From Candidatus Nealsonbacteria bacterium (GTDB lineage Bacteria; Patescibacteriota; Minisyncoccia; Minisyncoccales; RBG-13-42-11): a DNA stretch of 64,000 bases. The position numbers and the translations under genes were made by a program. The stretch is taken from the NCBI GenBank assembly GCA_026396115.1, contig JAPLXL010000002.1, forward strand, positions 5,142-69,141, read 5' to 3'. The notes beneath the pieces were generated by a model. That model was given only the letters and a program-made list of their open reading frames with translations, did no database searches and was not told the origin of the DNA. How positions within the stretch are numbered: the stretch's first letter is position 1; each line of letters starts with the position of its first letter. Positions 1 through 64,000 of this stretch are shown one piece after another.

Positions 1-2
1 TT

Positions 3-509
3 AATTACAAAAAAGGACCCGTCTCCGCCAAGGCTTCGTCGGGTACCCGAGCCGCAGCGAAGGGTAAAGAAGAGGATTTATACTCTTCGCCCAAGGAAAA
101 AATTAATGTTAAAGATATAGAGTTATTAGTAAAACCGAAAATTGAAACAGCTATTTTTAAAACAATTGATGCCATTGCTCAAAAAAATAAAAAACAAACT
201 TTATTATTAATTCACCAACATTTAGAAAAAGGCGACAACCCTCTCTATCTTCTTTCGATGATTAATTTCCAATTTAGAAATCTTTTAATGATAAAAGACC
301 TTATTGAAAGACATAGGCCGTACTATTCTATTTTAAAAATGACCCACCTTCATCCCTTTGTTGTTAAAAAAAGCTGCCAACAAGCTAATAAATTTACTCT
401 TCAAGAGTTAAAAAAAATCTACCAGAAAATTTTTCAGGCAGACCTTTCAATTAAAACCGGGAAAACAACGCCGGAAACCGCTTTGGATTTATTGCTTACC
501 GAGATTTAA
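3..509 (+). CDS. holA: DNA polymerase III delta subunit, C-terminal part (5' end outside window)
   Basis: Frame 3 translated by hand is open from nt 3 to TAA 507-509. The C-terminal sequence (FQFRNLLMIKD...IYQKIFQADLSIKTGK) looks like the HolA C-terminal domain. Adjacent convergent rpsT. Carries an in-frame family A repeat at 45-92. Confidence 0.65.
   Translation, partial: NYKKGPVSAKASSGTRAAAKGKEEDLYSSPKEKINVKDIELLVKPKIETAIFKTIDAIAQKNKKQTLLLIHQHLEKGDNPLYLLSMINFQFRNLLMIKDLIERHRPYYSILKMTHLHPFVVKKSCQQANKFTLQELKKIYQKIFQADLSIKTGKTTPETALDLLLTEI
45..92. repeat. Family A hairpin element, type A1, in-frame in holA
   Basis: ACCCGAGCCGCAGCGAAGGGTAAAGAAGAGGATTTATACTCTTCGCCC. Near-identical to 61261-61312 and to the reverse complement of 27967-28013. 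Confidence 0.9.
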
Positions 510-598
510 TTTATGAAAGCGAAGTCGAAGAAAATTCCTTCTTCTTCACCTCAGCTGAAGCTTCGGTAGTTGAAGAAGAGAATAAAATTCTCTTCGCC
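509..598. repeat. Family A composite element (type A3) filling the holA/rpsT spacer
   Basis: Its reverse complement aligns along its length with 61901-61990. Flanked by the 12-bp direct repeat TACCGAGATTTA (497-508 and 599-610). Confidence 0.85.
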
Positions 599-864
599 TA
601 CCGAGATTTAGAAATTAATTTAGTAATTCTGGATTTATTTCTTGAGGCGGTATTCTTTTTGATTAATCCGGTTTTAGCTGCTTTGTCTAAAACTTTGTAA
701 ACTTGGGGCAGAAGTTTTTTTGCTTCTTCAATTTTCTTTTCTGAAACCAAAAGCTTCATTTCTTTTAAGAGTTTCTTTAATTCTCTCATTTTCCGGAGAT
801 TACGAACTCTTCTTTTAAAACTTTGGCGAAGAGCCTTTTTTGCGGATTTGATAATGGGACACAT
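598..864 (-). CDS. rpsT: 30S ribosomal protein S20
   Basis: SAKKALRQSFKRRVRNLRKM... is a typical S20 sequence. Start set at ATG 864 (MCPIIKSAKK), because the longer ORF to 882 would overlap the uvrB 3' end. Confidence 0.85.
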   Translation of the reverse strand: MCPIIKSAKKALRQSFKRRVRNLRKMRELKKLLKEMKLLVSEKKIEEAKKLLPQVYKVLDKAAKTGLIKKNTASRNKSRITKLISKSR

Positions 865-868
865 ACAA

Positions 869-2875
869 TTAATTTCTACCACTTTTAATTTTTTTAATCA
901 AGTCGCGAATTTCAGCCGCTCTTTCAAAATCCAAATTTTTAGCAGCCATTTTCATTTCTTTCTTTAATAATTTAATATCTCGAATTGCCCAAAATTCATA
1001 AGCAATCTCTTTCTTTCTGCCAAAAGGCCACTCCCTTATTTCTTTGATAATAGGTTTTGGAATAATGTTGTGTTTTTTATTGTAATTTTCTTGAATTTTT
1101 TTTCTTCTTGAAACCTCTTCAATTGCCGCCTTTATTGATTTTGTGATTTTATCGGCATACAAAATAACCTGACCTTCGGGGTGGCGAGCTGCCCTTCCCA
1201 TGGTTTGAATTAGGGTTGTTTCTGACCTTAAAAAACCTTCTTTGTCAGCATCTAAAATCGCCACCAAAGCAACTTCCGGCAGATCCAGCCCTTCTCTTAA
1301 AAGATTGATTCCGACAAGAACATCGTATTTGCCTTCCCTTAGATCTTTTAAAATCTGAGGCCTTTCTAAAGTCTTAACTTCTGAATGGAGCCATTGGGTT
1401 TTTATTCCATTTTCGGTCAGATAATCAGAGACTGCTTCAGCCAACCTTTTGCTTAGGGTTAAAACCAAAATCCTTTGCCCCTTTTTTGTCCTTTTTTTAA
1501 TTTCTGCGATTAAATCATTAACCTGATTCTTAATTGGTCTTACTTCAATTGAGGGCTCTAGAAGCCCGGTTGGCCGGATTAATTGTTCAACAATATATTT
1601 TGGTTTACCCTCCCGAGCGGTAGCGAAGGGGGAAGAAGAAGATTTATCTTCTTCGCTCTGAGTTTGTTGAAGGGCTTTCTTCTTTTCTTCTTCAGCCGGC
1701 GTGGCCGAAACATAGACAATTTGATTTGTTTTTTCTTCAAATTCTTTATAGGTTAAAGGCCTATTATCAATGGCTGATGGTAATCTAAAGCCATATTCAA
1801 TTAAGGTTCTCTTTCTGGCTCGGTCCTGGATGGCCATGGCTCGAAGTTGAGGCAGTGCCATATGGGATTCATCAATAAAAACCAAAAAATCATTAGGGTA
1901 GTAATCAATTAAAGTATAAGGAGATTGGCCCGGTCTTCTAAATTCCAAATGTCTGGAATAGTTTTCGATTCCGTGGCAGAAACCAGTTTCTTTTAGCATT
2001 TCCAAGTCGTAATTTGTTCTTTGTTCTAATTTTTGAGCTTCTAATAATTTCCCTACCTTTTTTAATTTTTTCAATTGTTCTCGTAGTTCTAATTTTATAT
2101 TTTCAACAGCTATATTTAACTTTTCCTGAGGAGTTATCCAAAAATGAGCGGGATATAATATGAACGATGGACGATGGACAACGAAAGATGAATTTAAACC
2201 AGCTGGAGAAATTAAAATCTTGTCAATTTCATCGCCGGAAAATTCAATTCTTAAGATTTCTTTTCCGGTAACTAAAAAAATATCAACAATATTTCCCCTT
2301 ACTCTGAAAGTTCCGGGTTTAAAATCAATATCATTTCTTTGGTATTGAAGAGAAGTTAAATGGGAAATAAAATCTTTTCTTTTAATTCGTTGACCGAGTT
2401 TAATTTTCAAAGAAACTTTTTGATAATCTTCGGGCGAACCAATATTGTAAATACAAGAAACCGAGGCAATAATTATAATATCTTTTCTTGTTAGCAAATC
2501 CTGGACTGCCGCGTGCCTTAATCTGTCAATTTCTTCATTTATCTTGGCGTCTTTTTCAATATAAGTGTCGCTTTGGGGAATATAGGCCTCCGGTTGATAG
2601 TAATCGTAATAGCTTACGAAATAGTGAACAGCATTTTCCGGAAAGAATTCTTTGAATTCTTGGTAAGTTTGGGCAGCCAAGGTTTTGTTGTGTGATATCA
2701 AAAGAATTGGTTTTTGTACTTTGGCAATAACATTCGACATCACAAAAGTTTTGCCAGCACCTGTGACTCCTAATAAAACCTGGTGTTTAACTCCAGCTTT
2801 TAAATTTTTCACCAATTTTTCAATTGCCTGGGGCTGATCGCCAGTAGGTTTGAATGGAGAAACAAGTTTAAACAT
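869..2875 (-). CDS. uvrB: Excinuclease ABC subunit B
   Basis: 668 aa with Walker A GVTGAGKT, helicase motifs, IRPTGLLEP and a C-terminal UVR motif (LDFERAAEIRD). In-frame repeat insertion at 1610-1656. Confidence 0.95.
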   Translation of the reverse strand: MFKLVSPFKPTGDQPQAIEKLVKNLKAGVKHQVLLGVTGAGKTFVMSNVIAKVQKPILLISHNKTLAAQTYQEFKEFFPENAVHYFVSYYDYYQPEAYIPQSDTYIEKDAKINEEIDRLRHAAVQDLLTRKDIIIIASVSCIYNIGSPEDYQKVSLKIKLGQRIKRKDFISHLTSLQYQRNDIDFKPGTFRVRGNIVDIFLVTGKEILRIEFSGDEIDKILISPAGLNSSFVVHRPSFILYPAHFWITPQEKLNIAVENIKLELREQLKKLKKVGKLLEAQKLEQRTNYDLEMLKETGFCHGIENYSRHLEFRRPGQSPYTLIDYYPNDFLVFIDESHMALPQLRAMAIQDRARKRTLIEYGFRLPSAIDNRPLTYKEFEEKTNQIVYVSATPAEEEKKKALQQTQSEEDKSSSSPFATAREGKPKYIVEQLIRPTGLLEPSIEVRPIKNQVNDLIAEIKKRTKKGQRILVLTLSKRLAEAVSDYLTENGIKTQWLHSEVKTLERPQILKDLREGKYDVLVGINLLREGLDLPEVALVAILDADKEGFLRSETTLIQTMGRAARHPEGQVILYADKITKSIKAAIEEVSRRKKIQENYNKKHNIIPKPIIKEIREWPFGRKKEIAYEFWAIRDIKLLKKEMKMAAKNLDFERAAEIRDLIKKIKSGRN
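1610..1656. repeat. Family A type A1 element, in-frame in uvrB
   Basis: CCCGAGCGGTAGCGAAGGGGGAAGAAGAAGATTTATCTTCTTCGC. Confidence 0.9.
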
Positions 2876-2889
2876 GATAAAATAAGAAC

Positions 2890-4107
2890 ATGAAAGAATT
2901 GATTAAAAAGTTTATTCCTCCCTTTTTGTTGAGTTGGTATCATTACATTTTAGCTCTTTTGGGAGTAATTTTCTATTGTTTTCCTTCGTGCAGGTTAAAG
3001 ATAGTCGGAGTGACCGGGACTAACGGAAAGTCAACAGTGGTTGAGTTGACATCAAAAATTTTAGAGGAAGCAGGATATAAGATTGCCTCCTTGTCTTCAA
3101 TAAAATTCAAAATAAGAGATAAAGAATGGAAAAATATGTTTAAAATGACAATGCCGGGTCGTTTTACTATTCAAAAAATTTTAAGACAAGCCGTAAATGC
3201 AGGATGTCAATATGCGATTTTAGAAGTGACTTCAGAAGGCATTAAACAGCATCGCCACAAATTTATTAATTTTGATGCCGCCGTTTTCACCAATTTATCG
3301 CCAGAACATATTGAGTCCCACGGTTCGTTTGAAAAATATAGGGAAGCCAAAGGAAAACTTTTTCAAGCAACAAAAAACATTCATGTTATCAATATTGATG
3401 ATGAAAACGCAGAATACTTTCTGCAATTTCCCGCCAAGAAGAAATATACTTACGGATTAAATAAAGGGGATATTAATAATAAAGACCTTCAGTTAAATTT
3501 GCAATTGATTGGCAATTTTAATATTTATAACGCCTTGGCGGCAATTTGCGCCGGTATGTCGCAGGGAGTTGATTTAGAAACTTGTAAAAGAGCTGTTGAG
3601 AAAGTCAAAGGAATTCCGGGCAGAATGGAAGAGGTAATTTCTCAACCTTTCAAGGTTTTTGTTGATTATGCCGTGACCCCCGACGCTTTAGAAAAGCTTT
3701 ATCAGACAATAAAAGAGATATTTTCTCCTCAGAGGATAATTGCGGTTTTTGGCTCATGCGGAGGAGGAAGGGACAAATGGAGAAGAAAGGTGCTGGGAGA
3801 AATTGCGGCAAAATATTGTGATAAAATAATTATTACTGACGAAGATCCTTATGACGAAGACCCACGCCAAATTTTATCAATGATAAAATCTGGAATTTTC
3901 AAGTCGCATTTTCCAACCTCCAATTTTTATGAGATTTTAGACAGGCGAGAGGCTATTAGAAAATCTTTAGAATTAGCAGAAATAGGGGATATGGTCGTAA
4001 TTACAGGAAAAGGATGTGAGCCATGGATTTGCGTTGCCCGAGGCAAAAAGATTCCTTGGGATGATAGAAAAATAGTAAGAGAAGAATTTGAAAAGTTAAG
4101 ACGATGA
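2890..4107 (+). CDS. murE: Mur ligase family protein, MurE-like (short N-terminus with a hydrophobic segment)
   Basis: GVTGTNGKST P-loop, DYAVTPDAL, GSCGGGRDKWRR and TDEDPYDEDP match Mur ligase/MurE motifs. Confidence 0.65.
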   Translation: MKELIKKFIPPFLLSWYHYILALLGVIFYCFPSCRLKIVGVTGTNGKSTVVELTSKILEEAGYKIASLSSIKFKIRDKEWKNMFKMTMPGRFTIQKILRQAVNAGCQYAILEVTSEGIKQHRHKFINFDAAVFTNLSPEHIESHGSFEKYREAKGKLFQATKNIHVINIDDENAEYFLQFPAKKKYTYGLNKGDINNKDLQLNLQLIGNFNIYNALAAICAGMSQGVDLETCKRAVEKVKGIPGRMEEVISQPFKVFVDYAVTPDALEKLYQTIKEIFSPQRIIAVFGSCGGGRDKWRRKVLGEIAAKYCDKIIITDEDPYDEDPRQILSMIKSGIFKSHFPTSNFYEILDRREAIRKSLELAEIGDMVVITGKGCEPWICVARGKKIPWDDRKIVREEFEKLRR

Positions 4108-4171
4108 AATTTCGCAGAAATTTCATCTAAGAAGTTTCGTAAATTTCTAACGAAATTCACTCACTAAAACA

Positions 4172-4675
4172 ATGAAACGCTACGAAATTTTAGAGCATAA
4201 AGCTGATTTAAAAATTAAGGTCAAAGGTTCATCAAAAGAAGAACTTTTCCTTAATGCTCTTTTGGGAATGGAGGAAGGATTGAGGCCGGAAACTAAAGAA
4301 ACCAAAGAAGAAATCAAAAGAGAAATTAAAATAAAATCCATTGATTTACCGGCTCTTTTGGTTGATTTTTTGAACGAGGCATTATATCTAATTCAGGTTC
4401 ATAAAGAAATTTATAATAAGATAAAATTTGTTAAATTTTCTGAAAACGAGGGCGAAGAAGATAAATCTTCTTCTTTACTCTTCGCTGCTCGGGTGGGCGA
4501 AGAAAATAAATCTTTTTCTTCCCCCTTCAATACCGCTCGGGAGCTGGAAGGAGAATTAATTGGTCAAAAAGTAGAAAGATTTGGCGAAGACATTAAGGCA
4601 GTTACCTATCACGATTTAGATATCTACCAGAAAGAAGATGGAACCTGGGAGGCAGTTGTTCTTTTCGATATATAA
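4172..4675 (+). CDS. Archease (RtcB activator) carrying two tandem in-frame repeat copies
   Basis: N-terminal YEILEHKADLKIKV and C-terminal IKAVTYHDLDI...WEAVVLFDI are archease-like. Lies directly upstream of rtcB. Confidence 0.8.
   Translation: MKRYEILEHKADLKIKVKGSSKEELFLNALLGMEEGLRPETKETKEEIKREIKIKSIDLPALLVDFLNEALYLIQVHKEIYNKIKFVKFSENEGEEDKSSSLLFAARVGEENKSFSSPFNTARELEGELIGQKVERFGEDIKAVTYHDLDIYQKEDGTWEAVVLFDI
4451..4542. repeat. Two tandem family A type A1 elements, in-frame in the archease gene
   Basis: GGCGAAGAAGATAAATCTTCTTCTTTACTCTTCGCTGCTCGGGT followed by GGGCGAAGAAAATAAATCTTTTTCTTCCCCCTTCAATACCGCTCGGGA. Confidence 0.9.
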
Positions 4676-4716
4676 AGGGAATTGAGTTTTAAATTAAATC
4701 CAGTTAAAATTGATAT

Positions 4717-6162
4717 ATGGTTTCTAAAAAAGATTTCAAAAAATTGAACGATTGGCTCTGGGAAATTCCAAAGAGTTTTAGGGCTGATATGAGAGTTCCG
4801 GCCAGGGCTTATGTTTCAGAAAAGATGTTAGAAGAAAGCTTCAAAGATAAATCTCTTGAGCAATTAGTCAATATCTCCACCCTCCCAGGCATACAAAAGT
4901 ATGCTCTATCAATGCCAGATATGCATGAGGGTTACGCATCATGCATAGGTGGTGTAGCAGCAATAAGCACTTTTGATGGAGTGATTTCGCCTGGGGTTTG
5001 CGGTTATGACATCAATTGCGGGATGAAATTGTTAAAATCGGAATATTCGGAAACGGAAATCAAACCTCATTTGGATAAATTAGCTACTGAAATTCAAAAA
5101 GAAGTTCCATCTGGTCTTGGCCAGGGGAGGCAAATTAAACTTTCAATTGGTGAAATAGATAAGATTTTAGAGGGAGGAGTGTCTTATTTAGTTGAAAAAG
5201 GCTATGGTGAAAAAGAAGATATCGAAAACTGTGAGGCAAATGGGAGATTAGATTGGACTGATGCAACGGCAGTTTCAAATTATGCTAAAAATCGGGGAAG
5301 AGATCAGGTTGGGACTCTGGGGTCTGGAAATCATTTCTTGGAACTTCAAAAAGTGGTAGAAATTTTTAATGAAAAAGTAGCAGACGTTTTTGGTTTGTTT
5401 AAAGATCAAATTGTAATCATGATCCATTGCGGGTCAAGGGGTCTCGGCCACCAAGTTTGTACTGATTATTTAAGGACAATGATCCCGGCCATGCAAAGAT
5501 ATAAAATTAAAGTTCCAGATAGAGAATTTGCCTGTGTTCCTTTTAACTCTCCTGAAGGCCAGAGATATTTTTCAGCCATGGCATCGGCAGCAAATTATGC
5601 CTGGGCAAATCGTCAAATGATTGCTCACTTTATTAGAAAAGCTTGGAAAGATGTTTTAGGAGAAAAAGCCTCTCCTTTAGTCGCTCTTTACGATGTTGCC
5701 CACAATATTATTAAAAAAGAAACATATTTAATTAATGGAAAAGAGACTGAAGTTGCAGTTCACAGAAAAGGAGCAACAAGGGCTTTCCCACCTGGTCATT
5801 CTGAGATTCCTGAAAAATATCGAGAAGTTGGTCAACCGGTTTTGATCCCAGGAAGTATGGGAACTGCCTCATATGTTTTAGTTGGAACAAAAGAAGGGGA
5901 GGAAGCCTTCTTTAGTACGTGTCACGGCGCTGGACGTACTATGTCGCGTCATGAAGCCATGAGGCGGGTATCTGGACAAGAAGTGGTAAATAGATTAGAA
6001 TCAAAAGGAATTATTGTTAAGTGTCAAAATTTAAAAGGAATTGCCGAGGAATCTCCTCAGGCGTATAAAAATATTAATGAAGTGGTAGAAGTAGTTCAGA
6101 ATGCCGGTTTATCGAAAAAAGTGGCCAAATTAATCCCTTTAGCCGTGATAAAAGGAGAATAA
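4717..6162 (+). CDS. rtcB: RNA-splicing ligase RtcB
   Basis: 481 aa with GYDINCGM, GSGNHFLE, HCGSRGLGHQV and CHGAGR motifs of the RtcB family. Confidence 0.95.
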   Translation: MVSKKDFKKLNDWLWEIPKSFRADMRVPARAYVSEKMLEESFKDKSLEQLVNISTLPGIQKYALSMPDMHEGYASCIGGVAAISTFDGVISPGVCGYDINCGMKLLKSEYSETEIKPHLDKLATEIQKEVPSGLGQGRQIKLSIGEIDKILEGGVSYLVEKGYGEKEDIENCEANGRLDWTDATAVSNYAKNRGRDQVGTLGSGNHFLELQKVVEIFNEKVADVFGLFKDQIVIMIHCGSRGLGHQVCTDYLRTMIPAMQRYKIKVPDREFACVPFNSPEGQRYFSAMASAANYAWANRQMIAHFIRKAWKDVLGEKASPLVALYDVAHNIIKKETYLINGKETEVAVHRKGATRAFPPGHSEIPEKYREVGQPVLIPGSMGTASYVLVGTKEGEEAFFSTCHGAGRTMSRHEAMRRVSGQEVVNRLESKGIIVKCQNLKGIAEESPQAYKNINEVVEVVQNAGLSKKVAKLIPLAVIKGE

Positions 6163-6252
6163 AAAAAATTCAAAATTCAAAAGTCAGAATGCGAAATTAC
6201 AATTTAAAATTCAAAACTTTTGAAGTTTCAAAAGTTTTTTATTTCTGTTTCA

Positions 6253-6480
6253 ATGAAGAAAAAACTTCCCAAGAGTATACGTAAATTTATCCGCAAAGAA
6301 AAGGCTCGGATTCGCCGGGAAGTTTTAGATTTGAAAGAACAGGAAAAATTAATTTCAGAATTATATCAAAAAATTGTATGCGAAAAGCGCTCGCTTGGCC
6401 TTTCGGCCTCGCAAAATGCGAATGTGCCCATGCGAATTAAAAATGAAAATAAAAGAGATATTCCAATTAGCAATAAATAA
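6253..6480 (+). CDS. Hypothetical small basic protein (uncertain)
   Basis: ORF-track ORF 6220-6480. Its TTG start lies inside the rtcB terminator hairpin, so the internal ATG at 6253 (MKKKLPKSIRKF) is preferred. The 3' third runs through a GC-rich patch and overlaps the next gene. Confidence 0.3.
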   Translation: MKKKLPKSIRKFIRKEKARIRREVLDLKEQEKLISELYQKIVCEKRSLGLSASQNANVPMRIKNENKRDIPISNK

Positions 6481-7390
6481 AGGAATTGAAGCTGATTTTC
6501 GAGGGAAAGAAAGAATAGAAAAACTTCTTAAAAGAAGAAAAGAAAAATTTGAGAAATTATCAGATAAAGAAAAAGAAGAATTTGACAAAGAATCGCTGGA
6601 GAATCCTTATTTAGATTCAAGAATTTTACATGTGGCTCAAGATAGAGAAATTAAGAAAGTTTTGGTTGGTATTGATATTGAACCGGCTGAAATTCTTTTA
6701 GCAAAAGAAATTGGGAATGTTGACTTGATAATCGCCCATCATCCAATTGGAAAAGGATTAACTCATTTATCTGAAGTAATGGAGCTACAATGCGATGTTT
6801 TAAATCAATATGGAGTACCGATAAATGTTGCTGAAGGTTTGATGAAAGAAAGAATTTCAGAAGTAGCCAGAGGAGTGAATGCAGTAAACCATCAAAGAAC
6901 TGTTGATGCGGCGAAGATTTTAGGATTTAATTTAATTTGCTTACATACCGCCTGCGATAATTTAGCGGCTAAATTTATAAAGGATAAGATTGGAAAAGAA
7001 GATAGTTTAATGCGACTTGAAGATTTAACAAAAATATTAGAAGAAATTCCTGAATATAGAGAAGCCATAAAATTTGGCGCCGGTCCAAAAATATTTGTCG
7101 GAGATCCTGAGAGGAGATGTGGGAAAATTGCTGTAACTGAAATAACAGGAGGAACAGAGGGTTCGCCAAAACTTTATGAAAAAATGGCTCAATCCGGTAT
7201 TGGCACTATAATCGGTATGCACATTTCTGAAGAGCATAAAAAAGAAGCCGAGGCAGCTAATATTAATGTAGTTGTTGCCGGACATATGAGTTCAGATTCT
7301 TTAGGAGTTAATTTGTTTTTAGATGAGTTGGAAAAACAGGGAATAGAAATAATTCCCTGTTCAGGATTGATTAGAATCAAAAGAATCTAA
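6443..7390 (+). CDS. NIF3 (Nif3-like dinuclear metal centre) family protein
   Basis: DLIIAHHPIGKGL and the C-terminal VVAGHMSSDSLG pattern match NIF3. Start moved to MKIKEIFQ (6443) to exclude the GC-rich patch. Confidence 0.6.
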   Translation: MKIKEIFQLAINKGIEADFRGKERIEKLLKRRKEKFEKLSDKEKEEFDKESLENPYLDSRILHVAQDREIKKVLVGIDIEPAEILLAKEIGNVDLIIAHHPIGKGLTHLSEVMELQCDVLNQYGVPINVAEGLMKERISEVARGVNAVNHQRTVDAAKILGFNLICLHTACDNLAAKFIKDKIGKEDSLMRLEDLTKILEEIPEYREAIKFGAGPKIFVGDPERRCGKIAVTEITGGTEGSPKLYEKMAQSGIGTIIGMHISEEHKKEAEAANINVVVAGHMSSDSLGVNLFLDELEKQGIEIIPCSGLIRIKRI

Positions 7391-7589
7391 TCTTAAGGTT
7401 AGAATGACTCACGATTGCAAGTTACTTCTAAAGCTGGCTGAAAAGCCAGTTTTTTGATAGAATTTAAAAAAGAATGAGAAACTACGCTTCAAAAAGAGCT
7501 AAAAAAGGAAAGTTAGCTTACCGAACGCCGAGTGGATTTATTTACCAAAAATATAAGCAGGTTTTAAAATATAAACAAAAGAAAGTCAG

Positions 7590-9170
7590 TTAAAATCTCT
7601 TGATCATATAAGTGTCTTCTAATAGATATCTCAACTTTCGGAAGTATTCCCTTGCACCGATGCCGGAAATAACAGCAATTTTATTTAAACCAAATTCTTT
7701 TTTGGCTATTTCTTCTGCCTCTTTGATTAATTTTCTTCCAAGACCTTTATGTTGCGGTGAAATTACACGGGTCCGACCCGTGCAATTTTGATTTAGGGGA
7801 TGGAGTTGACCATATGTATGAATTTCTCGGACTATCGCCTTATTTTGGGAAGTAATTCGTAAACGAAGCAAACTATAAAGTTTTGTTCTGTTTTTATTTT
7901 CAAAGCTTAAAAATATTTCCTTGCCGCCAGAGGCTTTATAATCTTCTCTAAATAGATAAATCCTTTCTTTCGGATCATAGGCTTCCCTTATCTCTCGGCA
8001 CCTAATGCATTTACATCGCCAACCTTCCTTTTTTATTATTTTTGCTAAAATCTGACGAAGGTTAGAAATTTTGGCAGGACCAGAAACAATGGAGGGAGAA
8101 GGGATGTCTCTGCTTATCCTTTGAATTCTGATATAATAAGGAATCCTCTTTTTTATTGATTTAACAAGCTTTATTAGTTGCGATTGACTATAGGGTTTGT
8201 ATTTGCCTTCTTTCCATAATTTGTACAAAGGAGCTTCTTTTAAAAGAGCACAGGGATAAATTTTCAGAAGGTCCGGCTGGAAACTTGGATTTTTAAACAA
8301 CTCAGCAAACATTTTCTCGTCTCTTTTTAAATTAGAGCCGGGCAAGTTAGGCATTAATTGATACAAAACTTTGAATCCGGCATCTTTTAAAAGTTTTGTT
8401 GCCAAAATTGTTTCTTTAATTCCATGACCTCTTAAATTAATTTTTAAGACATCGTCATAAATTGATTGGACCCCTAATTCCACCATTGTTACCCCTAACC
8501 TTCTTAGGTGTTTAATTTCTGATTCTGTAATAAAATCCGGCCTGGTTTCAACCGACAACCCAACAATTCTATGTTTTACTTTTTCGTTTAATCTTTGGAC
8601 TTTTTCTAAGTTTCTCAGCGTAGTTCTGCATATAGTTCGGCGTGGTTCAGCGTTGCAAGCTGCGAAGCAGCGTGTAACAAACCAAATCTGGTATTGCCTC
8701 GGATAGTAAGACCAAGTCCCTCCCACTATTCTCAATTCAATTTTATCTGTTGGGTGTCCTTCCATCTCCAGCATTTCAATCCTTTTTTTAGTTTGCCAAT
8801 AAGGATCAAAATTTAATTTTTTCGCTCTTTCCACTGCCGGTTCTCCGGAAACATAGCTTTTAGGAATTCCTTTTTCAATTGGGCAGTAGAGACATTTTCC
8901 GGGACAGGGGTAGGGCTTGGTTAAAACCGAAACATTAACAATTCCAGAAAGCGAGCGGATTGGCCTCGTTTTAAGTAAAAGCTCCACAAACGCCGTTTTT
9001 TTAATCTTTTTCTTTTTGATTAATTCATGGTAAGTTTTTAATAGAGAAATATTGTTAAGGCAGGGGATTTTATATTTTTTGGCAATTTCTCTTTTAATTT
9101 TAGCCAAATTCTCCAAAGTTCTAACTTTATTTTTAATCAATTCTTTAATTGTAGTTTCTAAAAAATCCAT
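7590..9170 (-). CDS. elp3: Elp3-like radical SAM + GNAT acetyltransferase (tRNA wobble-uridine modification family)
   Basis: CPGKCLYCP radical-SAM cluster motif, a long ELP3-type core, and a C-terminal GNAT motif QHKGLGRKL. ATG at 9170 preferred over TTG at 9176. Confidence 0.8.
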   Translation of the reverse strand: MDFLETTIKELIKNKVRTLENLAKIKREIAKKYKIPCLNNISLLKTYHELIKKKKIKKTAFVELLLKTRPIRSLSGIVNVSVLTKPYPCPGKCLYCPIEKGIPKSYVSGEPAVERAKKLNFDPYWQTKKRIEMLEMEGHPTDKIELRIVGGTWSYYPRQYQIWFVTRCFAACNAEPRRTICRTTLRNLEKVQRLNEKVKHRIVGLSVETRPDFITESEIKHLRRLGVTMVELGVQSIYDDVLKINLRGHGIKETILATKLLKDAGFKVLYQLMPNLPGSNLKRDEKMFAELFKNPSFQPDLLKIYPCALLKEAPLYKLWKEGKYKPYSQSQLIKLVKSIKKRIPYYIRIQRISRDIPSPSIVSGPAKISNLRQILAKIIKKEGWRCKCIRCREIREAYDPKERIYLFREDYKASGGKEIFLSFENKNRTKLYSLLRLRITSQNKAIVREIHTYGQLHPLNQNCTGRTRVISPQHKGLGRKLIKEAEEIAKKEFGLNKIAVISGIGAREYFRKLRYLLEDTYMIKRF

Positions 9171-9870
9171 GGACAAAGAATATGCAAAATATTTATTAGA
9201 AAAAACGAGGAACGATTATAACTTGATTGCCGAAGATTTTTCAATGACCCGTGGTTCAATTTGGCCCGAAACCAAGTCTTTGTTTGACAAATATTTTTTC
9301 CCTGGAGAAAAAGTTTTAGACTTAGGATGCGGAAATGGCCGTTATTTTGACTATCTAAAAGAGAAAAAGGTAAATTATTTTGGTGTGGACAATTCTGAAA
9401 AACTAATTGAAATAGCGAAAGCCAGATACCCGGAAGCCGATTTCCAAATGACTGATGCCTTAAATTTACCATTTTCTGATAATTTTTTCGATAAAGTTAT
9501 TAGTATTGCTGTTTTTCACCATATACCTTCGGAAGAATTAAGAATTAGTTTTTTAAATGAAGCAAAAAGAATTTTAAAGCCAGAAGGATTTTTAATTCTA
9601 ACCGTCTGGAATTGGTGGGATTTTCGGGATCTCGAGGGAATCTTTCTAATTTTTAAACTTGCTATTTTAAAATTATTCGGAAAATCGAAATTAGATTTTA
9701 AAGATGTTTTTGATCCTTGGGCAAAAAAAACAGATCTCTATTATCATTGTTTTACTAAAAAGAAATTAAAGAATTTGGTCAAGAAAGTTGATTTTAGAAT
9801 AAGAGAAGTTGGAATTTTAAAAAGGCCGAGGAAAAAAGAAAGCAATATCTTTTTAATAGCTCAAAAATAA
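9169..9870 (+). CDS. Class I SAM-dependent methyltransferase
   Basis: VLDLGCGNGRY motif I. Start at ATG 9169 (MDKEYAKYL). The longer track ORF from 9052 would overlap elp3 antisense. Confidence 0.8.
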   Translation: MDKEYAKYLLEKTRNDYNLIAEDFSMTRGSIWPETKSLFDKYFFPGEKVLDLGCGNGRYFDYLKEKKVNYFGVDNSEKLIEIAKARYPEADFQMTDALNLPFSDNFFDKVISIAVFHHIPSEELRISFLNEAKRILKPEGFLILTVWNWWDFRDLEGIFLIFKLAILKLFGKSKLDFKDVFDPWAKKTDLYYHCFTKKKLKNLVKKVDFRIREVGILKRPRKKESNIFLIAQK

Positions 9871-9874
9871 TAAT

Positions 9875-9946
9875 GTCCCTATAGCTTAATGGATAAAGCG
9901 CAACCCTCCGGAGGTTGAGATCTCCGTTCGACTCGGAGTAGGGACA
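9875..9946 (+). tRNA. tRNA-Arg (anticodon CCG), CCA not encoded
   Basis: Hand-folded cloverleaf: acceptor GTCCCTA/TAGGGAC, anticodon arm CAACC-CTCCGGA-GGTTG, T arm CTCCG-TTCGACT-CGGAG. Confidence 0.9.
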
Positions 9947-10028
9947 CATTTAAAAGCACCGGGGTGAAATTTCTGTTGGGAACATAAAAGTGTGGATAAA
10001 CTGGGGATAGTCCTCTATAAAAAATGAG

Positions 10029-10056
10029 TTGACAAAAGTTTTTGGTTTATTAAACT
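10029..10056 (+). promoter_or_regulatory. Sigma70-like promoter (TTGACA - 16 nt - TAAACT)
   Basis: TTGACA at 10029-10034 and TAAACT at 10051-10056. The predicted start falls near the G-run at 10064. Confidence 0.45.
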
Positions 10057-10063
10057 AATAAAC

Positions 10064-10228
10064 GAGGGGGTGCGGGTTTTTTGCCCAAGGACAGATGGTT
10101 TTTGATAAAGGAGATGATAGCAGCTGCCTGGTTATGTCCACCTGGACTTAAGTAAAAATCAAGTTTGTCAGAAGCTATTCCCCCCTCATTAAACCCCGTT
10201 AGAAAAATTTTCTAGCGGGTTTTAATTT
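10064..10228 (+). ncRNA. Candidate small structured RNA of unknown class, with intrinsic terminator
   Basis: The 5' GAGGGGG (10064-10070) is complementary to CCCCCTC (10181-10187), enclosing about 125 nt. This is followed by the hairpin CCCGTTAGAAAA/TTTTCTAGCGGG plus a T-run (10195-10228). No convincing ORF. Confidence 0.3.
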
Positions 10229-10264
10229 AGACAAAATATTCAAAATTTCTGACGGGGTAAAAAT

Positions 10265-10287
10265 GGGAAGCAATCCTTCCCGTTTTT
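10265..10287 (+). terminator. Intrinsic terminator
   Basis: GGGAAG-CAATC-CTTCCC followed by GTTTTT. Confidence 0.6.
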
Positions 10288-10319
10288 AATTGAATTAAAG
10301 TTATGCTATAATAATTTAT

Positions 10320-10889
10320 ATGAATTATAAAATTGCGGTTTCTGGCGCAGCTCATATTAGTCATTGCTGCAAAGACATTGAAAGATTATCAAAAGAGGTT
10401 GGTCGAGAAATTGCTAAAAAAAAGTGTGTTCTTGTTACCGGCGCTACTACCGGTGTTCCTTATTTTTCCGCTTTGGGATGTGAGGAAGCCGGGGGTTTTA
10501 ATGTGGGTTTTTCGCCGGCCACTTCTGAAGCTGCCCATTTGAAAATTTATAGATTGCCTCTTGATCCTTTTAATATAATGATTTACACCGGTGCTGATTA
10601 TGTGGGCCGTAATGTAATTATGACCAAGTCCGTAGATGGAGTGATTATTATTTGCGGTAGAATGGGAACTTTGCATGAATTTGTCACTGCTTTTGAAATT
10701 CAAAAACCAATTGCCGTTTTGGAGGAAACAGGCGGAATGGCAGACAAGATAAAACAAATTGCCACCGGTCCTCACCGTGGAGTGAAAAAGATTATTTATG
10801 AGAAAGATCCAAAGAAACTGGTTGAAAAATTAATTGCTCAAATCAAAGAAGAAAAGAAAAAAGTCATAAATATTAAAATTAATTCGTAG
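10320..10889 (+). CDS. SLOG/LOG-superfamily Rossmann-fold protein (TIGR00725-like)
   Basis: IAVSGAA...VLVTGATTGVP...IIICGRMGTLHEF pattern of the LOG/TIGR00725 group. Confidence 0.55.
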   Translation: MNYKIAVSGAAHISHCCKDIERLSKEVGREIAKKKCVLVTGATTGVPYFSALGCEEAGGFNVGFSPATSEAAHLKIYRLPLDPFNIMIYTGADYVGRNVIMTKSVDGVIIICGRMGTLHEFVTAFEIQKPIAVLEETGGMADKIKQIATGPHRGVKKIIYEKDPKKLVEKLIAQIKEEKKKVINIKINS

Positions 10890-11026
10890 CCGAAGTCGCC
10901 CGTTCGTAAATTCGTACAACGACTTCGGGAGAAAGGTCGACCTCAGTAGTAGAGCATAGTGTTCACTACGGGGCAAGAAAATATTTTTTTAATTATTAAT
11001 CTAACAAAATATATTTTAAAATATTT

Positions 11027-11287
11027 ATGCCAGAAGAAATTGAAGGAAAGTTAATAGGAAAGGTTACTCATTATTTTGGCCAGATTGGAGTAGCGGTGAT
11101 TGATTTTTCTGATAAATTTAAAGTAGGCGAGACAATTAGAATTATTGGGGGAGAGACTGATTTTACCCAACAGGTGGAATCAATGGAGACTGAACATCAA
11201 AAGATTAAGGAAGCCAAAAAAGGAGATTCCATTGGATTAAAAGTAGAACAAAAGGTCCGAGAGGGCTACAAAGTCTATAAAGTTTAA
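11027..11287 (+). CDS. Small beta-barrel protein (translation-elongation-factor domain-2-like)
   Basis: 86-aa ORF. The pattern GKVTHYFGQIGVAVI...GDSIGLKV resembles EF-Tu domain-2-like small proteins. Confidence 0.35.
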   Translation: MPEEIEGKLIGKVTHYFGQIGVAVIDFSDKFKVGETIRIIGGETDFTQQVESMETEHQKIKEAKKGDSIGLKVEQKVREGYKVYKV

Positions 11288-11289
11288 AA

Positions 11290-11745
11290 ATGGCTTTTTC
11301 TGAAAGTTTTCAAATTGTTATCCAGCTATTTTTAGCTGTCATTTTAGGCAGTTTAATTGGTTTGGAAAGAGAACTTAAAAGAAAAGAAGCAGGTTTGCAA
11401 ACCTATAGTTTAGTAGTTTTGGGTGCCTGCCTTTTTACCGTAATTTCTTTTCAATTATTTAATTCCTTTCTTGGCAAGGCCGGTATTAATTTCGATCCTT
11501 CAAGAGTAATCCAGGCGATTGCCATAGGAATTGGCTTTATTGGAGCAGGAGTGATTTTCCGGCAATCCTCTGGAACAGTAGGACTCACTACAGCCGTTGG
11601 TCTCTGGGCAGTAGCAGCAATTGGGATTGCGGTTGGAGCTAAGCTTTATTTCTTAGCTATCATAGGAACATTTTTAACTCTTCTTATTTTTGCCGGTTTG
11701 GGTTTATTAGAAGAGAAAATGTTAAAAAAAATTAAGAAAGAGTAA
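11290..11745 (+). CDS. MgtC/SapB family membrane protein
   Basis: LGSLIGLERE motif and 4 predicted hydrophobic helices. Confidence 0.75.
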   Translation: MAFSESFQIVIQLFLAVILGSLIGLERELKRKEAGLQTYSLVVLGACLFTVISFQLFNSFLGKAGINFDPSRVIQAIAIGIGFIGAGVIFRQSSGTVGLTTAVGLWAVAAIGIAVGAKLYFLAIIGTFLTLLIFAGLGLLEEKMLKKIKKE

Positions 11746-11775
11746 AAATTTTAAACTCTTTATATAAACCAAAAG

Positions 11776-11808
11776 CACCAGTGATTTGCGATGTCTTGGT
11801 GTTTTTTT
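11776..11808 (+). terminator. Intrinsic terminator after the mgtC-like gene
   Basis: CACCA...TGGTG stem followed by TTTTTTT. Confidence 0.45.
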
Positions 11809-11841
11809 GCTTTAAAATGTTAAAAATGATAAATTGAACTC

Positions 11842-13092
11842 ATGAAGTTCGTAGCTGATTTTCATATTCATAGCAGATATTCACGGGCAACTTCCCGACA
11901 TATGGATTTGGAAAATCTTGATAAGTGGGCAAGAATTAAAGGAATTAAGGTTCTGGGAACCGGGGATTTCAGCCATCCCGAATGGTTTAAATCTTTAAAA
12001 GAAAAATTAGAACCTGCAGAGATAGGTCTTTTTAAGTTAAAAAAACAAGACAATGGGACGCGTTTTATATTGACTAATGAAATTAGCTGCATTTATTCAA
12101 AAAAAGGAAGAGTCAGAAAAATTCATATTTTAATTTTTAGTCCCTCTTTTGAAGCGGCAGAAAAAATTAATGTCCAATTAAGTTGGATTGGCAATTTAAA
12201 GGCAGATGGCAGGCCAATTTTAGGGTTAGATGCTAAAGAATTAGCCAAAATTGTTTTAAACGCTTCGGAAGATTGTTTAGTTGTACCAAGCCATGCCTGG
12301 ACTCCTTGGTTTTCTATTTTTGGTTCAAAATCAGGATTTGATTCAATTGAAGAATGTTTTGAAGAATACTCAAAATATATTTATGCTTTGGAAACCGGGC
12401 TTTCTAGCGATCCCTTAATGAATTGGCGGTTATCAGCTTTGGATAAAATTACTTTAATCAGTAATTCCGACGCGCACAGTGGACCAAAATTGGGCAGAGA
12501 AGCAAATGTTTTTGATACAGAGCTTAGTTATCAGTCAATTATTGGAGCAATTAAAACCAAAAATCCTCAAAAATTTTTGTACACAATTGAATTTTTTCCA
12601 GAAGAAGGAAAATATCATTATGACGGCCATAGAAATTGCGAAATTAGATTGTCTCCAAAAGAAACCAAAAAATATAACGGAATTTGTCCGGTTTGCGGTA
12701 AACCGTTGACAATTGGAGTTCTAAACAGGGTTGAAGAGCTGGCTGATAGAAAAGAAGGTTTTATTCCGGAGAGAGCCATTCCTTTTAAAAGTTTAGTTCC
12801 TTTAGAAGAGATTATTGCCGATGCTTTAGGTTGTTCTACCGGAACCAAGGGAGTTGAAAAAGAATACAAAAATTTAATTGAAAAATTGGGCTCAGAATTT
12901 AATATTCTTCTTGAGGTGCCGCCAGAAAACCTGCAGACCGTAACTCTTCCTGAAATCAGTGAGGCAATAATAAGAGTGAGAAAAGGGAAGGTGGTTAAAG
13001 AACCTGGATACGACGGAGTTTACGGGAAAATAAAAATTTTTTCTTCGGGCGAAAGAAAAAAGGATAGCTTTAAACAAAAAACTTTGTTTTAA
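11842..13092 (+). CDS. PHP-domain endonuclease Q-like protein (TIGR00375 family)
   Basis: N-terminal FHIHSRYSRATS PHP motif and a central zinc motif HRNCE...CPVCGKPLTIGVLNRVEELA. Confidence 0.55.
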   Translation: MKFVADFHIHSRYSRATSRHMDLENLDKWARIKGIKVLGTGDFSHPEWFKSLKEKLEPAEIGLFKLKKQDNGTRFILTNEISCIYSKKGRVRKIHILIFSPSFEAAEKINVQLSWIGNLKADGRPILGLDAKELAKIVLNASEDCLVVPSHAWTPWFSIFGSKSGFDSIEECFEEYSKYIYALETGLSSDPLMNWRLSALDKITLISNSDAHSGPKLGREANVFDTELSYQSIIGAIKTKNPQKFLYTIEFFPEEGKYHYDGHRNCEIRLSPKETKKYNGICPVCGKPLTIGVLNRVEELADRKEGFIPERAIPFKSLVPLEEIIADALGCSTGTKGVEKEYKNLIEKLGSEFNILLEVPPENLQTVTLPEISEAIIRVRKGKVVKEPGYDGVYGKIKIFSSGERKKDSFKQKTLF

Positions 13093-13093
13093 A

Positions 13094-13171
13094 GGGCGAA
13101 GAGAACTTCATTCTCTTTTTCAGCTATCCGAATGACAATGAAGGGTTAAGAAGAGATTTATTTCTTCGACC
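13094..13171. repeat. Family A composite element between the endoQ-like gene and ispG (supplies the ispG stop)
   Basis: GGGCGAAGAGAACTTCATTCTCTTT ... GGGTTAAGAAGAGATTTATTTCTTCGACC. Confidence 0.8.
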
Positions 13172-14231
13172 AACTTTTTTTAATATATTTCCTTAGCTCT
13201 TTTTTAAATATTTTAAAAATCTCTTTTTCTTTAGCTCGGTGAATAATTTCACCATTTTTCATCATCAAGGTTAAATCTTTGGCGCCAACAATTGCTAAGT
13301 CCGCTTCTCTTCCTTCTCCTAAGCCATTTACCAAACATCCCATAATAGCTATTCTTAGTGGTTTTTTTATTTCGCTGGTTATTTTTTCTACTTTTTTTGT
13401 TAAACTCACGACATCAATTGAACTTCTGGCGCAAGTAGGACAACTGACAATTTTTATTCCTCTTTCTCTCAAATCCAAACTCTTTAATATTTCCCAACCA
13501 ACCTTTACTTCTTCAACCGGGTCCTCGGTAAGAGAAACTCTAATTGTATCTCCAATTCCATCTAACAAAAGAGTGCCCAAAGCAATAGATGATTTAATTG
13601 ATCCTGGAAATTTACTACCAGCTTCAGTTAAACCAAGATGAAGGGGATAATTTGTTTTTTGAGATAGTAGTTTGTAGGCTTTTATTGTTCTTAGGGCGTC
13701 CGGCGCTTTTAAGGAAATTACCAAATCCTTAAAATCGAGTTTTTCCATTAATTTAATATTTCTCAGAGCGGATTTTACCATCATTTCAGCGGTTGCCATT
13801 TTATGTTCTCCCAATATCTCTTTCTCCAGAGATCCGCTATTTATTCCGATTCTAATTGGAATTTTTTTCTTTTTAGCTTCCTTGACTATTTCTTTTAATT
13901 TGTTTTTCGGAAAATTACCGGGGTTAATCCTTAGCTTATCTACTCCTTGATTTATTGCCTCTAAAGCCAAATCTACTGAAAAATGAATATCGGCAACCAA
14001 AGGAATATCTATTTGTTTTTTGATTTTAGAAAGAGTTTTGGCAGATTTAAAATCAGGCACCCCCACTCTTATTATTTCACATCCTGCTTTTTCTAATTGT
14101 TTTATTTGTTTGACAGTCTTTTCGACATTAAAAGTAGGAGTATTAGTCATCGATTGGACCAAAATGGGAAAATCCCCCCCAATTTTTAGATTGCCAATTT
14201 TTACTATTTTGGTTCTCCGCCTTTTAATCAT
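13158..14231 (-). CDS. ispG: 4-hydroxy-3-methylbut-2-en-1-yl diphosphate synthase
   Basis: 357 aa with VQSMTNT, RINPGN and SCPTCAR motifs. The last codons and the stop lie in a family A repeat. Confidence 0.92.
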   Translation of the reverse strand: MIKRRRTKIVKIGNLKIGGDFPILVQSMTNTPTFNVEKTVKQIKQLEKAGCEIIRVGVPDFKSAKTLSKIKKQIDIPLVADIHFSVDLALEAINQGVDKLRINPGNFPKNKLKEIVKEAKKKKIPIRIGINSGSLEKEILGEHKMATAEMMVKSALRNIKLMEKLDFKDLVISLKAPDALRTIKAYKLLSQKTNYPLHLGLTEAGSKFPGSIKSSIALGTLLLDGIGDTIRVSLTEDPVEEVKVGWEILKSLDLRERGIKIVSCPTCARSSIDVVSLTKKVEKITSEIKKPLRIAIMGCLVNGLGEGREADLAIVGAKDLTLMMKNGEIIHRAKEKEIFKIFKKELRKYIKKSWSKK

Positions 14232-14232
14232 T

Positions 14233-14289
14233 AACCGAGCTTACATTTATGGAAGCGAAGGTGAAGAAGAGGACGAATTCCTCTTCACC
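14233..14289. repeat. Family A type A2 element between ispH and ispG
   Basis: AACCGAGCTTACATTTATGGAAGCGAAGGTGAAGAAGAGGACGAATTCCTCTTCACC. Confidence 0.9.
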
Positions 14290-15110
14290 TTTTTTAAATA
14301 TTTTCTAATTTTTTGAATTTCCCGATCTGGCATTGAAGTTCCAGATATAACTCCCAAACTAGAAATGCCTTTAAAATTGATTTTTTTTAACTCTTCTAAA
14401 GAATTTATCCACCAGGCTGGTTTTTTAGATTTTTTTGCAATTTCTACTAAACGTCGAGTATTGGCTGATGAATGAGAGCCAATCACTAAAGTTCCATCAG
14501 CTTTTTTTAAAATTTCAGACAACTCCTTTTGGCGAAATATTACTTCAGGACAGATGGTATTCACCCATTTAAATTCCTTAACTTTATTTTTTAAAATTGT
14601 TAAAATTTGATTAACTTTATTTAAATTTTGAGTGGTTTGAGAAACCACTCCTATTTTCTTCAATTTTGGAAGATTTTTAGCTTGAAAACCATTTTCAATA
14701 ATAATTGCTCGATTCTTGACGCATTCTTTTATTCCTTTTGTTTCCGGATGATTTTTATCGCCAATAATTATCACCCGATACCCCTGTTTAAAAAGAAAAT
14801 TAGCTGTCCTTTGAACTCTTTCTACTAATGGACAAGTGGTGTCTCTAATTAATACTTTTTTTCCAATTTTCGTTGAATCAAGAATTTCTCCGTGAGCTCT
14901 GAGAATTAATGTTCCAGAGCTAATTTCTTTTAAATTGGAAATAAATTTCCCCCCTTGCTTCTTTAATTTTTCAATTATTTTTTCATTATGAACTAATGGG
15001 CCTAAAAATTGAATTGGCTTCGGATCCTCCTCTAATGATTTTTCAGCAATAGTGATCGCCCTTTTCACTCCAGAGCAGAAACCAATATGTTTTGCAAAAA
15101 TGACTTTCAT
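14247..15110 (-). CDS. ispH: 4-hydroxy-3-methylbut-2-enyl diphosphate reductase
   Basis: GFCSGVKRAI, TCPLV and ICPEV cluster-cysteine motifs. The C-terminal tail KRNSSSSSPSLP is encoded by a family A repeat. Confidence 0.9.
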   Translation of the reverse strand: MKVIFAKHIGFCSGVKRAITIAEKSLEEDPKPIQFLGPLVHNEKIIEKLKKQGGKFISNLKEISSGTLILRAHGEILDSTKIGKKVLIRDTTCPLVERVQRTANFLFKQGYRVIIIGDKNHPETKGIKECVKNRAIIIENGFQAKNLPKLKKIGVVSQTTQNLNKVNQILTILKNKVKEFKWVNTICPEVIFRQKELSEILKKADGTLVIGSHSSANTRRLVEIAKKSKKPAWWINSLEELKKINFKGISSLGVISGTSMPDREIQKIRKYLKKVKRNSSSSSPSLP

Positions 15111-15787
15111 AATTGATTCTCTACAAATTTTAAATCTTCAGGATAAGTTACCTTTATATTTTTGAAACTAGCTGGGACAATTTTTGGTTTTACTCCTAAC
15201 TTTTCTACTAAAGAAACATCATCTGTTCCATAAAACTTTTCAGCAAAAGCCTCCTCAAAAGCCCTTTTAGCCAATGTATATTCTATTACTTGAGGAGTTT
15301 GAGCTAAAAAAATCTTTTCTCGTCCGATGGTTCTAGTCACAAATCCATTTTTATCTCTTTCTTTTATCGTGTCTCTCGTTGGCTGAGCAACTAAAGCAAC
15401 CTTATATTTTTTTGCTGCCCGAATTACATCAGTGATTTCATTTTGAGAAACCAAGGGATTTGCACCATTATGAAATAAAATTAAATCTCCAGATTTTGCC
15501 CCTAATTTTTCAGCTGCTTTTAATCCAGTAAAGGCTGAATCTTGTCGCTCTTTTCCACCTTTTGCGACTAATTTAATTTTTTTAAACCCATATTTTTTGA
15601 TTAAACTAAAAAATTTCTTGGAATTTGATGCCTTCGCTAATAAAATTATTCCATCAACCTGGGGATGTTTTTCAAAAGCTTCAATTGTATAAAAAATCAA
15701 GGGTTTTCCTTTAATCCGATAAAAAATCTTATTAATTTTCCGCATTCTTTCGCTATCGCCGGCAGCTAAAATAATAGCAATATTCAT
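15107..15787 (-). CDS. ispD: 2-C-methyl-D-erythritol 4-phosphate cytidylyltransferase
   Basis: AIILAAGDSERM N-terminus; IspD family length and pattern. Confidence 0.85.
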   Translation of the reverse strand: MNIAIILAAGDSERMRKINKIFYRIKGKPLIFYTIEAFEKHPQVDGIILLAKASNSKKFFSLIKKYGFKKIKLVAKGGKERQDSAFTGLKAAEKLGAKSGDLILFHNGANPLVSQNEITDVIRAAKKYKVALVAQPTRDTIKERDKNGFVTRTIGREKIFLAQTPQVIEYTLAKRAFEEAFAEKFYGTDDVSLVEKLGVKPKIVPASFKNIKVTYPEDLKFVENQL

Positions 15788-16580
15788 TAGATTGCAATAT
15801 TTTCCGTATTTTTAAAGCTTCTTTTTGGGGACGGCAAATGAAAATATCCCCGTTAAATTTCTGATAGTTTTCAGTAATTTTTTTAGCCGTTTCATAGTTA
15901 TTAGTTTCACAAAAAACCGTTGGTCCGGATCCAGAAAGTTTAGTTTCAAGTTTAAATTTTTTAAGATAATTTTCAATTTTTAAGATATCGGGACAAATTT
16001 CTTTGGCCAGGATTGAAAAATTTCTCCCTGTTTTATCATAAAACTTATACATCTTTTTGGTTTCTATTCTTTTGTGAGGTCGAAAAAGAACAAAAACTTT
16101 TGGCAATTTTTTTTTGATAGGGGTTATTTTTTCTCCAATTCCCTCTACTTGACAAGTGCCGCCATAAAAGAAAAAAGGAATGTCGGCGCCTACCATTAGG
16201 CCGATTTGTATTAATTTCTTTCTCCCTAAATTTAATTTATAAAGTAGATTTAAGGCAAGTAAGGTAGCAGCAGCATCAGCGCTGCCGCCGCCAAGGCCGG
16301 CTGAAATTGGAATTGTTTTTTGAAGATGAATTCGGCAAGGAAGTTTTCTGTTTAAAGTTTTTTCTAAGGTTTTTTTAGCTTTTAAAATAATATTCTCTGA
16401 TTTCGGGCAAATTATCGCTCCGGTAAACTCATTTTTCTTGTGTTTTTCAAAAAACAAAAAATCAGAAAGGTTAATTGATTGAAAGACGCTTTTAATTAGA
16501 TGATGTCCGTTAGTTCTTTTTCCTAAAATTTTCAAATCAAGATTTAATTTAGCGTTGGCTTGAATTAAGATGGCATCCAT
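15753..16580 (-). CDS. ispE: 4-diphosphocytidyl-2-C-methyl-D-erythritol kinase
   Basis: GHMP kinase motif PISAGLGGGSADAAA, with an N-terminal KLNLDLKI pattern. Confidence 0.85.
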   Translation of the reverse strand: MDAILIQANAKLNLDLKILGKRTNGHHLIKSVFQSINLSDFLFFEKHKKNEFTGAIICPKSENIILKAKKTLEKTLNRKLPCRIHLQKTIPISAGLGGGSADAAATLLALNLLYKLNLGRKKLIQIGLMVGADIPFFFYGGTCQVEGIGEKITPIKKKLPKVFVLFRPHKRIETKKMYKFYDKTGRNFSILAKEICPDILKIENYLKKFKLETKLSGSGPTVFCETNNYETAKKITENYQKFNGDIFICRPQKEALKIRKILQSNEYCYYFSCRR

Positions 16581-17596
16581 GAAATTAAATTATTTTTTGT
16601 TTCAAATTTGCCTTCCAAGAATTTTTCAATTACCCAAATATTGGTTCGGCAGTGATTTGTGATTTCGGAAATTGTCACTTGACTTTTACCTTTAGATAAA
16701 GCCATATAGGGAAGAATTTGATCGGCTAAATGTCGATCTAAACACGCTTCAGACTTTTGCTCCTTTAATAATTCCAGAGCTGCTTCTTTGCCAACATCTT
16801 CAGCTCTTTTCCCCAATTTCCCTAAATTATCAACTCCCATTAACGTGTTTTCAAATTCTCCGATTAAACAAACTTGGCTGCCTGGAGATTTGGTTTGATG
16901 ATATTCGACTTGTTTTTCAATTGGCAAGTTTAATTTTCCTAGAATTTCTCTTACGCCGGCAATTTGTCTCTCAGCAACTTTTTTTTCTTTTAAAGATTCA
17001 GAAGCGCCAGAGATTGCTAAAAGTTTTTTTAATTGGTTTCTTTCGGTTAAATTAAGGTTTTTTAATCTGGCAGGGAAAACCGTAACTTCTACTTTGGCTC
17101 CGCCTTCTGGATAATAACCTCGTCTTAGAATATTAATTTCTACTTTGCCGTTCATTTTTTTTAGAATTTTCAAAAACACATATTGAAAATAGTCAATAGT
17201 GGGCGAAAAAAAAGTATCGGTTGCTCCGCCATCAAATGTAATTTTGACAGGAAAGAGAGCGAATAAAGCTGGCGGAATTAAAGTTTGCAAAACTAAAGTA
17301 ATGCTTCCGGCAGTTTCAATTTTTATATGTAAGTCCTTCGCCTCAATGTCATGGGGATAAAATTTTATTTCCTGTGAACCTAAAAAATCTCCTTCCAAAT
17401 CAGCGTTGCTTAGTTTAGCTAAGGTTTGAATCCCCAAAAGATGCTGCAGCATTAATCCGGGTTTGAGCCGATTTTTGCGTATATTAAACACCCGGCAAGG
17501 TTTTTTCGTTACTGCCGAGAGAGCACAGGCCGTTCTCAAAATTTGTCCTCCACCAGAGCCGTATGCCCCATCAATTTTAATAGTTTGATATGACAT
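16565..17596 (-). CDS. rtcA: RNA 3'-terminal phosphate cyclase
   Basis: IDGAYGSGGGQILRTA N-terminus and an RtcA-length protein. Confidence 0.88.
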   Translation of the reverse strand: MSYQTIKIDGAYGSGGGQILRTACALSAVTKKPCRVFNIRKNRLKPGLMLQHLLGIQTLAKLSNADLEGDFLGSQEIKFYPHDIEAKDLHIKIETAGSITLVLQTLIPPALFALFPVKITFDGGATDTFFSPTIDYFQYVFLKILKKMNGKVEINILRRGYYPEGGAKVEVTVFPARLKNLNLTERNQLKKLLAISGASESLKEKKVAERQIAGVREILGKLNLPIEKQVEYHQTKSPGSQVCLIGEFENTLMGVDNLGKLGKRAEDVGKEAALELLKEQKSEACLDRHLADQILPYMALSKGKSQVTISEITNHCRTNIWVIEKFLEGKFETKNNLISWMPS

Positions 17597-17652
17597 AGGA
17601 AAAAATTTTATTTAGTGTTGTTTATATTAATTATACTATGTTGCTAATGGGG

Positions 17653-17680
17653 TTGACAAACTCCCTTAGTTTAATAAAAT
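17653..17680 (+). promoter_or_regulatory. Sigma70-like promoter (TTGACA - 16 nt - TAAAAT)
   Basis: Direct reading of the hexamers. Confidence 0.4.
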
Positions 17681-17743
17681 AAACTGTGCCGCGAAAAACC
17701 TTTAGAGAATAAAGAAAAATAAGCTTTTTGATAAGTTTAACCC

Positions 17744-17771
17744 TTGACAGAACTTTTTTGTCGTCTACAAT
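17744..17771 (+). promoter_or_regulatory. Sigma70-like promoter (TTGACA - 16 nt - TACAAT) driving the greA leader
   Basis: Near-consensus hexamers about 210 nt upstream of the greA ATG. Confidence 0.55.
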
Positions 17772-17911
17772 CAAAAGGTAGGAATAAACTTATCGTATTT
17801 TCAGGAATGTTAGTCAAAAACACAAAAGAAAATAATTCCCTTAGAGTTTGGCCTATTTCGAAAAAGGTCTATTGCATTATTATTTTAACTTTTGGAGAAA
17901 TAACTTGCTGA

Positions 17912-17975
17912 AAGGGGGTTAGTCGAATACATAAAAAAATTTTCTCCTAATCCCCCTAGCCAAGGGGGATTTTGT
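17912..17975 (+). promoter_or_regulatory. greA leader attenuator-like alternative hairpins
   Basis: ATCCCCCT-AGCCA-AGGGGGAT plus TTTGT (17950-17975) ends 7 nt before the ATG. Upstream AGGGGGTTAG (17912-17922) can instead pair with CTAATCCCCCT. Confidence 0.45.
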
Positions 17976-17981
17976 AAGAAT

Positions 17982-18458
17982 ATGGCAGAAGAAAAAAAGT
18001 TTCATCTAACTAAAGAAGGATTAGAAAGAATTAAAAAAGAATACAGGACTTTGAAAGAGTTAAAACTTGCCAAAGCCAGAGGAGAATCTCCTAAGATTTT
18101 GCATTCCGAAGATTTAAATCCGGAGTACCTTGCTTTTCAAGAAGATATAAGTTTTTTAGAATTAAGAATTATTGAGCTTGAAAATATTATAAAAAATGCC
18201 GAATTGATTAGGTCGCCCAAGAAAGAAAAACAAAACATTATTGATTTAGGAGCAACGGTTTTAGTTGAGGTAAATGGTCAAACAGACGAGTTTACAATTT
18301 TAGGCTCTTTGGAGGCCAATCCATCTTCGGGAAAAATTTCTAACGAATCGCCGGTAGGTCATACTCTTTTGGGACACAAGGTGGGAGATGTGGTGATTAT
18401 TTCTTCTCCTATTCAGATGATGTATAAAATCAAGAAGATAAAATATCATCTTTCTTAA
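17982..18458 (+). CDS. greA: Transcription elongation factor GreA
   Basis: 158 aa with an N-terminal coiled-coil (LTKEGLERIKKEYRTL) and a C-terminal SPVGHTLLGHKVGD motif. Confidence 0.92.
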   Translation: MAEEKKFHLTKEGLERIKKEYRTLKELKLAKARGESPKILHSEDLNPEYLAFQEDISFLELRIIELENIIKNAELIRSPKKEKQNIIDLGATVLVEVNGQTDEFTILGSLEANPSSGKISNESPVGHTLLGHKVGDVVIISSPIQMMYKIKKIKYHLS

Positions 18459-18483
18459 GAATTTAAGATAATTTTTGGTTTTT

Positions 18484-18509
18484 AGAGAGCAAAACTCTCT
18501 TTTTCGTTT
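18484..18509 (+). terminator. Intrinsic terminator after greA
   Basis: AGAGAG-CAAAA-CTCTCT followed by TTTTCGTTT. Confidence 0.6.
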
Positions 18510-18587
18510 AAATAAATTGTGTTAGATTGAAGTCGAAGAGAAGTTTTTACTTTTTTAAAAAGATAAATAATTTTGTTGAAAACAACA

Positions 18588-19220
18588 ATGATAGGCATTA
18601 ATAAAGTTATTAAAACTCTTATTCTTTCTGATTTTTTTCTTCAGTCCGGCTGGGGCTTAATTGGTCCGATTTTTGCCATATTTATAACCCAGCAAATTCA
18701 AGGAGGAAGCTTGGCTAGCGTTGGTTTTGTCGCTGCAACCTATTGGTTTATAAAATCAATTGTCCAGCCTTTTATTGCTCATTTTCTTGATGTAAAAAAA
18801 GGAGAAAAGGACGATTTTAAATTTTTGATTTTAGGTATGTATTTAGCCAATTTGGTTCCTTTTGGCTATATTTTTGCCACTCAACTCTGGCACGTCTTTT
18901 TATTGGAAACTATTAGGGGATTATGTATGGCTTGCGTGGTTCCTGCTTGGGCAGGTATCTTCACCAGACACATTGACAAGGGCTGGGAAGCGTTTTCTTG
19001 GAGCATTGAAAGCACGGGCATTGGTTTTGCGGCTGCCCTTGCCGCTGCCTTTGGCGGAATATTGGCAACCTTTTTGGGCTTTAAGGTTGTTTTTGTCTTA
19101 GTTAGCTTTTTTGGATTGATATCTTCTTCGCTTTTGCTTTTGATCCGCAATCAACTTTTCCCCAAAGGCCATTTTGAGCCCAAAGTTAAGCCTGGCGAAA
19201 AACCAGAAAGACAATTTTGA
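18588..19220 (+). CDS. Six-helix membrane protein, MFS-half-like
   Basis: Hydrophobic helices throughout. The ATG at 18588 is preferred to the TTG at 18573. Function is not assignable from sequence alone. Confidence 0.4.
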   Translation: MIGINKVIKTLILSDFFLQSGWGLIGPIFAIFITQQIQGGSLASVGFVAATYWFIKSIVQPFIAHFLDVKKGEKDDFKFLILGMYLANLVPFGYIFATQLWHVFLLETIRGLCMACVVPAWAGIFTRHIDKGWEAFSWSIESTGIGFAAALAAAFGGILATFLGFKVVFVLVSFFGLISSSLLLLIRNQLFPKGHFEPKVKPGEKPERQF

Positions 19221-19223
19221 TGA

Positions 19224-19282
19224 GTCGAAGAGGACGAAGTCCTCTTCTTCACCTTCGCTTTCGCTGCGCGAAAGCTCGGTAT
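19224..19282. repeat. Family A type A2 variant filling the spacer upstream of polX
   Basis: GTCGAAGAGGACGAAGTCCTCTTCTTCACCTTCGCTTTCGCTGCGCGAAAGCTCGGTAT, followed directly by ATG. Confidence 0.9.
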
Positions 19283-21055
19283 ATGAAGAACCAAGAACTC
19301 GTCAAGATATTCTACGAAATTGCTGATTATCTCGAAATGGAAGAGGTAGCTTTCAAGCCTTACGCTTACCAAAAGGCAGCTATTACTTTAGAAACTTTAG
19401 AGGAAGATGTTGAAAAAATCTACAAAAAAGGAGGAGTTAAAGCCCTCGAAGAAATTCCCGGCGTAGGAAAAAGCATTGCGGAAAAAATTGAAGAATATTT
19501 AAAAACAGGGAGAATTAAATATTATGAAGAATTTAAAAAGAAGCTGCCTCTTAATTTGGGAGAAATAACTTCTGTTGAGGGAATGGGACCAAAAAAGGCA
19601 ATGGTTTTGTATCAAAAATTGGGGATTAAAAATCTAAAAGATTTGGAAAAAGCAGCCAGAGTCCATAAAATTGCTTTTTTGTTCGGTTTTGGCGAGAAAA
19701 CTGAAAAAAATATTTTAGAAGGGATTGCCTTTTTAAAAAAGAGCAAGGGAAGGTTTCTTTTGGGTGAAATTTTACCCCGGGTAAAAGAAATTTTAGAAAG
19801 ATTGGGAAAATTAAAAGAAATTGAACAGATTGATGCGGCCGGTTCTGTCAGGAGAATGAAAGAAACTATTGGCGATGTTGATATTTTAGTGGCTGTTAAG
19901 GAATCAAAAAAGCCCGCCTTCGCCAAAGCTTCAGCGGATAAAATAATGGATTTTTTTGTTCAATTGTCGGGAATAATTAAAGTTTGGATGAATGGTCCCA
20001 CCAAATCATCTGTTAGAATGGAACAAGGTTTTGATGTGGATTTGAGGGTGGTAAAAAAGAAAAGTTACGGCTCAGCCCTTCAATATTTTACAGGCTCAAA
20101 AGAGCACAACATCGTTACCAGAAGAATTGCCATAGAAAAAGGTTTGAAGCTTTCAGAATACGGTCTTTTTAAAGGAAAAAAGATGATCGCCGGTTGGTCC
20201 GAAGCTGGAATTTATAAAGCTCTTGGCCTTCCTTGGATTGAACCAGAATTGCGAGAAAATCAAGGAGAAATAGAAGCGGCCCTTCGACAAGCTCAGGGCA
20301 AACTCAATGGATTACCAAAATTGGTTGGTTACAAAGACATTAAAGGTGATTTGCATTGTCATTCTGATTGGGATGGCGGAGTAAATTCAATTGAAGAATT
20401 GGCAAGAGCAGCAAAAGATTTTGGTTATGAGTATTTGGGAATTGCTGACCACACAAAATTTTTAAGAATAGAACACGGGTTGGATGAAAGGAAATTAGAA
20501 TTGCGAAATAAAGAAATTGATAAACTTAACCAAAAATACAAAAATTTCAAAATTCTGAAAGGCGCTGAAACCAATATTTTAAACGACGGGTCAATTGATA
20601 TTAAAAATGAGGCCTTAAAAAAATTGGATTATGCTATTGCTGGAATTCATTCTAATTTCAAAATGGGAAAAACCGAAATGACAGAAAGAATAATTCGGGC
20701 AATGAAAAATCCCAATATTGATATTCTTTCTCATCCAACCGGGAGAATATTAAAAAGAAGAGACGAATATCTTTGCGACTTTGACAAAATCTTAAGAGTA
20801 GCTAAAGAATACAATGTAGTTTTGGAAATAAACGCTTTCCCTGAAAGATTGGATTTAAACGACCGGCACATTCGCCGAGCAAAAGAATCGGGAGTAAAAA
20901 TGGTTATTAACACCGACGCCCATTATAAAGACCAATTAAGATTTATAGAATTGGGTATTGCCCAGGCCAGGAGAGGCTGGGCAACTGCAGAAGATATTAT
21001 TAACACCCAATCATTAGAAAAATTACTAAAGTTTTTAGACAAAATATGCCAGTAG
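19283..21055 (+). CDS. polX: Family X DNA polymerase with C-terminal PHP domain (PolX)
   Basis: HhH motifs, GSVRRMKETIGDVDILV catalytic motif and PHP motif DLHCHSDWDGG. Start set at ATG 19283 (MKNQELVKIFYEIADYLE), since upstream codons are repeat DNA. Confidence 0.9.
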   Translation: MKNQELVKIFYEIADYLEMEEVAFKPYAYQKAAITLETLEEDVEKIYKKGGVKALEEIPGVGKSIAEKIEEYLKTGRIKYYEEFKKKLPLNLGEITSVEGMGPKKAMVLYQKLGIKNLKDLEKAARVHKIAFLFGFGEKTEKNILEGIAFLKKSKGRFLLGEILPRVKEILERLGKLKEIEQIDAAGSVRRMKETIGDVDILVAVKESKKPAFAKASADKIMDFFVQLSGIIKVWMNGPTKSSVRMEQGFDVDLRVVKKKSYGSALQYFTGSKEHNIVTRRIAIEKGLKLSEYGLFKGKKMIAGWSEAGIYKALGLPWIEPELRENQGEIEAALRQAQGKLNGLPKLVGYKDIKGDLHCHSDWDGGVNSIEELARAAKDFGYEYLGIADHTKFLRIEHGLDERKLELRNKEIDKLNQKYKNFKILKGAETNILNDGSIDIKNEALKKLDYAIAGIHSNFKMGKTEMTERIIRAMKNPNIDILSHPTGRILKRRDEYLCDFDKILRVAKEYNVVLEINAFPERLDLNDRHIRRAKESGVKMVINTDAHYKDQLRFIELGIAQARRGWATAEDIINTQSLEKLLKFLDKICQ

Positions 21056-21498
21056 AACACTCAGCCGGGGCAATAGTTTTTTGCAAGGAGGGTAATGAGA
21101 TTTATTATCTTCTTTTGCGTTATCCGAACAGCTCAGGCAACACAAAAAAAGAATACTGGGGATTCCCAAAAGGCCACATTGAAAGAGAAGAAAAAATAGA
21201 AGAAACAGCTAAAAGAGAAGTTGAAGAAGAAACCGGATTAAAGGACATTAAATTTATTAATGGATTTAAAGAACAAGAAAAATATTTTTTTATAGGAGGG
21301 GGAAAGAAAATTTTTAAAACGGTCAATTCTTTATTGGCCGAGACGAAAACCAAAGAAATAAAAATCTCTTCGGAGCATCTGGGTTTTAAATGGCTTTCTT
21401 ACGAAGAAGCATTAAAACAATTAACTTTCAAAAATGCCAAAGAAATACTCAAGAAAGCGCATAAATTTCTTTCAATCAAAAAACCACTTCTTTTTTGA
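21046..21498 (+). CDS. NUDIX hydrolase
   Basis: Nudix box GFPKGHIEREEKIEETAKREVEEETGL. Confidence 0.85.
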   Translation: MPVEHSAGAIVFCKEGNEIYYLLLRYPNSSGNTKKEYWGFPKGHIEREEKIEETAKREVEEETGLKDIKFINGFKEQEKYFFIGGGKKIFKTVNSLLAETKTKEIKISSEHLGFKWLSYEEALKQLTFKNAKEILKKAHKFLSIKKPLLF

Positions 21499-21526
21499 GG
21501 TGGTTTTTCTTTTAAATTGGAATTCG

Positions 21527-21874
21527 TCATTCTTTTATTTTTTGGATAATTTTTTCAAAAATTGGAGGATAGTTTTGAACTAAATTGGATAAAATTTTTC
21601 TATCAAGTTCAATTTTATTTTTCTTTAAACTGGCAATAAATTTACTGTAAGAAATTCCTGATTTTCGGCAGGCGGCATTAATTCGAGTTTGCCAAAGTTT
21701 TCGGAACTCTCTTTTTTTTGTTCTTCTGTCGCGATAAGCGTATTCCCAAGCATGGTAAAGAGCGTCTTTCGCCAATCTATATTTTGATTTTCTTCCCCAT
21801 CGAAAACCTTTAGCATATTTTAATATGTGCTTTCTGCGTTTATGCGCTGTTTTACCTCTTTTTACTCGAACCAT
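21527..21874 (-). CDS. rplT: 50S ribosomal protein L20
   Basis: MVRVKRGKTAHKRRKHILKYAKGFRW is a typical L20 N-terminus. Confidence 0.95.
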   Translation of the reverse strand: MVRVKRGKTAHKRRKHILKYAKGFRWGRKSKYRLAKDALYHAWEYAYRDRRTKKREFRKLWQTRINAACRKSGISYSKFIASLKKNKIELDRKILSNLVQNYPPIFEKIIQKIKE

Positions 21875-21880
21875 ATGGCT

Positions 21881-22066
21881 TTATTTAAGTAACCTTTTTA
21901 TTTTTTTTGCTTCAGATTTGGAAACCTCAACCCATTTTCTGCTTTGTCTGATTTTTCCCCCCGATTTTTTTGCCCGATAATGGTCAAGACCGGTTGGTCT
22001 TCTAAAAAGCTTACCGGTCTTGGTAATTTTGAAACGTTTGGTGATTGATTTTCGAGTTTTAGACAT
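21881..22066 (-). CDS. rpmI: 50S ribosomal protein L35
   Basis: 61 aa, basic, in the conserved infC-rpmI-rplT order. Confidence 0.9.
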   Translation of the reverse strand: MSKTRKSITKRFKITKTGKLFRRPTGLDHYRAKKSGGKIRQSRKWVEVSKSEAKKIKRLLK

Positions 22067-22575
22067 TATGCTTTAGATATTATCATAGTAAAACCCCTCG
22101 GTTCTCTTTTTAATTCTTGTTCAATTCTTATTGGAACGATTCCTTTTAAAATTTCCAGGAATTTTTCTATTTTTTCTTTAGCAAAATTTTGAAGAGCTTT
22201 TTGTCTGCCTCTTAAAGGCAATTCTACTCTTACTCTGTCTCCTCTTTTTAAGAATTTCTCTGTTTGGCGAACTCTGGTCTCCAAATCATGTTGAGAGATA
22301 TTAAAAGTCAATCTAATTCCCTTTAGTTCTCCACCTTTATGTTTATGGGTCGCTTTTTCTTTTTTTTCCTCTCGGTAGAGATATTTTCCGTAATCTCCCA
22401 ATCTGCAAACCGCAGGCGTTACTTTTTCTGTTATCTGAATCAAATCTAAATTGCGTTCACGGGCAATCCTGAGCGCTTCTTCCAAAGAAATTATCCCCAT
22501 TTGTTCTCCCGTTTCATCAATTAATCTTAATTCTCTTGCCCTTATTTGGTTATTGATTAATAGTTTTTTAAGCAA
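22066..22575 (-). CDS. infC: Translation initiation factor IF-3 (non-ATG start)
   Basis: INNQIRARELRLIDETGEQMGI. The ORF opens with TTG, and infC genes classically use unusual start codons. Confidence 0.9.
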   Translation of the reverse strand: MLKKLLINNQIRARELRLIDETGEQMGIISLEEALRIARERNLDLIQITEKVTPAVCRLGDYGKYLYREEKKEKATHKHKGGELKGIRLTFNISQHDLETRVRQTEKFLKRGDRVRVELPLRGRQKALQNFAKEKIEKFLEILKGIVPIRIEQELKREPRGFTMIISKA

Positions 22576-22618
22576 ATCTAATTATTAATAGGTAATAATA
22601 AATAATCATTAATTTTTG

Positions 22619-22967
22619 TGGAGGCGGTGGGAATCGGACCCACATCTGAGGCGTTTTCCTAAAATAATTCTACGGGATTAGTCCAGTTTTTTCAAAAAGA
22701 TACAGAATTTAAAACGGACAAAATTTCTATATCTTGAATCCGAATATTTTTCAATAGTTTTTCCGGATTCTGAAAGAACTATTTTATCTCGCAAGATTAT
22801 GACACTCGATTTTACCTAGCGAGAATTAGTAAATCGAATGGCATTAAACGTATGCTAATGCAGGTTGTTTGAACAAGTTGGCACTTATTCTTTTTGTTAG
22901 TTTTTACAAGTTCTAACAACTTGGCCCGCTTATTTTAGTTCACTCCTCATCGAATCCTTTCACCCCC
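22619..22967 (-). ncRNA. ssrA: tmRNA (ssrA)
   Basis: The 5' end GGGGGTGAAAGGATTCGATGAGG pairs with the 3' CGCCTCCA acceptor, including a G3:U pair. T arm is GTGGG-TCCGATT-CCCAC. Candidate tag ORF at 22882-22844 reads ANLFKQPALAYV-stop. Adjacent to smpB. Confidence 0.85.
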
Positions 22968-23418
22968 GCAACTTTAACTCTCTTTCTATGTTTCTTTCTA
23001 TCTCTCGTTTTTTGATTAACTCTCTTTTATCAACTTTCCTTTTCCCTTTTGCTACTCCAAATTCCAACTTTATTCTAGCGTTTTTAGTATACACCCTTAA
23101 GGGTATTAAAGTCAAGCTTTTTTCTTTTGATTTTCCAATTAGGCGTTTGATTTCTTTTTTTCGCAAAAGAAGCTTTCTTGAGCGCTCAGTTTCATAATTA
23201 GGAGGAGCGTTTTTGGGCTGATAAGGAGGAATTTTCGCTCCAATCCAGAATAACTCTTCGTCTTTAATCACTGCATAGGAGCCTGCCAGATTCACTCCTC
23301 TGGTTTTTATTGATTTTACCTCCTGGCCTTGTAAAACAATTCCTGCCTCAAATTTCTCCAGGATTTGGTAATTGAAATAAGCCTTTTTGTTTTCTGCTAA
23401 CACCTTCATTACTTCCAT
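22960..23418 (-). CDS. smpB: SsrA-binding protein SmpB
   Basis: NKKAYFNYQILEKFEAGIVLQGQEVKS is typical of SmpB. Confidence 0.95.
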   Translation of the reverse strand: MEVMKVLAENKKAYFNYQILEKFEAGIVLQGQEVKSIKTRGVNLAGSYAVIKDEELFWIGAKIPPYQPKNAPPNYETERSRKLLLRKKEIKRLIGKSKEKSLTLIPLRVYTKNARIKLEFGVAKGKRKVDKRELIKKREIERNIERELKLRG

Positions 23419-23447
23419 TCTAACAAAAATTGAGATAAACTAAAGAT

Positions 23448-25175
23448 ATGATCAGAGAAGAAATTAAAAAATTAATAGAAAAATCAATCAAGGAACTGCA
23501 AAAAGATAAAAAATTGCCTAAATTTGATATTCCCGAAATTAAGATTGAACATCCAGAAGAGAAAGTTCACGGTGATTATTCAACAAATGTTGCAATGGTG
23601 ATTGCTAAATTAGTCAGAAAAAACCCAATAGAAATTGCCAAACTGATAAATTGGAAATTGGAAATTGGAAATTGGAAATTCCTCAATAAGATTGAGGCGG
23701 TAGAACCAGGCTTTATTAATTTTTTTCTTTCTAATTCGGTCTTAACGAAGGAGTTGAAAATAATCTTAAAAGAGAAAGAGAAATATGGTTCGAGCAAAGT
23801 CGGAAAGGGAAAAACTGTTATTATTGATTATTCTAGCCCTAACATTGCCAAGCCTTTTGGTATTGGCCATTTGAGATCAACAATTATCGGTCAGGCCTTG
23901 TATAATATTTATAAATTTTTAGGATGGAAATGTATTGGCGATAACCATCTCGGAGATTGGGGAACTCAATTTGGCAAGTTGATAGTCGCAATAAAAAAAT
24001 GGAGAATGAAAGACTTTTCGGTCCGAGAATTAGAAAATCTTTATGTGAAATTTCATAAGGAGGCAGAGAAAAATCCTAAATTGGAAGAGGAGGCGAGAAG
24101 GGAATTTAAAAATTTGGAAAAAGGAGAAAAGACAGCAAGGAAAACTTGGAAAAAATGTGTTGAAATTTCATTAAAAGAGTTTGATAAAGTTTACAAACTT
24201 ATTGGGATAAAAATTGATTATGCTTTGGGAGAAAGTTTTTACCAGGGAATGTTTGAGGCAGTTGTTCAAGAAACAATAAAAAAAGAAATTGCCTTAAAAA
24301 GCCAAGGAGCTTTAGTTATTAAATATCCTAAGGACAAGCTTCCTCCGGCAATGTTGTTAAAATCGGATGGGGCAACCACTTACTTAACCAGGGATTTGGC
24401 AACAGTAAAATACAGGTTAAAAAAGTGGAAGCCAGATTTAATTATTTACGAAGTCGGAGCAGATCAGAAATTACATCTAAAGCAACTTTTTGAAGCGGTG
24501 GAGCTTTTGGGCTGGGCGAAGAGAACAGAATTTTTCCATGTTGCTCATGGACTTTATCGAACAAAGACAGGAAAATTTTCCACCAGAAAGGGAAAAACAA
24601 TTCATTTGGAAGAGGTTTTGAAAGAAGCAATAGAAAAAACGAGAGAAATCATTGAAAAATCAGAAACAGGCCAAGAGCTGTCAAAAGAAGAGAAAGAAAA
24701 AATCGCTAAAATAGTTGGAATTGGAGCAGTAAAATACAACGATTTATTTCAACATTACAGCAAGGACATAATTTTTGATTGGGATAAAATTTTAAATTTA
24801 AAAGGAAATTCCGCTCCTTACTTACAATACACTTTTGCTCGTTGTCAAAGTGTTTTGAAGAAAGCTAAATTAGAAACCGAACCGGAAAAAGTTGAAGTTT
24901 TAACCTTTAATAAAGAAGAAAAAGATATTTTGAGGGAAATTTATAAATTTCCAGAAATAGTTAAAGAAGCAGCTGATAGATTTTCTTCAAATTTAATCTG
25001 CAACTTCATTTTTGATTTAGCCCAAAAATATAATCTTTTTTACAATTTGCATTCTATTATTAAAGCTCAACCTGCCGAATTAAAAATTTTTCGTTTAACC
25101 ATAACTGCTTGCGTTGCTCAAGTTTTAAAAAACACTTTGAATTTGATTGGAATTTCAGCGCCTGAAAAAATGTAA
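23448..25175 (+). CDS. argS: Arginine--tRNA ligase
   Basis: 575 aa with SSPNIAKPFGIGHLRS (HIGH region) and an ArgRS-type C-terminal anticodon-binding domain. Confidence 0.95.
   Translation: MIREEIKKLIEKSIKELQKDKKLPKFDIPEIKIEHPEEKVHGDYSTNVAMVIAKLVRKNPIEIAKLINWKLEIGNWKFLNKIEAVEPGFINFFLSNSVLTKELKIILKEKEKYGSSKVGKGKTVIIDYSSPNIAKPFGIGHLRSTIIGQALYNIYKFLGWKCIGDNHLGDWGTQFGKLIVAIKKWRMKDFSVRELENLYVKFHKEAEKNPKLEEEARREFKNLEKGEKTARKTWKKCVEISLKEFDKVYKLIGIKIDYALGESFYQGMFEAVVQETIKKEIALKSQGALVIKYPKDKLPPAMLLKSDGATTYLTRDLATVKYRLKKWKPDLIIYEVGADQKLHLKQLFEAVELLGWAKRTEFFHVAHGLYRTKTGKFSTRKGKTIHLEEVLKEAIEKTREIIEKSETGQELSKEEKEKIAKIVGIGAVKYNDLFQHYSKDIIFDWDKILNLKGNSAPYLQYTFARCQSVLKKAKLETEPEKVEVLTFNKEEKDILREIYKFPEIVKEAADRFSSNLICNFIFDLAQKYNLFYNLHSIIKAQPAELKIFRLTITACVAQVLKNTLNLIGISAPEKM
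23648..23682. repeat. Heptanucleotide tandem array (AAATTGG x4 + AAATTCC) inside argS
   Basis: Read directly. Encodes NWKLEIGNWKF. Confidence 0.9.
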
Positions 25176-25179
25176 TTTT

Positions 25180-25776
25180 ATGCGTAATCAATACTATATT
25201 ATTCGCCACGGTCATTATTTAGGAAACACAAAAAATATTGCCTCTTGTTGGCCGGAAAAATCACTGCTTCCTTTAACTAAAAAAGGAAAACAAGAAATTA
25301 AAGAGGTAGCTAAAAAAATTAAGAACAAGAAGATTGATTTAATTTTTTCTTCGGACTTATTGAGGACAAAACAAACCGCTGAAATTATCGGAAAGGAATT
25401 AGGTATAAAGCCGAAAACTGACAAGAGATTAAGAGAGGATAATGTCGGAATTTTTAATGAAAAATTAATAGATGAAATTGGTAGATTTTGGGATAAAGAA
25501 AGAAAGCTTTCGCCTTTAGAATATTACAAAAAGAGATTTCAAATTGCTCCTCCCCAAGGAGAAACCTATACCGATGTAGAAGAAAGACTATCTAATTTTA
25601 TAAAAGAAACTGAAAAAAAATATAAGGGTAAGAATATTTTAATTGTTGGTCATAGGCGTCCCCTGACCTTATTAGAGAAAGTAACGTATAATCATAGTTT
25701 TAAAAAATTTGTAAAAATTATTATTGAAAAAAAAGAAATAAAAACAGGAGAATTGAGAAAATTAAAATTAAAATGA
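25180..25776 (+). CDS. Histidine phosphatase family protein (phosphoglycerate mutase-like)
   Basis: YIIRHGH catalytic motif at the N-terminus. Start at ATG 25180 avoids overlap with argS. Confidence 0.75.
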   Translation: MRNQYYIIRHGHYLGNTKNIASCWPEKSLLPLTKKGKQEIKEVAKKIKNKKIDLIFSSDLLRTKQTAEIIGKELGIKPKTDKRLREDNVGIFNEKLIDEIGRFWDKERKLSPLEYYKKRFQIAPPQGETYTDVEERLSNFIKETEKKYKGKNILIVGHRRPLTLLEKVTYNHSFKKFVKIIIEKKEIKTGELRKLKLK

Positions 25777-25780
25777 CGTT

Positions 25781-28678
25781 ATGGATAAGCTTTCTGAAAT
25801 AGAAAAAAAAGTATTAAATTTTTGGGAAAGGAACAAAATATTTGAGAAATCAATCAAAGAAAGAAAAGGAAAGCCTTTTTTCAGCTTTTATGACGGTCCC
25901 CCTTTTGCTACTGGTATTCCTCATTACGGCCACATTTTAGCGACGACCATAAAGGACACGGTTTTGCGCTACTGGACGATGAAAGGATATCAGGTCCCCA
26001 GAAGGGTTGGTTGGGACTGCCACGGCCTTCCGGTTGAAAATCTGATAGAAAAAGAATTGGGGATAAAAAGCAAAAGAGAGATTGAAGATCTGGGAATTGA
26101 AAAGTTCAACAAGCTCTGCAGAGATTCGGTCTTCAGATGCGTCAAGGAATTTGAAGTCACCCTAAAGAGAGTGGGCCGATGGGCCGACTACAAAAACTAT
26201 TATGCCACTCTGGACAACGACTATATTGAATCGGTCTGGTGGGTTTTCAGCCAGCTGTGGAAAGAAGGGCTGATCTACAAAGATTACAGAGTTAGTCCCT
26301 ATTGTCCCAGATGCGGTACTCCTCTTTCAAACTTTGAGGTTAATCAAGGATACAAAGACGTTAAGGACAATTCGATTTATGTAAAATTCAGGGTTAAGAG
26401 TTCCCGATTCAAAGGTTCCTATCTTTTGGCCTGGACCACGACTCCCTGGACTCTTCCCGGGAACGTCGCCTTAGCGGTTGACCCCAAAGCCAGCTACCTT
26501 TTGGTAAAAGAAGATGGGGAATCGCTGATTTTGGCTAAAGCCCGACTGTCCGTGCTTAAGGGAAAATATAAGATAATAAAGAAACTTAGGGGAAAAGAAT
26601 TGAAAGGCCTAAGATATGACCCCTTGTTTAACTGTTTAAGCGGAGTCCAAAATATTGAAAATGCTTTCCAAATTCTGCCAGCTTCCTTTGTTTCGACCAA
26701 CGAGGGGACGGGAATTGTCCACACTGCGGTGATGTACGGCGAAGATGACTTTCGCCTGGGCAGAAAGTATAATCTGCCTGCGCATCATACGGTTGACGAA
26801 TCGGGAAAGTTCAAGAAAGAGGTAGAGAAGTGGGCGGGCTGCTTTGTCAAGGACACAGAAGGAGAGATTACTGAGGATTTGAGTAAAAGAGGGCTTTTAT
26901 ACAAAAAAGAGGTTATCTTGCATTCTTATCCTTTTTGCTGGAGGTGCGATACGCCTCTGCTTTACTATGCTCTTAATACTTGGTATATTGGCGTTTCCAA
27001 AATTAAAAAGAACTTAATTGAAAATAACAAGAAGATCCGTTGGGTTCCGTCTCATATTAAAAGCGGAAGGTTTGGCAAATGGTTGAAGACTGCCAGGGAT
27101 TGGGCGTTTTCCAGGAATCGCTTCTGGGGCGCTCCGATTCCAATTTGGCAATGTAGAAAATGCGGAGAGTATAAGTGTATTGGCAGCACAAAAGAACTCG
27201 GCGTTAAATTAAAGGATTTGCATCGTCCGTATATTGATAAGATTGAACTAAAATGTAAGTGCGGTAGTAAAATGAAAAGAGTAGAGGAGGTTTTTGACTG
27301 CTGGTTTGAATCAGGGTCCATGCCCTATGCCCAAAGGCATTATCCTTTTGAAAACAAGAAGCTGGTTGAAAGCACATTTCCGGCCGATTTTATTGCCGAA
27401 GGACTGGACCAGACCAGGGGCTGGTTTTATACTCTCCACGTTCTCTCCTCAGCCCTTACTTTGAAAGATAGGGGGCTGGGAAAAAACAAGCCCGCCTTCA
27501 AAAATTCTATTGTCAACGGGATGATTTTAGATTCCCTGGGAAGAAAGCTAAGTAAAAAATTGAGCAATTATCCCGAAACTGGCGAAGTTTTTGAAAAGTA
27601 CGGGGCAGACTCCTTAAGGTATTTCCTTCTCTCTTCTACTCCGATAGGCGAGGATTATCTTTTCTCGGCCAAGGGAGTTGAAGACGCTTACCGAAAGGTT
27701 ATTTCTACTTTATGGCACAGTTATTCCTTCTTCGTAACCTATAAAGACAAGAACTTTAAGCCCAAGCACAGTTTCAAGGTTAATGATGAATTGAACAAAT
27801 GGATTCTTTCAAGACTCAATGCGACAAACAAAGAGGTCTCCTATTGGATGGATAGATACGAGCTTACCAGGGGATCCAGGCTTTTCACAAAATTCATGGA
27901 CGACCTTTCCAACTGGTATATCAGAAGGTCAAGAAGAAAATTCCAAAGAGCCAATAGTCATCGAGAGGGCGAAGAGGATAAATCCTCTTCTTCCCCCTTC
28001 GCTGCGGATCGGGAAAAAGAAGAAGCGTCGCAGGTCCTTTATCAAAGTCTGATGGTTTTGTGCAAAATGATGGCGCCTTTTACTCCTTTTGTGAGTGAAT
28101 ATATTTATCGAGCTCTAAAAATAAAGAAAGATCCGGAATCGGTCCATCTCTGTAATTATCCCAAACCCTTAAAGAGGCTTATTAATCCTGGACTAGAGAA
28201 GATGATGAAAAAAACAAGAGGGATTGTTGTTCTGGCTTTGGCTGAAAGAGCTAAAACAGGGATTAAGGTTCGTCAGCCGTTAAATAAATTGCGAATTGCG
28301 AATTATGAATTACAGAGAGAGAAAAAATTACTGGAGTTGATCAAGGACGAAGTAAATGTAAAAGAAATTAGTTTTGGCAAAACATTAAAATTGGACACTA
28401 AAATTACGCCAGAGCTTAAAGAAGAAGGCATAATTAGAGAAATTATCCGCCAAATTCAGGAAATGAGAAAGATGGCAGGTTATACACCAAAAGATATGAT
28501 TTCAATTCAATTTGATGGTTCGGAAAAGATAGCAGATATTTTAATAAAAAATAAAAATAAAATTATGGTGGAAACAAAGTCCCGAGATTTAAAATTGGGT
28601 AGGAAGGAGAAATTTAAAATTGAAAAAGAAGTAAAGGTCGACAATGAAAATTTATGGTTAGCAATTTTTAAAATTTAA
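25781..28678 (+). CDS. ileS: Isoleucine--tRNA ligase
   Basis: 965 aa with PFATGIPHYGH (HIGH), KLSKKLSN (KMSKS-like) and a CP1 editing domain. In-frame repeat at 27967-28013. Confidence 0.95.
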   Translation: MDKLSEIEKKVLNFWERNKIFEKSIKERKGKPFFSFYDGPPFATGIPHYGHILATTIKDTVLRYWTMKGYQVPRRVGWDCHGLPVENLIEKELGIKSKREIEDLGIEKFNKLCRDSVFRCVKEFEVTLKRVGRWADYKNYYATLDNDYIESVWWVFSQLWKEGLIYKDYRVSPYCPRCGTPLSNFEVNQGYKDVKDNSIYVKFRVKSSRFKGSYLLAWTTTPWTLPGNVALAVDPKASYLLVKEDGESLILAKARLSVLKGKYKIIKKLRGKELKGLRYDPLFNCLSGVQNIENAFQILPASFVSTNEGTGIVHTAVMYGEDDFRLGRKYNLPAHHTVDESGKFKKEVEKWAGCFVKDTEGEITEDLSKRGLLYKKEVILHSYPFCWRCDTPLLYYALNTWYIGVSKIKKNLIENNKKIRWVPSHIKSGRFGKWLKTARDWAFSRNRFWGAPIPIWQCRKCGEYKCIGSTKELGVKLKDLHRPYIDKIELKCKCGSKMKRVEEVFDCWFESGSMPYAQRHYPFENKKLVESTFPADFIAEGLDQTRGWFYTLHVLSSALTLKDRGLGKNKPAFKNSIVNGMILDSLGRKLSKKLSNYPETGEVFEKYGADSLRYFLLSSTPIGEDYLFSAKGVEDAYRKVISTLWHSYSFFVTYKDKNFKPKHSFKVNDELNKWILSRLNATNKEVSYWMDRYELTRGSRLFTKFMDDLSNWYIRRSRRKFQRANSHREGEEDKSSSSPFAADREKEEASQVLYQSLMVLCKMMAPFTPFVSEYIYRALKIKKDPESVHLCNYPKPLKRLINPGLEKMMKKTRGIVVLALAERAKTGIKVRQPLNKLRIANYELQREKKLLELIKDEVNVKEISFGKTLKLDTKITPELKEEGIIREIIRQIQEMRKMAGYTPKDMISIQFDGSEKIADILIKNKNKIMVETKSRDLKLGRKEKFKIEKEVKVDNENLWLAIFKI
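27967..28013. repeat. Family A type A1 element, in-frame in ileS
   Basis: GGGCGAAGAGGATAAATCCTCTTCTTCCCCCTTCGCTGCGGATCGGG. Confidence 0.92.
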
Positions 28679-29055
28679 TGGCATTATTTGAAAAAAAACA
28701 ACAACTAGACCAAGAAGGCTTAAAAGGGAAACCAGAGAAAATACCGCCACCAAAAGAAGAAAAAAGAGATACTTCGGTATACGGAGAAAAGCCATCTCTT
28801 AAACGAGGTGAGGTTAGGGAATGGTTAAGAAGAGATGAAATTTATAAAATTGTTCCCCGGCCAAAAGAAAAAAGAGCTCAATTGGAAAAAGAATTATTCG
28901 GTCCAGAATCCGGAAAATATGGCTCCCTTATTGAAAGAGCGAAAAAAGAACCAGAGCGGTTATTAAATGAAATAGAAACGGGTAAAGTTAAACCGCCAGC
29001 CGGCCTCACAAAACATCAGGCTAAGAGTTTATTGAAAAAATTTTTAGGCAAATAG
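28678..29055 (+). CDS. Hypothetical lysine/glutamate-rich protein
   Basis: 125-aa ORF coupled to the ileS stop (TAATG overlap). No recognisable motif. Confidence 0.45.
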   Translation: MALFEKKQQLDQEGLKGKPEKIPPPKEEKRDTSVYGEKPSLKRGEVREWLRRDEIYKIVPRPKEKRAQLEKELFGPESGKYGSLIERAKKEPERLLNEIETGKVKPPAGLTKHQAKSLLKKFLGK

Positions 29056-29063
29056 TTTTTTTA

Positions 29064-29840
29064 ATGTTCACCCATTACAGAACCCAAGGTTTTATTTTGA
29101 AAAAAAATGACCGAGGAGAATCCAATCAATTATTGACTATTTATACTAAAGATTTTGGCAAATTGGAAATATTGGGCAGAGCAATCAGAAAAATTTCTTC
29201 AAAATTGAGGTCAGGCGCCGAACTTTTTTATTTATCTGAAATTGAGTTTATTCAGGGCAAAACCCACAAAACCTTGACGGATGCGATTTTAATTAACAAT
29301 TTTAAAAACCTAAGAAAAGATTTAACGAGATTAACTATTACCTACAAAATTTCAGAAGTTTTTGATAGATTAGTAAGTGGTCAGGAGTCCGATAAAAAAC
29401 TCTGGCAATTATTAAACGAAACATTCACTAAATTAAACGATTGTCAATCGTCAATTACCGAAGCTTCAACTGAGGTGAAGAAGAAGGAATCTTCTTCGAC
29501 TGTCGATTGTCAATTGTTATATCATTATTTCCTCTGGAACTTCCTTTCTTTATTGGGTTATCAATCGGGGTTTTATCGTTGTTCTTTGTGTCAAAAGAGA
29601 TTGTTCCCGGAGAAACTTTATTTTAGCGCGAAAGAAGGGGGAATAATTTGCAGCCAGTGTCAAAAAAAAACAAAGTCAGAAACCTTAATTGTTTTTCCCG
29701 ACATAGTCAAAATAATTAGAATTTTATTAAAAAAAGATTGGACCTTTTTAGGAAAGTTAAAAGTTGAAATTAAAGACCTTAATTCGTTAAGAACAATTTC
29801 TAATTATTACCTTTCTGAAGTTTTGGAACAAGTTGAATAA
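29064..29840 (+). CDS. recO: DNA repair protein RecO
   Basis: N-terminal OB-fold pattern (GFILKKNDRGESNQLLTIYTKDFGK) and a C-terminal zinc motif CSLC...CSQC. In-frame repeat at 29448-29502. Confidence 0.85.
   Translation: MFTHYRTQGFILKKNDRGESNQLLTIYTKDFGKLEILGRAIRKISSKLRSGAELFYLSEIEFIQGKTHKTLTDAILINNFKNLRKDLTRLTITYKISEVFDRLVSGQESDKKLWQLLNETFTKLNDCQSSITEASTEVKKKESSSTVDCQLLYHYFLWNFLSLLGYQSGFYRCSLCQKRLFPEKLYFSAKEGGIICSQCQKKTKSETLIVFPDIVKIIRILLKKDWTFLGKLKVEIKDLNSLRTISNYYLSEVLEQVE
29448..29502. repeat. Family A sub-module, in-frame in recO, flanked by a perfect 11-bp direct repeat
   Basis: ...TACCGAAGCTTCAACTGAGGTGAAGAAGAAGGAATCTTCTTCGAC... flanked by CGATTGTCAAT at 29437-29447 and 29503-29513. 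Confidence 0.88.
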
Positions 29841-29858
29841 TTTGCTAAGATGATTTAA

Positions 29859-30015
29859 GGCGAAGAGGACTTCGTCCGTCGAGTCAAAGACGAGACGAAA
29901 GAAGAAAAACTTTTCTTCGCACTCTTATTCACCTTCGCTTCCATAGTCGAAAGAGAATTTCATTCTCTTTCTCACCTTCGCTTCCTTCGGAAGCTCGGTA
30001 ATGGAAGCTCGGTAT
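29859..30015. repeat. Left inverted-repeat arm (family A2 with nested insertions)
   Basis: Positions 29860-29945 are the reverse complement of 31706-31791 (85/86 by hand alignment). A 54-nt extra family A module lies at 29946-29999. Confidence 0.9.
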
Positions 30016-31692
30016 ATGAAAAAATTTACTATTTTTGTCATTATTTTAACCGTGATAGTTGGGATTTTTGGTTTTTATTATTATCAAAGGAATATTTACT
30101 CAAAAGATATTTTAAGATTGGAAATTTTGGGCCAAGAAGAGACAGAGTTGCTTCAGGAGATTAAATATATTGTAAAGTATAAGAACAACGGAAACGTCAG
30201 GTTGGAAGAGCCGGAGCTCATTTTTGATTATCCTTCTTATTCTATACCCGCAGACGGAACGTCCTTAAGGGTTATTAAAAAATCGGAAGAATTGGGAGGA
30301 GTTATTTATCCCGGCCAGGAAAAAACTTTTACTTTTACAGCCAGGCTTATGGGCCGAGAGGGAGAAATTAAAGAGGCTCAAGTCACATTATCGTATCGAC
30401 CAAAGAATTTAAAAGCTCGTTATGAATCAAAAACTTCATTTACGACAATAATAAAAAAAGTTCCTCTCAATTTTGATTTTGATTTGTCTGCAAAAATTGA
30501 GTCCGGAAAAGAATTAAAATTTAGGTTAAATTATTTCTCGAATGTAGATTATCCGCTTTCCGGCTTGACAATAATGATTGATTATCCTTCAGGTTTTGAA
30601 TTTATTGATTGTACCCCAAAATCTTTAGAAAAAACTGAATGGGATCTTGAGCTTTTGAATAAAGCTGAAGGAGGAAGAGTCGAAATCTCGGGTAAACTGA
30701 TAGGTGAAGTTGGGGAAGAAAAAGTTTTTCGAGCAAGAATAGGCACTTGGCAAGACGGCGAGTTTATTTTGTTAAGGGAAGCAGCCAGAGGAATAACCAT
30801 TATTAGACCGGCTTTATACATTACTCAGCAGATTAACAACAATCCTAAATTTATAGCCAGTCCCGGCAACTTGCTTCATTATGAAATTTTCTTTAAAAAT
30901 ATTGGTGAAGAATTTTTAAGCGATATGTTTTTGCTGGTCACTTTAACCGGTTCAGCCTTTGATTTTAAGACAGTTCAAGCGCCGGAAGGAGATTTTACTC
31001 CGGGAGACAATTCCATAATTTGGGATTGGAGAAAGGTAAGAGATCTCCAGCTTTTGCCCCCTCAATCAGAGGGCAAGATTGAGTTTTGGGTGAAATTGAA
31101 AGATGAATGGGAAATTAAAGGTTTAGAAGACAAAAATCCTGAAATTCTGAGCACAATTTTTTTAAGCCAAGTTAAAGAAGAATTTGTCAATAAGGTTAAT
31201 TCAAAATTAATTGTTTCGCAAAAAGGATACTTTAGCGATGAAGTTTTTGGAAATGTCGGCCCTTTTCCTCCTAAGATTGGAGAAACCACAACTTATACAA
31301 TTATTTGGCAGGTTAAGAACTATTATAACGAGATGAAAGATGTAAAAGTCAAAGCCACTCTGCCCAAAAATGTAAATTTAACCGGTAAAATTTTCCCCGA
31401 AGCAGAAGTTGACAAAATTACTTTTGATTCGCAATCCCGGGAGATAGTTTGGAATGTTGGCGATTTAATGGTTGGACAAGGAGTTTTAAATCAGGGTCCC
31501 AATATTTCTTTCCAGATCGCTTTTTTGCCTGAAGAAAATCAAAAAGGAGAAACTCCGGAATTAATTAGTCAAGCAAAAATTATTGGTCAAGACCAATGGA
31601 CCGGCGAAATCCTCCAGTCTACAGCTTCTTTCATTGACACAACTCTGCAAGACGACCAAGCCATTGCTCCCGGCTCAGGAGTTGTTCAATAA
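30016..31692 (+). CDS. Membrane-anchored multi-beta-sandwich (CARDB/DUF11-like) surface protein, bracketed by inverted repeats
   Basis: N-terminal TM helix (FTIFVIILTVIVGIFGFYYY) followed by repetitive beta-rich segments. Start set at ATG 30016, since the upstream 5 codons are repeat DNA. Confidence 0.6.
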   Translation: MKKFTIFVIILTVIVGIFGFYYYQRNIYSKDILRLEILGQEETELLQEIKYIVKYKNNGNVRLEEPELIFDYPSYSIPADGTSLRVIKKSEELGGVIYPGQEKTFTFTARLMGREGEIKEAQVTLSYRPKNLKARYESKTSFTTIIKKVPLNFDFDLSAKIESGKELKFRLNYFSNVDYPLSGLTIMIDYPSGFEFIDCTPKSLEKTEWDLELLNKAEGGRVEISGKLIGEVGEEKVFRARIGTWQDGEFILLREAARGITIIRPALYITQQINNNPKFIASPGNLLHYEIFFKNIGEEFLSDMFLLVTLTGSAFDFKTVQAPEGDFTPGDNSIIWDWRKVRDLQLLPPQSEGKIEFWVKLKDEWEIKGLEDKNPEILSTIFLSQVKEEFVNKVNSKLIVSQKGYFSDEVFGNVGPFPPKIGETTTYTIIWQVKNYYNEMKDVKVKATLPKNVNLTGKIFPEAEVDKITFDSQSREIVWNVGDLMVGQGVLNQGPNISFQIAFLPEENQKGETPELISQAKIIGQDQWTGEILQSTASFIDTTLQDDQAIAPGSGVVQ

Positions 31693-31791
31693 CCGAGCTT
31701 CCATTTATGGAAGCGAAGGTGAAGAAGAGTGCGAAGAAAAGTTTTTCTTCTTTCGTCTCGTCTTTGACTCGACGGACGAAGTCCTCTTCGC
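31691..31791. repeat. Right inverted-repeat arm (family A2 with one nested insertion)
   Basis: See the left arm. It starts inside the stop codon of the bracketed gene. Confidence 0.9.
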
Positions 31792-31811
31792 TAAAGGTTA
31801 AAATAAAATCA

Positions 31812-33122
31812 ATGGAAAATTTAATGGAGAAAATTGTTTCACTTGCTAAAAGACGCGGTTTTATATTTCCCTCATCGGAAATTTACGGGGGCTTTGGTTC
31901 TTGTTATGATTTTGGTCCTCTGGGAGTTGAAATGAAAAACAATATTAAAAAATCCTGGTGGAAAGAAATGACTGGAAATCATGAAAATATTGTTGGATTA
32001 GACGCAGCGATTCTAATGTCGCCTCAGGTCTGGCAGGCCTCCGGTCACTTAACTGCCGGTTTTGCTGATGAGTTGGTTGAGTGTAAAAAATGCCATCACC
32101 GCTTCAGAAAAGATTTCTTAAAAGAGAACAAGTGTTCTGATTGTGGGGGAGAATTGACTGAGCCAAAAAAGTTTAACTTAATGATGAAAACTTTTGTTGG
32201 GTCATTGGAAGATGAGGCAGTCACCACTTATTTGAGGGCGGAAACCTGTCAGGGGATATATCTAAATTTTTTAAATGTTTTGAATTCAATGCGGCTGAAA
32301 ATACCTTTTGGCATAGCTCAGATCGGCAAAGCTTTCAGAAATGAAATTACGCCGGGGAATTTTATTTATAGAACTAGAGAATTTGAACAGATGGAAATGC
32401 AGTGGTTCTGCCATCCAAAAGAGGCCGACAAATTTTTCGATTATTGGAAAAAAGAAAGGATGCAGTGGTATTTGAATTTGGGTATTAAAAAAGAAAATTT
32501 GAGAATGGTTGAGGTTTCGGCAAAGGAGCGGGCTCATTATGCAAAAAGACAGGTAGATATTGAATATCGCTTTCCTTTTGGCTGGCATGAAATAGAGGGA
32601 GTTCATAATCGGGGAGATTGGGATTTATCCAATCATTCCAAGTACTCTGGCAAGAATCTCAAATACGAAGATTATTATCCTTACATTATTGAAACTTCAG
32701 TCGGAGCTGACAGAAGTTTTTTAACTTTTTTAGTTGCGGCTTTCCATGAGGTAAAAGGCGGCAGGACTAAAACAACAGAAGCCAAAAAAGAGGTAGAGGT
32801 TTTATTAAAACTTCACAGAGAGTTGGCTCCGGTTAAGGTAGCGGTTCTGCCTTTAATCAAAAACAAGCCGGAATTGGTTAAAAAAGCCAAAGAGGTTTAC
32901 CAAATGTTAAAACCCTATTTTACCTGTCAATATGATGAGTTGGGTTCAATTGGCAGGAGATACCGCCGTCAAGATGAAATTGGAACATTATGGACAATAA
33001 CTACTGACTTTGACACTTTAAAATATGATACGGTAACTGTCCGCAACCGCGACACAATGTCGCAGGAAAGAGTAAAAATTTCTGATTTAGTAAAAGTGAT
33101 AGATAAAAAGTTAAGAGAATAA
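31812..33122 (+). CDS. glyQS: Glycine--tRNA ligase (class II, alpha2 type)
   Basis: MENLMEKIVSLAKRRGFIFPSSEIYGG is a typical GlyRS N-terminus. The track ORF from 31707 starts in repeat DNA. Confidence 0.92.
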   Translation: MENLMEKIVSLAKRRGFIFPSSEIYGGFGSCYDFGPLGVEMKNNIKKSWWKEMTGNHENIVGLDAAILMSPQVWQASGHLTAGFADELVECKKCHHRFRKDFLKENKCSDCGGELTEPKKFNLMMKTFVGSLEDEAVTTYLRAETCQGIYLNFLNVLNSMRLKIPFGIAQIGKAFRNEITPGNFIYRTREFEQMEMQWFCHPKEADKFFDYWKKERMQWYLNLGIKKENLRMVEVSAKERAHYAKRQVDIEYRFPFGWHEIEGVHNRGDWDLSNHSKYSGKNLKYEDYYPYIIETSVGADRSFLTFLVAAFHEVKGGRTKTTEAKKEVEVLLKLHRELAPVKVAVLPLIKNKPELVKKAKEVYQMLKPYFTCQYDELGSIGRRYRRQDEIGTLWTITTDFDTLKYDTVTVRNRDTMSQERVKISDLVKVIDKKLRE

Positions 33123-34418
33123 ATGTTTAAAAAAATTACTCTGAAAAATGGATTGAGGATAATTACGGTTCCCCAAAAAAGCACCCCGGCAGTGACGGTT
33201 TTGGTTTTAGTCGGGACTGGTTCAAAATACGAAACAAAAGAGACAAAAGGTATTTCCCATTTTTTAGAACACCTTTATTTTAAGGGAACGAAAAAAAGAC
33301 CTTCTGGTTTATTAATTGCCGAAGTTTTAGACAAACTGGGAGGAGTTTATAATGCCTTTACCTCAGAAGAATATACGGGATACTATGCCAAAGTTGCAAC
33401 TCCTCACTTTGAAACAGCCTTAGATTGGGTTTCTGATATTTATTTTGATTCTTTGTTACCAAAAAAAGAAATTGAAAAAGAGAGAGGAGTAATAATTGAA
33501 GAAATAAATATGTATCTGGACATGCCAATGATATATATTGGAGAACTTTGGAAAACTTTGCTTTATGGAGACCAGCCGGCCGGCTGGGATATTGCCGGAA
33601 CCAAAAAAACCGTAAGTAAAATTACCAGAGAACAAATTTTAGATTATATGAAATCCCAGTATGTTGCTTCAAACACTATAGTTTGTATAGCCGGGAACAT
33701 TTCTTTGCCGCAGGCAATAAACAAAATTGAAAATTGTTTCTCTGGAATTAGTAAAACTCAACCAAAATCAAAACCGCCGGTTATTGATGCTTCTGTAAAT
33801 TCAGCATTAATCGTTGAAAAACAAGAAAAACCAAAAACACTTCTTTTTTCTAAAAAAACCGACCAAACACATTTGGCTTTAGGAGTTAGGGCTTTTAATC
33901 TTTTTCATCCTCACAGATTTGCCTTAGAGATTTTGGGAATAATCTTGGGAGGAATGATGAGCTCTCGTTTGTTCGTTGAAATAAGGGGAAAGCTGGGTTT
34001 GGCTTACTATATCAAAACCGAAGTTGAATGCGATCCCGACACAGGATATTTAGTAACAAATGCCGGGATAGACAATCAGAGGGTTGATAAGGCAATTTTG
34101 GCCATTTTGAAAGAATATAGAAAAATCTCGCAGAAAAAAATATCTTTGGCAGAACTTAAAAAATCAAAAGAAAATTTTAAAGGTAAATTGGCTCTTTATT
34201 TAGAATCTTCTGATGCTAAAGCTTCTTTTTGCGCCGGTCAGGAACTTTTGGAAAGAAAAATTTTAACCCCAAAGGAAATTTTTAAAAAAATTGATAAAAT
34301 TACTATAAATGATATTCTAAAAATAGCCAGAGAGATTTTTAAGTCAGAGAAGCTAAATTTGGCTTTGGTTGGTCCTTTTGAGGATAAAGAAAAATTTCAA
34401 AAATTGTTGAAGCTATAG
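33123..34418 (+). CDS. M16 family zinc peptidase (pitrilysin/insulinase-like)
   Basis: HFLEHLYFKGT inverted zinc motif HxxEH. Confidence 0.85.
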   Translation: MFKKITLKNGLRIITVPQKSTPAVTVLVLVGTGSKYETKETKGISHFLEHLYFKGTKKRPSGLLIAEVLDKLGGVYNAFTSEEYTGYYAKVATPHFETALDWVSDIYFDSLLPKKEIEKERGVIIEEINMYLDMPMIYIGELWKTLLYGDQPAGWDIAGTKKTVSKITREQILDYMKSQYVASNTIVCIAGNISLPQAINKIENCFSGISKTQPKSKPPVIDASVNSALIVEKQEKPKTLLFSKKTDQTHLALGVRAFNLFHPHRFALEILGIILGGMMSSRLFVEIRGKLGLAYYIKTEVECDPDTGYLVTNAGIDNQRVDKAILAILKEYRKISQKKISLAELKKSKENFKGKLALYLESSDAKASFCAGQELLERKILTPKEIFKKIDKITINDILKIAREIFKSEKLNLALVGPFEDKEKFQKLLKL

Positions 34419-34555
34419 TCAAAGAAGGCAAACCTTTTTTTCCATACTTCGTTTGCTCAATGAAATAAAAATTTCATTTCGACGTTCGATTGATGAAATA
34501 TAAATTGAGACGTAAGATGAGATTTATCTCATCGAACTTATAAATAAAAACTCGT

Positions 34556-35614
34556 ATGAATAACGAAAAAATATTAGATATTTCTTGGAACAGTATTTTA
34601 AAAGTTGTCCTCACTTTTCTTATTGTTTATCTTCTTTTTTTAATAAAAGATATTTTAATTTTGATTATTTTTGCTTTAATTATTTCGGTTTTGTTCAACC
34701 CAGCCATTGATTTTTTACAAAAAAGGAGAATTCCCCGTGTTTTAGCAACCGGTTTAATTTATTTTTTTATTTTTGGGGCTTTGAGCTTTTTGATTTATTT
34801 AATATCTTTATCTTTTATTCCTGAAATTCAGCAATTTGCCGAGCTTTTTTCCCAATATTTTGAAAGAATAGCTCCTCCTTTGAAAGGATTAGGTATTGAG
34901 GCTTTTGAAAGTTTTGACGCCTTTGTTAAAGTTTCTGAAAAATGGTTAATAGGGGCGTCGGCTAATATTTTCACTGCCTTGTTTGCTGTTTTTGGAGGAG
35001 CTTTTACTGCTTTTACTATTTTTTTTCTTGCCTTTTTCTTTTCTTTAGAAGAAAAATGGATGGAAAAAGCAATAAGGCTTCTTTTTCCTAAACAACAGGA
35101 AGATTTGGCTTTTTTCGTTTGGAACAAATCCCAACAAAAAATTTCCGGTTGGTTTGCATCAAGGGTTTTGTGTTGTCTTTTTGTGGGCTTTGCTTCCTTT
35201 ATTGCTTTAAAATTATTTAAAATTGATTATGCTTTTAGTCTGAGCTTGTTTGCCGGAATAACAAATATTATTCCTTATCTGGGGCCGCTTTTTGCCGGAG
35301 CAGTAATCACAATCTTAGTTTTTCTTGAAGACTGGTTCAAAGCACTTTTTATTTTAATTGTTTTTATTTTGATTCATCAAATAGAAGGAAATATTTTGAG
35401 CCCAATTTTAACTAAAAAATTTATTGGATTGCCGCCGGTTTTAGTTTTAATCTCTTTAATAATCGGCGGAAAGCTTTTGGGGATTTTGGGGGCAATTTTA
35501 GTAATTCCCTTGGCCGGAATTTTATTTGAATTTATAAGGGATTTTCTGAAAAAAAAGAAGGAAGAATACAATTCGTCCGGCGACAGACAACCCCCAAAGG
35601 CAATAGTAATGTAG
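34556..35614 (+). CDS. AI-2E family transporter (PerM/UPF0118)
   Basis: 352 aa, multi-pass membrane protein with the typical C-terminal IPYLGP...HQIEGNILSP pattern. Confidence 0.8.
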   Translation: MNNEKILDISWNSILKVVLTFLIVYLLFLIKDILILIIFALIISVLFNPAIDFLQKRRIPRVLATGLIYFFIFGALSFLIYLISLSFIPEIQQFAELFSQYFERIAPPLKGLGIEAFESFDAFVKVSEKWLIGASANIFTALFAVFGGAFTAFTIFFLAFFFSLEEKWMEKAIRLLFPKQQEDLAFFVWNKSQQKISGWFASRVLCCLFVGFASFIALKLFKIDYAFSLSLFAGITNIIPYLGPLFAGAVITILVFLEDWFKALFILIVFILIHQIEGNILSPILTKKFIGLPPVLVLISLIIGGKLLGILGAILVIPLAGILFEFIRDFLKKKKEEYNSSGDRQPPKAIVM

Positions 35615-35621
35615 AATTAAA

Positions 35622-36320
35622 ATGGCAATTCTTTATATCGTTGCAACTCCCATTGGCAATCTTAAAGATATCAGCCTCCGAACTTTAGAAGTTTTAAAGG
35701 AGGTTGATTTAATTTTGTGCGAAGATACAAGGACAACTAAAAAACTGCTAGACCGTTATCAAATAAAGACCTTGATACTTAGCTATCACCAGCATTCAAA
35801 AATCCAAAAGATTGAATATATCTTACAGCTCTTAAAAGAAGGCAAAAATTTGGCTTTGGTTTCAGATGCCGGCACTCCCGGGATTTCTGACCCGGGAAAT
35901 AAATTAGTTCAAGAAGTTATTAAGTCATTAAGTGATCAAGTGGAAATTGTGCCGATTCCCGGACCTTCGGCAGTTGCTGCAGCCGCTTCCATTTCCGGCT
36001 TTCCAATGGACAAATTTTTATTTTTGGGCTTTCCGCCAACAAAAAAGAAAAGAAAAAAATTTTTTGAAGAAGTTATAAATTCGAAATACCCAGTAATTCT
36101 TTACGAATCCCCTTATCGAATTCTAAAAACTCTGCAAGAGATTCGTTTAACGTTCAGCGTTCATAGTTCATCGTTCAAAATTGTGGTCGGCCGCGAATTA
36201 ACTAAAAAATTTGAAACAATTTATCGCGGAACGATTGAAGAAGTAATCGAAAAAATCAAAAATCCGCCAGCTGGCGCAAAAATCAAAGGCGAATTTATAG
36301 TAATTGTTAACTCAAAGTAA
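35622..36320 (+). CDS. rsmI: 16S rRNA (cytidine1402-2'-O)-methyltransferase
   Basis: LYIVATPIGNLKDISLRTLEVLKEVDLILCEDTR is a typical RsmI N-terminus. Confidence 0.9.
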   Translation: MAILYIVATPIGNLKDISLRTLEVLKEVDLILCEDTRTTKKLLDRYQIKTLILSYHQHSKIQKIEYILQLLKEGKNLALVSDAGTPGISDPGNKLVQEVIKSLSDQVEIVPIPGPSAVAAAASISGFPMDKFLFLGFPPTKKKRKKFFEEVINSKYPVILYESPYRILKTLQEIRLTFSVHSSSFKIVVGRELTKKFETIYRGTIEEVIEKIKNPPAGAKIKGEFIVIVNSK

Positions 36321-37798
36321 TGACAGAAAAAAAGAAAAAATTTTATATTACTACTACTCTTCCTTATGTTAATGCTGAACCGCATATTGGTTTCGCTTTA
36401 GAGATTATTCATGCAGATGTAATTGCTCGTTATTATCACCAACAGGGTTACGAAGTTTTTTTCAACACCGGTGTAGACGAACATGGACTTAAAATTTTTC
36501 GTAAAAGCCAAGAAAAAAATTTAAAACCTCAAGCCTATTGCGATATCTATGCTAAGAGATATAAGAATTTAAAACAGGCTTTAAATTTAAGCTACAACAG
36601 TTTTATTCGCACAACCGATCCGCATCATATTAAAGCAGCCCAGGAATTCTGGCGTCGTTGTGATAAAAACGGAGATATTTACAAAAAGGATTATAAAATT
36701 AAGTACTGCGTAGGTTGTGAATTGGAAAAGACCGAGTCAGAATTAGTTGAGGGCGGATGTCCTATTCATCCTGACGAGAAGTTGGAAATTATTAAAGAAG
36801 AGAATTATTTTTTTCGTTATTCAAGATATCAAGATAAGCTTCTAGAATTATATCAAAAAAATCCTCAATTTGTTGTGCCAGAATCCAGACTAAACGAAAT
36901 TGAAGAGTTTACTAAACGGGGATTGGAGGATTTTAGTATTTCTCGACTGAAGGAAAAAATGCCCTGGGGCATTCCTGTACCAGGGGATGATAAACATATA
37001 ATCTATGTTTGGTTTGACGCATTGATAAATTATATTTCTTGTTTGGGCTGGCCTGATAGTTTAGAAAAGTTCGATCATTTTTGGCCGGGTGTTCAGATAG
37101 CTGGAAAAGATAATCTCCGTCAGCAATCTTCTATGTGGCAGGCTATGCTTATATCAGCCGGTCTCTCGATATCCGAACAGATTTTTATTCACGGCTTTAT
37201 AACCTCTGGTGGTCAAAAAATGTCAAAGAGTTTGGGGAATGTTGTCAGTCCGTTTGAATTAGTTGAAAAATACGGCACAGATACTGTTAGGTATTTTCTT
37301 TTGCGGGAAATTCCATCAACCGAAGATGGTGATTTTACTTATGAAAAATTTGAACAGAGATACAATTCGGATTTGGCTAAAGGATTAGGAAATCTTATTG
37401 CGCGGGTAGTTACCCTTGCTAAAAATTCTAAATTCGAAATCCCAGATCTTCACCCGCCAAAATTTTCAAAGAAAACTTGGGCGGGCAGACAAATCCAAAA
37501 TCCTAAATTCAAAACAATAATAAACAAAACTCAGGAAAACTACAGAAAAGCTTTAGAGGAATTTAGATTTAACGAAGCATTGATTGAGATTTGGGATTTA
37601 ATTAGTTTTTGTGACAAATACATTGAAAAAGAAAGGCCTTGGGAAGAAAGTAAAAACCAAAAAGAGGTAATCGGTAATTTGTTATTGGTCCTCAATGAAA
37701 TAGCAAAATTATTGCAGCCATTTTTGCCAGAAACCTCGGAAAAGATATTTCAGCAATTGAAAACAAGAAAAAGCAAGCCATTATTTCCGAGAATTTAA
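36320..37798 (+). CDS. metG: Methionine--tRNA ligase
   Basis: YITTTLPYVNAEPHIGF (HIGH region) and KMSKSLGN. Contains a family B element at 37421-37515. Confidence 0.95.
   Translation: MTEKKKKFYITTTLPYVNAEPHIGFALEIIHADVIARYYHQQGYEVFFNTGVDEHGLKIFRKSQEKNLKPQAYCDIYAKRYKNLKQALNLSYNSFIRTTDPHHIKAAQEFWRRCDKNGDIYKKDYKIKYCVGCELEKTESELVEGGCPIHPDEKLEIIKEENYFFRYSRYQDKLLELYQKNPQFVVPESRLNEIEEFTKRGLEDFSISRLKEKMPWGIPVPGDDKHIIYVWFDALINYISCLGWPDSLEKFDHFWPGVQIAGKDNLRQQSSMWQAMLISAGLSISEQIFIHGFITSGGQKMSKSLGNVVSPFELVEKYGTDTVRYFLLREIPSTEDGDFTYEKFEQRYNSDLAKGLGNLIARVVTLAKNSKFEIPDLHPPKFSKKTWAGRQIQNPKFKTIINKTQENYRKALEEFRFNEALIEIWDLISFCDKYIEKERPWEESKNQKEVIGNLLLVLNEIAKLLQPFLPETSEKIFQQLKTRKSKPLFPRI
37421..37515. repeat. 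Family B element (heptamer-flanked AT-loop hairpin), in-frame in metG
   Basis: AAAATTC TAAATTC GAAATCC ... CCCGCC-AAAATTTTCAAAGAAAACTTG-GGCGGG ... AAATCCA AAATCCT AAATTCA. Confidence 0.8.
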
Positions 37799-37977
37799 AA
37801 ACTAAAAAACATTGACAAAATTTCTGATATTTGTTAATTGATAATTAGAGATTGTAATAAGGCCTATAGAATAAAAAATACCGCAAAATTAATCTCCAGC
37901 CAAGGAGGTTTTTAAAATTTATAGTTCTTTTAAAAGAAAATAAATTCGGTAGAAAGACAAAGAAAAGTTTTGTCTTG

Positions 37978-38028
37978 GTAGCAGCTATTTTTTCAGATTT
38001 TTTTATTACCGGGAAAATAGCTGCTACT
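37978..38028. repeat. Perfect 14-bp-stem hairpin in orphan region
   Basis: GTAGCAGCTATTTT ... AAAATAGCTGCTAC with a 23-nt loop. Confidence 0.85.
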
Positions 38029-38058
38029 AAGTTAAAAGCAGCAGAAAGGATGTGTGAT

Positions 38059-38229
38059 ATGGTAAGAAAAGATTCTCTTTCCGATGAGCAGTTATTACTT
38101 GCATACTCTGTTGAATTGGAGACTTTGAAAGGAAGACCTCCAACCAAAAATCGGCAAAAAAGAAGGAAAATTATAGAAGAGAAATTGCTTCCGAGACTTC
38201 AAAATCAGATAATGGCTAATTCTGTCTGA
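38059..38229 (+). CDS. Hypothetical small protein (56 aa), uncertain
   Basis: ATG at 38059 is preceded by GAAAGGA about 9 nt upstream. Sequence MVRKDSLSDEQLLLAYSVELETLKGRPPTKNRQKRRK. An overlapping antisense ORF also exists. Confidence 0.3.
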   Translation: MVRKDSLSDEQLLLAYSVELETLKGRPPTKNRQKRRKIIEEKLLPRLQNQIMANSV

Positions 38230-38260
38230 AAAGATCACGCTCAAGTTATAATTTTTAGAG

Positions 38261-38301
38261 GGCGAAGAGGCAGAGTGAACGCTTCCTCGCTCTTTTTTTT
38301 T
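38261..38301 (+). terminator. Terminator-like family A hairpin plus T-run
   Basis: GGCGAAGAGGC...GCTTCCTCGC imperfect stem followed by TCTTTTTTTTT. Confidence 0.5.
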
Positions 38302-38328
38302 CTTAAAATTTTGATAAAATAAAGTATT

Positions 38329-39156
38329 ATGTTGATAGACACTCACGCCCATTTGAATTTTAATGCCTATAAAGATGATCTAGATGAAGTTATCAAGCGT
38401 TCTTTGGATAATAAGGTCTGGATGATAAATGTCGGCTCTCAATATGAAACCAGTAAAAAGGCGGTAAAAATTGCAGAGCAATATGAGAAAGAAGTTTATG
38501 CGGCGGTCGGTCTTCACCCAATTCACTTATCAGACGGAATTTTTAAGACGAAAATAGATCAAGAAGAAATAGAATTTCAAACTAGAGAAGAGGATTTTGA
38601 TTATCAAAAATATAAAGAGCTTGCCCGGTCTAAAAAAGTAGTGGCCATTGGCGAAATTGGGTTTGATTATTGGTATAAACCAAAAACAAAGAAGAAATTG
38701 GAAGAGTTTAAGCAAAAACAAAAAGAAGTTTTTTTGCAGCAATTAGAATTAGCCAGAGAATTGGGCTTGCCGGTTATATTTCATTGTCGTATGGCTCACG
38801 ATGACTTATTAGAAACATTAAATTTTCAATTTTCAAGTTTCAAGTTTCGTGGTGCGATTCACTGCTTTACCGGGAATTGGCAGCAAGCCGAAAGATATCT
38901 GGAAATGGGGCTTTATCTCGGTTTTAACGGCATCATTTTCAAATTAGATTTGGATGAAATTATAAAGAAAACTCCTTTAGAAAAAATTCTAATTGAGACC
39001 GATTGTCCTTATTTAACACCGCCCCCGATGATCGATCGTAATGAACCTTTATATGTAAAATATATTGCCGAAAAGGTTGCCAAAATAAAAAATTTAAATT
39101 ATGAAAAAGTATCCAATATTACGACCGAAAACGCCAGAAAACTATTTAATATTTAA
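38329..39156 (+). CDS. tatD: TatD family hydrolase
   Basis: MLIDTHAHLNF, GEIGFDY and ETDCPYL motifs. Confidence 0.9.
   Translation: MLIDTHAHLNFNAYKDDLDEVIKRSLDNKVWMINVGSQYETSKKAVKIAEQYEKEVYAAVGLHPIHLSDGIFKTKIDQEEIEFQTREEDFDYQKYKELARSKKVVAIGEIGFDYWYKPKTKKKLEEFKQKQKEVFLQQLELARELGLPVIFHCRMAHDDLLETLNFQFSSFKFRGAIHCFTGNWQQAERYLEMGLYLGFNGIIFKLDLDEIIKKTPLEKILIETDCPYLTPPPMIDRNEPLYVKYIAEKVAKIKNLNYEKVSNITTENARKLFNI
38821..38848. repeat. Heptanucleotide array (AATTTTC x2, AAGTTTC x2) inside tatD
   Basis: Read directly. Encodes NFQFSSFKF. Confidence 0.85.
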
Positions 39157-39161
39157 TTAAT

Positions 39162-41561
39162 ATGGAAAATTATAAGCCCCAAGGAATTGAGAAAAAATGG
39201 CAGAAGATTTGGGAAAGAAGAAAAACTTTTCAAGTTAATTTAAAAAAAGCGAAAAAACCCTATTATAACTTGATGATGTTTCCTTATCCTTCGGCTGAGG
39301 GTCTGCATGTTGGCAACGTCTATGCTTTTACTGGTTCAGATATTTATGGAAGATTCCGAAAAATGCAGGGCTATGATGTTTTTGAGCCGATTGGTTTTGA
39401 TGCCTTTGGTATTCATTCTGAAAATTTTGCCATTCAAAAAAAGATTCACCCCAAGGTTTTAATTCAAAAAAATGTTAATAATTTCAGGCGACAACTAAAA
39501 AATCTTGGTTGTCTTTTTGATTGGAGGTACGAGGTAGATACGACAAAGCCCAATTACTATACATGGACGCAATGGCTGTTTTTGCAGTTATTTAAGTCAG
39601 GTCTGGCTTATCGGAAAAAAGCGCCGGTTGACTGGTGCCCTTCTTGCAAAACCGTTTTGGCCGATGAGCAGGTAATTGACGGGAAATGCGAAAGGTGCGA
39701 CACGAATGTTATTCAAAAAGAATTAGAGCAATGGTTTTTTAAAATTACCAAATACGCGGAAAGATTGCTCAAAAACCTTGATTGGATTAATTGGTCGGAG
39801 AGAACAAAAGTTGCCCAAAAAAATTGGATAGGACGATCTGAGGGCGCTCAGATTGAATTCAAAATTCAAAATTCGAAATTCAAAATTCCAGTTTTTACCA
39901 CGCGGCCCGACACCCTTTTCGGGTGCACTTATTTAATTATTTCTCCGGAACATCGATTAATTGAAAATTTAAAATTAAAAATTAAAAATTGGGACGAAGT
40001 CCAGAAATACATTAAAGAATCAAAGAAAAAAACCGAGTCAGAGAGAACAGAACTTATTAAAGAAAAAACCGGAGTGGAATTAAAAAGAATTAAAGCTGTT
40101 AATCCGGCTAATCAAGAAGAAATTCCCGTTTTTGTGGCTGATTATGTTTTAGTTTCTTATGGCACCGGCGCAATCATGGCGGTTCCCGGCCATGATCAGA
40201 GAGATTTTGATTTTGCCAAAAAATATAATTTGTTGATTGTTGAGGTAATTAGTCCAGACGGTAAAGAACATATTCTTACAGAATCCTATACGGGTGAAGG
40301 GATTTTGATAAATTCCGGAAAGTTTAATGGAATAGAATCAGAAAAAGCAAAATTGGAAATTACAAAGTTTGTCAAAGCCAAAAAAGCCGTTAATTATCAT
40401 CTAAGAGATTGGTTGATTTCTAGGCAGCGTTATTGGGGACCGCCCATACCCATAATTTATTGTAAAAAATGCGGAATAGTTCCGGCGTCGGAAAAAGATT
40501 TGCCAATAGAACTTCCTCATGTAAAAAATTTCCGGCCAGCCGGCGCCGGAAAATCACCCTTGGCTTCAGTTCCGAATTTTGTAAAAACAAAATGCCCGAA
40601 GTGCAAAGGGCCGGGTCAAAGGGAAACCGATGTTTCAGATACTTTCTTGGATTCTTCTTGGTACTTCTTCAGATATCCTTCGGCTAATTTGAAGAATTCA
40701 CCCTTTGACAAAAAATTGACTGAAAAATGGCTGCCGGTTGATATGTACATTGGCGGGCAGGAGCATGCGGTCTTGCATTTGCTTTACACCAGATTTATGA
40801 CTATGGTTTTAAAGGATTTAAGCCATATTAATTTTGAAGAGCCGTTTAAAAAATTCCGGGCCCATGGATTGTTAACCAAAGAAGGAACCAAAATGTCAAA
40901 ATCAAAAGGGAATGTGGTTAATCCCGATGACTATTATAAAAAATACGGCGCCGATACTTTGAGAATGTATTTAATGTTTTTGGGGCCGTTTTCAGAAGGC
41001 GGTGATTGGCAGGACAGGGGGATTATGGGAACTTACAGGTTTTTGAATAAAGTTTGGAACTTGCGATCAAAAGTGAATTATGGATTAAGCATAAAGAATA
41101 AAGAATTAGATAGATTGATTCATAAAACAATTAAGAAAGTGACGGAAGATATTGAAAATTTAAAATACAATACTGCAATTTCGGCTTTAATGATATTAGC
41201 CAACGAATTGGAAAAAGAAGAAAAAATATCCTCGGAGTATTATTCATTATTCTTAATTCTTTTAGCTCCTTTTGCGCCGCATATTACAGAAGAACTTTGG
41301 CAGAAATTGGGACATAAAGAAAGTATTTCTTTGGAGAAATGGCCCGAGCCCAGGCCAGAATTACTCAAAGAAGAGAAAATAACCTTGATTATCCAGGTTA
41401 ATGGCAAGGTCCGAGATAAGATTGAGGTTTCGGCTGATATTTCTAAAGAAAAAGCCAGGGACCTGGCAGTTTCTCAAAAAAAGATTAAGAATTGGGTGGA
41501 AGGCAAAGAAATCAAGAAAGTAATTTTTGTCCCGAATAAACTTATTAATATAGTCATTTAA
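39162..41561 (+). CDS. leuS: Leucine--tRNA ligase
   Basis: 799 aa with PYPSAEGLHVGN (HIGH), KMSKSKGN and the TTRPDTLFG editing-domain motif. Confidence 0.95.
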   Translation: MENYKPQGIEKKWQKIWERRKTFQVNLKKAKKPYYNLMMFPYPSAEGLHVGNVYAFTGSDIYGRFRKMQGYDVFEPIGFDAFGIHSENFAIQKKIHPKVLIQKNVNNFRRQLKNLGCLFDWRYEVDTTKPNYYTWTQWLFLQLFKSGLAYRKKAPVDWCPSCKTVLADEQVIDGKCERCDTNVIQKELEQWFFKITKYAERLLKNLDWINWSERTKVAQKNWIGRSEGAQIEFKIQNSKFKIPVFTTRPDTLFGCTYLIISPEHRLIENLKLKIKNWDEVQKYIKESKKKTESERTELIKEKTGVELKRIKAVNPANQEEIPVFVADYVLVSYGTGAIMAVPGHDQRDFDFAKKYNLLIVEVISPDGKEHILTESYTGEGILINSGKFNGIESEKAKLEITKFVKAKKAVNYHLRDWLISRQRYWGPPIPIIYCKKCGIVPASEKDLPIELPHVKNFRPAGAGKSPLASVPNFVKTKCPKCKGPGQRETDVSDTFLDSSWYFFRYPSANLKNSPFDKKLTEKWLPVDMYIGGQEHAVLHLLYTRFMTMVLKDLSHINFEEPFKKFRAHGLLTKEGTKMSKSKGNVVNPDDYYKKYGADTLRMYLMFLGPFSEGGDWQDRGIMGTYRFLNKVWNLRSKVNYGLSIKNKELDRLIHKTIKKVTEDIENLKYNTAISALMILANELEKEEKISSEYYSLFLILLAPFAPHITEELWQKLGHKESISLEKWPEPRPELLKEEKITLIIQVNGKVRDKIEVSADISKEKARDLAVSQKKIKNWVEGKEIKKVIFVPNKLINIVI
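39854..39888. repeat. Heptanucleotide tandem array (RAAATTC x5) inside leuS
   Basis: TGAATTC AAAATTC AAAATTC GAAATTC AAAATTC. Encodes EFKIQNSKFKI. Confidence 0.9.
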
Positions 41562-41564
41562 TTT

Positions 41565-43394
41565 ATGTGTGGTATTGTTGGCTACATTGGTAAAAAACCA
41601 GCCTTTCCGTTTTTGTTATCCGGACTCAAAAGGATTCTTTATAGAGGTTATGATAGTTTTGGTTTTGGCGTGATTGGTAAAGAAAATAAACTTAATTGTT
41701 TCAAGCGACCTGGCAAATTAGACGAGTGGGAACAAAAATTACTTGAAATGAATTTTGAAGGAAATATAGGAATCGCTCACACTCGTTGGGCCACGACCGG
41801 AACTGTTACAGAAGCAAATTCGCATCCCCACTGGGATTGTCACCGAAATATTTTTTTGGTCCATAATGGCATTATTGAGAATTATAAAGAGTTAAAAGAA
41901 AAATTGGAAAAAGAGGGACATAAATTTCATTCGGAATGCGATACAGAGGTTTTAGCCCATTTAATTGAAAAATTTTTTAAAGGGAACTTAGAAACAGCTG
42001 TGAGAAATGCTTTAAAGTTTGTCAGGGGCACTTATGGTTTGGCGATTATCGCTCGAAACGATCCTGAGAAAATTGTGGTGGCGCGAAATTCCTCACCGAT
42101 TTTAATTGGTATAGGAGAAAATGAATATATTGTTGCTTCTGATGCAGCAGCCATTGTGGACAGAACGAAGAAAGTAATTTATTTAGATGACGGAGAAGTA
42201 GCGGTTTTAACTCCTTCAAGATTCTTTATTACTGATATAAATCAAAATCAGATTGAAAAAAACATTAAAGAAATTGATTGGGATTTAGAAGAAGTTCAAA
42301 AAGGAGATTATTCTCATTTTATGATTAAAGAAATAATAGAAGAGCCCGAAACAATTGAAAATGCCGTCAGAGGAAGATTGATGATTGAAGAAGGCAGGGT
42401 AAAATTGGGAGGATTAGACGGAATTCAGGAAAAATTAAGGAAAATCAACAGAATAATCTTGGTTGCCTGCGGTACGGCAGGTTATGCTGCCAGAGTGGGA
42501 GAATATATGTTGGAAGAATATGTCGGCATTCCCACCGAAGTTGATATTGCTTCTGAATTTCGTTATCGCAAACCGGTTGTAGATAAAAATACAGCAGCTA
42601 TTTTTGTTTCTCAATCCGGAGAAACGGCTGACACCTTAGCCGCCCTAAAAGAAATGAAAGAAAAAGGAATTTTAACTATCGGTATTACCAATGTTGTTGG
42701 CTCAACTCAGTCCAGAGAAACAGATGCTGGAGTTTATACAAGATCGGGTCCGGAAATCGCCGTTGCTTCAACAAAAGCTTTTTTGGGTCAGTTGGCAATC
42801 CTATCTATGTTAGCGGTGTATTTAGGAAGACAGAGAGAAATGGCTTTGGTAATGGGTAAAAGAATTGTTTCTGAACTTACAAAACTTCCAGAACTGGCAA
42901 AAGAAACTTTGAAATCAGCCCCAGAGATTGAAAAATTAGCAAAGAAATATAAAAACTTTAAAAATTTTTGGTTTATTGGTAGAAAGTACAATTTTCCAAT
43001 TGCCTTAGAAGGCGCCTTAAAATTAAAAGAGATTTCTTATTTACATGCCGAAGGAGTGGCTGGCGGAGAATTAAAACACGGTCCCATTGCTTTAATAGAT
43101 GAAAATTTTCCTACCGTAGCTATTTGTCCTTTGGACTCGGTTTATGAAAAAATGATTTCCAATATTCAAGAGATAAAAGCAAGAGAAGGAAAAGTCATTG
43201 CTGTGGCTACCCAAGGCGACAAAGATATTAAAAAAATTGCTGACGATGTAATTTATATTCCCAAAACCTTAGAAATGTTGACTCCAATGTTATCTGTTAT
43301 TCCTTTGCATCTTTTCGCTTATTATATAGCAGTTTTGCTCGGTCACGATGTAGACAAACCAAGGAATCTTGCGAAAAGTTGCACGGTGGAGTAA
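41565..43394 (+). CDS. glmS: Glutamine--fructose-6-phosphate aminotransferase
   Basis: MCGIVGY N-terminal nucleophile, two SIS domains and a C-terminal KSCTVE. Confidence 0.95.
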   Translation: MCGIVGYIGKKPAFPFLLSGLKRILYRGYDSFGFGVIGKENKLNCFKRPGKLDEWEQKLLEMNFEGNIGIAHTRWATTGTVTEANSHPHWDCHRNIFLVHNGIIENYKELKEKLEKEGHKFHSECDTEVLAHLIEKFFKGNLETAVRNALKFVRGTYGLAIIARNDPEKIVVARNSSPILIGIGENEYIVASDAAAIVDRTKKVIYLDDGEVAVLTPSRFFITDINQNQIEKNIKEIDWDLEEVQKGDYSHFMIKEIIEEPETIENAVRGRLMIEEGRVKLGGLDGIQEKLRKINRIILVACGTAGYAARVGEYMLEEYVGIPTEVDIASEFRYRKPVVDKNTAAIFVSQSGETADTLAALKEMKEKGILTIGITNVVGSTQSRETDAGVYTRSGPEIAVASTKAFLGQLAILSMLAVYLGRQREMALVMGKRIVSELTKLPELAKETLKSAPEIEKLAKKYKNFKNFWFIGRKYNFPIALEGALKLKEISYLHAEGVAGGELKHGPIALIDENFPTVAICPLDSVYEKMISNIQEIKAREGKVIAVATQGDKDIKKIADDVIYIPKTLEMLTPMLSVIPLHLFAYYIAVLLGHDVDKPRNLAKSCTVE

Positions 43395-43472
43395 TGAAAT
43401 AGGGTGGGGTTGTAGAAAAATTATCTTCGGAACGTTGCTCCGATTTTTAAATTAAGTTATAATTAAAATAAT

Positions 43473-45485
43473 ATGATTTATTTTCCAATTATTGTTTCGA
43501 TTCTTGCTATTGTTTTTGTTTTTTTTCTGGTAAGAAAAATCAAAAAATACCCATCTGGTGATGGTAAAATGCTCGAGATTTCCCAAGCCATAAGCGAAGG
43601 CGCTGCATCTTACTTAAAAAGGCAGTTCAAAACAGTTTTTTTAGTGGCAGTTGTTCTTTGTTTGATTCTTTTAGTGATCTACACAGTTAATACAAGAGAC
43701 CTCCGGACAGGTCTTATGACCGCTGTTGGTTTTTTATTAGGAGCAGCCCTGTCCGCTCTTTGCAGTTTTATTGGAATGCTTGTTTCTACCCAGGCAAATG
43801 TAAGGGTTGCAGAAGCCGCCAAAAAAGGATTAAAACCGGCGTTTAACCTTTCTTATACTGGTGGCTTGATTACCGGACTTTTGGTTGTGAGTTTTGGGTT
43901 GTTGGCGGTTGCCGGTTTTTATCTTTTAACACAAGATTTAAAAGCCTTGATTGCATTGGGATTTGGGGCAAGTTTGATTTCGGTTTTTGCCAGGATAGGC
44001 GGAGGAATCTACACTAAAGCCGCTGATGTTGGCGCGGATTTGGTCGGTAAGGTAGAAAAAGGAATCCCAGAAGATGATCCCCGTAATCCAGCAGTGATTG
44101 CGGACCTGGTCGGCGACAATGTTGGAGATTGTGCTGGAATGGCCGCCGATATTTTTGAAACATACGCTGTTACAATAGTGGCTACAATGATTTTAGGGGC
44201 TTTGTTATTTCCCCAATCTCCCCAATTTATCTTTTTGCCCCTGATTCTGACTGCCATTTCTATTTTATCGTCTATTATTGGCAGTTTTTTTGTTCGTTTA
44301 GGGAAAGGCAAAAACATTATGAACGCTCTGTATAAAGGAATTGTTGTTTCAGCAATCCTTTCTGCGGTTGGTTTCTATCCTGTAATTAAAAGCATGGTAG
44401 TCGGAAATATTGGTCTTTCTTCTAATAAATTATATCTTGCTTCTTTAATAGGTTTAATAATAGCTGCCGGAATGTTTATCATTACCGAATATTACACTTC
44501 TAAAAAATACAAACCAGTAAGGAGTCTTGCTTCAGCTTCTCAAACCGGTCACGCCACTAATATAATAACAGGCTTGGCAATAGGAATGAGGTCTACTGCC
44601 TTGCCCATTCTTTTGATTTCCGGAGGAATAATAATAAGTTTTTGGCTCGCTGGGACCTATGGCGTGGCTTTAGCGGTATTAACAATGATTTCTTTGGCTG
44701 GGATTGTGGTCGGCGTTGATGCTTATGGTCCGATTACTGACAATGCTGGCGGAATCGCTGAAATGTCTGACTTACCAGAAGATGTAAGAGAGGTGACTGA
44801 CGCTTTAGACGCGGTTGGAAACACTACCAAAGCAGTTACAAAGGGATACGCCATTGCTTCAGCCGGCTTAGCAGCTTTGGTGCTTTTTTCCGTTTATTCT
44901 CAAGAATTAATTGATTTAGGGGCTAAGACAAAATTCTTATTAGATAATCCTAAAATTATTGCAGGTCTTTTTATCGGCGGATTGCTGCCATATTTATTTG
45001 CGTCTTTTGCAATGAGTTCAGTAGGTAGGACAGCCGCTAAAGTAGTTGACGAGGTTAGGCGTCAATTTAAAGAAATAAAGGGTTTAATGGCGGGAACTGC
45101 CAAGCCCGAATATGGCAAATGCGTGGATATTGTTACCAAAGCAGCTATCAAAGAAATGCTCATTCCTGCTTTAATTCCAGTTGTTGCTCCCATTCTAATA
45201 GGTTTTATTTTAGGACCAGAAGCCCTAGGAGGACTTTTAATTGGCAGCATTGTTACTGGTCTTTTTGTTGCTATTTCAATGACTACTGGCGGAGCTGCCT
45301 GGGATAATGCTAAAAAGTATATTGAAGAAGGAAATTTTGGTGGCAAGGGCTCTTTTGCCCACCAGGCAGCGATAACTGGCGATACGGTTGGTGACCCCTA
45401 TAAAGACACTGCTGGTCCTGCTATTAACCCTATGATAAAGGTATTGAATATCGTCGCTCTTTTGATTGTTAGTTTTTTGGTGTAG
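43473..45485 (+). CDS. hppA: Membrane-bound ion-translocating pyrophosphatase
   Basis: 670 aa, multi-pass, with [27 protein letters not shown]-type and [14 protein letters not shown] motifs. Confidence 0.95.
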
Positions 45486-45546
45486 CGCAGTAGGTAGAGG
45501 AAAGAGGAGGGGGTTTCCTCATCTTGATTTTAAGAATTAATAAAAA

Positions 45547-47247
45547 ATGTTTGAAAATATCCTACAAAATAAAACAGAAAAAAAAGTGATTCTTTTGGGA
45601 AATGAAGCGATTATCAGGGGCGCTTTGGAAGTAGGCGTTGATTTTGTTTCTACTTATCCCGGTACGCCGGCTTCCGAAATCGGAGACATTTTTTTTAAAT
45701 TATCTCAAAGTAAAGATTATAAGGGTTATTTTGAGTTTTCCACCAATGAAAAAGTGGCCTTGGAAGCAGGAATTGGAGCTAGTTTTTCCGGTTTGAAAAC
45801 CTTGGTGGCAATGAAAAATTTTGGCGCAAATGTGGCTTTAGATGCTTTAATCCCTTTTGTTTATACCGGCTCAAAGGGGCCGACAGTCATTCTAGTGGCT
45901 GATGATCCTTCCTGTCATAGTTCGGCTCAATCCGAAGAGAATTCTCGGGGATTGGCTTATTTAGCTCACATTCCAATTTTAGAACCATCGGATCCTCAGG
46001 AGTGCAAGGACTTTGTAAAATTAGCTTTTCAGATTTCTGAAAAATTCAAAATACCGGTAATAATAAGAACTACCACCAGAGTGGCTCATCAGCGCGCTTT
46101 AGTAAAATTAGAAAAAATTAAGATAGGTCGGGCTGCTGGATTTTTTAAGAAAGATCCGAAGAAATTTGTCACTTTACCGCCAAGAGTTTTAGAAATGAAA
46201 AAAGAGCTCTTGGAAAAAATAGAAAAAATCAGAGAATTTTCCGAAAAATCTGAAATAAATAGAAGAATAAATAGAGGACGGGTCTCTATTAGCTCAAAAG
46301 TGGGCATAATTACTTCAGGGGTTTCTTATTTATATGTCATGGAAGTGTTAAAGGAGTTTAATTTAAAATTACCGCTATTAAAACTCGGATTTTTTTATCC
46401 TTTGTCGGAAAAGAAAATTCAAAATTTTATCAAAAATCTTAAAAAAGTTTTAATAGCAGAAGAATTGGAACCCTATTTGGAAAAAGAAGTTGAAAGATTA
46501 GCCAAAGAAGTAAATTGTAAATTAGAAATAATAGGAAAAAAATTACTTCCCGAAGTCGGCGAACTTAGACCGGAAATTGTCGCCTCAGCCATTGCGAAAT
46601 TCACTAATGATAAATTGAAAATTGAAAATTTTGCTCTCCAAAATTTTTGTAAAACAAAAACTTGGGAGAGTGATAAATTGAAAATTCCGAGGCGTTCACC
46701 TCGGCTCTGTCCCGGTTGTCCTTATTGGTTGGTTATTTCAGCGATAAAAAAGGTCCTTCGACACGGCTCAGGGCAAGCGGTTAAAGATGTAATTTTCGGG
46801 GGAGAAATCGGTTGTTACATGTTATTCGGCACACTGGCTGTTAATATGCAGGATTATTTATCTTGTATGGGTTCCTCGGTTGGAATTGCTCATGGGATTC
46901 AAAAGGCAACTGGCCAAAAACTAATTACTTTTGTTGGTGACTCATCTTTCTTTCATAGCGGCATTCCTGCTTTAATAAATACTGTTTTTAACAAATCAAA
47001 CCCCTTGATTATTATTTTGGAAAATCAAACCACGGCCATGACCGGCCATCAACCCCATCCCGGAGCGCCTGTATTTCCTAATGGAATTAAAATAGAAAAT
47101 ATTGTTCAAGCTTGTGGAGTAAAGCATTTTAAGGTAATTGATCCAATTAATCAGAAAGAATTTGTTGATACCGTAAAAAGTTTCTTAGAGAAACCTGAGG
47201 TTTCGGTAATTATTTCAAGAAGACCATGCATTCAAATAAAAAAATAA
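45547..47247 (+). CDS. iorA: Indolepyruvate/2-oxoacid:ferredoxin oxidoreductase alpha subunit (TPP-binding)
   Basis: LLGNEAIIRGALEVGVDFVSTYPGTPASEI, CPGCPYW and GDSSFFHSG TPP motifs. Contains a family B element at 46591-46690. Confidence 0.8.
   Translation: MFENILQNKTEKKVILLGNEAIIRGALEVGVDFVSTYPGTPASEIGDIFFKLSQSKDYKGYFEFSTNEKVALEAGIGASFSGLKTLVAMKNFGANVALDALIPFVYTGSKGPTVILVADDPSCHSSAQSEENSRGLAYLAHIPILEPSDPQECKDFVKLAFQISEKFKIPVIIRTTTRVAHQRALVKLEKIKIGRAAGFFKKDPKKFVTLPPRVLEMKKELLEKIEKIREFSEKSEINRRINRGRVSISSKVGIITSGVSYLYVMEVLKEFNLKLPLLKLGFFYPLSEKKIQNFIKNLKKVLIAEELEPYLEKEVERLAKEVNCKLEIIGKKLLPEVGELRPEIVASAIAKFTNDKLKIENFALQNFCKTKTWESDKLKIPRRSPRLCPGCPYWLVISAIKKVLRHGSGQAVKDVIFGGEIGCYMLFGTLAVNMQDYLSCMGSSVGIAHGIQKATGQKLITFVGDSSFFHSGIPALINTVFNKSNPLIIILENQTTAMTGHQPHPGAPVFPNGIKIENIVQACGVKHFKVIDPINQKEFVDTVKSFLEKPEVSVIISRRPCIQIKK
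46591..46690. repeat. Family B element, in-frame in iorA
   Basis: GATAAATTGAAAATTGAAAATT ... CTCTCC-AAAATTTTTGTAAAACAAAAACTTG-GGAGAG ... GATAAATTGAAAATTCC. Confidence 0.8.
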
Positions 47248-47816
47248 CAGAATTTAATATGTTAATTGTTGGAACCGGCGGTCAGGGACAGATTACTCTT
47301 TTGCAAGTTTTGGCTGAAGCCGCCTTAATTGAAAATCTTGATTTCAAAAGTTCTGAACTGCACGGCTTATCTCAAAGAGGAGGTTCGGTTGAGGTTCATA
47401 TTAGATTTGGAAAACAAATTTACTCGCCAATGGTTTCAGCCGGAAAAGCTGATTTAATTTTAGGTTTAGAAATGCAAGAAAGTTTAATGGCGGCGAATTT
47501 TGCCGGCCTTAAAACAAATTTTTTGGTTAATAAATATATTGTTCCTATTCCTTTGCAAAAAAACTTATCCGAAAAAGAACTTTTAAACCAATTAAAAAGG
47601 ATTGGTAAAGATGTTTTTTTGGTGCCGGCAACCGAAATCTGTCAGAAAGAATTAGGAACTAACGTAGTTGCCGGAATTTATTTAATAAGCTTAGCCTCTT
47701 TCAAAAAACTAATTCCGATAAGACCAGATTCAATTCTTAAAGCAATGAAAAAAATAATTCCAGAAAAATATCTGGAACTAAATCTCAAAGCCCTTAACCT
47801 TGCACTTAATCAATGA
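47226..47816 (+). CDS. iorB: Indolepyruvate oxidoreductase beta subunit
   Basis: LIVGTGGQGQITL motif. The start could instead be the ATG at 47259. Confidence 0.75.
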   Translation: MHSNKKITEFNMLIVGTGGQGQITLLQVLAEAALIENLDFKSSELHGLSQRGGSVEVHIRFGKQIYSPMVSAGKADLILGLEMQESLMAANFAGLKTNFLVNKYIVPIPLQKNLSEKELLNQLKRIGKDVFLVPATEICQKELGTNVVAGIYLISLASFKKLIPIRPDSILKAMKKIIPEKYLELNLKALNLALNQ

Positions 47817-47868
47817 ATCTTCGATTCATTTCAATCTTCAATAAATTTTCAATTTATTTAGATAACCA

Positions 47869-49197
47869 ATGAATAACTATATTATTCAGGGAGCAAAAAA
47901 ATTAAAAGGAACTGTTGTTGTTAACTCGTCAAAGAATTCGGCATTGGCCATTCTGGCTGGTTCCCTTTTAAATGAAAAAAAGACCATAATAGCCAATCTG
48001 CCAAAAGTTGAAGAAGTTTATAGAATCATTGAAGTTTTAGAAAGTATTGGCGTTAAAACAGAGTGGAAAGGAGGTCATTGTATTGAAATAATTCCTCCCA
48101 AAAAATTAAATCTTGAGAGAATAAATAAAAAATCGGCTGCTCAAACGCGCAGTATTATTTTGTTTTTGGCCGGGCTTTTGCTCAAATTTAAAGATTTTGA
48201 TTTGCCAATGTCTGGGGGATGTCAACTTGGTCGAAGAACAATAATGCCCCATATTTATGCTTTGGAGAATTTTGGAATAAGAATAAAGGATTTTTGCGAT
48301 AAATTGAATATAAGTTATCAAAAACTTCATCCGGCTGAAATTGTAATGTATGAATCAGGAGATACGGCGACAGAAAATGTTATTCTTGCTGCTTCCTTAA
48401 TTCCGGGAAAAAGCGTTATAAAATTTGCCTCTTCTAATTATCAGGTTCAGGACCTCTGCTATTTTCTGAGCGATCTTGGAGTGAAAATTGAAGGAATTGG
48501 AACAACCACTTTGAGAATTTGGGGCAGAAGAAAATTATCCAAAAATATTAGGTATTATTTAACAGAAGATCCGATTGAGTCCATGCTTTTTTTGTCTATT
48601 GCTGCTGTTACAAAATCATCAATTGTTATAAAAAGATGTCCCATAGAATTTTTAGAGTTAGAACTTTTGAAGATGCAAAAAATGGGTTTTCAGTTTAAGA
48701 TATTAAAGAGATATAGGGCAGAAAACGGATATGCTAAGTTAGTTGATATTAAAACTTTCCCCTCTAATTTAACTGCTCCGGTTGAAAAACTTTACGGAAG
48801 ACCCTTTCCCGGGTTAAACATAGACAATCTTCCTTTTTTTGTTCCTATTGCCACCCAGGCAAAAGGAGAGACATTAATTCACGATTGGGTTTATGAAAAC
48901 CGCACTATTTATTATGCTGAGCTAAATCGACTTGGGGCAAAAATAAAACTTGCTGATCCTCATCGAGTTTTTATAACGGGACCATCAAGGTTAAAAGGAT
49001 CGGAAATTATTTGCCCTCCGGCACTGCGGCCTTCAGCCATTATTTTAGTAGCAATGTTGGCAGCAAAAGGAGAATCAGTTCTCAGAAATACTTATGCAAT
49101 TGAAAGAGGATATGAGAATTTAGTTGAAAGATTAGAAGAATTAGGAGCAGACATAAAAAAACAAACATCTGAAAACAACTATGTCAAAAAGACTTAA
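47869..49197 (+). CDS. murA: UDP-N-acetylglucosamine 1-carboxyvinyltransferase
   Basis: 442 aa with the active-site region SGGCQLGRRTI and an EPSP/MurA fold pattern. Confidence 0.9.
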   Translation: MNNYIIQGAKKLKGTVVVNSSKNSALAILAGSLLNEKKTIIANLPKVEEVYRIIEVLESIGVKTEWKGGHCIEIIPPKKLNLERINKKSAAQTRSIILFLAGLLLKFKDFDLPMSGGCQLGRRTIMPHIYALENFGIRIKDFCDKLNISYQKLHPAEIVMYESGDTATENVILAASLIPGKSVIKFASSNYQVQDLCYFLSDLGVKIEGIGTTTLRIWGRRKLSKNIRYYLTEDPIESMLFLSIAAVTKSSIVIKRCPIEFLELELLKMQKMGFQFKILKRYRAENGYAKLVDIKTFPSNLTAPVEKLYGRPFPGLNIDNLPFFVPIATQAKGETLIHDWVYENRTIYYAELNRLGAKIKLADPHRVFITGPSRLKGSEIICPPALRPSAIILVAMLAAKGESVLRNTYAIERGYENLVERLEELGADIKKQTSENNYVKKT

Positions 49198-50137
49198 AAA
49201 TATTGTTTGTCTTGGGGGAGGCAATGCCATGCCTAAAGCAGTTTTGACCGGGCTGAAAGAACATTCTGTAAAACTATCGGTAATTTGCGCCATGCTTGAC
49301 TCCGGTGGTTCTGCCGGCAGATTAAGAAAGGATTATAGAATTGTATCTCCGGGCGACATCCGCCGGGCTTTTATTGCCTTAGCTAATACTTCGCCTGTCA
49401 TTAAGGAACTTTTTGATTACCGTTTTCAATCGGGCGAACTGAAAGGACATAATTTTGCTAACCTTTTAATTACTGCTTTAGAATTAAGCACTAATGATTA
49501 TGAGAAAACTCGGCAAGAATTAAAAAGAATTTTAAATGTTTCCCATGAAGTTTTACCGGCTACCTTGGATAAGGCCCATCTTTATGCCATTTTAGAAAAT
49601 GGCAAGATAATTTCTGGCGAGATAAATATTGATATTCCAAAGCATAATAAGAGTTTAAAAATTAGAAAAGTTTTTTTAAAACCAAAAGCCAAAGCTTATC
49701 CTCTAACTTTGAAAGCAATAAAAAAAGCCGATTTAATAATCATAGGCCCTGGCGATTTATATTCTTCTCTGGCTCAGATTTTGTTAACTGAAGGTGTTGG
49801 AGAAGCTATTTTAAAGAGCAAAGCTAAAAAAGTTTATATTTGTAATTTAATGACAAAAATTGGCGAAACTAACAATTTTACTGTTTTAGATTTTACAGAA
49901 GAAATAGAAAAGTATTTAGGCAGTAAAGTAAATTATGTTGTTTATAATAATTATTTTCCCAAAAAAGGAATAATAAAAAAATATAAAAAAGAATACCCCG
50001 AATTATTAGATTTAGTAAAAGTTAATAAAAACTTACCGAAAGAAAAATTTATCGGCAGAAATTTATTGAAAAAAGAGGTTATTGAACATCATCCTCAAAA
50101 ATTAGCAAAAATATTATTAAAACTATGCAGGCGATAA
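49181..50137 (+). CDS. YvcK/CofD-family protein (UPF0052, gluconeogenesis factor-like)
   Basis: [11 protein letters not shown]...[12 protein letters not shown] pattern. Confidence 0.7.
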
Positions 50138-51396
50138 TCTTGGCAGCCGGCGAATCGTCAAGATTTTGGCCGTTAAATCAAAGGCACAAATCCCTTATCA
50201 AAATAATGGGAAGACCTTTGATTTGGTGGACTCTTGAAAGTTTAAGGAAAAGCGGAATAAAAGATTTAATTATAGTTGAAAATCCTTTAAAGGAGATAGA
50301 ATCAGAACTTAAAAACTATTTCTCCGGCCTTAAAATAAAATATGTTATTCAAAAAAAACCATTAGGAATGGGAGATGCTATCTTTCAGGCTAAAAATTTA
50401 ATTAAGGATAATTTTTTTGTAATCCACGCTCACCATTTTGATATAAATGAATTTGTAAAACCAATGATAGAGAAACAAAAAAAGACGAAAGCAAAGTTAA
50501 TTCTTTTGGGGAAAAAAGTTGATAAACCCTGGAAATATGGAATTGTTGAATTAGATAAAAAAAATCGTGATAGGGTGATAAAAATTGTTGAACAACCAAA
50601 AAAAGAAAGAGCCTCTTCTAATATAGGGCTCAAAGGAATATATTTACTTCCAAAAGATTTTTTCCAATACTATAGAAAAATAAAAAAACATATTTATGAT
50701 TTTGAAGATACCCTCAACCTTTATTTGAAAGACAACGATGTGAGAATAATCATATCTGAAAAAGAAATTCCAACTCTTAAATTCCCCTGGGAGCTATTCG
50801 AAGTAACAAAACAATTAATGAATAAATCCCTAAAATCTAAAATTGAGAAATCAGCCCAAATTGCTAAAAATGCAACAATTAAAGGTAAAGTCTACATTGG
50901 TAAAAATACCAAAGTTTTTGAAGGAGCTGTTATTAAAGGACCCTGTTACATTGGTGAGAATTGTTTGATTGGAAACAATGCTTTAATTCGAGAATACACT
51001 AATCTGGAAAACAACATTTTGATTGGGGCTTTGGCAGAAGTTACCAGGTGTATCTTTCAAGAGGATATCCATATTCACTCAGGCTATTTTGGCGATTCAA
51101 TTTTTGGCAAGGGCTGTCGAATTGGAGCTGGCACAATTTGCGCCAATGTCAGAATTGACCGCGGTGAAATAAAATCAGTTGTAAAAGGCGAAAAGATTGG
51201 CACCGGTTTGGATTCTTTGGGGGCAATCATTGGTGAAAATACAAAAATTGGAATCAATTGTTCCTTAATGCCTGGAGTTTTAATTGGGTCTAATTGTATA
51301 ATCGGCCCAAATTCAGTTGTTTCTGCAAGTATAGAAGATAACACAACTTTTTACACAAAATTTGAAGGAATAAAAAAATGGAGAAAAAATACGTAA
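50125..51396 (+). CDS. Bifunctional sugar-1-phosphate nucleotidyltransferase/left-handed beta-helix acyltransferase (GlmU-like)
   Basis: [16 protein letters not shown]-terminal NTP-transferase motif and C-terminal hexapeptide repeats. Confidence 0.7.
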
Positions 51397-52316
51397 TTGG
51401 AGTCGATGGGGGAGGGACAAAGACAATATCTGCTTTGGCTAATTTAGAAGGAAAGATTTTGGCTTTTGGAAAATCAGGTTCTTCCAATGTTAGGAAGGTT
51501 GGATTAAAAATAGCTGTTGAAAATATCGCCAAAGCAATTGAAAAAGTATTAAGGAAGACTGAAAAAAGTGGTATCTTATCAACATTTATTGGTTTGGCAG
51601 CGATTCAAGAGGAGCCAAGATTTAAGGAAAAAGTTAAAAAAGCTCTTTTTAAATATAAGGAGATTTCCCCGATATTAAAAGGAAAATTGGAAATTGATTC
51701 AGATCAGATTGTTGCTTTTAGGGCAGGGAGTAGTGAAAGAAATGGGGTTTTATTGATTGCCGGTACAGGATGTGTTGCTCATGGTTGGAGAAAGGGAAAA
51801 GAAGAAAAAAGCAGTGGCTGGGATTGGTTAGCAGATGAAGGTTCTGCTTTTTGGGTTGGCCAAAAGGCATTTCAGGTAGTTTTTAAAGATTTAGATGGGA
51901 GGGGTCAAAAAACTAAAATCAAAGAAATTGCTTTCGGAAAATTTAAAATAAAAAATGAAGAAGAATTGATGGCTAAAGTTTATTCAAAAAATCCAATTGA
52001 AATTATTTCCTATTTTTCAATTTTTTGTGATCTAGCTAGTAAAAGAGGAGATAAAATAGCAAAAAACATTATGAGAGAAGCAGGAAAAGAACTCTCTATT
52101 TCAGCAAAAACAGTAATAAAAAAACTGGGCTTTCAAAAAGTTAAATTCCCTCTGGTTTTAGTTGGAGGTATTTTCCAATCAAAAATTGTTTTAAGAACAG
52201 TAAAAAGAGAGGTTAAAAAATTTGCCCCAAAAACAGAATTTATTCAAGCCAAAAACGAGGCGGTTGTCGGAGCAGTAAAATTAGCCATTGAGCACTCAAG
52301 CGATAGCGCAGAGTAA
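51378..52316 (+). CDS. BadF/BadG/BcrA/BcrD-type ATPase (N-acetylglucosamine kinase-like)
   Basis: [11 protein letters not shown] phosphate-1 motif and LIAGTGC. Confidence 0.7.
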
Positions 52317-52374
52317 AGAAGAAAATTTATTGTGAAAAAATAATGAAAATTTAACCGTTGCGTAGAAATTTTCT

Positions 52375-52962
52375 ATGAAAATTTTAAAAACAGATCAAGA
52401 AAACTTTAACCAATTGGTTGAAAAAACGGTAAAAGCAATTAGAAATGGCAGAGTTATAGTTTGTCCAACAGATACAGTTTATGGATTAATTGCCGATGCA
52501 ACTAATAAAAAAGCAGTTGAGAAAATTTTTAAAATCAAAAAAAGACCGAAAAACAAACCCGTTCCGATTTTTATAAAAGATATTAACGTGGCAAAAAAAT
52601 TGGCTAAAATAAATGAAAAACAAGAAGCATTTTTGAAATCGGTTTGGCCGGGCAAAATTACGGTGGTTTTGAATAGAAAAAAATCAAGATTGTACGGAGT
52701 GGATAAAAAAACAATTGCTCTTAGAATTCCCAAATATGGGCTATTGCTTAGCTTAGCTAAGCAACTTAATTGTCCGTTGACCGGGACTTCGGCTAATATC
52801 TCCGGCCGACTGGTTTCAACCAGGATAAAAGAAGTTATAAAACAATTTCAAAATCAAAAACAAAAACTTGATTTAGTTATTGACGCCGGAAACTTAAAAC
52901 CGGCCAAACCATCAAAAGTAATTGATTTAACCGGTTCCAAACCCAAAATTTTGCGCAAATAA
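52375..52962 (+). CDS. tsaC: L-threonylcarbamoyladenylate synthase (YrdC/TsaC family)
   Basis: VIVCPTDTVYGLIADA, KKRPKNKPVPIF and SANISG motifs. Confidence 0.88.
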   Translation: MKILKTDQENFNQLVEKTVKAIRNGRVIVCPTDTVYGLIADATNKKAVEKIFKIKKRPKNKPVPIFIKDINVAKKLAKINEKQEAFLKSVWPGKITVVLNRKKSRLYGVDKKTIALRIPKYGLLLSLAKQLNCPLTGTSANISGRLVSTRIKEVIKQFQNQKQKLDLVIDAGNLKPAKPSKVIDLTGSKPKILRK

Positions 52963-53081
52963 TTATACTCCTAAAAAATTAAAAACCTCCCGTTTTTAGA
53001 GATTTTTAATTGGTGCATTATATTGAAAATAGTTCGAACGTATTTCGTCGCCTGCGGCGGCGAAGAGCCAGCCCAGCAAAT

Positions 53082-53129
53082 CGCGGCTCTGCCGCGCCGA
53101 TGACAATTTCAAGTTTTTTTTGGCGGCAA
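53082..53129. repeat. Left copy of the ~49-bp direct repeat flanking GC-rich island 1
   Basis: CGCGGCTCTGCCGCGCCGATGACAATTTCAAGTTTTTTTTGGCGGCAA. About 44 of 49 positions match the copy at 53741-53789. Confidence 0.9.
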
Positions 53130-53173
53130 TTGAATTATGAATTTATTTCATTTAAAAATCAATAAAAGAGAAA

Positions 53174-53201
53174 GGGGTTGTGAGATTTCTCTCACAACCC
53201 C
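53174..53201 (-). terminator. Intrinsic terminator of the Cys-rich ORF
   Basis: Perfect 12-bp stem GGGGTTGTGAGA/TCTCACAACCCC, followed on the minus strand by TTTCTCTTTT. Confidence 0.8.
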
Positions 53202-53214
53202 CGTTGGAACGTGT

Positions 53215-53526
53215 CTATATGTCGTCGTAGGCAGACGAGTGTGTGAAGCGCCGACCGCAGCAGTAGCAGAGTGCAATGTAGTAGTTCGTGACGTGATCTT
53301 CTTGCCGTCCGCACTTCTTGCATCGCTGTGTCTGCACTTCCTTCATCTGCGCCATCGGCTTGCCGCAGCACCGAGTGAACCACCAGGTCTTCTTGCCGAA
53401 GATTCCTGGATTGGGCTCGAACCGCTTCTCACCGACGTTTTCCCACTCCGGTCCGTGGTCAAGGCACCTGCCGTGAACACACTGGCCGTGTGGATACTTC
53501 TGACCTGCAAGATTGCTATGTTCCAT
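53215..53526 (-). CDS. Cys/His-rich small protein (103 aa, 9 Cys), putative zinc-binding, in GC-rich island
   Basis: ATG is preceded by AAGGAGG at a 7-nt spacing, with its own promoter and terminator. Contains CKKCG and CYCCG motifs. No family recognised. Confidence 0.6.
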   Translation of the reverse strand: MEHSNLAGQKYPHGQCVHGRCLDHGPEWENVGEKRFEPNPGIFGKKTWWFTRCCGKPMAQMKEVQTQRCKKCGRQEDHVTNYYIALCYCCGRRFTHSSAYDDI

Positions 53527-53573
53527 AGCACATCCTCCTTTCTGGCCACCCGTTTTCTTAGGTGCCAATTAAT

Positions 53574-53601
53574 ATGATACATGAAATCAGTAAAAAGTCA
53601 A
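53574..53601 (-). promoter_or_regulatory. Sigma70-like promoter (TTGACT - 16 nt incl. TG - TATCAT) for the Cys-rich ORF
   Basis: Read on the minus strand: CTCTTGACTTTTTACTGATTTCATGTATCAT. Confidence 0.5.
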
Positions 53602-53740
53602 GAGCAACAAAAAATCACCATCTCTGGTGTTTCTTATCTCTTAAATCCTAGTATTTTATGATTAAAAATTTTTTTCCCCCAAATTCAAAATATGGTTCGT
53701 GCCGATATTTTTCTCCAGGTTCTTTTGCGGTTTTTATCGG

Positions 53741-53789
53741 CGCGGCTCCACCGCGCCGATGACAATTTCAAGTTTTTCTTTGGCGGCAA
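53741..53789. repeat. Right copy of the direct repeat flanking GC-rich island 1
   Basis: CGCGGCTCCACCGCGCCGATGACAATTTCAAGTTTTTCTTTGGCGGCAA. Contains the 10-bp-stem hairpin ATCGGCGCGG/CCGCGCCGAT. Confidence 0.9.
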
Positions 53790-53817
53790 ATTTTTGTTTT
53801 GTAATATGCAAGCAAAA

Positions 53818-54288
53818 TTAATTAACAAAAAAATCTTTTCTTCTGGCTAAATAAATTATTACAATAAGCCCTATGATCCAACCAAATACCAATCCAGATA
53901 TTAAGCTAGCATTGATTAACTCGTGGGTCATCAAAGAAGCCATATCTGGAGGAAGAAATTTCTGATAATAACTGCCATACATGGTTTTATTTGCCAGAAA
54001 TGAAACTAAATTGATCAATAATAGCGCCATCCAAAAAATATACCAACCAATTGCTAATTTTCTTGCCCATCTAAATCTCTTTAGAATGCCATAGAAAATT
54101 ATTCCCAATATTCCAGCAATAACTAACATTACTACAGTAGCTCTGGCTCCACTAACTATAATTGGCCCCAATTGATACGAGGGAATTTTAAATGCGTTAA
54201 GCAACAAAGATACAGCTCCCCATCCGAAAAGGACTAGAATTAATATCATGCCAATAGGCATCTTCTGTTCAATTTGTTCGTTTTCCAT
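53818..54288 (-). CDS. Hypothetical membrane protein (about 4 TM helices)
   Basis: Hydrophobic segments throughout. No recognisable motif. Confidence 0.5.
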   Translation of the reverse strand: MENEQIEQKMPIGMILILVLFGWGAVSLLLNAFKIPSYQLGPIIVSGARATVVMLVIAGILGIIFYGILKRFRWARKLAIGWYIFWMALLLINLVSFLANKTMYGSYYQKFLPPDMASLMTHELINASLISGLVFGWIIGLIVIIYLARRKDFFVN

Positions 54289-54331
54289 AATGTTATAAAA
54301 AATTAATAATTAAATAATTCGATCTTTGTAT

Positions 54332-54757
54332 TTATATTTTATTTGTTAAATATGGACCCGATATTAAACTTATCGAGATTATAATTAAAATTAATACAAC
54401 GAACATAATTAATCCAGTTAAGAGAAGAACTAAAAACGACTTCAATATTGATTCTCCATAGAATCTATGAATAACGTAAATTCCGGCGATAAAAGAAACG
54501 GTCAATGATAAAATTGTAAATATAGAAGATAATTTTTGGATTTGATCTAAAAATAATATAGATAAAATAGAATTAATGCCGATGAGTATGCCAAGAATAA
54601 TTAAACTACAATAAAATGCGGTTTTGAAATCATTCTTTTGAAATTTGAAAAGACGAGAAAACAAGCGTAACACCAAAGAGGCGACCAAGGGAGCAATTGC
54701 TGAACCCAATATACTCAGAAACATTATTAATATAATTAGTGGTGTGCTATTTAACAT
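54332..54757 (-). CDS. Hypothetical membrane protein (about 4 TM helices)
   Basis: Hydrophobic segments throughout. No recognisable motif. Confidence 0.5.
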   Translation of the reverse strand: MLNSTPLIILIMFLSILGSAIAPLVASLVLRLFSRLFKFQKNDFKTAFYCSLIILGILIGINSILSILFLDQIQKLSSIFTILSLTVSFIAGIYVIHRFYGESILKSFLVLLLTGLIMFVVLILIIISISLISGPYLTNKI

Positions 54758-54936
54758 TCTAAATTTATTATATTATAACAGTTTTATGAAAAAATTTTCT
54801 CTTCCTCAAATAAAATCGCCAACTGATTTTTTCGTCCAAAATTTCCTACAATTTGGTCGTCGAGCCCTGCACCAGAACAAGTTCGGTGCGGGATAAACTC
54901 CGCGAGGCGAATCGAAACCGCTTGCAAATTCTTTAC

Positions 54937-55022
54937 TGGTGCCGCGGGAGAGAGTTGAACTCTCATGAGGTTGCCCTCGATAGATTTTGAATCTATTGCG
55001 TCTGCCATTTCGCCACCGCGGC
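54937..55022 (-). tRNA. tRNA-Leu (anticodon CAA), CCA encoded
   Basis: Hand-folded: acceptor GCCGCGG/CCGCGGC, anticodon arm ATAGA-TTCAAAA-TCTAT, long variable arm, T arm GAGAG-TTCAACT-CTCTC, 3' ACCA. Confidence 0.9.
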
Positions 55023-55048
55023 AAAACTAAATCTATCTTAATAAATTT

Positions 55049-57166
55049 TTATTTTTTTTCAAGTTTATAGCTACATTCCTTGTTTGAACATTTAACCTGT
55101 TCTCTTTTTGTTTGAACTAAAAGCGAACCGCATTTTTGGCATTTTTTTCCGGTGGGTTTGTCCCACAAAGCAAAGTCGCATTTTGGAAACTGGTTGCAGC
55201 CGTAGAAGATTTTTCTTTTTTTGGTTCTTTTTTCAACAATTTCTCCCTTTTTGCATTTGGGGCATTTTATTCCCAAAATATTCTTTTCTAAAGATTCCGT
55301 ATATCTGCATTTTGGAAACTTGGAGCAGGCATAAAATTTGCCGTATTTTCCGAGGCGAATTAACAACGGGGCTCCGCATTTTGGACAAGTTTTTTTTGTC
55401 GGTTTTTCGGTAATGTCTTTTTTGGAAACCTCTTCATATTTTTGTTTTAGATTTTTTTCAAACGGATTGTAAAAATCTTTTATCACCTTGATCCATTCTT
55501 TTTGATTATTGGCAATTTTATCCAGATTTTCTTCCATTTTGGCAGTAAATCCAACGTCAACGATTTCCGGAAAATGAGCCACTAAAAGATCATTAACCAC
55601 CAGACCGATCTCGGTTGGCCGGAATCTTCTTTGTTCATCCTTCTCAATATAGTTTTTTTCTTGAATGTTTGATAAAGTCGGAGCATAGGTTGAGGGTCTG
55701 CCAATTCCGTTTTCTTCCAAGACCTTAATTAAAGTTGCTTCATTGTATCTTGGTGGAGGTTGAGTAAAATGCTGCGAGGGAAGGAGTTTAATTAGTTCCA
55801 AAATCTCTTCCTTCTCCAAAACTGGGAGCTCTTTCTCCTCAAATTTCAAAGGATAAACTTTCAGGAATCCGTCAAACTTGAGAATTTGCCCTGTGGTTCT
55901 AAATGTATATATTTTTGATTTTAGGGCTTCGATATCAACGACAGTCGAGTCGAAGCTCGCCTGTGCCATTTGGCAGGCAATAAATCTTCGCCAGATTAAA
56001 TCATAGAGTTTTATCTGTTGGTTATCTAATTTGAGCTTATCGGGCGTTTTATCAGGATAAGCGGGCCTTATTGCTTCGTGAGCCTCTTGGGCACCCTTGC
56101 TTTTTGTTTTGTATTTTCTTAAAAATCCTGGCCAATAATTTTCACCATAATTTTTAACAATAAATTTTTTCGCAGCAAATAAAGATAAATTGGAGAGATT
56201 TAGAGAATCGGTCCGGTGATACGTGATTTTTCCAGTTTCGTAAAGTTGTTGGGCAATTCGCATTGTTAGTTTTGCCGGAAATTTAAATTTTTGCCAAGCG
56301 GTTTGCTGTAGAGTACTGGTAGTAAATGGCGGTAGAGGATTTCTCTTTATTTCTTTTTTTTCAACATTAATTACTTTATATTCTGCTCCTTCCAAATCTT
56401 TTAAAATTCCATCCGCCTCTTCCTTTGTTTTAATTCCCAATTTCGGAATAGCTTCCCCGTCTCTTTTAACCAAAACCGCTTCGAATTCGTTATTTTTGAT
56501 TTTTGATTTTTGAAAGGCGAAGAGGACTTCGTCCTCTTCTTCACATTCGCTTCCATGAATGGAAGCTCGGTTTTTGAGGAGCGTAGCGACGATACTCCAG
56601 TACTCTTGAGCGATAAAATTTTCAATTTCTCTTTCCCGTTCTACGACAAATCGTACTGCTACCGACTGAACTCGTCCGGCCGATAACCCCCTGGCAACTT
56701 TTTTCCATAAAAATGGAGAAAGCTTGTAACCGACAATTCTATCTAAAATTCTTCTGGCCTGCTGGGCGTTGACTAAATTAATATCAATTTTTCTCGGATT
56801 TTTTAAGGACTCTTTAATGGCTGATTTGGTAATTTCATGGAAAAAAATTCGTTGATATTTTTTATCTTTATTAAGGTTTAGGAGAAAGATTAAGTGGTAG
56901 GCGATTGCTTCTCCCTCCCGGTCTTGGTCGGTTGCCAAAATTACCAATTCTGCTTTTTGAGACTCTTTTTTTAAAGATTCCACATTTTTTTTAGCCCGGG
57001 GGATGATGATGTACTTTGGTTTGAAATTATTTTTCAAATCAATTCCAAATTCATCTTCCGGCAGGTCCCGCATGTGGCCGTAAGAAGACAAAACTTGGTA
57101 TTTTGGGCCTAAAAATTTTGATATTGTTTTAGATTTAGCAGGACTTTCAACGATAACTAATAGCAT
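55049..57166 (-). CDS. topA: DNA topoisomerase I
   Basis: 705 aa with a TOPRIM N-terminus (LVIVESPAKSKTI), catalytic region ITYHRTDS and C-terminal zinc ribbons (CPKCG..., CPKCKKG..., CQKCG...). In-frame repeat at 56516-56571. Confidence 0.95.
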   Translation of the reverse strand: MLLVIVESPAKSKTISKFLGPKYQVLSSYGHMRDLPEDEFGIDLKNNFKPKYIIIPRAKKNVESLKKESQKAELVILATDQDREGEAIAYHLIFLLNLNKDKKYQRIFFHEITKSAIKESLKNPRKIDINLVNAQQARRILDRIVGYKLSPFLWKKVARGLSAGRVQSVAVRFVVEREREIENFIAQEYWSIVATLLKNRASIHGSECEEEDEVLFAFQKSKIKNNEFEAVLVKRDGEAIPKLGIKTKEEADGILKDLEGAEYKVINVEKKEIKRNPLPPFTTSTLQQTAWQKFKFPAKLTMRIAQQLYETGKITYHRTDSLNLSNLSLFAAKKFIVKNYGENYWPGFLRKYKTKSKGAQEAHEAIRPAYPDKTPDKLKLDNQQIKLYDLIWRRFIACQMAQASFDSTVVDIEALKSKIYTFRTTGQILKFDGFLKVYPLKFEEKELPVLEKEEILELIKLLPSQHFTQPPPRYNEATLIKVLEENGIGRPSTYAPTLSNIQEKNYIEKDEQRRFRPTEIGLVVNDLLVAHFPEIVDVGFTAKMEENLDKIANNQKEWIKVIKDFYNPFEKNLKQKYEEVSKKDITEKPTKKTCPKCGAPLLIRLGKYGKFYACSKFPKCRYTESLEKNILGIKCPKCKKGEIVEKRTKKRKIFYGCNQFPKCDFALWDKPTGKKCQKCGSLLVQTKREQVKCSNKECSYKLEKK
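56516..56571. repeat. Family A type A2 element, in-frame in topA
   Basis: GGCGAAGAGGACTTCGTCCTCTTCTTCACATTCGCTTCCATGAATGGAAGCTCGGT. Preceded by (ATTTTTG)x3 at 56491-56513. Confidence 0.92.
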
Positions 57167-58019
57167 ATACGTTATTTCCTAAGTTTCTTACTTTACATTT
57201 TATTTCTAAGATAGCAAGAGTGCTGGCTATGGTTGAGGCCGGCAATTTTGTCTTTTCAATAATTTTATCAATATATAATGCTTCTTCTTTTAAAATTTTC
57301 AAAATCAAATTTTCTTCTTCTGACCTTTCATTTTCAACGAGAACAGTTCTCGTTGATGGTTGTGGTAAATTCAATTCTTTTAAAATATCGTTGGTATGTT
57401 CAACTAATTTTGCCCCTTGCTTAATTAATTTATGAGGTCCTTTGGAATTTGAAGAATGAATTGGGCCGGGAACAGCGAAAACTTTTCTTCTTTGTTTTCT
57501 TGCCCATTCGGCAGTGATTAAAGCTCCGGACTTTTGTTTTGCTTCGACAACTAAGACTCCTAAACTCAATCCGGAAATAATTCTATTTCTTTGGGGAAAA
57601 GAGAATTGGGAGCCGGGGGTTCCCGGAGGATATTCAGAAATTAAGCAGCCACCGGTTTCTAAGATTTTTTGAGCTAATTTTAAATTTGACTGAGGATAAA
57701 TGGTTTTTTCATCTAAACCCGTGCCCAAGACCGCAATCGTTCTTTTGTTTCTTTCAACTGCTGCTGTATGAGCAAAAGTATCAATTCCCGGTGCTAATCC
57801 CGAAACAATAATTAATCCAGTTTCGGCTAAATCTCCGGCCATTTCCAAAGCCACCTGTTTTCCATAAGGAGAGTATCTTCTTGTTCCAACAATTGCAAAA
57901 CAATTTTCCTCTTTTTTTAATTCGCCTCTTACATAAAGAACCTTTGGCGGATTTTTGATTTCTTTCAGAAGTTTTGGATAATTTTTATCGTTGAGAGCAA
58001 TAGTTTTTATTTCTTCCAT
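57147..58019 (-). CDS. dprA: DNA-processing protein DprA
   Basis: AIVGTRRYSPYGK...SGLAPGIDTFAH Rossmann core, in the conserved dprA-topA order. Confidence 0.9.
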   Translation of the reverse strand: MEEIKTIALNDKNYPKLLKEIKNPPKVLYVRGELKKEENCFAIVGTRRYSPYGKQVALEMAGDLAETGLIIVSGLAPGIDTFAHTAAVERNKRTIAVLGTGLDEKTIYPQSNLKLAQKILETGGCLISEYPPGTPGSQFSFPQRNRIISGLSLGVLVVEAKQKSGALITAEWARKQRRKVFAVPGPIHSSNSKGPHKLIKQGAKLVEHTNDILKELNLPQPSTRTVLVENERSEEENLILKILKEEALYIDKIIEKTKLPASTIASTLAILEIKCKVRNLGNNVYAISYR

Positions 58020-58021
58020 AT

Positions 58022-58140
58022 TTTTTTATCTTATCATTTACTGAGCTTTTATGTAATAAAGGTCAAAGAGATAAATCTCTTTTTCATCTTCGTTTTCGCT
58101 GTGCGAAAACTTGATAAGTGAATAAGAATGAATATTCTTC
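58022..58140. repeat. ~120-bp module upstream of dprA (copy 1)
   Basis: About 114/120 identical (hand alignment) to 61141-61260. Confidence 0.9.
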
Positions 58141-60100
58141 AACCAGTTCGTAATCTTTCCACGGCTTCAGATAGCATTTGACAGTAGAGATTTAACCCCA
58201 CCCTATTTATATTCCCTGATTGCTCTTTTCCCAAAACATTGCCGGCTCCACGGATTTCCAAATCTTTCAAAGCAATTTTATAGCCAGAGCCTAATTCTTC
58301 GGTCTCCTTGAGTGCGGTTAATCTTTCTTTAACCAAAGGAGCGAGCCGTTGGGGATACAAAAAATAAGCAAAGGCTTGAATATGGCTTCTTCCAATTCGA
58401 CCCCGGATTTGGTAGGCCTGAGCTAAACCTAATTTAGTTGAATCGGCGACAACTAAAGTATTAACATTGGGCAGGTCTAATCCATTTTCAATAATTGTTG
58501 TCGCTACCAAAACATCAATTTTTTCTTTTTGGAAATCTTCCATCACTTTTACCAATTCTTTTTCTTTTAATCTTCCGTGAGCGATACCGAACTTCGCCTG
58601 GGGAACCAGTTTTTCTAAGAAATTTTTTACTGTTTCAATTGTTTCTACTCTATTATGCAAATGATATACCTGGCCACCTCGAGAAATTTCATTTTCAATC
58701 GCTTCTTTAATAACTTTTTCATTAAATTGTGAAATAAAAGTTTTTACCGATAATCTTCCCTTCGGCGGAGTTTGAATCAAGCTGATATTTTTTAGAGAGG
58801 ATAAAGCCATATACAAAGTTCTGGGAATGGGAGTGGCAGAAAGTGATAAAACATCCAAAGAAGTTCTTATCTTTTTTAATCTTTCTTTTTGTTTAACTCC
58901 AAATCTTTGTTCGTCATCAATAACCAATAGCCCCAAATTTTTAAATTCAACATCGTTTGATAAAATTCGGTGAGTGCCTACCGCTATGTCAACTTTCCCA
59001 TTTTTTAAATCATTAATTATTTCTCTCTGGTATTTTTTAGATTGCAACCTCGATAACATCGCTATTTTAACTGGTAAATTTTTTAATCGTCCCTTAAAAT
59101 TTTGAAAATGTTGATTAGCCAAAATAGTGGTTGGGCAAATCATCGCCGCTTGATAGCCGGACTTAACCGCCCTTATTATTGTTCTAAGAGCTATTTCAGT
59201 TTTGCCAAAACCAACATCGCCGCAAACAATTCTGTCCATCGGCTCTTCTTTTTCTAAATCTTTTTTGATATCTTCAAGTGTTTCAATTTGGTCAGAGGTT
59301 TCTTCGTATTGGAAAGAAGAAGCTAATTGAAAATCAATTTCATCTTCCGGTAAATATGGAGGACGGGAAGAAATAGTTCTTTTAGCATAAATTTCCAATA
59401 ATTCTTTGGCCGTTTTTTCCGTATCGGTTTTTATTTTTCTTTTTGTTTTCTGCCAAATTAGAGAACCCAATCTTGAGATTTTGGGTTCAATAAATCCAAC
59501 ATATCTTGAAAGTTTTCTTTCCAAGCCAGTTGGTACATATAGTTTGTCGCTGGCAGCGTATTCAAGTTGATAATATTGCTGATTGTCAATTGTTAATCGT
59601 TGATTGTAAATTCCGATGCCGTGGTCAAGATGGACTAAATAGTTTCCGGGCTTCAGTCCTCTTAAATCGGAAAAAAATTTTTGAGATTTTAATTTCTTTT
59701 TTAAAAATTCTTTTGCGGTCTTTTCATTTTTAACTTCGATTGGCAACTTTTCAATGTTTTCAATTCTATTTCCCAAAAACTCAAAACGAACAGCCTGATT
59801 GGAATTTATCGGAAAAACATCAAGAATTCCTCCTCTTTGAGAGAACTCTCCGGGATCTTGAACCCCAAGCATTTTTTCATATCCCATTTCATCTAATTTT
59901 CTTAAAATTTGAGACAAATTAACTTTTTGGTTCTTGGTAAAATATAGAGTATTATCTTCAAAGAAAGATTGGGTCTTTCTTGTTTCCAAGATTTTATTAA
60001 GATTTTCTTCAAACCAAAAAAAGCCCTTTTCTAAAAAGTAGGGGGTGATAGAGCAAATCAGAACTTTATCAATCTGGCTTGACAAATTCATTTTATTCAA
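58139..60100 (-). CDS. mfd: Transcription-repair coupling factor, short form lacking the N-terminal UvrB-homology module
   Basis: CarD/TRCF RNAP-interaction motif (NYLVHLDHGIGIY) and SF2 helicase motifs (GDVGFGKTE, DDEQRFG). The track start is TTG at 60100. The ATG at 60091, preceded by TATAAT plus 8 nt, is an alternative. Confidence 0.8.
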   Translation of the reverse strand: MNKMNLSSQIDKVLICSITPYFLEKGFFWFEENLNKILETRKTQSFFEDNTLYFTKNQKVNLSQILRKLDEMGYEKMLGVQDPGEFSQRGGILDVFPINSNQAVRFEFLGNRIENIEKLPIEVKNEKTAKEFLKKKLKSQKFFSDLRGLKPGNYLVHLDHGIGIYNQRLTIDNQQYYQLEYAASDKLYVPTGLERKLSRYVGFIEPKISRLGSLIWQKTKRKIKTDTEKTAKELLEIYAKRTISSRPPYLPEDEIDFQLASSFQYEETSDQIETLEDIKKDLEKEEPMDRIVCGDVGFGKTEIALRTIIRAVKSGYQAAMICPTTILANQHFQNFKGRLKNLPVKIAMLSRLQSKKYQREIINDLKNGKVDIAVGTHRILSNDVEFKNLGLLVIDDEQRFGVKQKERLKKIRTSLDVLSLSATPIPRTLYMALSSLKNISLIQTPPKGRLSVKTFISQFNEKVIKEAIENEISRGGQVYHLHNRVETIETVKNFLEKLVPQAKFGIAHGRLKEKELVKVMEDFQKEKIDVLVATTIIENGLDLPNVNTLVVADSTKLGLAQAYQIRGRIGRSHIQAFAYFLYPQRLAPLVKERLTALKETEELGSGYKIALKDLEIRGAGNVLGKEQSGNINRVGLNLYCQMLSEAVERLRTG

Positions 60101-60107
60101 TTATAAT
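60079..60107 (+). promoter_or_regulatory. Perfect consensus sigma70 promoter TTGACA - 17 nt - TATAAT (plus strand), overlapping the mfd start
   Basis: Hexamers and a 17-nt spacer counted directly. Points into GC-rich island 2. Confidence 0.65.
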
Positions 60108-60162
60108 ATATTCTATAATAAGAAGAATAGGAACTTTGTCAAATTAAAATAATTTTGCTTTC

Positions 60163-60315
60163 CGGTCTATCTGCGAGTTGGCTTAACCGAGCATATAACT
60201 TTGTTATATGCTCGGGGATGGATTTCTAAGTGATCACTCCTTTAAACTTAGTGTGCCTTAGCTTTGTAGCGAAGTACTTATGTATTTTTACTACGAAGGC
60301 TCGCAGGTAGACCGG
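60163..60315 (+). ncRNA. Structured 5' leader / candidate cis-regulatory RNA of unknown class
   Basis: A 16-bp long-range stem pairs CCGGTCTATCTGCGAG (60163-60178) with CTCGCAGGTAGACCGG (60300-60315), with one G-U pair. It encloses a perfect 13-bp hairpin CCGAGCATATAAC/GTTATATGCTCGG and a CTAAGT/ACTTAG hairpin. Confidence 0.4.
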
Positions 60316-60361
60316 AGGGTAAAAGTAAGTTAAAAAATGAATAGGGGAGGAGGTGAGACTA

Positions 60362-60595
60362 ATGGAGAGACCGATGATGGACGAGATCGAGATCCAGAAA
60401 AAAATACTTGTTGCTCTGCAAAAAAGCGGCAAGCCCATGACCAGCACCGAGCTGGAAAAGGCACTTGGCCTGGAGTGGACAGAGTTTTCCCGCCCTTTTG
60501 GAAAAATGATTCAAACTGTTTTTAATACCGGGGGTCGAGTGTTGACAATTCCGGATCCTACCGGACGGGGACAACTATTTGTTCTATCTTCCTAA
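60362..60595 (+). CDS. Small winged-helix-like protein (77 aa) in GC-rich island 2
   Basis: ATG is preceded by GGAGGAGGTGA (strong SD). The segment KKILVALQKSGKPMTSTELEKALGL resembles a wHTH recognition unit. Terminator follows. Confidence 0.55.
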   Translation: MERPMMDEIEIQKKILVALQKSGKPMTSTELEKALGLEWTEFSRPFGKMIQTVFNTGGRVLTIPDPTGRGQLFVLSS

Positions 60596-60602
60596 TTGAA
60601 GA

Positions 60603-60631
60603 GTCGGGGCCATCTGTGGTTTCGACTTTTT
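60603..60631 (+). terminator. Intrinsic terminator of island 2
   Basis: GTCGGGG...TTTCGAC stem (3 G-U pairs) followed by TTTTT. Confidence 0.45.
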
Positions 60632-60633
60632 AT

Positions 60634-61137
60634 TTAGGCGTTGAATTTCGCCATTGCTTTTTCTATTCCCTCCTTTAAAGAAAATTCAATCGCCTCAACT
60701 GTTTCTTGAATAACTTCTTTGACAATTCCTTCTTCTTTATTAAATTTTTGAAGAACAAATCTTTCTGGACTTTTGGGCTTGCCAAATTTTGGCTGAATAC
60801 CGATTCTAAACCTAATAAAATTTTTTGATTTTAATTCATTCACTATTGATTGAACTCCTTTATGGCCGCCTGCTCCCCGATTTTTATTGATTCGGATTTT
60901 GCCCAGAGGAATGTCGATGTCGTCATGAACGACAATCAAATTGTCAGGTTTTAGTTTATGGTTTTTTAGTAAATTTCTTACTGCTTGACCGGAAAGATTC
61001 ATGAAACTTTTAGGTTTAGCCAAAACAACTCCTTTCAATGTTAAAGGAGCAAGCTTGTCGATAACTCTAAAACCAACATTATGGCGAGTAAATTTATATT
61101 TTGGCCCGGGGTTGCCGAGACCGACAATTAAAACCAT
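60634..61137 (-). CDS. pth: Peptidyl-tRNA hydrolase
   Basis: LIVGLGNPGPKYKFTRHNVGF is a typical Pth N-terminus. Confidence 0.95.
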   Translation of the reverse strand: MVLIVGLGNPGPKYKFTRHNVGFRVIDKLAPLTLKGVVLAKPKSFMNLSGQAVRNLLKNHKLKPDNLIVVHDDIDIPLGKIRINKNRGAGGHKGVQSIVNELKSKNFIRFRIGIQPKFGKPKSPERFVLQKFNKEEGIVKEVIQETVEAIEFSLKEGIEKAMAKFNA

Positions 61138-61140
61138 AGA

Positions 61141-61260
61141 TTTTTTTATTATATCATTTACTGAGCTTTTATGTAATAAAGTTCAAAGAGATAAATCTCT
61201 TTTTCATCTTCGTTTTCGCTGTGCGAAAACTTGATAAATGAAGAAGAATGAATATTCTTC
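61141..61260. repeat. ~120-bp module upstream of pth (copy 2)
   Basis: Same orientation and same position relative to the downstream ATG as copy 1. Confidence 0.9.
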
Positions 61261-61312
61261 GCCTACCCGAGCCGCAGCGAAGGGGGAAGAAGAGGATTTA
61301 TCCTCTTCGCCT
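61261..61312. repeat. Family A type A1 element (intergenic reference copy)
   Basis: GCCTACCCGAGCCGCAGCGAAGGGGGAAGAAGAGGATTTATCCTCTTCGCCTAC. Confidence 0.92.
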
Positions 61313-61351
61313 ACTTGCAAAACAAGAAAAACTAAGTATAATTAAAATAGT

Positions 61352-61897
61352 ATGAAATCGTTTTTAGTATTTATCTGGGAAATCGCAAAAATAGTAATCA
61401 TTGCCCTATTGATTGTCGTTCCCATTCGCTATTTTGTTTTTCAGCCATTTTTTGTAAAGGGTCAGTCAATGGAGCCAAATTTTGGCAATGGCGATTATCT
61501 GATTGTTGACGAAATTACTTACAGATTCAGACCGCCGCAACGGGGAGAAGTAATTGTTTTTAAATATCCCAATGATCCCTCCCAGCGTTATATTAAAAGG
61601 ATTATTGGTCTTCCCGGAGAAACAATAGAAATAGAAGAGGGAAAAGTGATAATTTATAATGAAGAGGGAGGGAGAATGTTAGAAGAGTCAGATTATCTTT
61701 CATCCTCTGTTTCCACTTCGGGAAGTCTTCGCATAACCTTAGACGGAGATGAATATTTTGTTTTGGGAGACAACAGAGTTGCTTCATCAGATTCAAGGCG
61801 ATGGGGTTCGTTGCCTCAGGAAAATATTATTGGTCGGGTTTTAATTAGAGTTTGGCCGTTTGTTACCTTTGCCAAAATTGAAATCCCCAATTACTAA
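61352..61897 (+). CDS. lepB: Signal peptidase I
   Basis: N-terminal TM helix, GQSMEPNF (catalytic Ser), YIKRIIGLPGE (Lys box) and GDNRVASSDSR. Confidence 0.92.
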   Translation: MKSFLVFIWEIAKIVIIALLIVVPIRYFVFQPFFVKGQSMEPNFGNGDYLIVDEITYRFRPPQRGEVIVFKYPNDPSQRYIKRIIGLPGETIEIEEGKVIIYNEEGGRMLEESDYLSSSVSTSGSLRITLDGDEYFVLGDNRVASSDSRRWGSLPQENIIGRVLIRVWPFVTFAKIEIPNY

Positions 61898-61900
61898 AAA

Positions 61901-62003
61901 GGCGAAGAGGGCTTCACCCTCTTCTTAATCTACCGAAGCTTCAGCTGAGGTGGAGAAGAATGAATGTTCTTCGATTCGCTTTCGCTGCGCGAAAGCTCGA
62001 TAT
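61901..62003. repeat. Family A composite (A3) filling the lepB/hisS spacer
   Basis: GGCGAAGAGGGCTTCACCCTCTTC...CTACCGAAGCTTCAGCTGAGGTG...TTCGCTTTCGCTGCGCGAAAGCTCGATAT, followed directly by ATG. Confidence 0.9.
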
Positions 62004-63284
62004 ATGAAAAAACCAAAATTTCAAAGACCGACCGGAATGCACGATATTTTACCGGAAGATCAGGGATATTTTCAAAAAATTTATAATGTTTGTGAAACGG
62101 TGGCTAATTTTTACGGATTTAAAAAAATAGACACTCCAATTTTGGAAGATACAGCTCTTTATGAAAAAGGGACCGGGCTGGCAACCGACATTGTTCAAAA
62201 GCAAATGTTTACTCTTCGAACAAAAGGAAGAAATTATTTAACCTTAAGACCAGAATTTACTCCGGGGATAATAAGAGCTTATTTGGAACACGGAATGCAA
62301 ACTCTGCCTCAGCCCATAAAATTATATTCATCGGGACCGGCATTTAGATATGAACATCCTCAGGCAGGAAGATATCGCCAGTTTCATCAATTTAATCTTG
62401 AGGTTATTGGAGATGGTAATTCGGTTATTGATGCCCAAGTCATTCAGATTTTTTATAATATTTTAACTGAAATTAAATTAAAAAAATTAATTGTAGAGAT
62501 AAACAGCATTGGCGACAATCAGTGTCGGCCATATTATAAAAAACTTTTACTAAGCTATCTTAAATCAAGAGATTTGTCTTTATGTGTTGATTGTCGTCGC
62601 AGATTAAGAGAGAACCCTTTAAGAGTTTTGGATTGTAAAGAGGAAAAATGTCAAAGAATAGTAAGTCAAGCGCCGCAAATGATCGACCATCTTTGCCAAG
62701 AATGTCATGATCATTTTAAGGGAGTTTTAGAATTTCTTGATGAGATTGAATTACCTTATCGTTTAAATCCTTATCTGGTGAGAGGGCTGGATTATTATAC
62801 TAAAACAGTTTTTGAAATATTTGAAGACACAGAAGAAGGAAGAAAAATGGGGAGCCTATCAGGCGGAGGAAGATACGATGCTTTAGTAAAATTGTTAGGC
62901 GGAGAAGATACAAAAGCTATTGGGGGAGCAATGGGTATAGAAAGAGTGATTGCCACAATTAAATCTAAAAAAATAAAAACCCAAAAGCCCTCCAATCCTC
63001 CAATTTTCTTGGCCCAACTTGGTATAATGGCAAAAAGAAAAAGTTTAAAACTTCTAGAGGATTTTAGAAAAGTTAAAATTCAGGTGGCAGAATCTTTTGG
63101 AAGAGATTCATTAAAAGCTCAGCTAAAAATAGCAGATAGGCTGGGAGTAAAATATACGCTTCTTTTGGGCCAAAAAGAGGTCTTAGAAGAGACAATTATA
63201 ATCAGAGATATGAAAATAGGCAGGCAAGAAACAGTGAAATTGGAAAAAGTAGTGAGAGAAATGCAGAAACGACTTAAAAAATGA
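62004..63284 (+). CDS. hisS: Histidine--tRNA ligase
   Basis: RPTGMHDILP N-terminus with class II motifs. Start at ATG 62004, since upstream track codons are repeat DNA. Confidence 0.93.
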   Translation: MKKPKFQRPTGMHDILPEDQGYFQKIYNVCETVANFYGFKKIDTPILEDTALYEKGTGLATDIVQKQMFTLRTKGRNYLTLRPEFTPGIIRAYLEHGMQTLPQPIKLYSSGPAFRYEHPQAGRYRQFHQFNLEVIGDGNSVIDAQVIQIFYNILTEIKLKKLIVEINSIGDNQCRPYYKKLLLSYLKSRDLSLCVDCRRRLRENPLRVLDCKEEKCQRIVSQAPQMIDHLCQECHDHFKGVLEFLDEIELPYRLNPYLVRGLDYYTKTVFEIFEDTEEGRKMGSLSGGGRYDALVKLLGGEDTKAIGGAMGIERVIATIKSKKIKTQKPSNPPIFLAQLGIMAKRKSLKLLEDFRKVKIQVAESFGRDSLKAQLKIADRLGVKYTLLLGQKEVLEETIIIRDMKIGRQETVKLEKVVREMQKRLKK

Positions 63285-63308
63285 AATAAATTAAAAATTC
63301 ATTGAACA

Positions 63309-63653
63309 ATGAAAAATTGTATTTTTTGTAAAATCGTAAATAAAGAAATACCAGCTGAGTTCGTTTATGAAGATGAAGAAATTTTAGGTTTTAAAAATAT
63401 TCATCCCGAAGCCCCTATTCACTTTCTTTTAATTCCTAAAAGGCATATTGTTTGGAAAGACGAATTTGATGAAGAAGATTTAACTCTTTTAGGTCGGCTT
63501 CTCTCAACTGCTAAAAAAATATCAAAAGAGAAAAAAGTTTTTGAGGCCTGCAAACTGATTTTTAATGTTGGAAAAACTGGACACATTACTCATATCCATG
63601 TTCATCTTTTGGGCGGTTGGGGAGAAGAAAAAATTCCAAAGTATAATGTTTAA
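63309..63653 (+). CDS. HIT family (histidine triad) protein
   Basis: CIFCKI N-terminus and the HIHVHLLGG triad. Confidence 0.9.
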   Translation: MKNCIFCKIVNKEIPAEFVYEDEEILGFKNIHPEAPIHFLLIPKRHIVWKDEFDEEDLTLLGRLLSTAKKISKEKKVFEACKLIFNVGKTGHITHIHVHLLGGWGEEKIPKYNV

Positions 63654-63687
63654 TGAATTTTTAATTCATTTCAATGTTTAATTTCAT

Positions 63688-63909
63688 ATGTCATTAGAAG
63701 TAAAAAAACAAGAAAGAGAGAATTCTCAAAGTTTAATTCGCCGCTTTAGAAAAAAAGTTCAAAAAAGCGGTATTTTACTTAGAGCGAGAAAGATTCGTTT
63801 TCGTCAACGTTCTAAAAACAAAGAGATGAGAAAGAGAACGGCTTTAAGAAAAGAAAAACTAAAAGCAGAATACGAAAAGCTTGAAAAGTTAGGGTTGTCC
63901 AAAAAGTAA
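63688..63909 (+). CDS. rpsU: 30S ribosomal protein S21
   Basis: Basic 73 aa. SLIRRFRKKVQKSGILLRARKIRF is a typical S21 sequence. Confidence 0.85.
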   Translation: MSLEVKKQERENSQSLIRRFRKKVQKSGILLRARKIRFRQRSKNKEMRKRTALRKEKLKAEYEKLEKLGLSKK

Positions 63910-63914
63910 AAATT

Positions 63915-64000
63915 ATGGAGCTAAAAGAGAAGATTAGATTAAACCTTAATTCGGCGCTGAAAGAAAAGAGAACATTGGAGGTTTTAGTTTTAAGGCAGCT
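63915..64000 (+). CDS. GatB/YqeY domain protein, N-terminal fragment (continues past window)
   Basis: MELKEKIRLNLNSALKEKRTLEVLVLRQ matches the YqeY N-terminal pattern, and the rpsU-yqeY order is common. Confidence 0.6.
   Translation, partial: MELKEKIRLNLNSALKEKRTLEVLVLRQ

Follow-up and report, generated by a model that had tools for sequence, protein, structure and literature searches.

The window, by which we mean the whole stretch of 64,000 nt of Candidatus Nealsonbacteria DNA that was analysed, carried at least 16 modules of a short palindromic repeat in 64 kb, and at several genes a repeat unit ran up to the start codon. Units occurred between genes and in-frame inside genes, in both orientations, and formed tandem as well as nested arrays. 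They are given below together with the start-codon junctions; labels of the type L067 denote loci of relatives used for comparison.

35..91, minus strand: Family B unit at the window edge
497..606, minus strand: two-module composite between rpsT and the convergent holA; not in L011, L020 and L051
1611..1657, minus strand: Family B unit (48-nt insertion), in-frame in uvrB, right after an older half element
4451..4542, plus strand: archease gene with two in-frame Family B units in tandem
13095..13170, plus strand: degenerate hairpin modules after the ORF 11842..13092, convergent with ispG
14232..14289, minus strand: Family A unit in the lytB-ispG spacer; terminus GCTCGGTTA adjoins the ispG ATG
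14231-14229, minus strand: ispG ATG, preceded by the junction sequence AAGCTCGGTTA
19224..19282, plus strand: Family A unit filling the spacer between an MFS gene and polX; the close relatives L067, L068 and L152 have an empty site
19271-19282, plus strand: polX junction sequence AAAGCTCGGTAT, then ATG at 19283-19285
19283..19288, plus strand: polX start and first codon, ATGAAG; ATG-A provides the T-G-A target motif
27968..28013, plus strand: Family B unit, in-frame in ileS
29859..30015, plus strand: composite in the spacer between recO and a surface-protein gene; terminus GCTCGGTAT before the ATG at 30016
30003-30015, plus strand: surface-protein junction sequence GGAAGCTCGGTAT, then ATG at 30016-30018
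31691..31792, minus strand: composite A unit in the spacer between the surface-protein gene and proS, in opposite orientation
34419..34555, plus strand: degenerate modules filling the spacer between an M16 peptidase gene and an AI-2E transporter gene; terminus AAAAACTCGT, ATG at 34556
56516..56571, plus strand: Family A unit, in-frame in the coding sequence of topA and antisense to the gene
58020..58140, minus strand: 121-nt composite upstream of dprA; terminus AAAAGCTCAGTAAATGA
61140..61311, minus strand: Family B unit, then composite unit, upstream of pth
61901..62003, plus strand: two-module composite in the lepB-hisS spacer; terminus GCTCGATAT before the ATG at 62004
61992-62003, plus strand: hisS junction sequence AAAGCTCGATAT, then ATG at 62004-62006

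An earlier note on this DNA had described element termini fused to the ATG of polX, the surface-protein gene, hisS and ispG. All four junctions were found at the positions listed above, and the degenerate modules before the AI-2E transporter gene form a fifth one. The note had also assigned a related terminus to the dprA and pth modules, and both indeed end in AAAAGCTCAGTAAATGAT; the true ATGs of these two genes lie about 25-30 nt beyond this module end. The false N-terminal extensions it described are present in ORF 30001..31692 (MEARYM...) and ORF 19217..21055 (...RFRCAKARYM...). Pfam alignments and about 120 PolX homologues (MKNQE...) identified the fused ATGs as the true starts; in the compared loci, gene starts were called by ORF logic.

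Several spacers showed how the units are combined. The recO/surface-protein composite was a simple Family A unit, as in the relative L064, with two nested insertions, one of 44 nt in the hairpin 1 arm and one 54-nt A unit in the hairpin 2 loop. The lepB-hisS spacer held a simple unit in L075 and was empty in L069, L085, L074, L080 and most distant relatives. The site orthologous to the degenerate modules of the M16-AI-2E spacer was empty in L041 and occupied by a canonical Family A unit in L005. The composite upstream of dprA shared 96% identity with the pth copy, and the 3' end of the latter adjoins a native extended −10 (TGATATAAT); the relative L069 is without the proximal unit. Two units also reached the end of a gene: the lytB ORF runs into the lytB-ispG unit and stops at a TAA in the hairpin 2 loop (14249-14247), and the TAA stop of the surface-protein gene shares bases with the GGTTA terminus of the surface-protein/proS unit. 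Inside genes, the topA unit was not in L075 (net difference 51 nt), the uvrB unit was missing from L020 and L011, with L051 and L058 being without the half element as well, and the ileS site in L064 held only a 17-nt half-element-like stretch.

Structure, copy number and mobility of the repeat

The Family A element was a modular palindromic repeat of 45-57 nt with two hairpins and the consensus (A)GGCGAAGAGGAC-TTC-GTCCTCTTC TTCACC TTC [variable hairpin] TC GGT. In the polX unit, hairpin 1 (GAAGAGGAC-GAA-GTCCTCTTC) is followed by TTCACCTTC, hairpin 2 (GCTTTCGC-TGC-GCGAAAGC) and TCGGTAT. An alignment of 63 copies showed 95.4% of cells paired and 13 pairs changed on both sides, a result reached by 0/500 shuffles. 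Hairpin 2 was hypervariable in sequence, and its length varied by non-multiples of three. The palindromes fold equally well on both strands, and the fused AUG is predicted to be unpaired. UUCG tetraloops were considered as a sign of RNA function and rejected, as inspection showed UUC triloops with a closing C-G pair in place of cUUCGg.

Palindromy is confined to the two separate hairpins inside the unit. Inverted terminal repeats were not found; CGA is all that the 5' end GGCGAAGAG has in common with the reverse-complemented 3' end, ACCGAGCTTC. A fixed-length target-site duplication was not found in the clean recent insertions (#210, #218 and the 54-nt unit in the recO/surface-protein spacer), and Family B events within genes showed an AGG repeat of 3 nt at most. 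Target-site duplication was therefore rejected as a defining feature: the two flanks of one copy resembled each other more than flanks of different copies did (permutation p < 0.0005), yet the offsets and lengths of the matches were variable. Local low complexity, such as (TTTTGA)n, or deletion substrates probably account for some of the 5'/3' flank matches. A TA or 3-nt duplication suited some copies (TA/GGCG...GGTA, and AGG in Family B inside genes), but not most of them.

A search of the window against Rfam at gathering level matched only tmRNA and two tRNAs, with none on the repeats, and a search of the region 29800-30100 in E-value mode gave sub-threshold chance matches only. Among the genes of the window, all of them housekeeping genes, there was no transposase, RAYT (Y1 transposase) or reverse transcriptase. 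The searchable literature on repeats of CPR bacteria and Nealsonbacteria held no description of such a family, so the two-hairpin repeat, which is common in the very small Nealsonbacteria genomes, is apparently undescribed so far.

Scanning the GTDB genome set with a pattern free of flank bases gave 63 readable independent Family A copies in about 25 Patescibacteria genomes; Patescibacteria MAGs held 61 of the 63 matches. Related loci contained 324 pattern matches in 1.33 Mb. Long ORFs contained 33/134 Family A copies, and the in-frame inserts (45, 48, 54, 57 or net 51 nt) were located in uvrB, the archease gene, ileS, topA, polX and ybeY. Without the fused copies, 17 sense and 14 antisense copies were counted between co-directional genes, and 13 and 20, respectively, inside genes. 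A sense-orientation bias was thus discarded as a sign of an RNA role, since it vanishes on removing the start-fused copies.

Insertion polymorphisms were observed between strains 93-100% identical, and therefore the element is mobile now or was so recently. The polymorphic sites were the polX spacer and coding sequence, the rpmI and smpB starts, nested insertions, the pth and hisS spacers and topA. In ybeY, an exact insert of 54 nt had flanks 100% identical to those of the empty allele. The polarity of each event (insertion or deletion) was inferred from its phylogenetic spread, and at least one 'empty' site (L067, event #185 site) resembles a deletion between 8-nt direct repeats. The filled and empty rpmI alleles differ at codon 2 and at three synonymous sites, which is not what a simple insertion would leave.

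The flank motif and the origin of the fused ATG

The bases after ...GCTCGGT followed the pattern NNN-T-R-A in the 63 Family A copies. Counted from GGT, position +4 was T in 51/63 copies, +5 was G or A in 63/63 and +6 was A in 62/63. In the flank logo, these three positions carried 0.55, 0.99 and 1.32 bits, respectively; the 5' flank showed only an A at −1. An ATG occupied +3..+5 in 24/63 copies, and 18 of those 24 opened an ORF of at least 60 codons. With a looser pattern (95 copies), 21 copies had the first start of a co-directional long ORF at exactly that offset, and in about 13 others the starts were spread from 0 to +31. The recurrent element-ATG junction that the earlier note had described is thus beyond chance. 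Within the window the cases are few, as a chance likeness of four junctions would have it, but dozens of independent copies, spread over about 25 genomes, have the same junction, and we regard the probability of such a coincidence as negligible.

The T-R-A flank was also present away from starts, in 65-72% of intergenic and 45% of intragenic copies. Empty sites carried it at the aligned position in 11/25 events, all 11 of Family A, against a base-composition expectation of 4.8%. As the motif is already in orthologous empty sites, T-R-A is part of the target. The proposed preference for insertion immediately 5' of start codons therefore stands in a modified form: the preference is for T-(G/A)-A 3 nt past the joint, which ATG-A supplies. 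Two other roles for the motif were set aside. It is not an in-frame stop of a unit frame, as hairpin 2 has lengths that are not multiples of three and no start opens the frame. Pairing with the TCA of TTCACC found no support either, as about 30% of copies have TAA (a mispair) and the partner is invariant.

The same data bear on selection acting on its own, where insertion would be random and the fixed offset would be what survives in very short spacers. The empty-site spacers were 1-20 nt long, and the copies inside genes were all in-frame multiples of three, which reveals strong filtering. However, random insertion cannot yield a single-nucleotide peak, and it fails for T-R-A at +4..+6 far from starts or in empty sites, so that selection alone is a highly improbable explanation.

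The earlier note had also offered a portable initiation signal, possibly including the ATG itself, and this was mostly not borne out: the ATG is mostly native and the element carries neither a Shine-Dalgarno (SD) motif nor a sigma-70-like promoter. In about 8/10 junctions the ATG was at the same codon position in empty orthologues, as in hisS, polX, smpB, the AI-2E gene, the Mur-ligase gene and events #203 and #220. An ATG stood at the fixed offset in 29/54 copies with a co-oriented gene next, in 0/20 with the next gene on the opposite strand and in 3/33 inside genes. Since it is missing from copies that no co-oriented gene follows, the ATG is not part of the element. Two exceptions were observed. 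In hisS of L083, compared with L080, the insertion was inside the start codon and the ATG was rebuilt on both sides, partly from element bases. At pth, the unit gives a −35-like ATTACA at 18 nt from the native TGnTATAAT (extended −10).

A SD-like motif (GGAG, GAGG or AGGA) was not found in the element outside a paired hairpin arm, and a promoter scan of the polX unit gave no sigma-70-like −35/−10 hexamers; pth was the sole hybrid case. An internal promoter giving a leaderless transcript was rejected, as GAAGCT at −12..−7 is a poor −10, the spacer length varies and the scan was negative. Antisense copies (the 14 between co-directional genes and the 20 inside genes) showed that units are not restricted to sense-upstream positions. 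SD-like motifs were present in 3/52 genes of the window, against a background of 10%, and about half of Parcubacteria are without the anti-SD motif (PMC9297842). In many first genes, TATAAT preceded the ATG by 7-10 nt, an arrangement suggestive of widespread leaderless translation. With SD motifs nearly absent, an insertion flush with the ATG can be tolerated.

A related proposal is that each unit acts as a cassette with a 5' stop (TAG/GCG, or the TGA in GGCGATGAG) and a 3' start, which re-creates the start upon insertion. The rpmI filled allele has an old-start-like ATAATCGTCTA, then TAG/GGCG...GGTAT and a new ATG AAG, and the Ser2 of the empty allele is missing; hisS of L083 has an ATG at either end of its unit; 28/94 copies have a TAG that overlaps their 5' end; and in 5 copies the upstream ORF stops at the hairpin 1 TGA. 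Nevertheless, copies away from gene starts are without the ATG (the 0/20 and 3/33 above), in most filled/empty pairs the ATG has its native codon position, and the cleanly delimited inserts #210 and #218 end in GGT(A) and do not include an ATG. The rpmI case itself was rejected as proof of start donation: the majority L35 N-terminus is MKTRKS (51/120), so the filled allele probably keeps the ancestral start. We consider the cassette very unlikely.

The start-fused units might instead be of mobile origin and exapted as an expression module, kept because the folded RNA aids initiation without SD. The hairpins might bring the upstream stop and the AUG together for re-initiation, or an endonuclease might cut there and release a leaderless mRNA that begins with AUG. 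The units span the whole stop-start gap, with the upstream stop at most 12 nt from the 5' end or within hairpin 1. Compensatory change keeps both hairpins, the AUG is predicted to be unpaired, and the lack of SD motifs together with TATAAT near the ATGs suggests that leaderless translation is common. The polX, hisS and rpmI junctions are occupied in several lineages by differing unit variants, and start enrichment seems above the rough neutral estimate given below. On the other hand, units occur in both orientations, inside and between genes, with no sense-strand bias, and close relatives thrive without units at the same junctions. The spacing to the ATG is not fixed (usually 2 nt, 5 nt in L064 and L151, elsewhere 8-31 nt), and the palindromes fold alike on either strand. 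Exaptation of this kind is unlikely in our view. A more specific form, in which the start-fused units would be intercistronic expression signals (for 70S re-initiation or for cleavage to leaderless mRNAs) spread without a transposase and guided by Y-R-A, is distinctly unlikely; its copy mechanism would be template switching or an RNA intermediate, with Y-R-A three bases from the joint.

The start-fused Family A units are probably explained by a preference for a target site, together with purifying selection in a compact genome. Family A would be one member of a group of modular 45-57 nt two-hairpin repeats in Candidatus Nealsonbacteria and other Parcubacteria, a selfish DNA with no autonomous partner in view. 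New copies have a precise 3' joint, with 3 nt between it and a T-(G/A)-A that was there before. The 5' joint is untidy, and there is no regular duplication of the target; where units stand in tandem, the CGA of the following one takes the T-R-A register. A start followed by an A-initial codon (ATG-A, GTG-A) presents such a target site. With spacers of 0-20 nt and virtually no SD, the position 2 nt upstream of the ATG would be a rare harmless insertion point. Purifying selection, whose role we infer, would clear most other insertions, leaving in-frame inserts where a protein loop tolerates them and units that occupy exactly the stretch from the upstream stop to the downstream start. As ATG-A starts serve as targets and selection would keep insertions 2 nt upstream, the fused ATG is normally the gene's native start codon and not cargo. 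The start-fused fraction was about 54% of copies with a co-oriented gene downstream, against a rough, unsimulated estimate of 15-30% from T-R-A density and short spacers. As the enrichment seems above this estimate, extra positive selection or a finer target specificity may lie behind it.

Comparison with known repeats and consequences for the genome

Rickettsia palindromic elements (RPE) are short palindromes of a reduced genome, placed between genes and often in-frame in housekeeping genes, where they add a peptide, and they are without a known transposase (PMC10969869). The in-frame palindromic units in the six genes named above resemble them. RPE, however, are about 100-150 bp long and belong to Alphaproteobacteria, whereas the units here are of 45-57 nt, chained or nested into composites, in Patescibacteria. 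As host phylum and unit length set the two apart, we claim kinship with RPE only as an analogy. To our knowledge, RPE have not been reported at a fixed start-codon offset or with a T-R-A flank.

The units share with REP/BIME sequences and their RAYT system imperfect palindromes of tens of bases, compensatory change and tandem clusters. They also share a short conserved motif at the hairpin foot, which is GTAG in E. coli REPs and here often (G)TA/GGCGA. REPs are extragenic and mostly 3' of genes, whereas the units here also occur inside genes and flush with starts, and no RAYT gene was among the window genes.

Correia elements (CREE/NEMIS) of Neisseria are small and non-autonomous, lie mostly directly upstream of genes, are co-transcribed with them and can supply promoter hexamers (PMC10969869). 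The −35-like ATTACA contributed by the pth copy is comparable. Unlike the units here, which have neither terminal inverted repeats nor a regular duplication, Correia elements carry such repeats, a TA duplication and an IHF site. Their terminal inverted repeats are 26 bp long, and TA is their target duplication.

IS200/IS605 elements are hairpin-ended, make no target duplication and insert orientation-specifically next to a short target motif, with precision at one end. The units here likewise have subterminal hairpins and no target duplication. In IS200/IS605 a tetra- or pentanucleotide target adjoins the left end, whereas T-R-A lies 3 nt past the 3' end of the units; hairpin 2 is moreover hypervariable here, and TnpA was not found in the window. 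Classical DDE-derived MITEs are similarly small, non-coding, multi-copy and insertion-polymorphic, but the units are without their terminal inverted repeats or fixed-length target duplication.

The BOX, RUP and SPRITE repeats of Streptococcus pneumoniae and ERIC are modular and clustered and insert into one another (PMC10969869). Nested insertions of this type were seen in the recO/surface-protein unit, although the sequences are unrelated. We know of no report of these repeats at a fixed start-codon offset.

A precise 3' joint beside Y-R-A, an untidy 5' joint and no transposase point to a mechanism not yet characterised. The repeat also causes systematic errors in gene calling: false N-termini (MEARYM, MEARFM or MSRRGRSPLLHLR...) stand in public protein sets (P0002, P0045, P0125), C-terminal tails derive from a unit, as in lytB, and protein lengths are inflated. 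Filled and empty alleles of one start in strains 95% identical provide a natural experiment on AUG recognition without SD, with a stable hairpin 2-7 nt upstream of the AUG. A symbiotic candidate phyla radiation genome of 0.6-1 Mb still carries an active, very small selfish repeat, which remodels proteins via in-frame peptides and fills operon junctions; the Rickettsia palindromic elements are its parallel in a reduced lineage of other descent.

Repeat units joined to start codons

Family A repeats, two-hairpin palindromic units ending in GGT, were found directly before start codons at five places in the window. The first four junctions were read in the sequence.

polX junction, plus strand: AAAGCTCGGTAT then ATG at 19283
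Surface-protein junction, plus strand: GGAAGCTCGGTAT then ATG at 30016
hisS junction, plus strand: AAAGCTCGATAT then ATG at 62004
ispG junction, minus strand: AAGCTCGGTTA then ATG at 14231-14229
Fifth junction, AI-2E transporter gene: degenerate modules ending AAAAACTCGT then ATG at 34556

The four junctions reported in the earlier note were exact to the nucleotide, and its related terminus at dprA and pth was confirmed as AAAAGCTCAGTAAATGA, with the true starts lying about 25–30 nt further downstream. The fused ATGs are true starts according to Pfam alignments and 120 PolX homologues beginning MKNQE...; the NCBI call gives PolX 590 aa. The suspected false N-terminal extensions were present in the ORF list (ORFs 19217.. 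and 30001..). Public PolX proteins P0002 and P0045 and L35 protein P0125 showed false N-termini translated from the repeat unit (MSRRGRSPLLHLRLVNGTRYM..., MEARFM...), a systematic annotation artefact of the clade. Upstream of smpB (23419-23440, minus strand), AATGGAAGTA followed by ATGAAG resembles the remnant of a deleted unit (hairpin-2 3' arm plus GTA) and gave a false MEV extension in the ORF finder output. The lytB ORF enters a repeat unit for about 14 codons (14247-14291, minus strand; tail KVKRNSSSSSPSLP) and stops at a TAA in its hairpin-2 loop; the mobile unit supplies the coding sequence for the C-terminus of this protein.

As the scan pattern stopped at GGT, the flank beyond it (+1 onwards) was unbiased. 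The six bases after GGT read N N N T(51) R(63) A(62) in 63 readable independent copies, with 0.55, 0.99, and 1.32 bits at +4 to +6, respectively. In the 5' flank, the sole conspicuous position was an A at −1. Distances from element end to start codon gave a single-offset ATG peak in this multi-genome set: ATG stood at +3 to +5 in 24/63 copies, and in 18 of these 24 it began an ORF 60 codons or longer. A looser pattern gave 95 copies: in 21, a co-directional long ORF had its first start at the same offset, and in about 13 that start was scattered from 0 to +31. Chance is excluded as the source of the recurring junction. The hisS loci were picked via hisS and over-sample the hisS junction; the main statistics come from pattern-derived loci.

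Among 134 copies, ATG at +3 was observed in 29 of 54 with a co-oriented gene downstream, in 0 of 20 where the next gene lay on the opposite strand, and in 3 of 33 inside genes. T-R-A (T-(G/A)-A at +4 to +6) was found in 65–72% of intergenic copies and 45% of those inside genes. This split indicates that the ATG goes with gene starts and T-R-A with all copies. Random insertion filtered only by selection cannot explain the data, as it offers no route to a single-nucleotide peak, nor to T-R-A away from starts. Where units stood in tandem, the register of T-R-A was taken by the CGA in the GGCGAAG of the following unit; Family B, a shorter relative with terminus CCCTTCGCTGCGGCTCGGG, showed Y-R-A there, with A in 62/63 copies.

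Filled and empty sites

Orthologous sites with (filled) and without (empty) a unit were compared with related loci from other genomes (L-numbers), where gene starts were assigned by ORF logic. At hisS, most of about 70 relatives had a bare spacer (in L069, ACTAATTTT then ATGAAGAAACCG), and the window, L075, and a few other lineages carried differing unit variants before the same ATG AAG/AAA start. The polX site was filled, again with differing variants, in the window, L066, L064, L151, and L007, and empty in L067 and L152 (TAATTTTTT ATGGTA), L149 (ATGAGA), and L150 (TAGG ATGAAG). For smpB, L064 was filled and L067 empty, with ATGAAGATATTG common to both. The AI-2E transporter site was empty in L041, with a stop-start overlap TAATG, and filled in L005 and the window; at the Mur-ligase gene, L011 carried a unit and had GTG at the same codon, and L020 and the window carried none. 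In one comparison (event #203) the empty allele read GTG AAC and the filled allele ATG AAA at the identical position, and event #220 was similar. At pth, a 54-nt unit GGCGAAG...CTCAGT(A) was cleanly inserted at GCAAGT then AAATGATATAAT, and the target TGA is the TGn of the native extended −10.

In 11 of the 25 filled/empty events mapped automatically, T-R-A pre-existed at +4 to +6 of the empty site, against 4.8% expected from base composition; these 11 were all Family A. This frequency is close to that of filled copies, which indicates that T-R-A belongs to the target and not to the unit. The 3' joint was precise; at the 5' joint, additional bases (A, AA, AGA, or TG) or small deletions were frequent. 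Whether an individual event is an insertion or a deletion we infer. The earlier proposal that units insert preferentially just 5' of starts is supported in modified form: the preference is for T-R-A, which pre-exists in empty sites and also flanks copies away from starts. The other proposal, a portable start signal, is mostly not supported: the ATG is native in most filled/empty pairs and scarce off starts (0/20 and 3/33). A unit carrying its own start codon would account for rare events at most, such as the L083 hisS start, in which a 54-nt unit lies inside AT|G and ATG is rebuilt on both sides; rpmI is ambiguous, as MKTRKS is the majority N-terminus.

The window rpmI (21881-22066, minus strand) encodes an L35 starting MSKTRKS with no element upstream, and in L064 and L067 a composite unit is fused to ATG AAG ACA AGA (MKTRKS). 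Between them, synonymous differences fall in three successive codons despite 94% overall identity, and the window holds AAAACTCG, similar to the unit 3' end. At 18446-18539 the window has only 92 nt where close relatives (L064 6284-9256, L066 3237-6214, L067) hold about 3 kb with dCMP deaminase, HD-domain protein, and methyltransferase genes.

GGAG, GAGG, or AGGA within 20 nt upstream was found for 3/52 window genes vs 10% background. Upstream regions were AT-rich, with TATAAT 7–10 nt before ATG in several first genes (e.g., 10320; 43473; 58139-60091 and 60634-61137, both minus strand; 61352). The near absence of Shine-Dalgarno motifs and this short distance suggest, from sequence, widespread leaderless or near-leaderless mRNAs. 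A survey found the anti-SD motif missing from 16S rRNAs of about half of Parcubacteria (PMC9297842). In a genome lacking Shine-Dalgarno motifs, insertion 2 nt upstream of ATG removes no ribosome-binding site, and as empty-site spacers measured 1–20 nt, the T-R-A of ATG-A is often the sole target with the joint outside both ORFs.

A scan found no sigma-70-like promoter in the polX unit. At pth (61148-61177, minus strand), the unit contains a −35-like ATTACA at a distance of 18 nt from the native extended −10 TGATATAAT (TGnTATAAT), the two forming a candidate hybrid promoter. Exaptation as an intercistronic expression module is a less probable alternative, favoured by the conserved hairpins, the exactly filled stop-to-start gap, and the repeated occupation of the same junctions. 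However, empty alleles are healthy, spacing varies in some lineages, and copies other than the fused ones showed no sense bias (17 vs 14 between co-directional genes; 13 vs 20 inside genes).

Anatomy, mobility, and neighbouring repeats

A Family A unit reads (A)GGCGAAGAGGAC-TTC-GTCCTCTTC, TTCACC TTC, a second hairpin of variable sequence, and TC GGT. Hairpin-2 variants included GCTTCC-loop-GGAAGC, GCTTTCGC-TGC-GCGAAAGC, and GCCCCGC...GCGGGGC. In the 63-copy alignment, 95.4% of pair cells were standard and 13/20 pairs showed two-sided changes; 0/500 shuffles reached the observed pairing, and slid controls gave 35–55%. Being palindromes, the units folded well on both strands (z = −2.7 to −3.5). 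No Rfam family matched the unit. Units occurred singly, nested, or in tandem with the junction CTCGG(G)TA then GGCGA; the recO/surface-protein composite of the window is a simple unit, as in L064, plus two insertions (44 nt in the hairpin-1 arm and a 54-nt unit in the hairpin-2 loop).

In a pattern scan with one genome per GTDB species, the unit was almost confined to Patescibacteria MAGs: Candidatus Nealsonbacteria (including the complete 639-kb genome CP179888), other Parcubacteria, and MAGs labelled Saccharibacteria. The window itself comes from a Nealsonbacteria MAG and encodes no transposase or reverse transcriptase gene. Presence of the unit differed at many sites between strains 93–100% identical, so the family is mobile, or was very recently. 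Four window genes carry in-frame units.

uvrB: 1611-1657
archease: 4451-4542
ileS: 27968-28013
topA: 56516-56571 (antisense)

Several of these were absent from close relatives; others were found in polX and ybeY of relatives. The in-frame units add peptides of 15–19 residues, e.g., SEEDKSSSSPFATARE, to essential housekeeping genes. Two unrelated genes, polX (20280-20300) and uvrB (L020, L011), contain a 'half element' CCCTTCGACAAGCTCAGGG (peptide ALRQAQG), at which a full 48-nt Family B unit has landed in relatives. Two close relatives carry a Family B unit between ssrA and infC, directly past the tmRNA 3' end (L064 13459-13504; L067 reverse-strand offsets 2670-2715); the window, with its tmRNA gene at 22616-22967 (minus strand; tag ANLFKQPALAYV), does not.

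Other repeats were also seen. A different small hairpin repeat, AATGAATCTTCGATTCATTTCAAT (47812-47870 and 63652-63682), begins at the stop codon (TGA) of two genes and looks terminator-like; in other genomes (L003, L035, L037) it comes after some Family A units. A 40-nt direct repeat outside the GGCGAAG family (CGCGGCTCTGCCGCGCCGATGACAATTTCAAG..., 53082-53121 and 53741-53780, 93% identical) stands either side of ORF 53137..53577. Short (TTTTGA)n arrays adjoin several units (56490-56515, within topA on the antisense strand; flanks in L041, L053, L059). A long perfect hairpin, GAGCATATAAC-AAA-GTTATATGCTC (60185-60275, minus strand), in the spacer of about 250 nt upstream of mfd had no gathering-level Rfam match.

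Kinship and proposed origin

We file the units among small palindromic mobile repeats; literature searches returned no description of the unit in CPR or Nealsonbacteria. Having neither inverted terminal repeats nor regular target duplication, they failed the classical MITE tests. REP/BIME share small palindromes in arrays, but REP are strictly extragenic and these units are not. Correia elements resemble the units in inserting upstream of genes with hybrid promoters, BOX/RUP/SPRITE repeats in modularity and nesting, and IS200/IS605-derived elements in their hairpin ends, one-sided target, and lack of duplication. By analogy, the functionally closest counterpart is the Rickettsia palindromic element, likewise found in frame inside housekeeping genes. 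Those repeats are palindromic too, their host genome is likewise reduced, and no transposase is known for them (PMC10969869).

Most likely, the units are selfish, non-autonomous palindromic DNA, each new copy being joined 3 nt upstream of T-(G/A)-A, with ATG-A starts among such sites. Template switching, gene conversion from arrays, or an RNA-primed route would be compatible with three observations: joints are polar, hairpin 2 has been exchanged as a whole between the window and L066 (strains 96% identical), and units have landed beside units or half units already in place. The mobility, the motif at filled and empty sites, the native ATG, and the scarcity of Shine-Dalgarno motifs are observed; the weight of selection is an inferred part of this proposal, the neutral expectation for the fraction of copies at starts being an estimate. 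Selection in a compact genome lacking Shine-Dalgarno motifs may leave mainly two surviving classes: units in frame within tolerant loops of proteins, and units that exactly span the distance from stop to start.

Follow-up and report, generated by a model that had tools for sequence, protein, structure and literature searches.

The tiny genomes of Nealsonbacteria and related CPR bacteria have recently been colonized by a family of hairpin-bearing repeats of 45-57 nt. Our analysis centers on a 64,000-nt stretch of a Candidatus Nealsonbacteria genome (hereafter the window), which carries six full copies of Family A (45-48 nt), namely in the genes for IleRS, UvrB, archease (two copies in tandem) and HolA and in one intergenic spacer, along with approximately 17 further related units of 45-57 nt, those of RecO and TopA among them. 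We regard these repeats, with considerable confidence, as a single modular superfamily of miniature mobile DNA elements that are non-autonomous and are translated as insertions in loops, the translation itself being an inference.

The units measure 45, 48, 54 or 57 nt, almost always a multiple of three. Each consists of two hairpins separated by a spacer, the first of them the head hairpin (GGCGAAGAGGA-loop-TCCTCTTCTTC) and the second variable in length, followed by a tail (GCTCGG(G)T). The two ends of the consensus (GGCGAAGAG... and ...GCTCGGGT) do not form an inverted repeat. A preliminary description had proposed Family A from shared nucleotide similarity, and its coordinates and peptides all check out; the similarity also survives statistical testing, as the 35-nt core is found at four sites with up to three mismatches where shuffled sequences lead one to expect 0.00, and an nhmmer profile recovers six copies in the window with E-values of 5e-19 to 8e-16. 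The elements have no match in Rfam. Three to five of the six reading frames are open per unit, and for the Family A consensus the number, corrected from all six, is four to five, depending on the subfamily. Copies lie in both orientations, in spacers as well as in genes (Table 1); element sequence supplies the C-terminus and stop codon of several genes and directly adjoins start codons in several cases. At a rough estimate (~23 units x ~50 nt in 64 kb), elements make up ~2% of the window.

Table 1. Element units located in the window, with the bounds of the six nhmmer matches to Family A.
Position	Strand	Feature	nhmmer bounds	Remarks
27967..28014	+	Family A, 48 nt, in frame in ileS	27966-28015(+)	nhmmer E=4.8e-19; IleRS aa 729-745
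1610..1657	-	Family A, 48 nt, in frame in uvrB	1610-1659(-)	UvrB aa 406-422, linker SATP to IRPTGLLEP
4448..4540	+	Tandem pair of Family A (45 + 48 nt), in frame in archease	4449-4495(+), 4493-4543(+)	nhmmer
15..98	-	84-nt insert block in holA	44-93(-)	Reverse Family A (45-92) tail-to-tail with forward solo tail (15-44)
29456..29500	-	Family D, 45 nt, in frame in recO		93% complementary to nested unit 524-568
56515..56571	+	57-nt Family B unit with two hairpins, in frame in topA		Reverse to gene; DNA fold z = -3.9
61265..61312	-	Intergenic Family A, 48 nt	61264-61313(-)	Head of another unit directly after (61216-61263)
497..598	-	Composite between convergent holA and rpsT		Outer family B; 45-nt family D nested at 524-568
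13095..13171	.	Two degenerate units face to face		A-like unit (13126-13171) at gcpE end
14232..14289	-	Family B unit at lytB end		Last 13 codons and stop of lytB; 2 nt before gcpE start
19224..19281	+	Family B unit directly upstream of polX start codon		DNA fold z = -4.0
29859..30014	+	Intergenic composite, outer family B		Nested: 45-nt family C 29877-29921, 54-nt family B 29946-29999
31690..31792	-	Family B with nested family C, upstream of class II aaRS		31706-31791 99% complementary to 29860-29945
61901..62002	+	Family B with nested 45-nt family D		Ends 2 nt before hisS ATG
58061..58144	+	Degenerate family B-like unit and reversed head		Inside 121-nt repeat upstream of dprA
52294..52330	-	Decayed Family A remnant		E=2.5e-4; C-terminal codons and stop of BadF-type ATPase gene

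Six genes of the window harbor seven internal units, all of which are in frame, stop-free and a multiple of 3 nt long, as had been claimed for every intragenic copy. UvrB, archease, IleRS, RecO and TopA were confirmed by Pfam, while the open reading frame at the left edge was judged to be holA because its syntenic counterpart in the sister genome carries DNA_pol3_delta_C. The encoded peptides agree with those reported earlier, namely REGEEDKSSSSPFAADRE / EGEEDKSSSSPFAADRE (IleRS), SEEDKSSSSPFATARE (UvrB), EGEEDKSSSLLFAARVGEENKSFSSPFNTARE (archease) and TRAAAKGKEEDLYSSP (HolA); the RecO and TopA units, which belong to related modular families and are likewise in frame, encode ITEASTEVKKKESSS and NRASIHGSECEEEDEVLFA, respectively. 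Elsewhere, the 35-nt core of the intergenic Family A unit is identical to that of the ileS copy, an A-like unit (13126-13171, minus strand) is the source of the last codons and the stop codon of gcpE, and the 121-nt repeat upstream of dprA has a second copy of 96% identity upstream of pth (61181-61263).

Alignment to solved structures indicates that the inserted residues of UvrB, archease, IleRS and TopA are extra. Residues 398-426 of UvrB face only residues 400-406 of 2fdc; archease residues 83-123 face residues 82-100 of 4n2p, and TopA residues 198-235 face residues 237-249 of 6ozw (~36 unaligned residues opposite ~11). IleRS shows an 11-residue alignment gap relative to 8c9d, between the RSRDRFWS and MDGEK motifs. 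The suggestion that the insertions occupy surface loops is supported only indirectly, by these gaps and by one low-confidence AF2 model of UvrB, in which residues 403-424 are predicted as coil with pLDDT <50 and which is poor as a whole (mean pLDDT 63).

Comparison with relatives supports the interpretation that the elements are inserted DNA rather than ancestral protein sequence. The IleRS insert is missing in all 120 closest IleRS homologues, and the UvrB insertion is patchy across 120 homologues, most of which have an empty site. Presence/absence polymorphism, which the preliminary description had put forward as a check, is found against a sister genome of 93-95% nucleotide identity in the form of clean differences of 45, 48 and 54 nt with matching flanks. 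The sister carries a 48-nt Family A unit between identical AT-rich flanks in the IF3/tmRNA spacer, where the window has none, and a 54-nt unit in uvrB; conversely, a 45-nt ileS stretch (27958-28002) and nested units of 54 and 45 nt are found in the window only, both units nested in the composite at 29859..30014 being absent from the sister between identical flanks. Among more distant relatives, locus L054 is empty at the archease, holA and uvrB sites (its uvrB allele reads GCT CAG|GGT AAA), L053 at archease and L052 at holA, and L053 has two different family B units at the holA site. The archease block of 93-96 nt is absent from L053 and L054, whose proteins have 138 and 135 aa vs 167 aa in the window. 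In ileS the sister retains only a tail-like remnant of 12-14 nt, and the UvrB homologue P0003 also keeps tail-like sequence at its "empty" site, so that insertion cannot be distinguished from a 45-nt deletion in these two cases.

Elements of this kind were found in 49 loci from genomes and in at least 120 from metagenomes, nearly all of CPR origin, and have inserted recently and repeatedly in the genomes of Nealsonbacteria and other Parcubacteria (CPR). All 20 host open reading frames tested in other genomes are genuine Pfam families; confirmed hosts include PNPase, SecA, RecG, AlaRS, CysRS, MurB, MurF, ComEC and signal peptidase. Across ~170 other CPR loci, 99 of 128 full Family A copies (77%) lie in open reading frames of at least 150 aa, vs 79% of random windows. 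The frequency within genes therefore matches chance placement, and the elements are not depleted from genes.

The placement of the elements follows a short target motif. The insertion point lies immediately 5' of NNNY-RAAGA, which resembles the element head RGGC-GAAGA; R at +5 and A at +6 are found in 92% of 103 solitary copies vs 20% at random. The motif pre-exists in empty alleles, applies to families B, C and D too, and is located on the tail side (3' of the insertion point), 4 nt off the junction; the insertion is oriented. No target duplication of 2 nt or more was detected in the resolved empty/filled pairs: in the pairs 22611/2, 29946-29999, 29877-29921, uvrB and archease, the junction is ambiguous by 0-3 nt without a consistent duplication. 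Since the target is head-like, a new copy tends to land before or inside an old one, which gives rise to nested composites and to tandem arrays, whose period is 48 nt in 17 of 26 adjacent pairs.

We tentatively propose, without being able to call it probable, that the elements are mobilized on single-stranded DNA and that the hairpins are recognized in trans by an HUH/Y1 enzyme similar in type to those of IS200/IS605 or RAYT. Each insertion would add 15-19 stop-free codons, so that, as we infer, an insertion in a permissive loop of an essential protein would survive, whereas insertions in other frames or places would be purged. The translated product would be a short hydrophilic linker, mostly GEEDKSSSSPFAAAR or, from the other strand, TRAAAKGEEEDLSSSP. 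Loss of copies would presumably occur by decay and by in-frame deletion, with a solo tail (..ARE, LRQAQGK) left behind.

No mobilizing enzyme is linked to the element, and an HUH/Y1 transposase is only inferred. As had been noted before, no transposase is visible in the window: none was recognized by Pfam in the open reading frames scanned, nor is one annotated in the sister loci. Several small open reading frames of the window have no Pfam match at all. Y1_Tnp/RAYT-like genes were encountered in two of ~175 element-bearing loci, one at L121:7751-8461 (Pfam 37.7 bits, above the cutoff; NCBIfam REP_Tyr_transpos 43 bits, with a cutoff of 80) and one as a fragment in L049; on either side of both lies a hairpin of another kind, GCAGAGG..CCTCTGC, an observation that covers the loci only and not whole genomes. 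A tblastn search of 1.2 Mb of loci, with provisional query sequences only, revealed no parental TnpA/TnpB insertion sequence.

A bolder reading, which is possible yet doubtful, envisages a coding-adapted counterpart of REP/RAYT or IS200/IS605 elements, an active, mainly in-gene parasite whose multiple-of-three units, with three to five of six frames open, home next to the head-like motif NNNY-RAAGA. The mobilizer could be a CPR-specific Y1/HUH or another unknown enzyme, and recognition of the motif might rest on its pairing, in the manner of a guide, with the TCTTC arm of the element itself. Continuous turnover would then explain the near-identity of copies across ~25%-diverged genomes and would imply that essential proteins of ultra-small bacteria are persistently remodeled.

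The spread could also have occurred without any enzyme, by slippage, template switching or unequal recombination via the hairpins and the microhomology of the head (GAAGA), with the reverse process as the route of loss. The absence of a transposase from the window, the similarity of target and head, the strict 48-nt period of the tandem arrays and the 45-nt deletions with a solo tail in the sister ileS and in UvrB P0003 all agree with such a process. It is nonetheless improbable, as clean insertions occur without a neighboring copy, for example between the identical AT-rich flanks of the IF3/tmRNA spacer, near-identical copies reside in ~25%-diverged genomes, and the variable 4-nt spacer from the junction to RA(AGA) is hard to fit to priming by a paired 3' end.

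Conservation of the elements acts at the DNA level. The 8 bp of hairpin 1 are paired in 98.4% of cells, values that none of 500 shuffles attains, and stem pair 12-21 occurs as AU (59 copies), GC (57) or GU (one), both covarying positions being synonymous third-codon positions in the GEEDK frame; covariation, pairing counts and DNA folds support two hairpins per unit. The covariation is due in part to the existence of two subfamilies, so that not every event counts as independent. Orthologous copies are 87-98% identical in genes that are only 58-76% identical, and those of PNPase and AlaRS (87-94%) agree at 100% of third positions vs 38-50% in the flanks. As census loci were ascertained by an exact 24-nt pattern, the apparent conservation of the head is inflated, and only the uvrB comparison is unbiased (window vs L052: element 98% identical, gene 75-76%).

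Known DNA uptake sequences are 9-12 nt long and arise through point mutation. The conserved third-codon positions and hairpin, next to variable encoded amino acids, could indicate a selected signal, either for DNA uptake or recombination or as a structured RNA/DNA protein-binding site, that is homogenized by gene conversion and whose position in genes is incidental. This would agree with the lack of depletion from genes and with the DprA and ComEC encoded in the window and related CPR loci. We consider it a rather remote explanation, because many copies are degenerate, the sister uvrB copy decays faster than its gene (86% vs 97-98% identity) and a 48-nt insertion is unlike known uptake sequences. 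The load is moreover very unequal in related genomes, the exact 24-nt pattern having three matches in a 640-kb complete Nealsonbacteria genome vs four of the six copies of the 64-kb window.

It is less credible still that the insert is removed or bypassed before the mature protein is formed, by a mini-intron, by protein splicing or by translational bypass as in T4 gene 60 or mitochondrial "byp" elements, although the size of 45-57 nt and the initial hairpin recall the 50-nt gap of gene 60. Most in-gene copies read as GEEDKSSSSPFAAAR, and in the metagenome set the hydrophilic GEEDK frame is used by 47 of the 72 copies in long ORFs, the TRAAAKGEEEDLSSSP frame by 15 and other frames by 10. This preference implies selection on the encoded peptide and hence translation, which is inferred and not observed, and it argues, together with the in-frame and stop-free state of all intragenic copies, against removal, which would impose no such filter. 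Nor are there take-off and landing codons that match, signatures of an intein or intron, or Rfam matches. Assembly chimeras, or an old low-complexity linker inherited by descent, can be set aside: beyond the origin of the data from MAGs nothing speaks for them, the same inserts recur at the same sites in independently assembled NCBI, JGI and ENA records, copies lie on both strands and in spacers, and close relatives have empty sites.

Among known systems, the Rickettsia palindromic elements RPE-1 to RPE-10 come closest in behavior; they are given as ~150 bp long (Ogata et al., 2000, summarized in PMC10969869). Both are short palindromic repeats of reduced genomes, inserted in frame in unrelated housekeeping genes with an open frame and a recurrent peptide and without a known linked transposase. 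This precedent, named in the preliminary description, holds for the in-frame, frame-preserving insertion in housekeeping genes, and does not extend to size (45-57 nt here, with an 8-bp hairpin and a second short one, where an RPE would call for some 100-150 bp and a long palindrome), phylum (CPR/Patescibacteria rather than Rickettsia), architecture (two hairpins plus a target motif) or homology, no sequence relationship having been shown. The present units further stand apart by their random rate in genes (77% vs 79%), synonymous-site conservation, target motif and nested or tandem arrangement. On the best reading they are an analogue of RPEs and not a member of that family, an analogy confined to behavior. 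Full-text literature searches found no description of the family and no report of such an RPE-like phenomenon in the CPR phylum, in line with the initial impression that it was undescribed.

REPs are extragenic by definition and carry a GTAG or CGTC tag (PMC3733652). The REP/REPIN-RAYT system resembles ours in its short hairpin repeats without terminal inverted repeats or target duplications, its mutual clustering and its stem covariation, and RAYT-like Y1_Tnp genes occur in some element-bearing CPR loci, but these border the other hairpin. The extragenic requirement fails with 77% of full Family A copies in open reading frames of at least 150 aa, and so does the GTAG/CGTC foot: GAG, NTA or other trinucleotides come before the head, and the T of "TAGG" at the clean IF3/tmRNA insertion is flank, so that the pre-head "TAG" is partly flank sequence. 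Miniature IS200/IS605 derivatives (PATEs) likewise have two subterminal hairpins, lack both inverted terminal repeats and target duplications, and insert in a fixed orientation beside a short motif echoed at one element end; our units are much shorter, their motif lies tail-side at 4 nt from the junction in a non-canonical geometry, and no parental IS with TnpA/TnpB was found for them. Coxiella QMITE1 and intragenic ERIC/RU (PMC5896051; PMC2759123) are small repeats able to make in-frame ORF fusions, but these are classical, mostly intergenic MITEs of >100 bp with terminal inverted repeats and duplications. Our units have neither, which rules out a classical MITE. Mitochondrial coding palindromes, for example of Nematomorpha (PMC6649704), GC clusters and "byp" elements also place hairpin DNA within protein-coding sequence of a reduced genome; they are organellar, differ in sequence and size, and some are bypassed rather than translated. 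The in-frame, stop-free, multiple-of-3 intragenic copies do not qualify as translational bypass elements.

For practical purposes, the inserts interfere with gene calling, protein alignment and phylogenomic markers in CPR MAGs, while the presence or absence of a unit offers a ready strain-level marker. The combination of a target motif, no duplication and hairpin covariation could expose a new system of single-stranded-DNA transposition. CPR/Patescibacteria genomes are regarded as extremely streamlined, and a mini-element that proliferates within UvrB, IleRS, TopA, RecO, HolA, archease, PNPase, SecA, AlaRS, MurB and other proteins changes this picture; it provides, after Rickettsia, a second, independent and far more compact example of selfish DNA in proteins.

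The hairpin repeat Family A had been proposed in the preliminary description as a selfish sequence inserted in frame into essential genes at six or more sites, and this observation is confirmed. The sequence at 27967-28013 is as described, and its repetition in this AT-rich window (GC about 0.32-0.43 per 2 kb) is not random: a 35-nt core with up to three mismatches finds four sites, compared to 0.00 expected in shuffles. An nhmmer profile built from the reported copies recovers six strong members (E 5e-19 to 8e-16) and some weaker relatives. Pfam agrees with UvrB, archease, IleRS, RecO and TopA as host proteins, the ORF at the left edge is identified as holA through a syntenic orthologue bearing DNA_pol3_delta_C, and the quoted peptides are exact. 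The four copies oriented with their gene share one reading phase. The Family A consensus is open in four to five of six frames, according to subfamily. The 3:3 strand split of the six copies is uninformative as to a replication-strand bias. Neither the Pfam scan of window ORFs nor the annotation of the sister loci shows a transposase domain, in agreement with the absence noted earlier, and a few small ORFs have no match. The archease host gene adjoins RtcB in an RNA-repair gene set (4172-6162 and 16565-17596) whose RtcA lies 10 kb off; in the more distant relative L054, a weak LAGLIDADG-domain ORF adjoins rtcB (L054:5204-5767).

A larger, modular superfamily includes Family A as one branch. 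Its units comprise a head hairpin (GGCGAAGAGGA-loop-TCCTCTTCTTC), the spacer (C)ACC TTCGC, a second hairpin whose length varies and the tail GCTCGG(G)T. The second hairpin is truncated in Family A (48 nt) and full in family B (54-57 nt), which includes the topA unit, the unit at the end of lytB and the one upstream of polX. The middle sections are different in families C and D (45 nt), and the recO unit belongs to D. The 64-kb window holds about 23 units, seven of them internal to six genes, three at gene ends and the remainder intergenic, often as nested composites (497-598, 29859-30014, 31690-31792, 61901-62002). The three terminal units supply the last codons and the stop codon of their genes (lytB, gcpE and one for a BadF-type ATPase); the stop is a TAA in a hairpin loop, so that the elements remodel C-termini and not internal loops alone. 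Folded as single-stranded DNA, the two-hairpin units are much more stable than their shuffles (z about -4); for an isolated 48-nt Family A unit, fold energy alone is not distinct from that of shuffles. Rfam at gathering thresholds reports one tmRNA and two tRNAs, and no element match.

Other repeats occur in the window as well. A 121-nt direct repeat, 96% identical between 58020-58140 and 61140-61260, directly precedes dprA and pth, both of them minus-strand genes, and consists of an AT-rich promoter-like stretch and degenerate element modules. The AT-rich hairpin family AATGAATCTTCGATTCATT is repeated in spacers at 47812-47870 and 63628-63682 and is also part of a 107-nt sister-specific insert at 33122/3. 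A 40-nt repeat, CGCGGCTCYRCCGCGCCGATGACAATTTCAAGTTTTT, 93% identical at 53082-53121 and 53741-53780, has a T run after a GC-rich hairpin and looks like a terminator; it flanks two small ORFs (53137-53577 and 53818-54288), neither with a Pfam match.

Within the host proteins, the inserts correspond to alignment gaps relative to solved structures. Residues 398-426 of UvrB stand against 400-406 of 2fdc, residues 83-123 of archease against 82-100 of 4n2p and residues 198-235 of TopA against 237-249 of 6ozw, and the IleRS insert falls in a gap between the RSRDRFWS and MDGEK motifs of 8c9d. For UvrB, residues 403-424 come out as low-confidence coil in an AF2 model built from 56 close homologues, which is poor (mean pLDDT 63) and is given no weight. 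Placement in permissive loops is plausible, and only partly tested.

Differences in unit content are seen in the syntenic sister genome (JGI Ga0315294_10000005, 291 kb), which shares 93-95% nucleotide identity with the window over 1-12.8 kb and 18.5-37.8 kb. The presence/absence polymorphism by which the preliminary description had proposed to check its reading is found there, as differences of unit or composite size in both directions (see the table). In two more distant syntenic relatives with UvrB 77-80% identical (L053 and L054), the archease genes lack the 93-96 nt tandem; the 84-nt holA block is absent from L054 and from L052, another relative, and the holA site in L053 holds two different family-B units. 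Among the 120 UvrB homologues listed, four carry the Family A peptide, one other has a '..ARE' remnant and many have LRQAQGK, a tail-like relic, the remainder being shorter; the Family A insert is absent from all 120 IleRS homologues listed. Adjacent copies are spaced by 48 nt in 17 of 26 pairs, and the other periods are mostly multiples of 3. Recent gain and loss of units is what these alignments show. The losses seem to be in-frame 45-nt deletions that leave a solo tail, as in sister ileS and the UvrB homologue P0003, and at these two sites insertion and deletion are not separable.

Features of the element superfamily and one unrelated repeat, with positions in the window unless a locus is named
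Feature	Position	Strand	Remark
Family A copy	27966-28015	+	profile match
Family A copy	61264-61313	-	profile match
Family A copy	44-93	-	profile match
Family A copy	1610-1659	-	profile match
Family A copy	4449-4495	+	profile match
Family A copy	4493-4543	+	profile match
Sister only, 48-nt Family A unit	22611/2		IF3/tmRNA spacer; identical flanks (pairwise alignment)
Sister only, 54-nt family B unit	2181/2		inside uvrB; protein 686 aa vs 668 aa in window
Sister only, 114-nt and 107-nt composites			two spacers
Window only, 45 nt	27958-28002		in ileS
Window only, 54-nt unit	29946-29999		nested in loop of another unit's second hairpin
Window only, 45-nt unit	29877-29921		nested in head hairpin
Intergenic unit ending 2-4 nt before ATGAA... 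start	19281		polX
Intergenic unit ending 2-4 nt before ATGAA... start	14231		gcpE
Intergenic unit ending 2-4 nt before ATGAA... start	30016		ORF at 30016
Intergenic unit ending 2-4 nt before ATGAA... start	62003		hisS
Element supplying last codons and stop	14232-14289		lytB
Element supplying last codons and stop	13126-13171		gcpE
Element supplying last codons and stop	52294-52330		BadF-type ATPase gene
GCAGAGGnCnGGnCCTCTGC repeat (other CPR loci)	L121:7727-7750, 7939-7961, 8461-8500; L049:135-165; L048:2088; L001:6140

The motif (A/T)L(R/Q)Q(A/T)(Q/R)GK occupies the uvrB linker in roughly half of the 120 listed CPR UvrB proteins (P0006-P0119) and is probably an old solo-tail relic. The window's linker DNA at 1658-1675, CTTCGACAAGCTCAGGGTAAA, resembles the element tail CTTCGC..GCTCGGGTA, the Family A unit of uvrB lies directly after the solo-tail-like motif, and two homologues have another insert, TRAKLGAGLVPHRNKVSGA, at the same place. 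The tmRNA gene occupies 22616-22967 (Rfam, 130 bits), and the sister's extra Family A copy lies 5 nt past its 3' end, which recalls the insertions of Rickettsia palindromic elements (RPEs) in or near RNA genes. Two indels fall outside the superfamily: a 56-nt palindrome (CCAGAGCAC...GTGCTCTG) found only in the sister at 6174/5, and a GC-rich 57-nt stretch found only in the window (6378-6434), at the start of a NIF3-like ORF.

The 3' flanks of 103 solitary copies share a clear motif. Position +5 is G in 70, A in 30, C in 3 and T in none, position +6 is A in 96, and the next three positions are enriched for A, G and A; RA at +5/+6 is found in 92% of solitary copies vs 20% at random, and GA in 63% vs 6%. 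The motif NNNY-RAAGA repeats, in degenerate form, the ten bases with which the element itself begins, RGGC-GAAGA. Empty alleles already carry it (TAATGA at the IF3/tmRNA spacer, AATGGA at a hairpin loop, GGTAAA within uvrB, and likewise the archease site), so it belongs to the target; in the window, families B, C and D follow it as well (for example GGT|taatga, atatgaag, aattgacg, ttttgagg). Comparisons of empty and filled alleles show no duplication of 2 nt or more, and the empty alleles rule out a target-site duplication, including the TA or AG dinucleotide suggested at alignment edges. This target rule, which is a new finding, accounts for units that stand in tandem or nested within each other's hairpins, which contain GAAG, and for several intergenic units that end just ahead of ATGAA... 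starts. The start-abutting units occupy the usual place of the ribosome-binding site, and the start-codon context matches the target motif. A tail-like motif in the upstream flank of 12 of 116 copies (vs 2% at random), mostly in tandem arrays, is explained by the downstream head-like rule, and a separate upstream signal is rejected.

The one stem pair left free on both sides by the search pattern is G:C in 30, A:T in 20 and A:C in one of 51 matches. Across 117 aligned sequences, 98.4% of the cells of hairpin 1 are paired. At pair 12-21, 59 have AU, 57 have GC and one has GU, and the second helix (CCC..GGG plus GC..GC) also changes on both sides; the hairpin pairing and covariation values were reached in none of 500 shuffles. 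The covariation signal derives partly from two subfamilies, and pairing is kept in recombinant copies. Both covarying positions are synonymous third-codon positions of the main frame. Element copies at orthologous sites of PNPase (three genomes) and AlaRS (two genomes) share 87-94% identity, and 100% at third positions, vs 58-74% and 38-50% for the flanking 100 codons. As these loci had been ascertained by the pattern, the test was repeated on uvrB orthologues taken by protein homology: between window and L052 the element is 98% identical and the gene 75-76%, between window and sister 86% and 97-98%. Simple vertical neutral descent of the elements is excluded by these comparisons, which agree with repeated insertion (or conversion) from a master sequence that is itself conserved, with rapid decay afterwards. 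The constraint is on the DNA and not on the peptide.

With respect to mechanism, the units are shown to be oriented, sequence-targeted insertions without target duplication, recently gained and lost, made of two hairpins and devoid of terminal inverted repeats. Such a combination is characteristic of "peel-and-paste" elements that move as single strands (IS200/IS605 derivatives, REP/RAYT), and it favours mobilisation in trans by an HUH/Y1 enzyme, an inference by analogy that we hold as tentative and somewhat short of probable. Enzyme-free template switching is the main alternative. If an HUH/Y1 enzyme does mobilise the units, its gene has not been tied to them. A weak tblastn screen with IS608 TnpA and E. 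coli RAYT queries gave a single borderline match. From it came L121:7751-8461, a genuine Y1_Tnp gene that has RAYT-like motifs and scores 37.7 bits in Pfam, though it stays under the cutoff of NCBIfam REP_Tyr_transpos; L049 contains a Y1_Tnp fragment. The hairpin that flanks these genes, GCAGAGG..CCTCTGC, has only an AGAGG/CCTCT core in common with the element, so no link is claimed and the connection remains unproven. As a short hairpin repeat unrelated to the element, GCAGAGGnCnGGnCCTCTGC, it lies on both sides of the RAYT-like gene and once inside it, in frame (..HRGPSSV..); repeat and gene together look like a classical REP/RAYT pair in CPR.

The distribution of the elements was searched with the core pattern GCGAAGARNATAAATCYTYTTCTT in genome, metagenome and viral collections. 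In the collection of species-representative genomes it matched 49 stretches, almost all in Parcubacteria/Patescibacteria MAGs, with a complete 640-kb Nealsonbacteria genome among the matches, and at least 120 metagenome loci, mostly from groundwater and sediment. Viral contigs gave no match to the pattern, hence no evidence for a phage vector. The UvrB of the window itself has a 100% identical NCBI counterpart, encoded on a 167-kb contig of a Candidatus Nealsonbacteria MAG. A triple GEEDK... peptide (the main frame) retrieved only five small tandem ORFs from a collection of 5.8 billion proteins; as single 16-aa matches cannot reach significance, host diversity was not estimated from this search. 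All 20 host ORFs tested elsewhere are genuine housekeeping families: DegV, acyl-CoA synthetase, Trx-FTR, RecG, PNPase, FAD oxidoreductase, signal peptidase I, IOR/POR, MurB, AlaRS, SecA, SBP_bac_5, ComEC, a GDE_C-family glycoside hydrolase, a radical SAM enzyme, 5'-3' exonuclease, CysRS, DegT, Mur ligase and a trypsin-like protease. Full-length Family A copies lie in ORFs of at least 150 aa in 99 of 128 cases (77%), vs 79% for random 50-nt windows of the same loci; unlike REPs and ordinary MITEs, Family A is therefore not depleted from coding sequence. The 72 long-ORF copies of the metagenome set use the frames unevenly (47 GEEDKSSSSPFAAAR, 15 TRAAAKGEEEDLSSSP, 10 others), as expected from a filter on the translated product. 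This bias is the main argument that the inserts are translated, and it is an indirect one.

Among known systems, classical MITEs are defined by terminal inverted repeats and target duplication, and membership is rejected as both are missing. IS200/IS605-type miniature elements share more mechanistic features with the units described here than the other systems do; the units differ in their unusual target geometry and in having no known parent element. REPs are defined by extragenic location and a GTAG or CGTC tag (PMC3733652); the units fail both criteria, a GTAG tag being ruled out by the empty alleles. Full-text literature searches found no such elements reported in CPR. The proposed likeness to Rickettsia RPEs holds for behaviour, namely a palindromic repeat that often inserts in frame into genes unrelated to one another (PMC10969869), and not for family membership, as the units are one third of RPE size, the host phylum is another and no homology has been shown. 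Altogether, the phenomenon has a precedent in the RPEs, and it is the scale, the compactness, the DNA-level conservation and the target rule in ultra-small bacteria that are new and testable.

Follow-up and report, generated by a model that had tools for sequence, protein, structure and literature searches.

Russian-doll nesting of small double-hairpin repeats in a Nealsonbacteria-like genome points to repeated, sequence-targeted insertion

The 157-nt segment at 29859-30015 of the 64,000-nt stretch of DNA analyzed here (the window) consists, as we hold with considerable confidence, of three members of one family of small two-hairpin repeats, termed U units, that are stacked in one another: a 56-nt two-hairpin host unit, a 45-nt insert (insert 1), and a 54-nt insert (insert 2). 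The explanation that most probably accounts for this arrangement is that the U unit is a non-autonomous, sequence-targeted mobile repeat that maintains its hairpins and whose own content of target motifs would lead to nesting, with gene conversion acting as a second process. The window has 34% GC and carries housekeeping genes whose closest homologs are found in Candidatus Nealsonbacteria and other Parcubacteria-type Patescibacteria.

The host unit is split into three pieces, which run uninterrupted in the un-nested allele of the related locus L074, and in the window it is followed by AT and then by the ATG of the next gene at 30016 (Table 1). The composite thereby occupies the spacer between recO (29064-29840) and a DUF7619-family gene. 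Insert 1 is placed after GTCC at the apex and 3' arm of host hairpin 1, not in a loop (junction GTCC/TCTTC, with an ambiguity of 1 nt), and it is a weak match to R1, the covariance model of the family described below (16.2 bits on the minus strand, E about 0.005). It aligns with standalone units such as the TatD insertion of L002, it is missing from the orthologous host in L074, and near-identical copies of it occupy the same hairpin 1 position in other hosts. Insert 2 has the layout GTCGAAAGAGAAT TTC ATTCTCTTTC-TCACC-TTCGCTTCC TTCG GGAAGCTCGGT and matches R1 with 62 bits on the plus strand (E 3.6e-17). It is missing from L074, and the same kind of guest is present at the same position in the topA gene of L011.

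An inverted counterpart of the composite, the right arm, is found in the DNA that separates the stop codon of the DUF7619-family gene from a gene for a class II aminoacyl-tRNA synthetase. Its complementarity to the left arm amounts to 99% over 86 nt, and it contains the host and insert 1 only, insert 2 being missing from it. This anatomy of a basic unit, nested inserts, and an inverted arm with only the first insert is the one that had been put forward in an initial sequence-only reading of the stretch, and it is confirmed here. Both inserts are present as that reading described them, except that insert 1 measures 45 nt and not 46 nt; nor does insert 1 have a hairpin of its own as had been proposed, since it pairs in part with the host loop region and its hairpin is not self-contained. 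The placement of insert 2 in the loop of hairpin 2 also holds, as does the presence of a duplicated sequence, GGAAGCTCGGTA, at 29989-30000 and 30003-30014. The doubling arises because guest and host share the same end sequence, and we therefore rejected its interpretation as a target-site duplication. We likewise rejected the possibility that the inverted arms delimit a composite transposon with the DUF7619-family gene as cargo, as L002 has the gene in place without either arm.

Table 1. U units, composites, and associated features of the 64-kb window.
Feature	Coordinates	Strand	Remarks
B-type unit	46..93	-	near window start
Host U (-) with guest 525-567 (+) in linker	498..598	-	guest 3' flank AGTTGA
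B-type unit	1611..1658	-	in frame in uvrB, sense to gene
AT-rich double-hairpin unit, related subfamily	4100..4165	+	upstream of archease; 90% copy at the recO/DUF7619 site of L004
Two tandem B-type units, 45 + 48 nt	4450..4542	+	in frame in archease gene
Degenerate U-type composite	13095..13165	+	between two genes
Simple U unit	14234..14289	-	ends 2 nt before ispG (GcpE) start codon
Simple U unit	19224..19280	+	ends 2 nt before PolX gene start codon
B-type unit, 48 nt	27967..28014	+	in frame in class I (Ile-type) tRNA synthetase gene; missing in L002
C-type unit, 45 nt	29457..29501	-	in frame in recO; 26 bits on - strand by covariance model
Host U unit, 5' part	29859..29877	+	GGCGAAGAGGAC TTC GTCC; hairpin 1 5' arm, loop, start of 3' arm
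Insert 1, 45 nt	29878..29922	-	inverted U-type unit with reduced hairpin 2; - strand reading GTGCGAAGAAAAGTTTTTCTTCTTTCGTCTCGTCTTTGACTCGAC
Host U unit, middle part	29923..29945	+	rest of hairpin 1 3' arm, linker TTCACCTTCG, hairpin 2 5' arm to loop base A
Insert 2, 54 nt	29946..29999	+	complete forward U unit in host hairpin 2 loop
Host U unit, 3' part	30000..30013	+	AATGGAAGCTCGGT
Target motif ATATGA	30014..30019	+	includes ATG (30016) of DUF7619-family gene; also in empty allele
Right arm	31692..31792	-	inverted host U (31774-31792 + 31692-31728), insert 1 at 31729-31773
Simple U unit in topA	56516..56572	+	antisense, in frame, peptide NRASIHGSECEEEDEVLFAF; missing in 94%-identical ortholog P0001/L008
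Composite	58040..58145	-	host U (-), guest U 58062-58115 (+) in host linker; site empty in L008, L011
Composite, 96%-identical copy of 58040-58145	61160..61264	-	guest 61182-61235 (+); L008 ortholog simple
B-type U unit	61265..61311	-	head-to-tail tandem with 61160-61264 composite; missing in L008
Host U with inverted C-type guest 61932-61974 in linker	61901..62001	+	ends 2 nt before HisRS start (62004)

The repeats of the A, B, and C types and both inserts share a single plan, 5'-G(G/T)CGAAGAG-(hairpin 1)-CTCTTC-TTCACC-TTCGC-(hairpin 2)-GCTCGGT-3', which spans 45-58 nt and occurs in either orientation. The basic unit is exemplified by the copy at 56516-56571 in topA, which reads GGCGAAGAGGACTTCGTCC followed by TCTTCTTCACATTCGCTTCCATGAATGGAAGCTCGGT, antisense to the gene, and can be divided into GGCGAAGAGGAC-TTC-GTCCTCTTC-TTCACA-TTCGCTTCCAT-GA-ATGGAAGCTCGGT. 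The 5' end of the unit (GGCGAAGAG) and its 3' end (GCTCGGT, reverse complement ACCGAGC) are not inverted copies of each other, and the hairpins start 3-7 nt from each unit end. The commonest form across many genomes is a simple unit with the canonical hairpin 2 CCATAAATGG. An alignment of 46 simple units from the window and other genomes was the basis of R1, and the model recovers inserts 1 and 2 as well as the B and C modules; by its count the window contains about 25 units at about 14 loci, and about 2% of the window consists of U units. The units stand out from their surroundings in composition (GC of 0.46-0.56 against 0.34 for the genome), and their motifs give 6-7 matches in the window compared with 0-0.9 expected in shuffled sequence.

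Both hairpins are kept through compensatory changes. Pairing in the two hairpins and in a closing ACC/GGT helix is found in 95% of the alignment cells, compared with at most 57% when the partners are slid, and 12 of the 20 pairs show compensatory changes, with the observed score reached by none of 500 shuffles. Simple and composite forms alike fold better than their shuffled counterparts (z of -3.4 to -5.2). An Rfam search of the window returned no match to the units, only a tmRNA and two tRNAs reaching gathering scores, and nothing within 29700-32000 had an E-value below 0.25.

The order of insertion was read from relatives that were gathered by means of two proteins and two DNA scans. The recO/DUF7619 site forms a series: it is empty in L002/L003, whose DUF7619 protein is 98% identical to that of the window, and also in L005; it holds a simple unit in L074; and it holds the triple composite in the window and in L001, a short contig of the window's own population that ends inside the composite. 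In L074, a 291-kb contig with 90-96% nucleotide identity to the window, the host unit stands alone between identical flanks, and its sequence equals that of the window minus both inserts. At the right-arm site L002 has no host, the window has a host with insert 1 in hairpin 1, and L074 has the same inverted host and flanks but with a forward C-type guest in the linker, followed by AGGTGA. Elsewhere, host-plus-insert-1 composites are found at three other loci in L074 and L008, where hairpin 2 differs between the hosts and insert 1 is near-identical. At the 61.2-kb locus, L008 has a simple unit with the canonical linker CACTTTCGCTT, whereas the window has a nested composite and an extra B unit, and the 106-nt composite at 58040-58145 occupies a position that is empty in L008 and L011, which indicates that composites move as wholes. 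Between the window and L002, which are about 92-94% identical, most indels of at least 12 nt are whole units.

The empty, simple, and triple alleles and the differing right-arm guests thus strongly support the earlier proposal that the nesting was built up by repeated insertion over several rounds. The alignment of copies that had been suggested as a means of ordering the insertions has now been made, and its outcome goes against the reading in which an ancestral composite gave rise to the shorter copies by deletion. That reading had some grounds in that hairpin-rich DNA is prone to deletion, that partial deletion does occur, as shown by L036, in which a guest and an orphan host 3' end are retained, and that precise excision, should the mobility mechanism be capable of it, could have produced some of the simple alleles secondarily. 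Random deletion is not what was seen: every breakpoint between composite and simple forms is the end of a complete unit, and all differences between them amount to complete units with canonical ends. The simple unit of L008 has CACTTTCGCTT, which the window composite lacks, and so it cannot derive from the composite by deletion. Together with the prevalence of simple units with CCATAAATGG across many genomes, the empty outgroup alleles L002 and L005, and the presence of different guests in one host in two lineages, this makes an ancestral composite very improbable and already largely refuted.

A second process is indicated at the neighboring site within recO, where the window has a C unit, L074 a 57-nt A-type unit, and L002 two tandem C units, all in frame and with shared flanks. 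These differences show that one unit can take the place of another at a site in addition to being inserted there, with recombination between copies as the probable route. It is accordingly a reasonable possibility, though short of a likely one, that the nested and swapped states come mainly from homologous recombination, gene conversion, or template switching between copies that share CGAAG/CTTCG, and that the locus is a chimera copied from composites elsewhere; such a process would complement insertion, the main explanation, without replacing it. It would fit the distribution of insert 1, which is near-identical in hosts with different hairpin 2 sequences and never found outside hairpin 1; the state of L036, which is as expected from deletion between direct repeats; and the IleRS junction, with its 7-nt microhomology ATCGRGA. 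A similar merger and shuffling has been proposed for the GC clusters of yeast mitochondria (PMC4478555). Against recombination as the main source, units and composites also occur in unique DNA without a resident unit (LeuRS, the 58-kb site, IleRS, and the recO/DUF7619 spacer), the insertions there follow the flank rule that holds for nested copies, and the first nested copy cannot have come from conversion.

This flank rule is apparent from 68 distinct 3' flanks, in which position +4 is T in 54, position +5 is G in 52, and position +6 is A in 65. The full triplet TGA stands at +4 to +6 in 43 of the 68, compared with a background of 1.6% (binomial P about 1e-59), and the base preceding the unit (-1) is A in 66 of 98 flanks. 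The 3' end of the unit therefore sits three bases upstream of TGA (or CGA), a motif that can be written NNN-TGA, and because TGA is already present in the empty alleles it is part of the target and not of the element. Guests and tandem neighbors obey the same rule, with T or C at +4. The GGACGA that follows insert 1 is the reverse strand of the hairpin 1 TTCG loop; AAGCGA follows guests at the base of hairpin 2 in L040, L041, and L066; AGGTGA and AGTTGA follow linker guests and are the reverse strand of the linker; and AGGCGA, GGGCGA, and GGTCGA in tandem arrays are the 5' end of the next unit. In each case the orientation of the guest agrees with the strand bearing the motif. The exceptions to the rule are AATGGA after hairpin 2 loop guests, GATTAA after two linker guests, and GGACAA in one insert 1 host.

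Hairpins had been proposed as the preferred targets of insertion, and this is not the best reading of the positions at which guests are found. Guests occupy four internal positions, of which just one is a loop; the other three are the hairpin 1 apex and 3' arm, the linker between the two hairpins, and the hairpin 2 5' arm. In position and orientation, guests follow the flank rule of insertions into unique DNA. Self-nesting is thus better explained by a short motif embedded in the unit than by hairpin structure, and a sequence motif, not hairpin loops, best explains the nesting overall, with a structural contribution being possible given that structure and sequence are confounded within the unit. 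A reverse-strand CGA at the extreme 3' end of the unit would predict pairs of units placed tail to tail or head to head; none were found, which suggests that this copy of the motif is not used.

The target motif also bears on the position of units relative to genes. In 15 of the 68 units, exactly 2 nt separate the end of the unit from the start codon of a long ORF, a placement that follows from the fit of ATGA to the target motif. About 24 of the 68 lie in open frames, mostly antisense, and in-frame copies are found in topA, IleRS, uvrB, archease, and recO of the window and in LeuRS and TatD of L002. The coding copies examined are all net multiples of three and free of stop codons (48, 45+48, 45, 57, 57, 90, and +51 nt). 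We rejected the idea that all modules are multiples of three as a property of the family, since simple units span 53-58 nt and the constraint applies only to copies within genes. The peptide NRASIHGSECEEEDEVLFAF encoded by the topA unit is located in a loop that varies in length among homologs, and the topA of a 71%-identical relative (P0084/L011) carries a unit at the same junctions together with two further nested units, in frame. The peptide of the B units is (E)GEEDKSSSSPFA..RE, found in IleRS, in uvrB, and at two places in archease, and the segment encoded by the unit in IleRS is EGEEDKSSSSPFAADRE.

Two alternatives assign the units a role at the RNA level. In the first, they are functional structured RNAs, acting as 5' leaders, stabilizers, or small RNAs with variable expansion segments, and are under selection and not mobile. 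The strong covariation of both hairpins and of the closing ACC/GGT helix would agree with such a role, as would the number of units abutting start codons, and leaders could matter in a genome that nearly lacks Shine-Dalgarno sequences, even a loose match being found in only 5 of 54 genes. We consider it improbable, as the units occur in both orientations relative to transcription and inside coding regions, are present or absent between strains of about 92-94% identity, and match no Rfam family, while their association with start codons is accounted for by the ATGA/TTGA target and by tolerance of insertions there. It is possible that some copies have been co-opted for a secondary function. The second alternative, in which the in-gene units are hairpin-type mini-introns with exons rejoined by an RtcB/archease ligase, is prompted by the compact hairpins of the units and by the presence in the window of genes for RtcB (4717-6162), archease (4172-4675), and RtcA (16565-17596). 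It is disfavored to the point of being barely credible, in that the maintenance of a stop-free frame in every coding copy examined would be needless under splicing, the nested topA copies of L011 are in frame too, and no splicing endonuclease was seen.

In the insertion model that we prefer, a U unit entered the spacer just 5' of the start codon of the DUF7619-family gene, a state that is preserved in L074, and in the lineage of the window this resident unit bears two guests, an inverted U-type unit atop hairpin 1 and a forward U unit within the hairpin 2 loop. Units and composites are copied whole to new sites, both intergenic and in essential genes, and the copies in essential genes are exclusively in frame and free of stop codons. 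The unit itself contains the short target motif at its 5' end and, when read on the other strand, in the linker, the TTCG loop, and the base of hairpin 2. New copies would therefore tend to land beside or inside old ones in a predictable orientation, and tandem arrays and Russian dolls would be the result. Units at a site would additionally be swapped through recombination or gene conversion.

The mobilization step itself we infer, since the scanned ORFs of the window and the gene tables for related loci contain no recognizable gene for a transposase, HUH nuclease, recombinase, or reverse transcriptase. A search of the fetched loci and genome fragments for an autonomous parent, in the form of split unit halves around an ORF, found no 5' half with a 3' half within 4 kb downstream. 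The direct repeats at the junctions are of variable length, being 0 nt at LeuRS and at the 58-kb site, 7 nt at IleRS, and about 11-13 nt at recO, which does not agree with one clean chemistry of transposition. All copies of insert 1 seen so far lie within hairpin 1 of other units and none stands alone, and this, together with the near identity of insert 1 across differing hosts, suggests that it may spread by gene conversion and not by insertion of its own. Units of the window lie on both strands in similar numbers with a uniform GC skew, and the lack of a strand bias argues, within the limits of a small sample, against a mechanism that uses single-stranded DNA of the lagging strand. A more speculative suggestion, which we think rather unlikely, is that the units are moved by an undescribed mechanism that reads TGA or CGA at a fixed offset of three bases and operates in genomes of 0.6-1 Mb without a recognizable transposase. 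The target could then be read by the invariant TTCA of the unit linker, whose complement is TGAA, or by a host enzyme of repair or replication that acts on hairpins. If this were true, units that land 2 nt before start codons and in frame within essential enzymes would actively generate variation in the leaders and proteins of CPR bacteria.

Among known systems, the closest analogues of the U units appear to be the palindromic elements of Rickettsia (RPEs) and the double-hairpin elements and GC clusters of mitochondria. RPEs were reportedly described by Ogata et al. in 2000 and 2002. They are small palindromic selfish repeats of about 100-150 bp in the reduced genomes of Alphaproteobacteria, and they are found in spacers and in frame in unrelated housekeeping genes, where they add short peptides, with no transposase known and no clear terminal repeats (PMC10969869). 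U units are similarly palindromic repeats that lie in spacers and in frame in unrelated genes, with no transposase seen and no terminal repeats, but they are shorter (45-58 nt) and belong to Patescibacteria. The likeness is one of description, and membership by descent is unlikely in a Nealsonbacteria-like patescibacterium. U units are further set apart by the NNN-TGA flank motif, by frequently ending 2 nt short of a start codon, and by routinely nesting in one another and forming tandem arrays, traits of which we know no description for RPEs.

Mitochondrial double-hairpin elements and GC clusters are said to have been described by Paquin et al. in 2000 and Weiller et al. in 1989. The GC clusters are short GC-rich hairpin elements of a small AT-rich genome that are polymorphic among close relatives, have stems that are better conserved than their loops, occur singly or in tandem, and prefer a short target, with no dedicated enzyme known (Wu and Hao 2015, PMC4478555). 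The two covarying hairpins of the U units, their GC-rich composition in an AT-rich genome, and their presence/absence polymorphism resemble the mitochondrial double-hairpin elements. U units are bacterial and not organellar, and whereas GC clusters use an AG/TAG-type dinucleotide target with duplication, U units use NNN-TGA without consistent duplication. The mitochondrial elements are thus analogues and not members of the same family, alike in features and with no sequence similarity to be expected.

Three further classes of repeat share particular traits with the U unit. REP/BIME and REPIN sequences are mobilized by RAYT (Y1/HUH) transposases (PMC3733652). Like REP and IS200/IS605-derived elements, U units are hairpin-based, lack terminal inverted repeats, and usually lack a target duplication, and the insertion of IS200/IS605 beside a specific sequence of 4-5 nt on one strand resembles the rule for U units when read on the reverse strand, with insertion directly after TCA-NNN. 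REP/REPIN sequences are imperfect palindromes of 20-40 nt with a GTAG/CGTC head and are extragenic, unlike the U units, which have two hairpins, 45-58 nt, and a G(G/T)CGAAG start, and are also found in genes. Subterminal hairpins and the strong NNN-TGA would suit an IS200/IS605-derived element, but the junction bases are degenerate, direct repeats are present at some sites, and there is no strand bias in the window; no RAYT/TnpA gene was present among the scanned ORFs of the 64-kb window or among the genes tabulated for related loci. The pneumococcal BOX element and MITEs such as Correia and ERIC are short, non-autonomous repeats with modular or composite copies and occasional in-frame intragenic copies (PMC10969869). 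U units are likewise short, non-autonomous, and modular, with possible effects on the expression of neighboring genes, though they differ from MITEs in lacking terminal inverted repeats and a target duplication of fixed length, which MITEs owe to a parent IS, and from BOX in that BOX modules are concatenated whereas U units are nested in one another.

In a scan of a genome collection, in which the best match was 76% identical to the window, full units were found at 40 of 61 loci, all from Patescibacteria-type MAGs and including a complete Nealsonbacteria genome; the 21 loci from other phyla were chance matches, with no full unit. Carriage by phage was rejected, as the 15 matches to a 19-mer in IMG/VR were chance matches in coding DNA without a full unit. 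In our searches of the literature, we came across no account of such repeats in CPR/Patescibacteria or of the core sequence, an outcome that does not prove their absence.

Small hairpin repeats with no evident enzyme behind their spread, such as RPEs, GC clusters, and double-hairpin elements, have long been without a mechanism, and the U units offer a clean natural experiment in which strains of 90-98% identity differ at shared sites in having an empty, a single, or a nested allele, in which the target motif is sharp, and in which a simple rule predicts the place and orientation of nested copies. The streamlined genomes of CPR bacteria still bear selfish DNA, and the proteins altered by it include the essential ones topA, IleRS, LeuRS, uvrB, recO, and archease. 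On a practical level, the units put spurious-looking inserts into alignments of Patescibacteria proteins, and they break short-read assemblies, as seen in contig L001, which stops inside the composite.

Repeat units, the two-hairpin mobile elements of 45 to 58 nt, are frequently set, in genes and spacers alike, within tandem 7-nt repeats that hold the target motif (NNN-TGA or CGA directly 3' of the unit end), and these tandem repeats may represent either hot spots or footprints. They occur just before the topA unit of the window and beside units in three of the related loci fetched for comparison. The recO unit has an 11 to 14 nt direct repeat on either side, encoding the peptide DCQ in both positions, and a direct repeat of this kind is absent at most other insertions. 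Two units lie in tandem and in frame within the archease gene itself, which is accompanied in the window by genes for the RtcB RNA ligase and, 10 kb off, the RNA 3'-phosphate cyclase RtcA. The orphan unit 3' end that adjoins a composite, a host unit carrying a guest, is probably the leftover of a decayed unit; L036 has a comparable end.

Coordinates of repeats and genes in the window and in related loci (L numbers)
Feature	Position	Sequence or detail
Tandem repeat, topA unit	56478-56515	(AAAAATC)n
Tandem repeats beside units	L065:7380-7500; L068:2140-2260; L029:6440-6540	(TTTTGAT)n, (GTTTTGA)n, (AACTTTG)n
recO direct repeat	29438-29451 / 29504-29517	CGATTGTCAATCG / CGATTGTCAATTG
Archease + RtcB	4172-6162	
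RtcA	16565-17596	
Orphan 3' end	599-612 (+)	TACCGAGATTTAG; composite at 498-598
Orphan 3' end	L036:754-767	AATGGAAGCTCGGT
AT-rich hairpin module	47809-47870, 63274-63327, 63628-63681; L002:6300-6335; L008:4090-4150	AATGAAT-N5-ATTCATT
40-nt repeat pair	53082-53121 + 53741-53780	CGCGGCTCTGCCGCGCCGATGACAATTTCAAGTTTTTTTT; ORF at 53137-53577
Host-plus-insert-1 composites	L074:9590-9693, 11098-11203	
402-aa ORF	L004:9190-10398	

A second, AT-rich hairpin module recurs in spacers, often with TCACCTTCGA after it, and in the related locus L002 it occupies the right-arm site (window 31692-31792), flanked by the 7-nt direct repeat GTTCAAT. A 40-nt repeat pair, 93% identical, stands on either side of a 146-aa ORF, and its copies look like GC-hairpin and T-run terminators or members of another repeat family.

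In L074, two composites with insert 1 (the 45-nt inverted guest in hairpin 1) bracket the smpB-tmRNA-infC block; they are missing from the window (compare 22616-22967). The L074 block also abuts the IleRS-recO region directly, so that gene order at this point is unlike the window's. In L004, the TP_methylase and class I aminoacyl-tRNA synthetase genes are separated by an ORF of 402 aa that gives helix-turn-helix matches and weak ones to LAGLIDADG. This ORF is missing from both the window and L002, and may be a mobile homing-endonuclease-like gene.

Only 5 of 54 gene starts across the window have so much as a loose Shine-Dalgarno-like motif upstream, and gene leaders are AT-rich, which together suggests SD-independent initiation. 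At 26001-28000, over the class I aminoacyl-tRNA synthetase gene, GC content reaches 0.43 versus about 0.34 elsewhere, a rise for which the 48-nt repeat unit accounts just in part.
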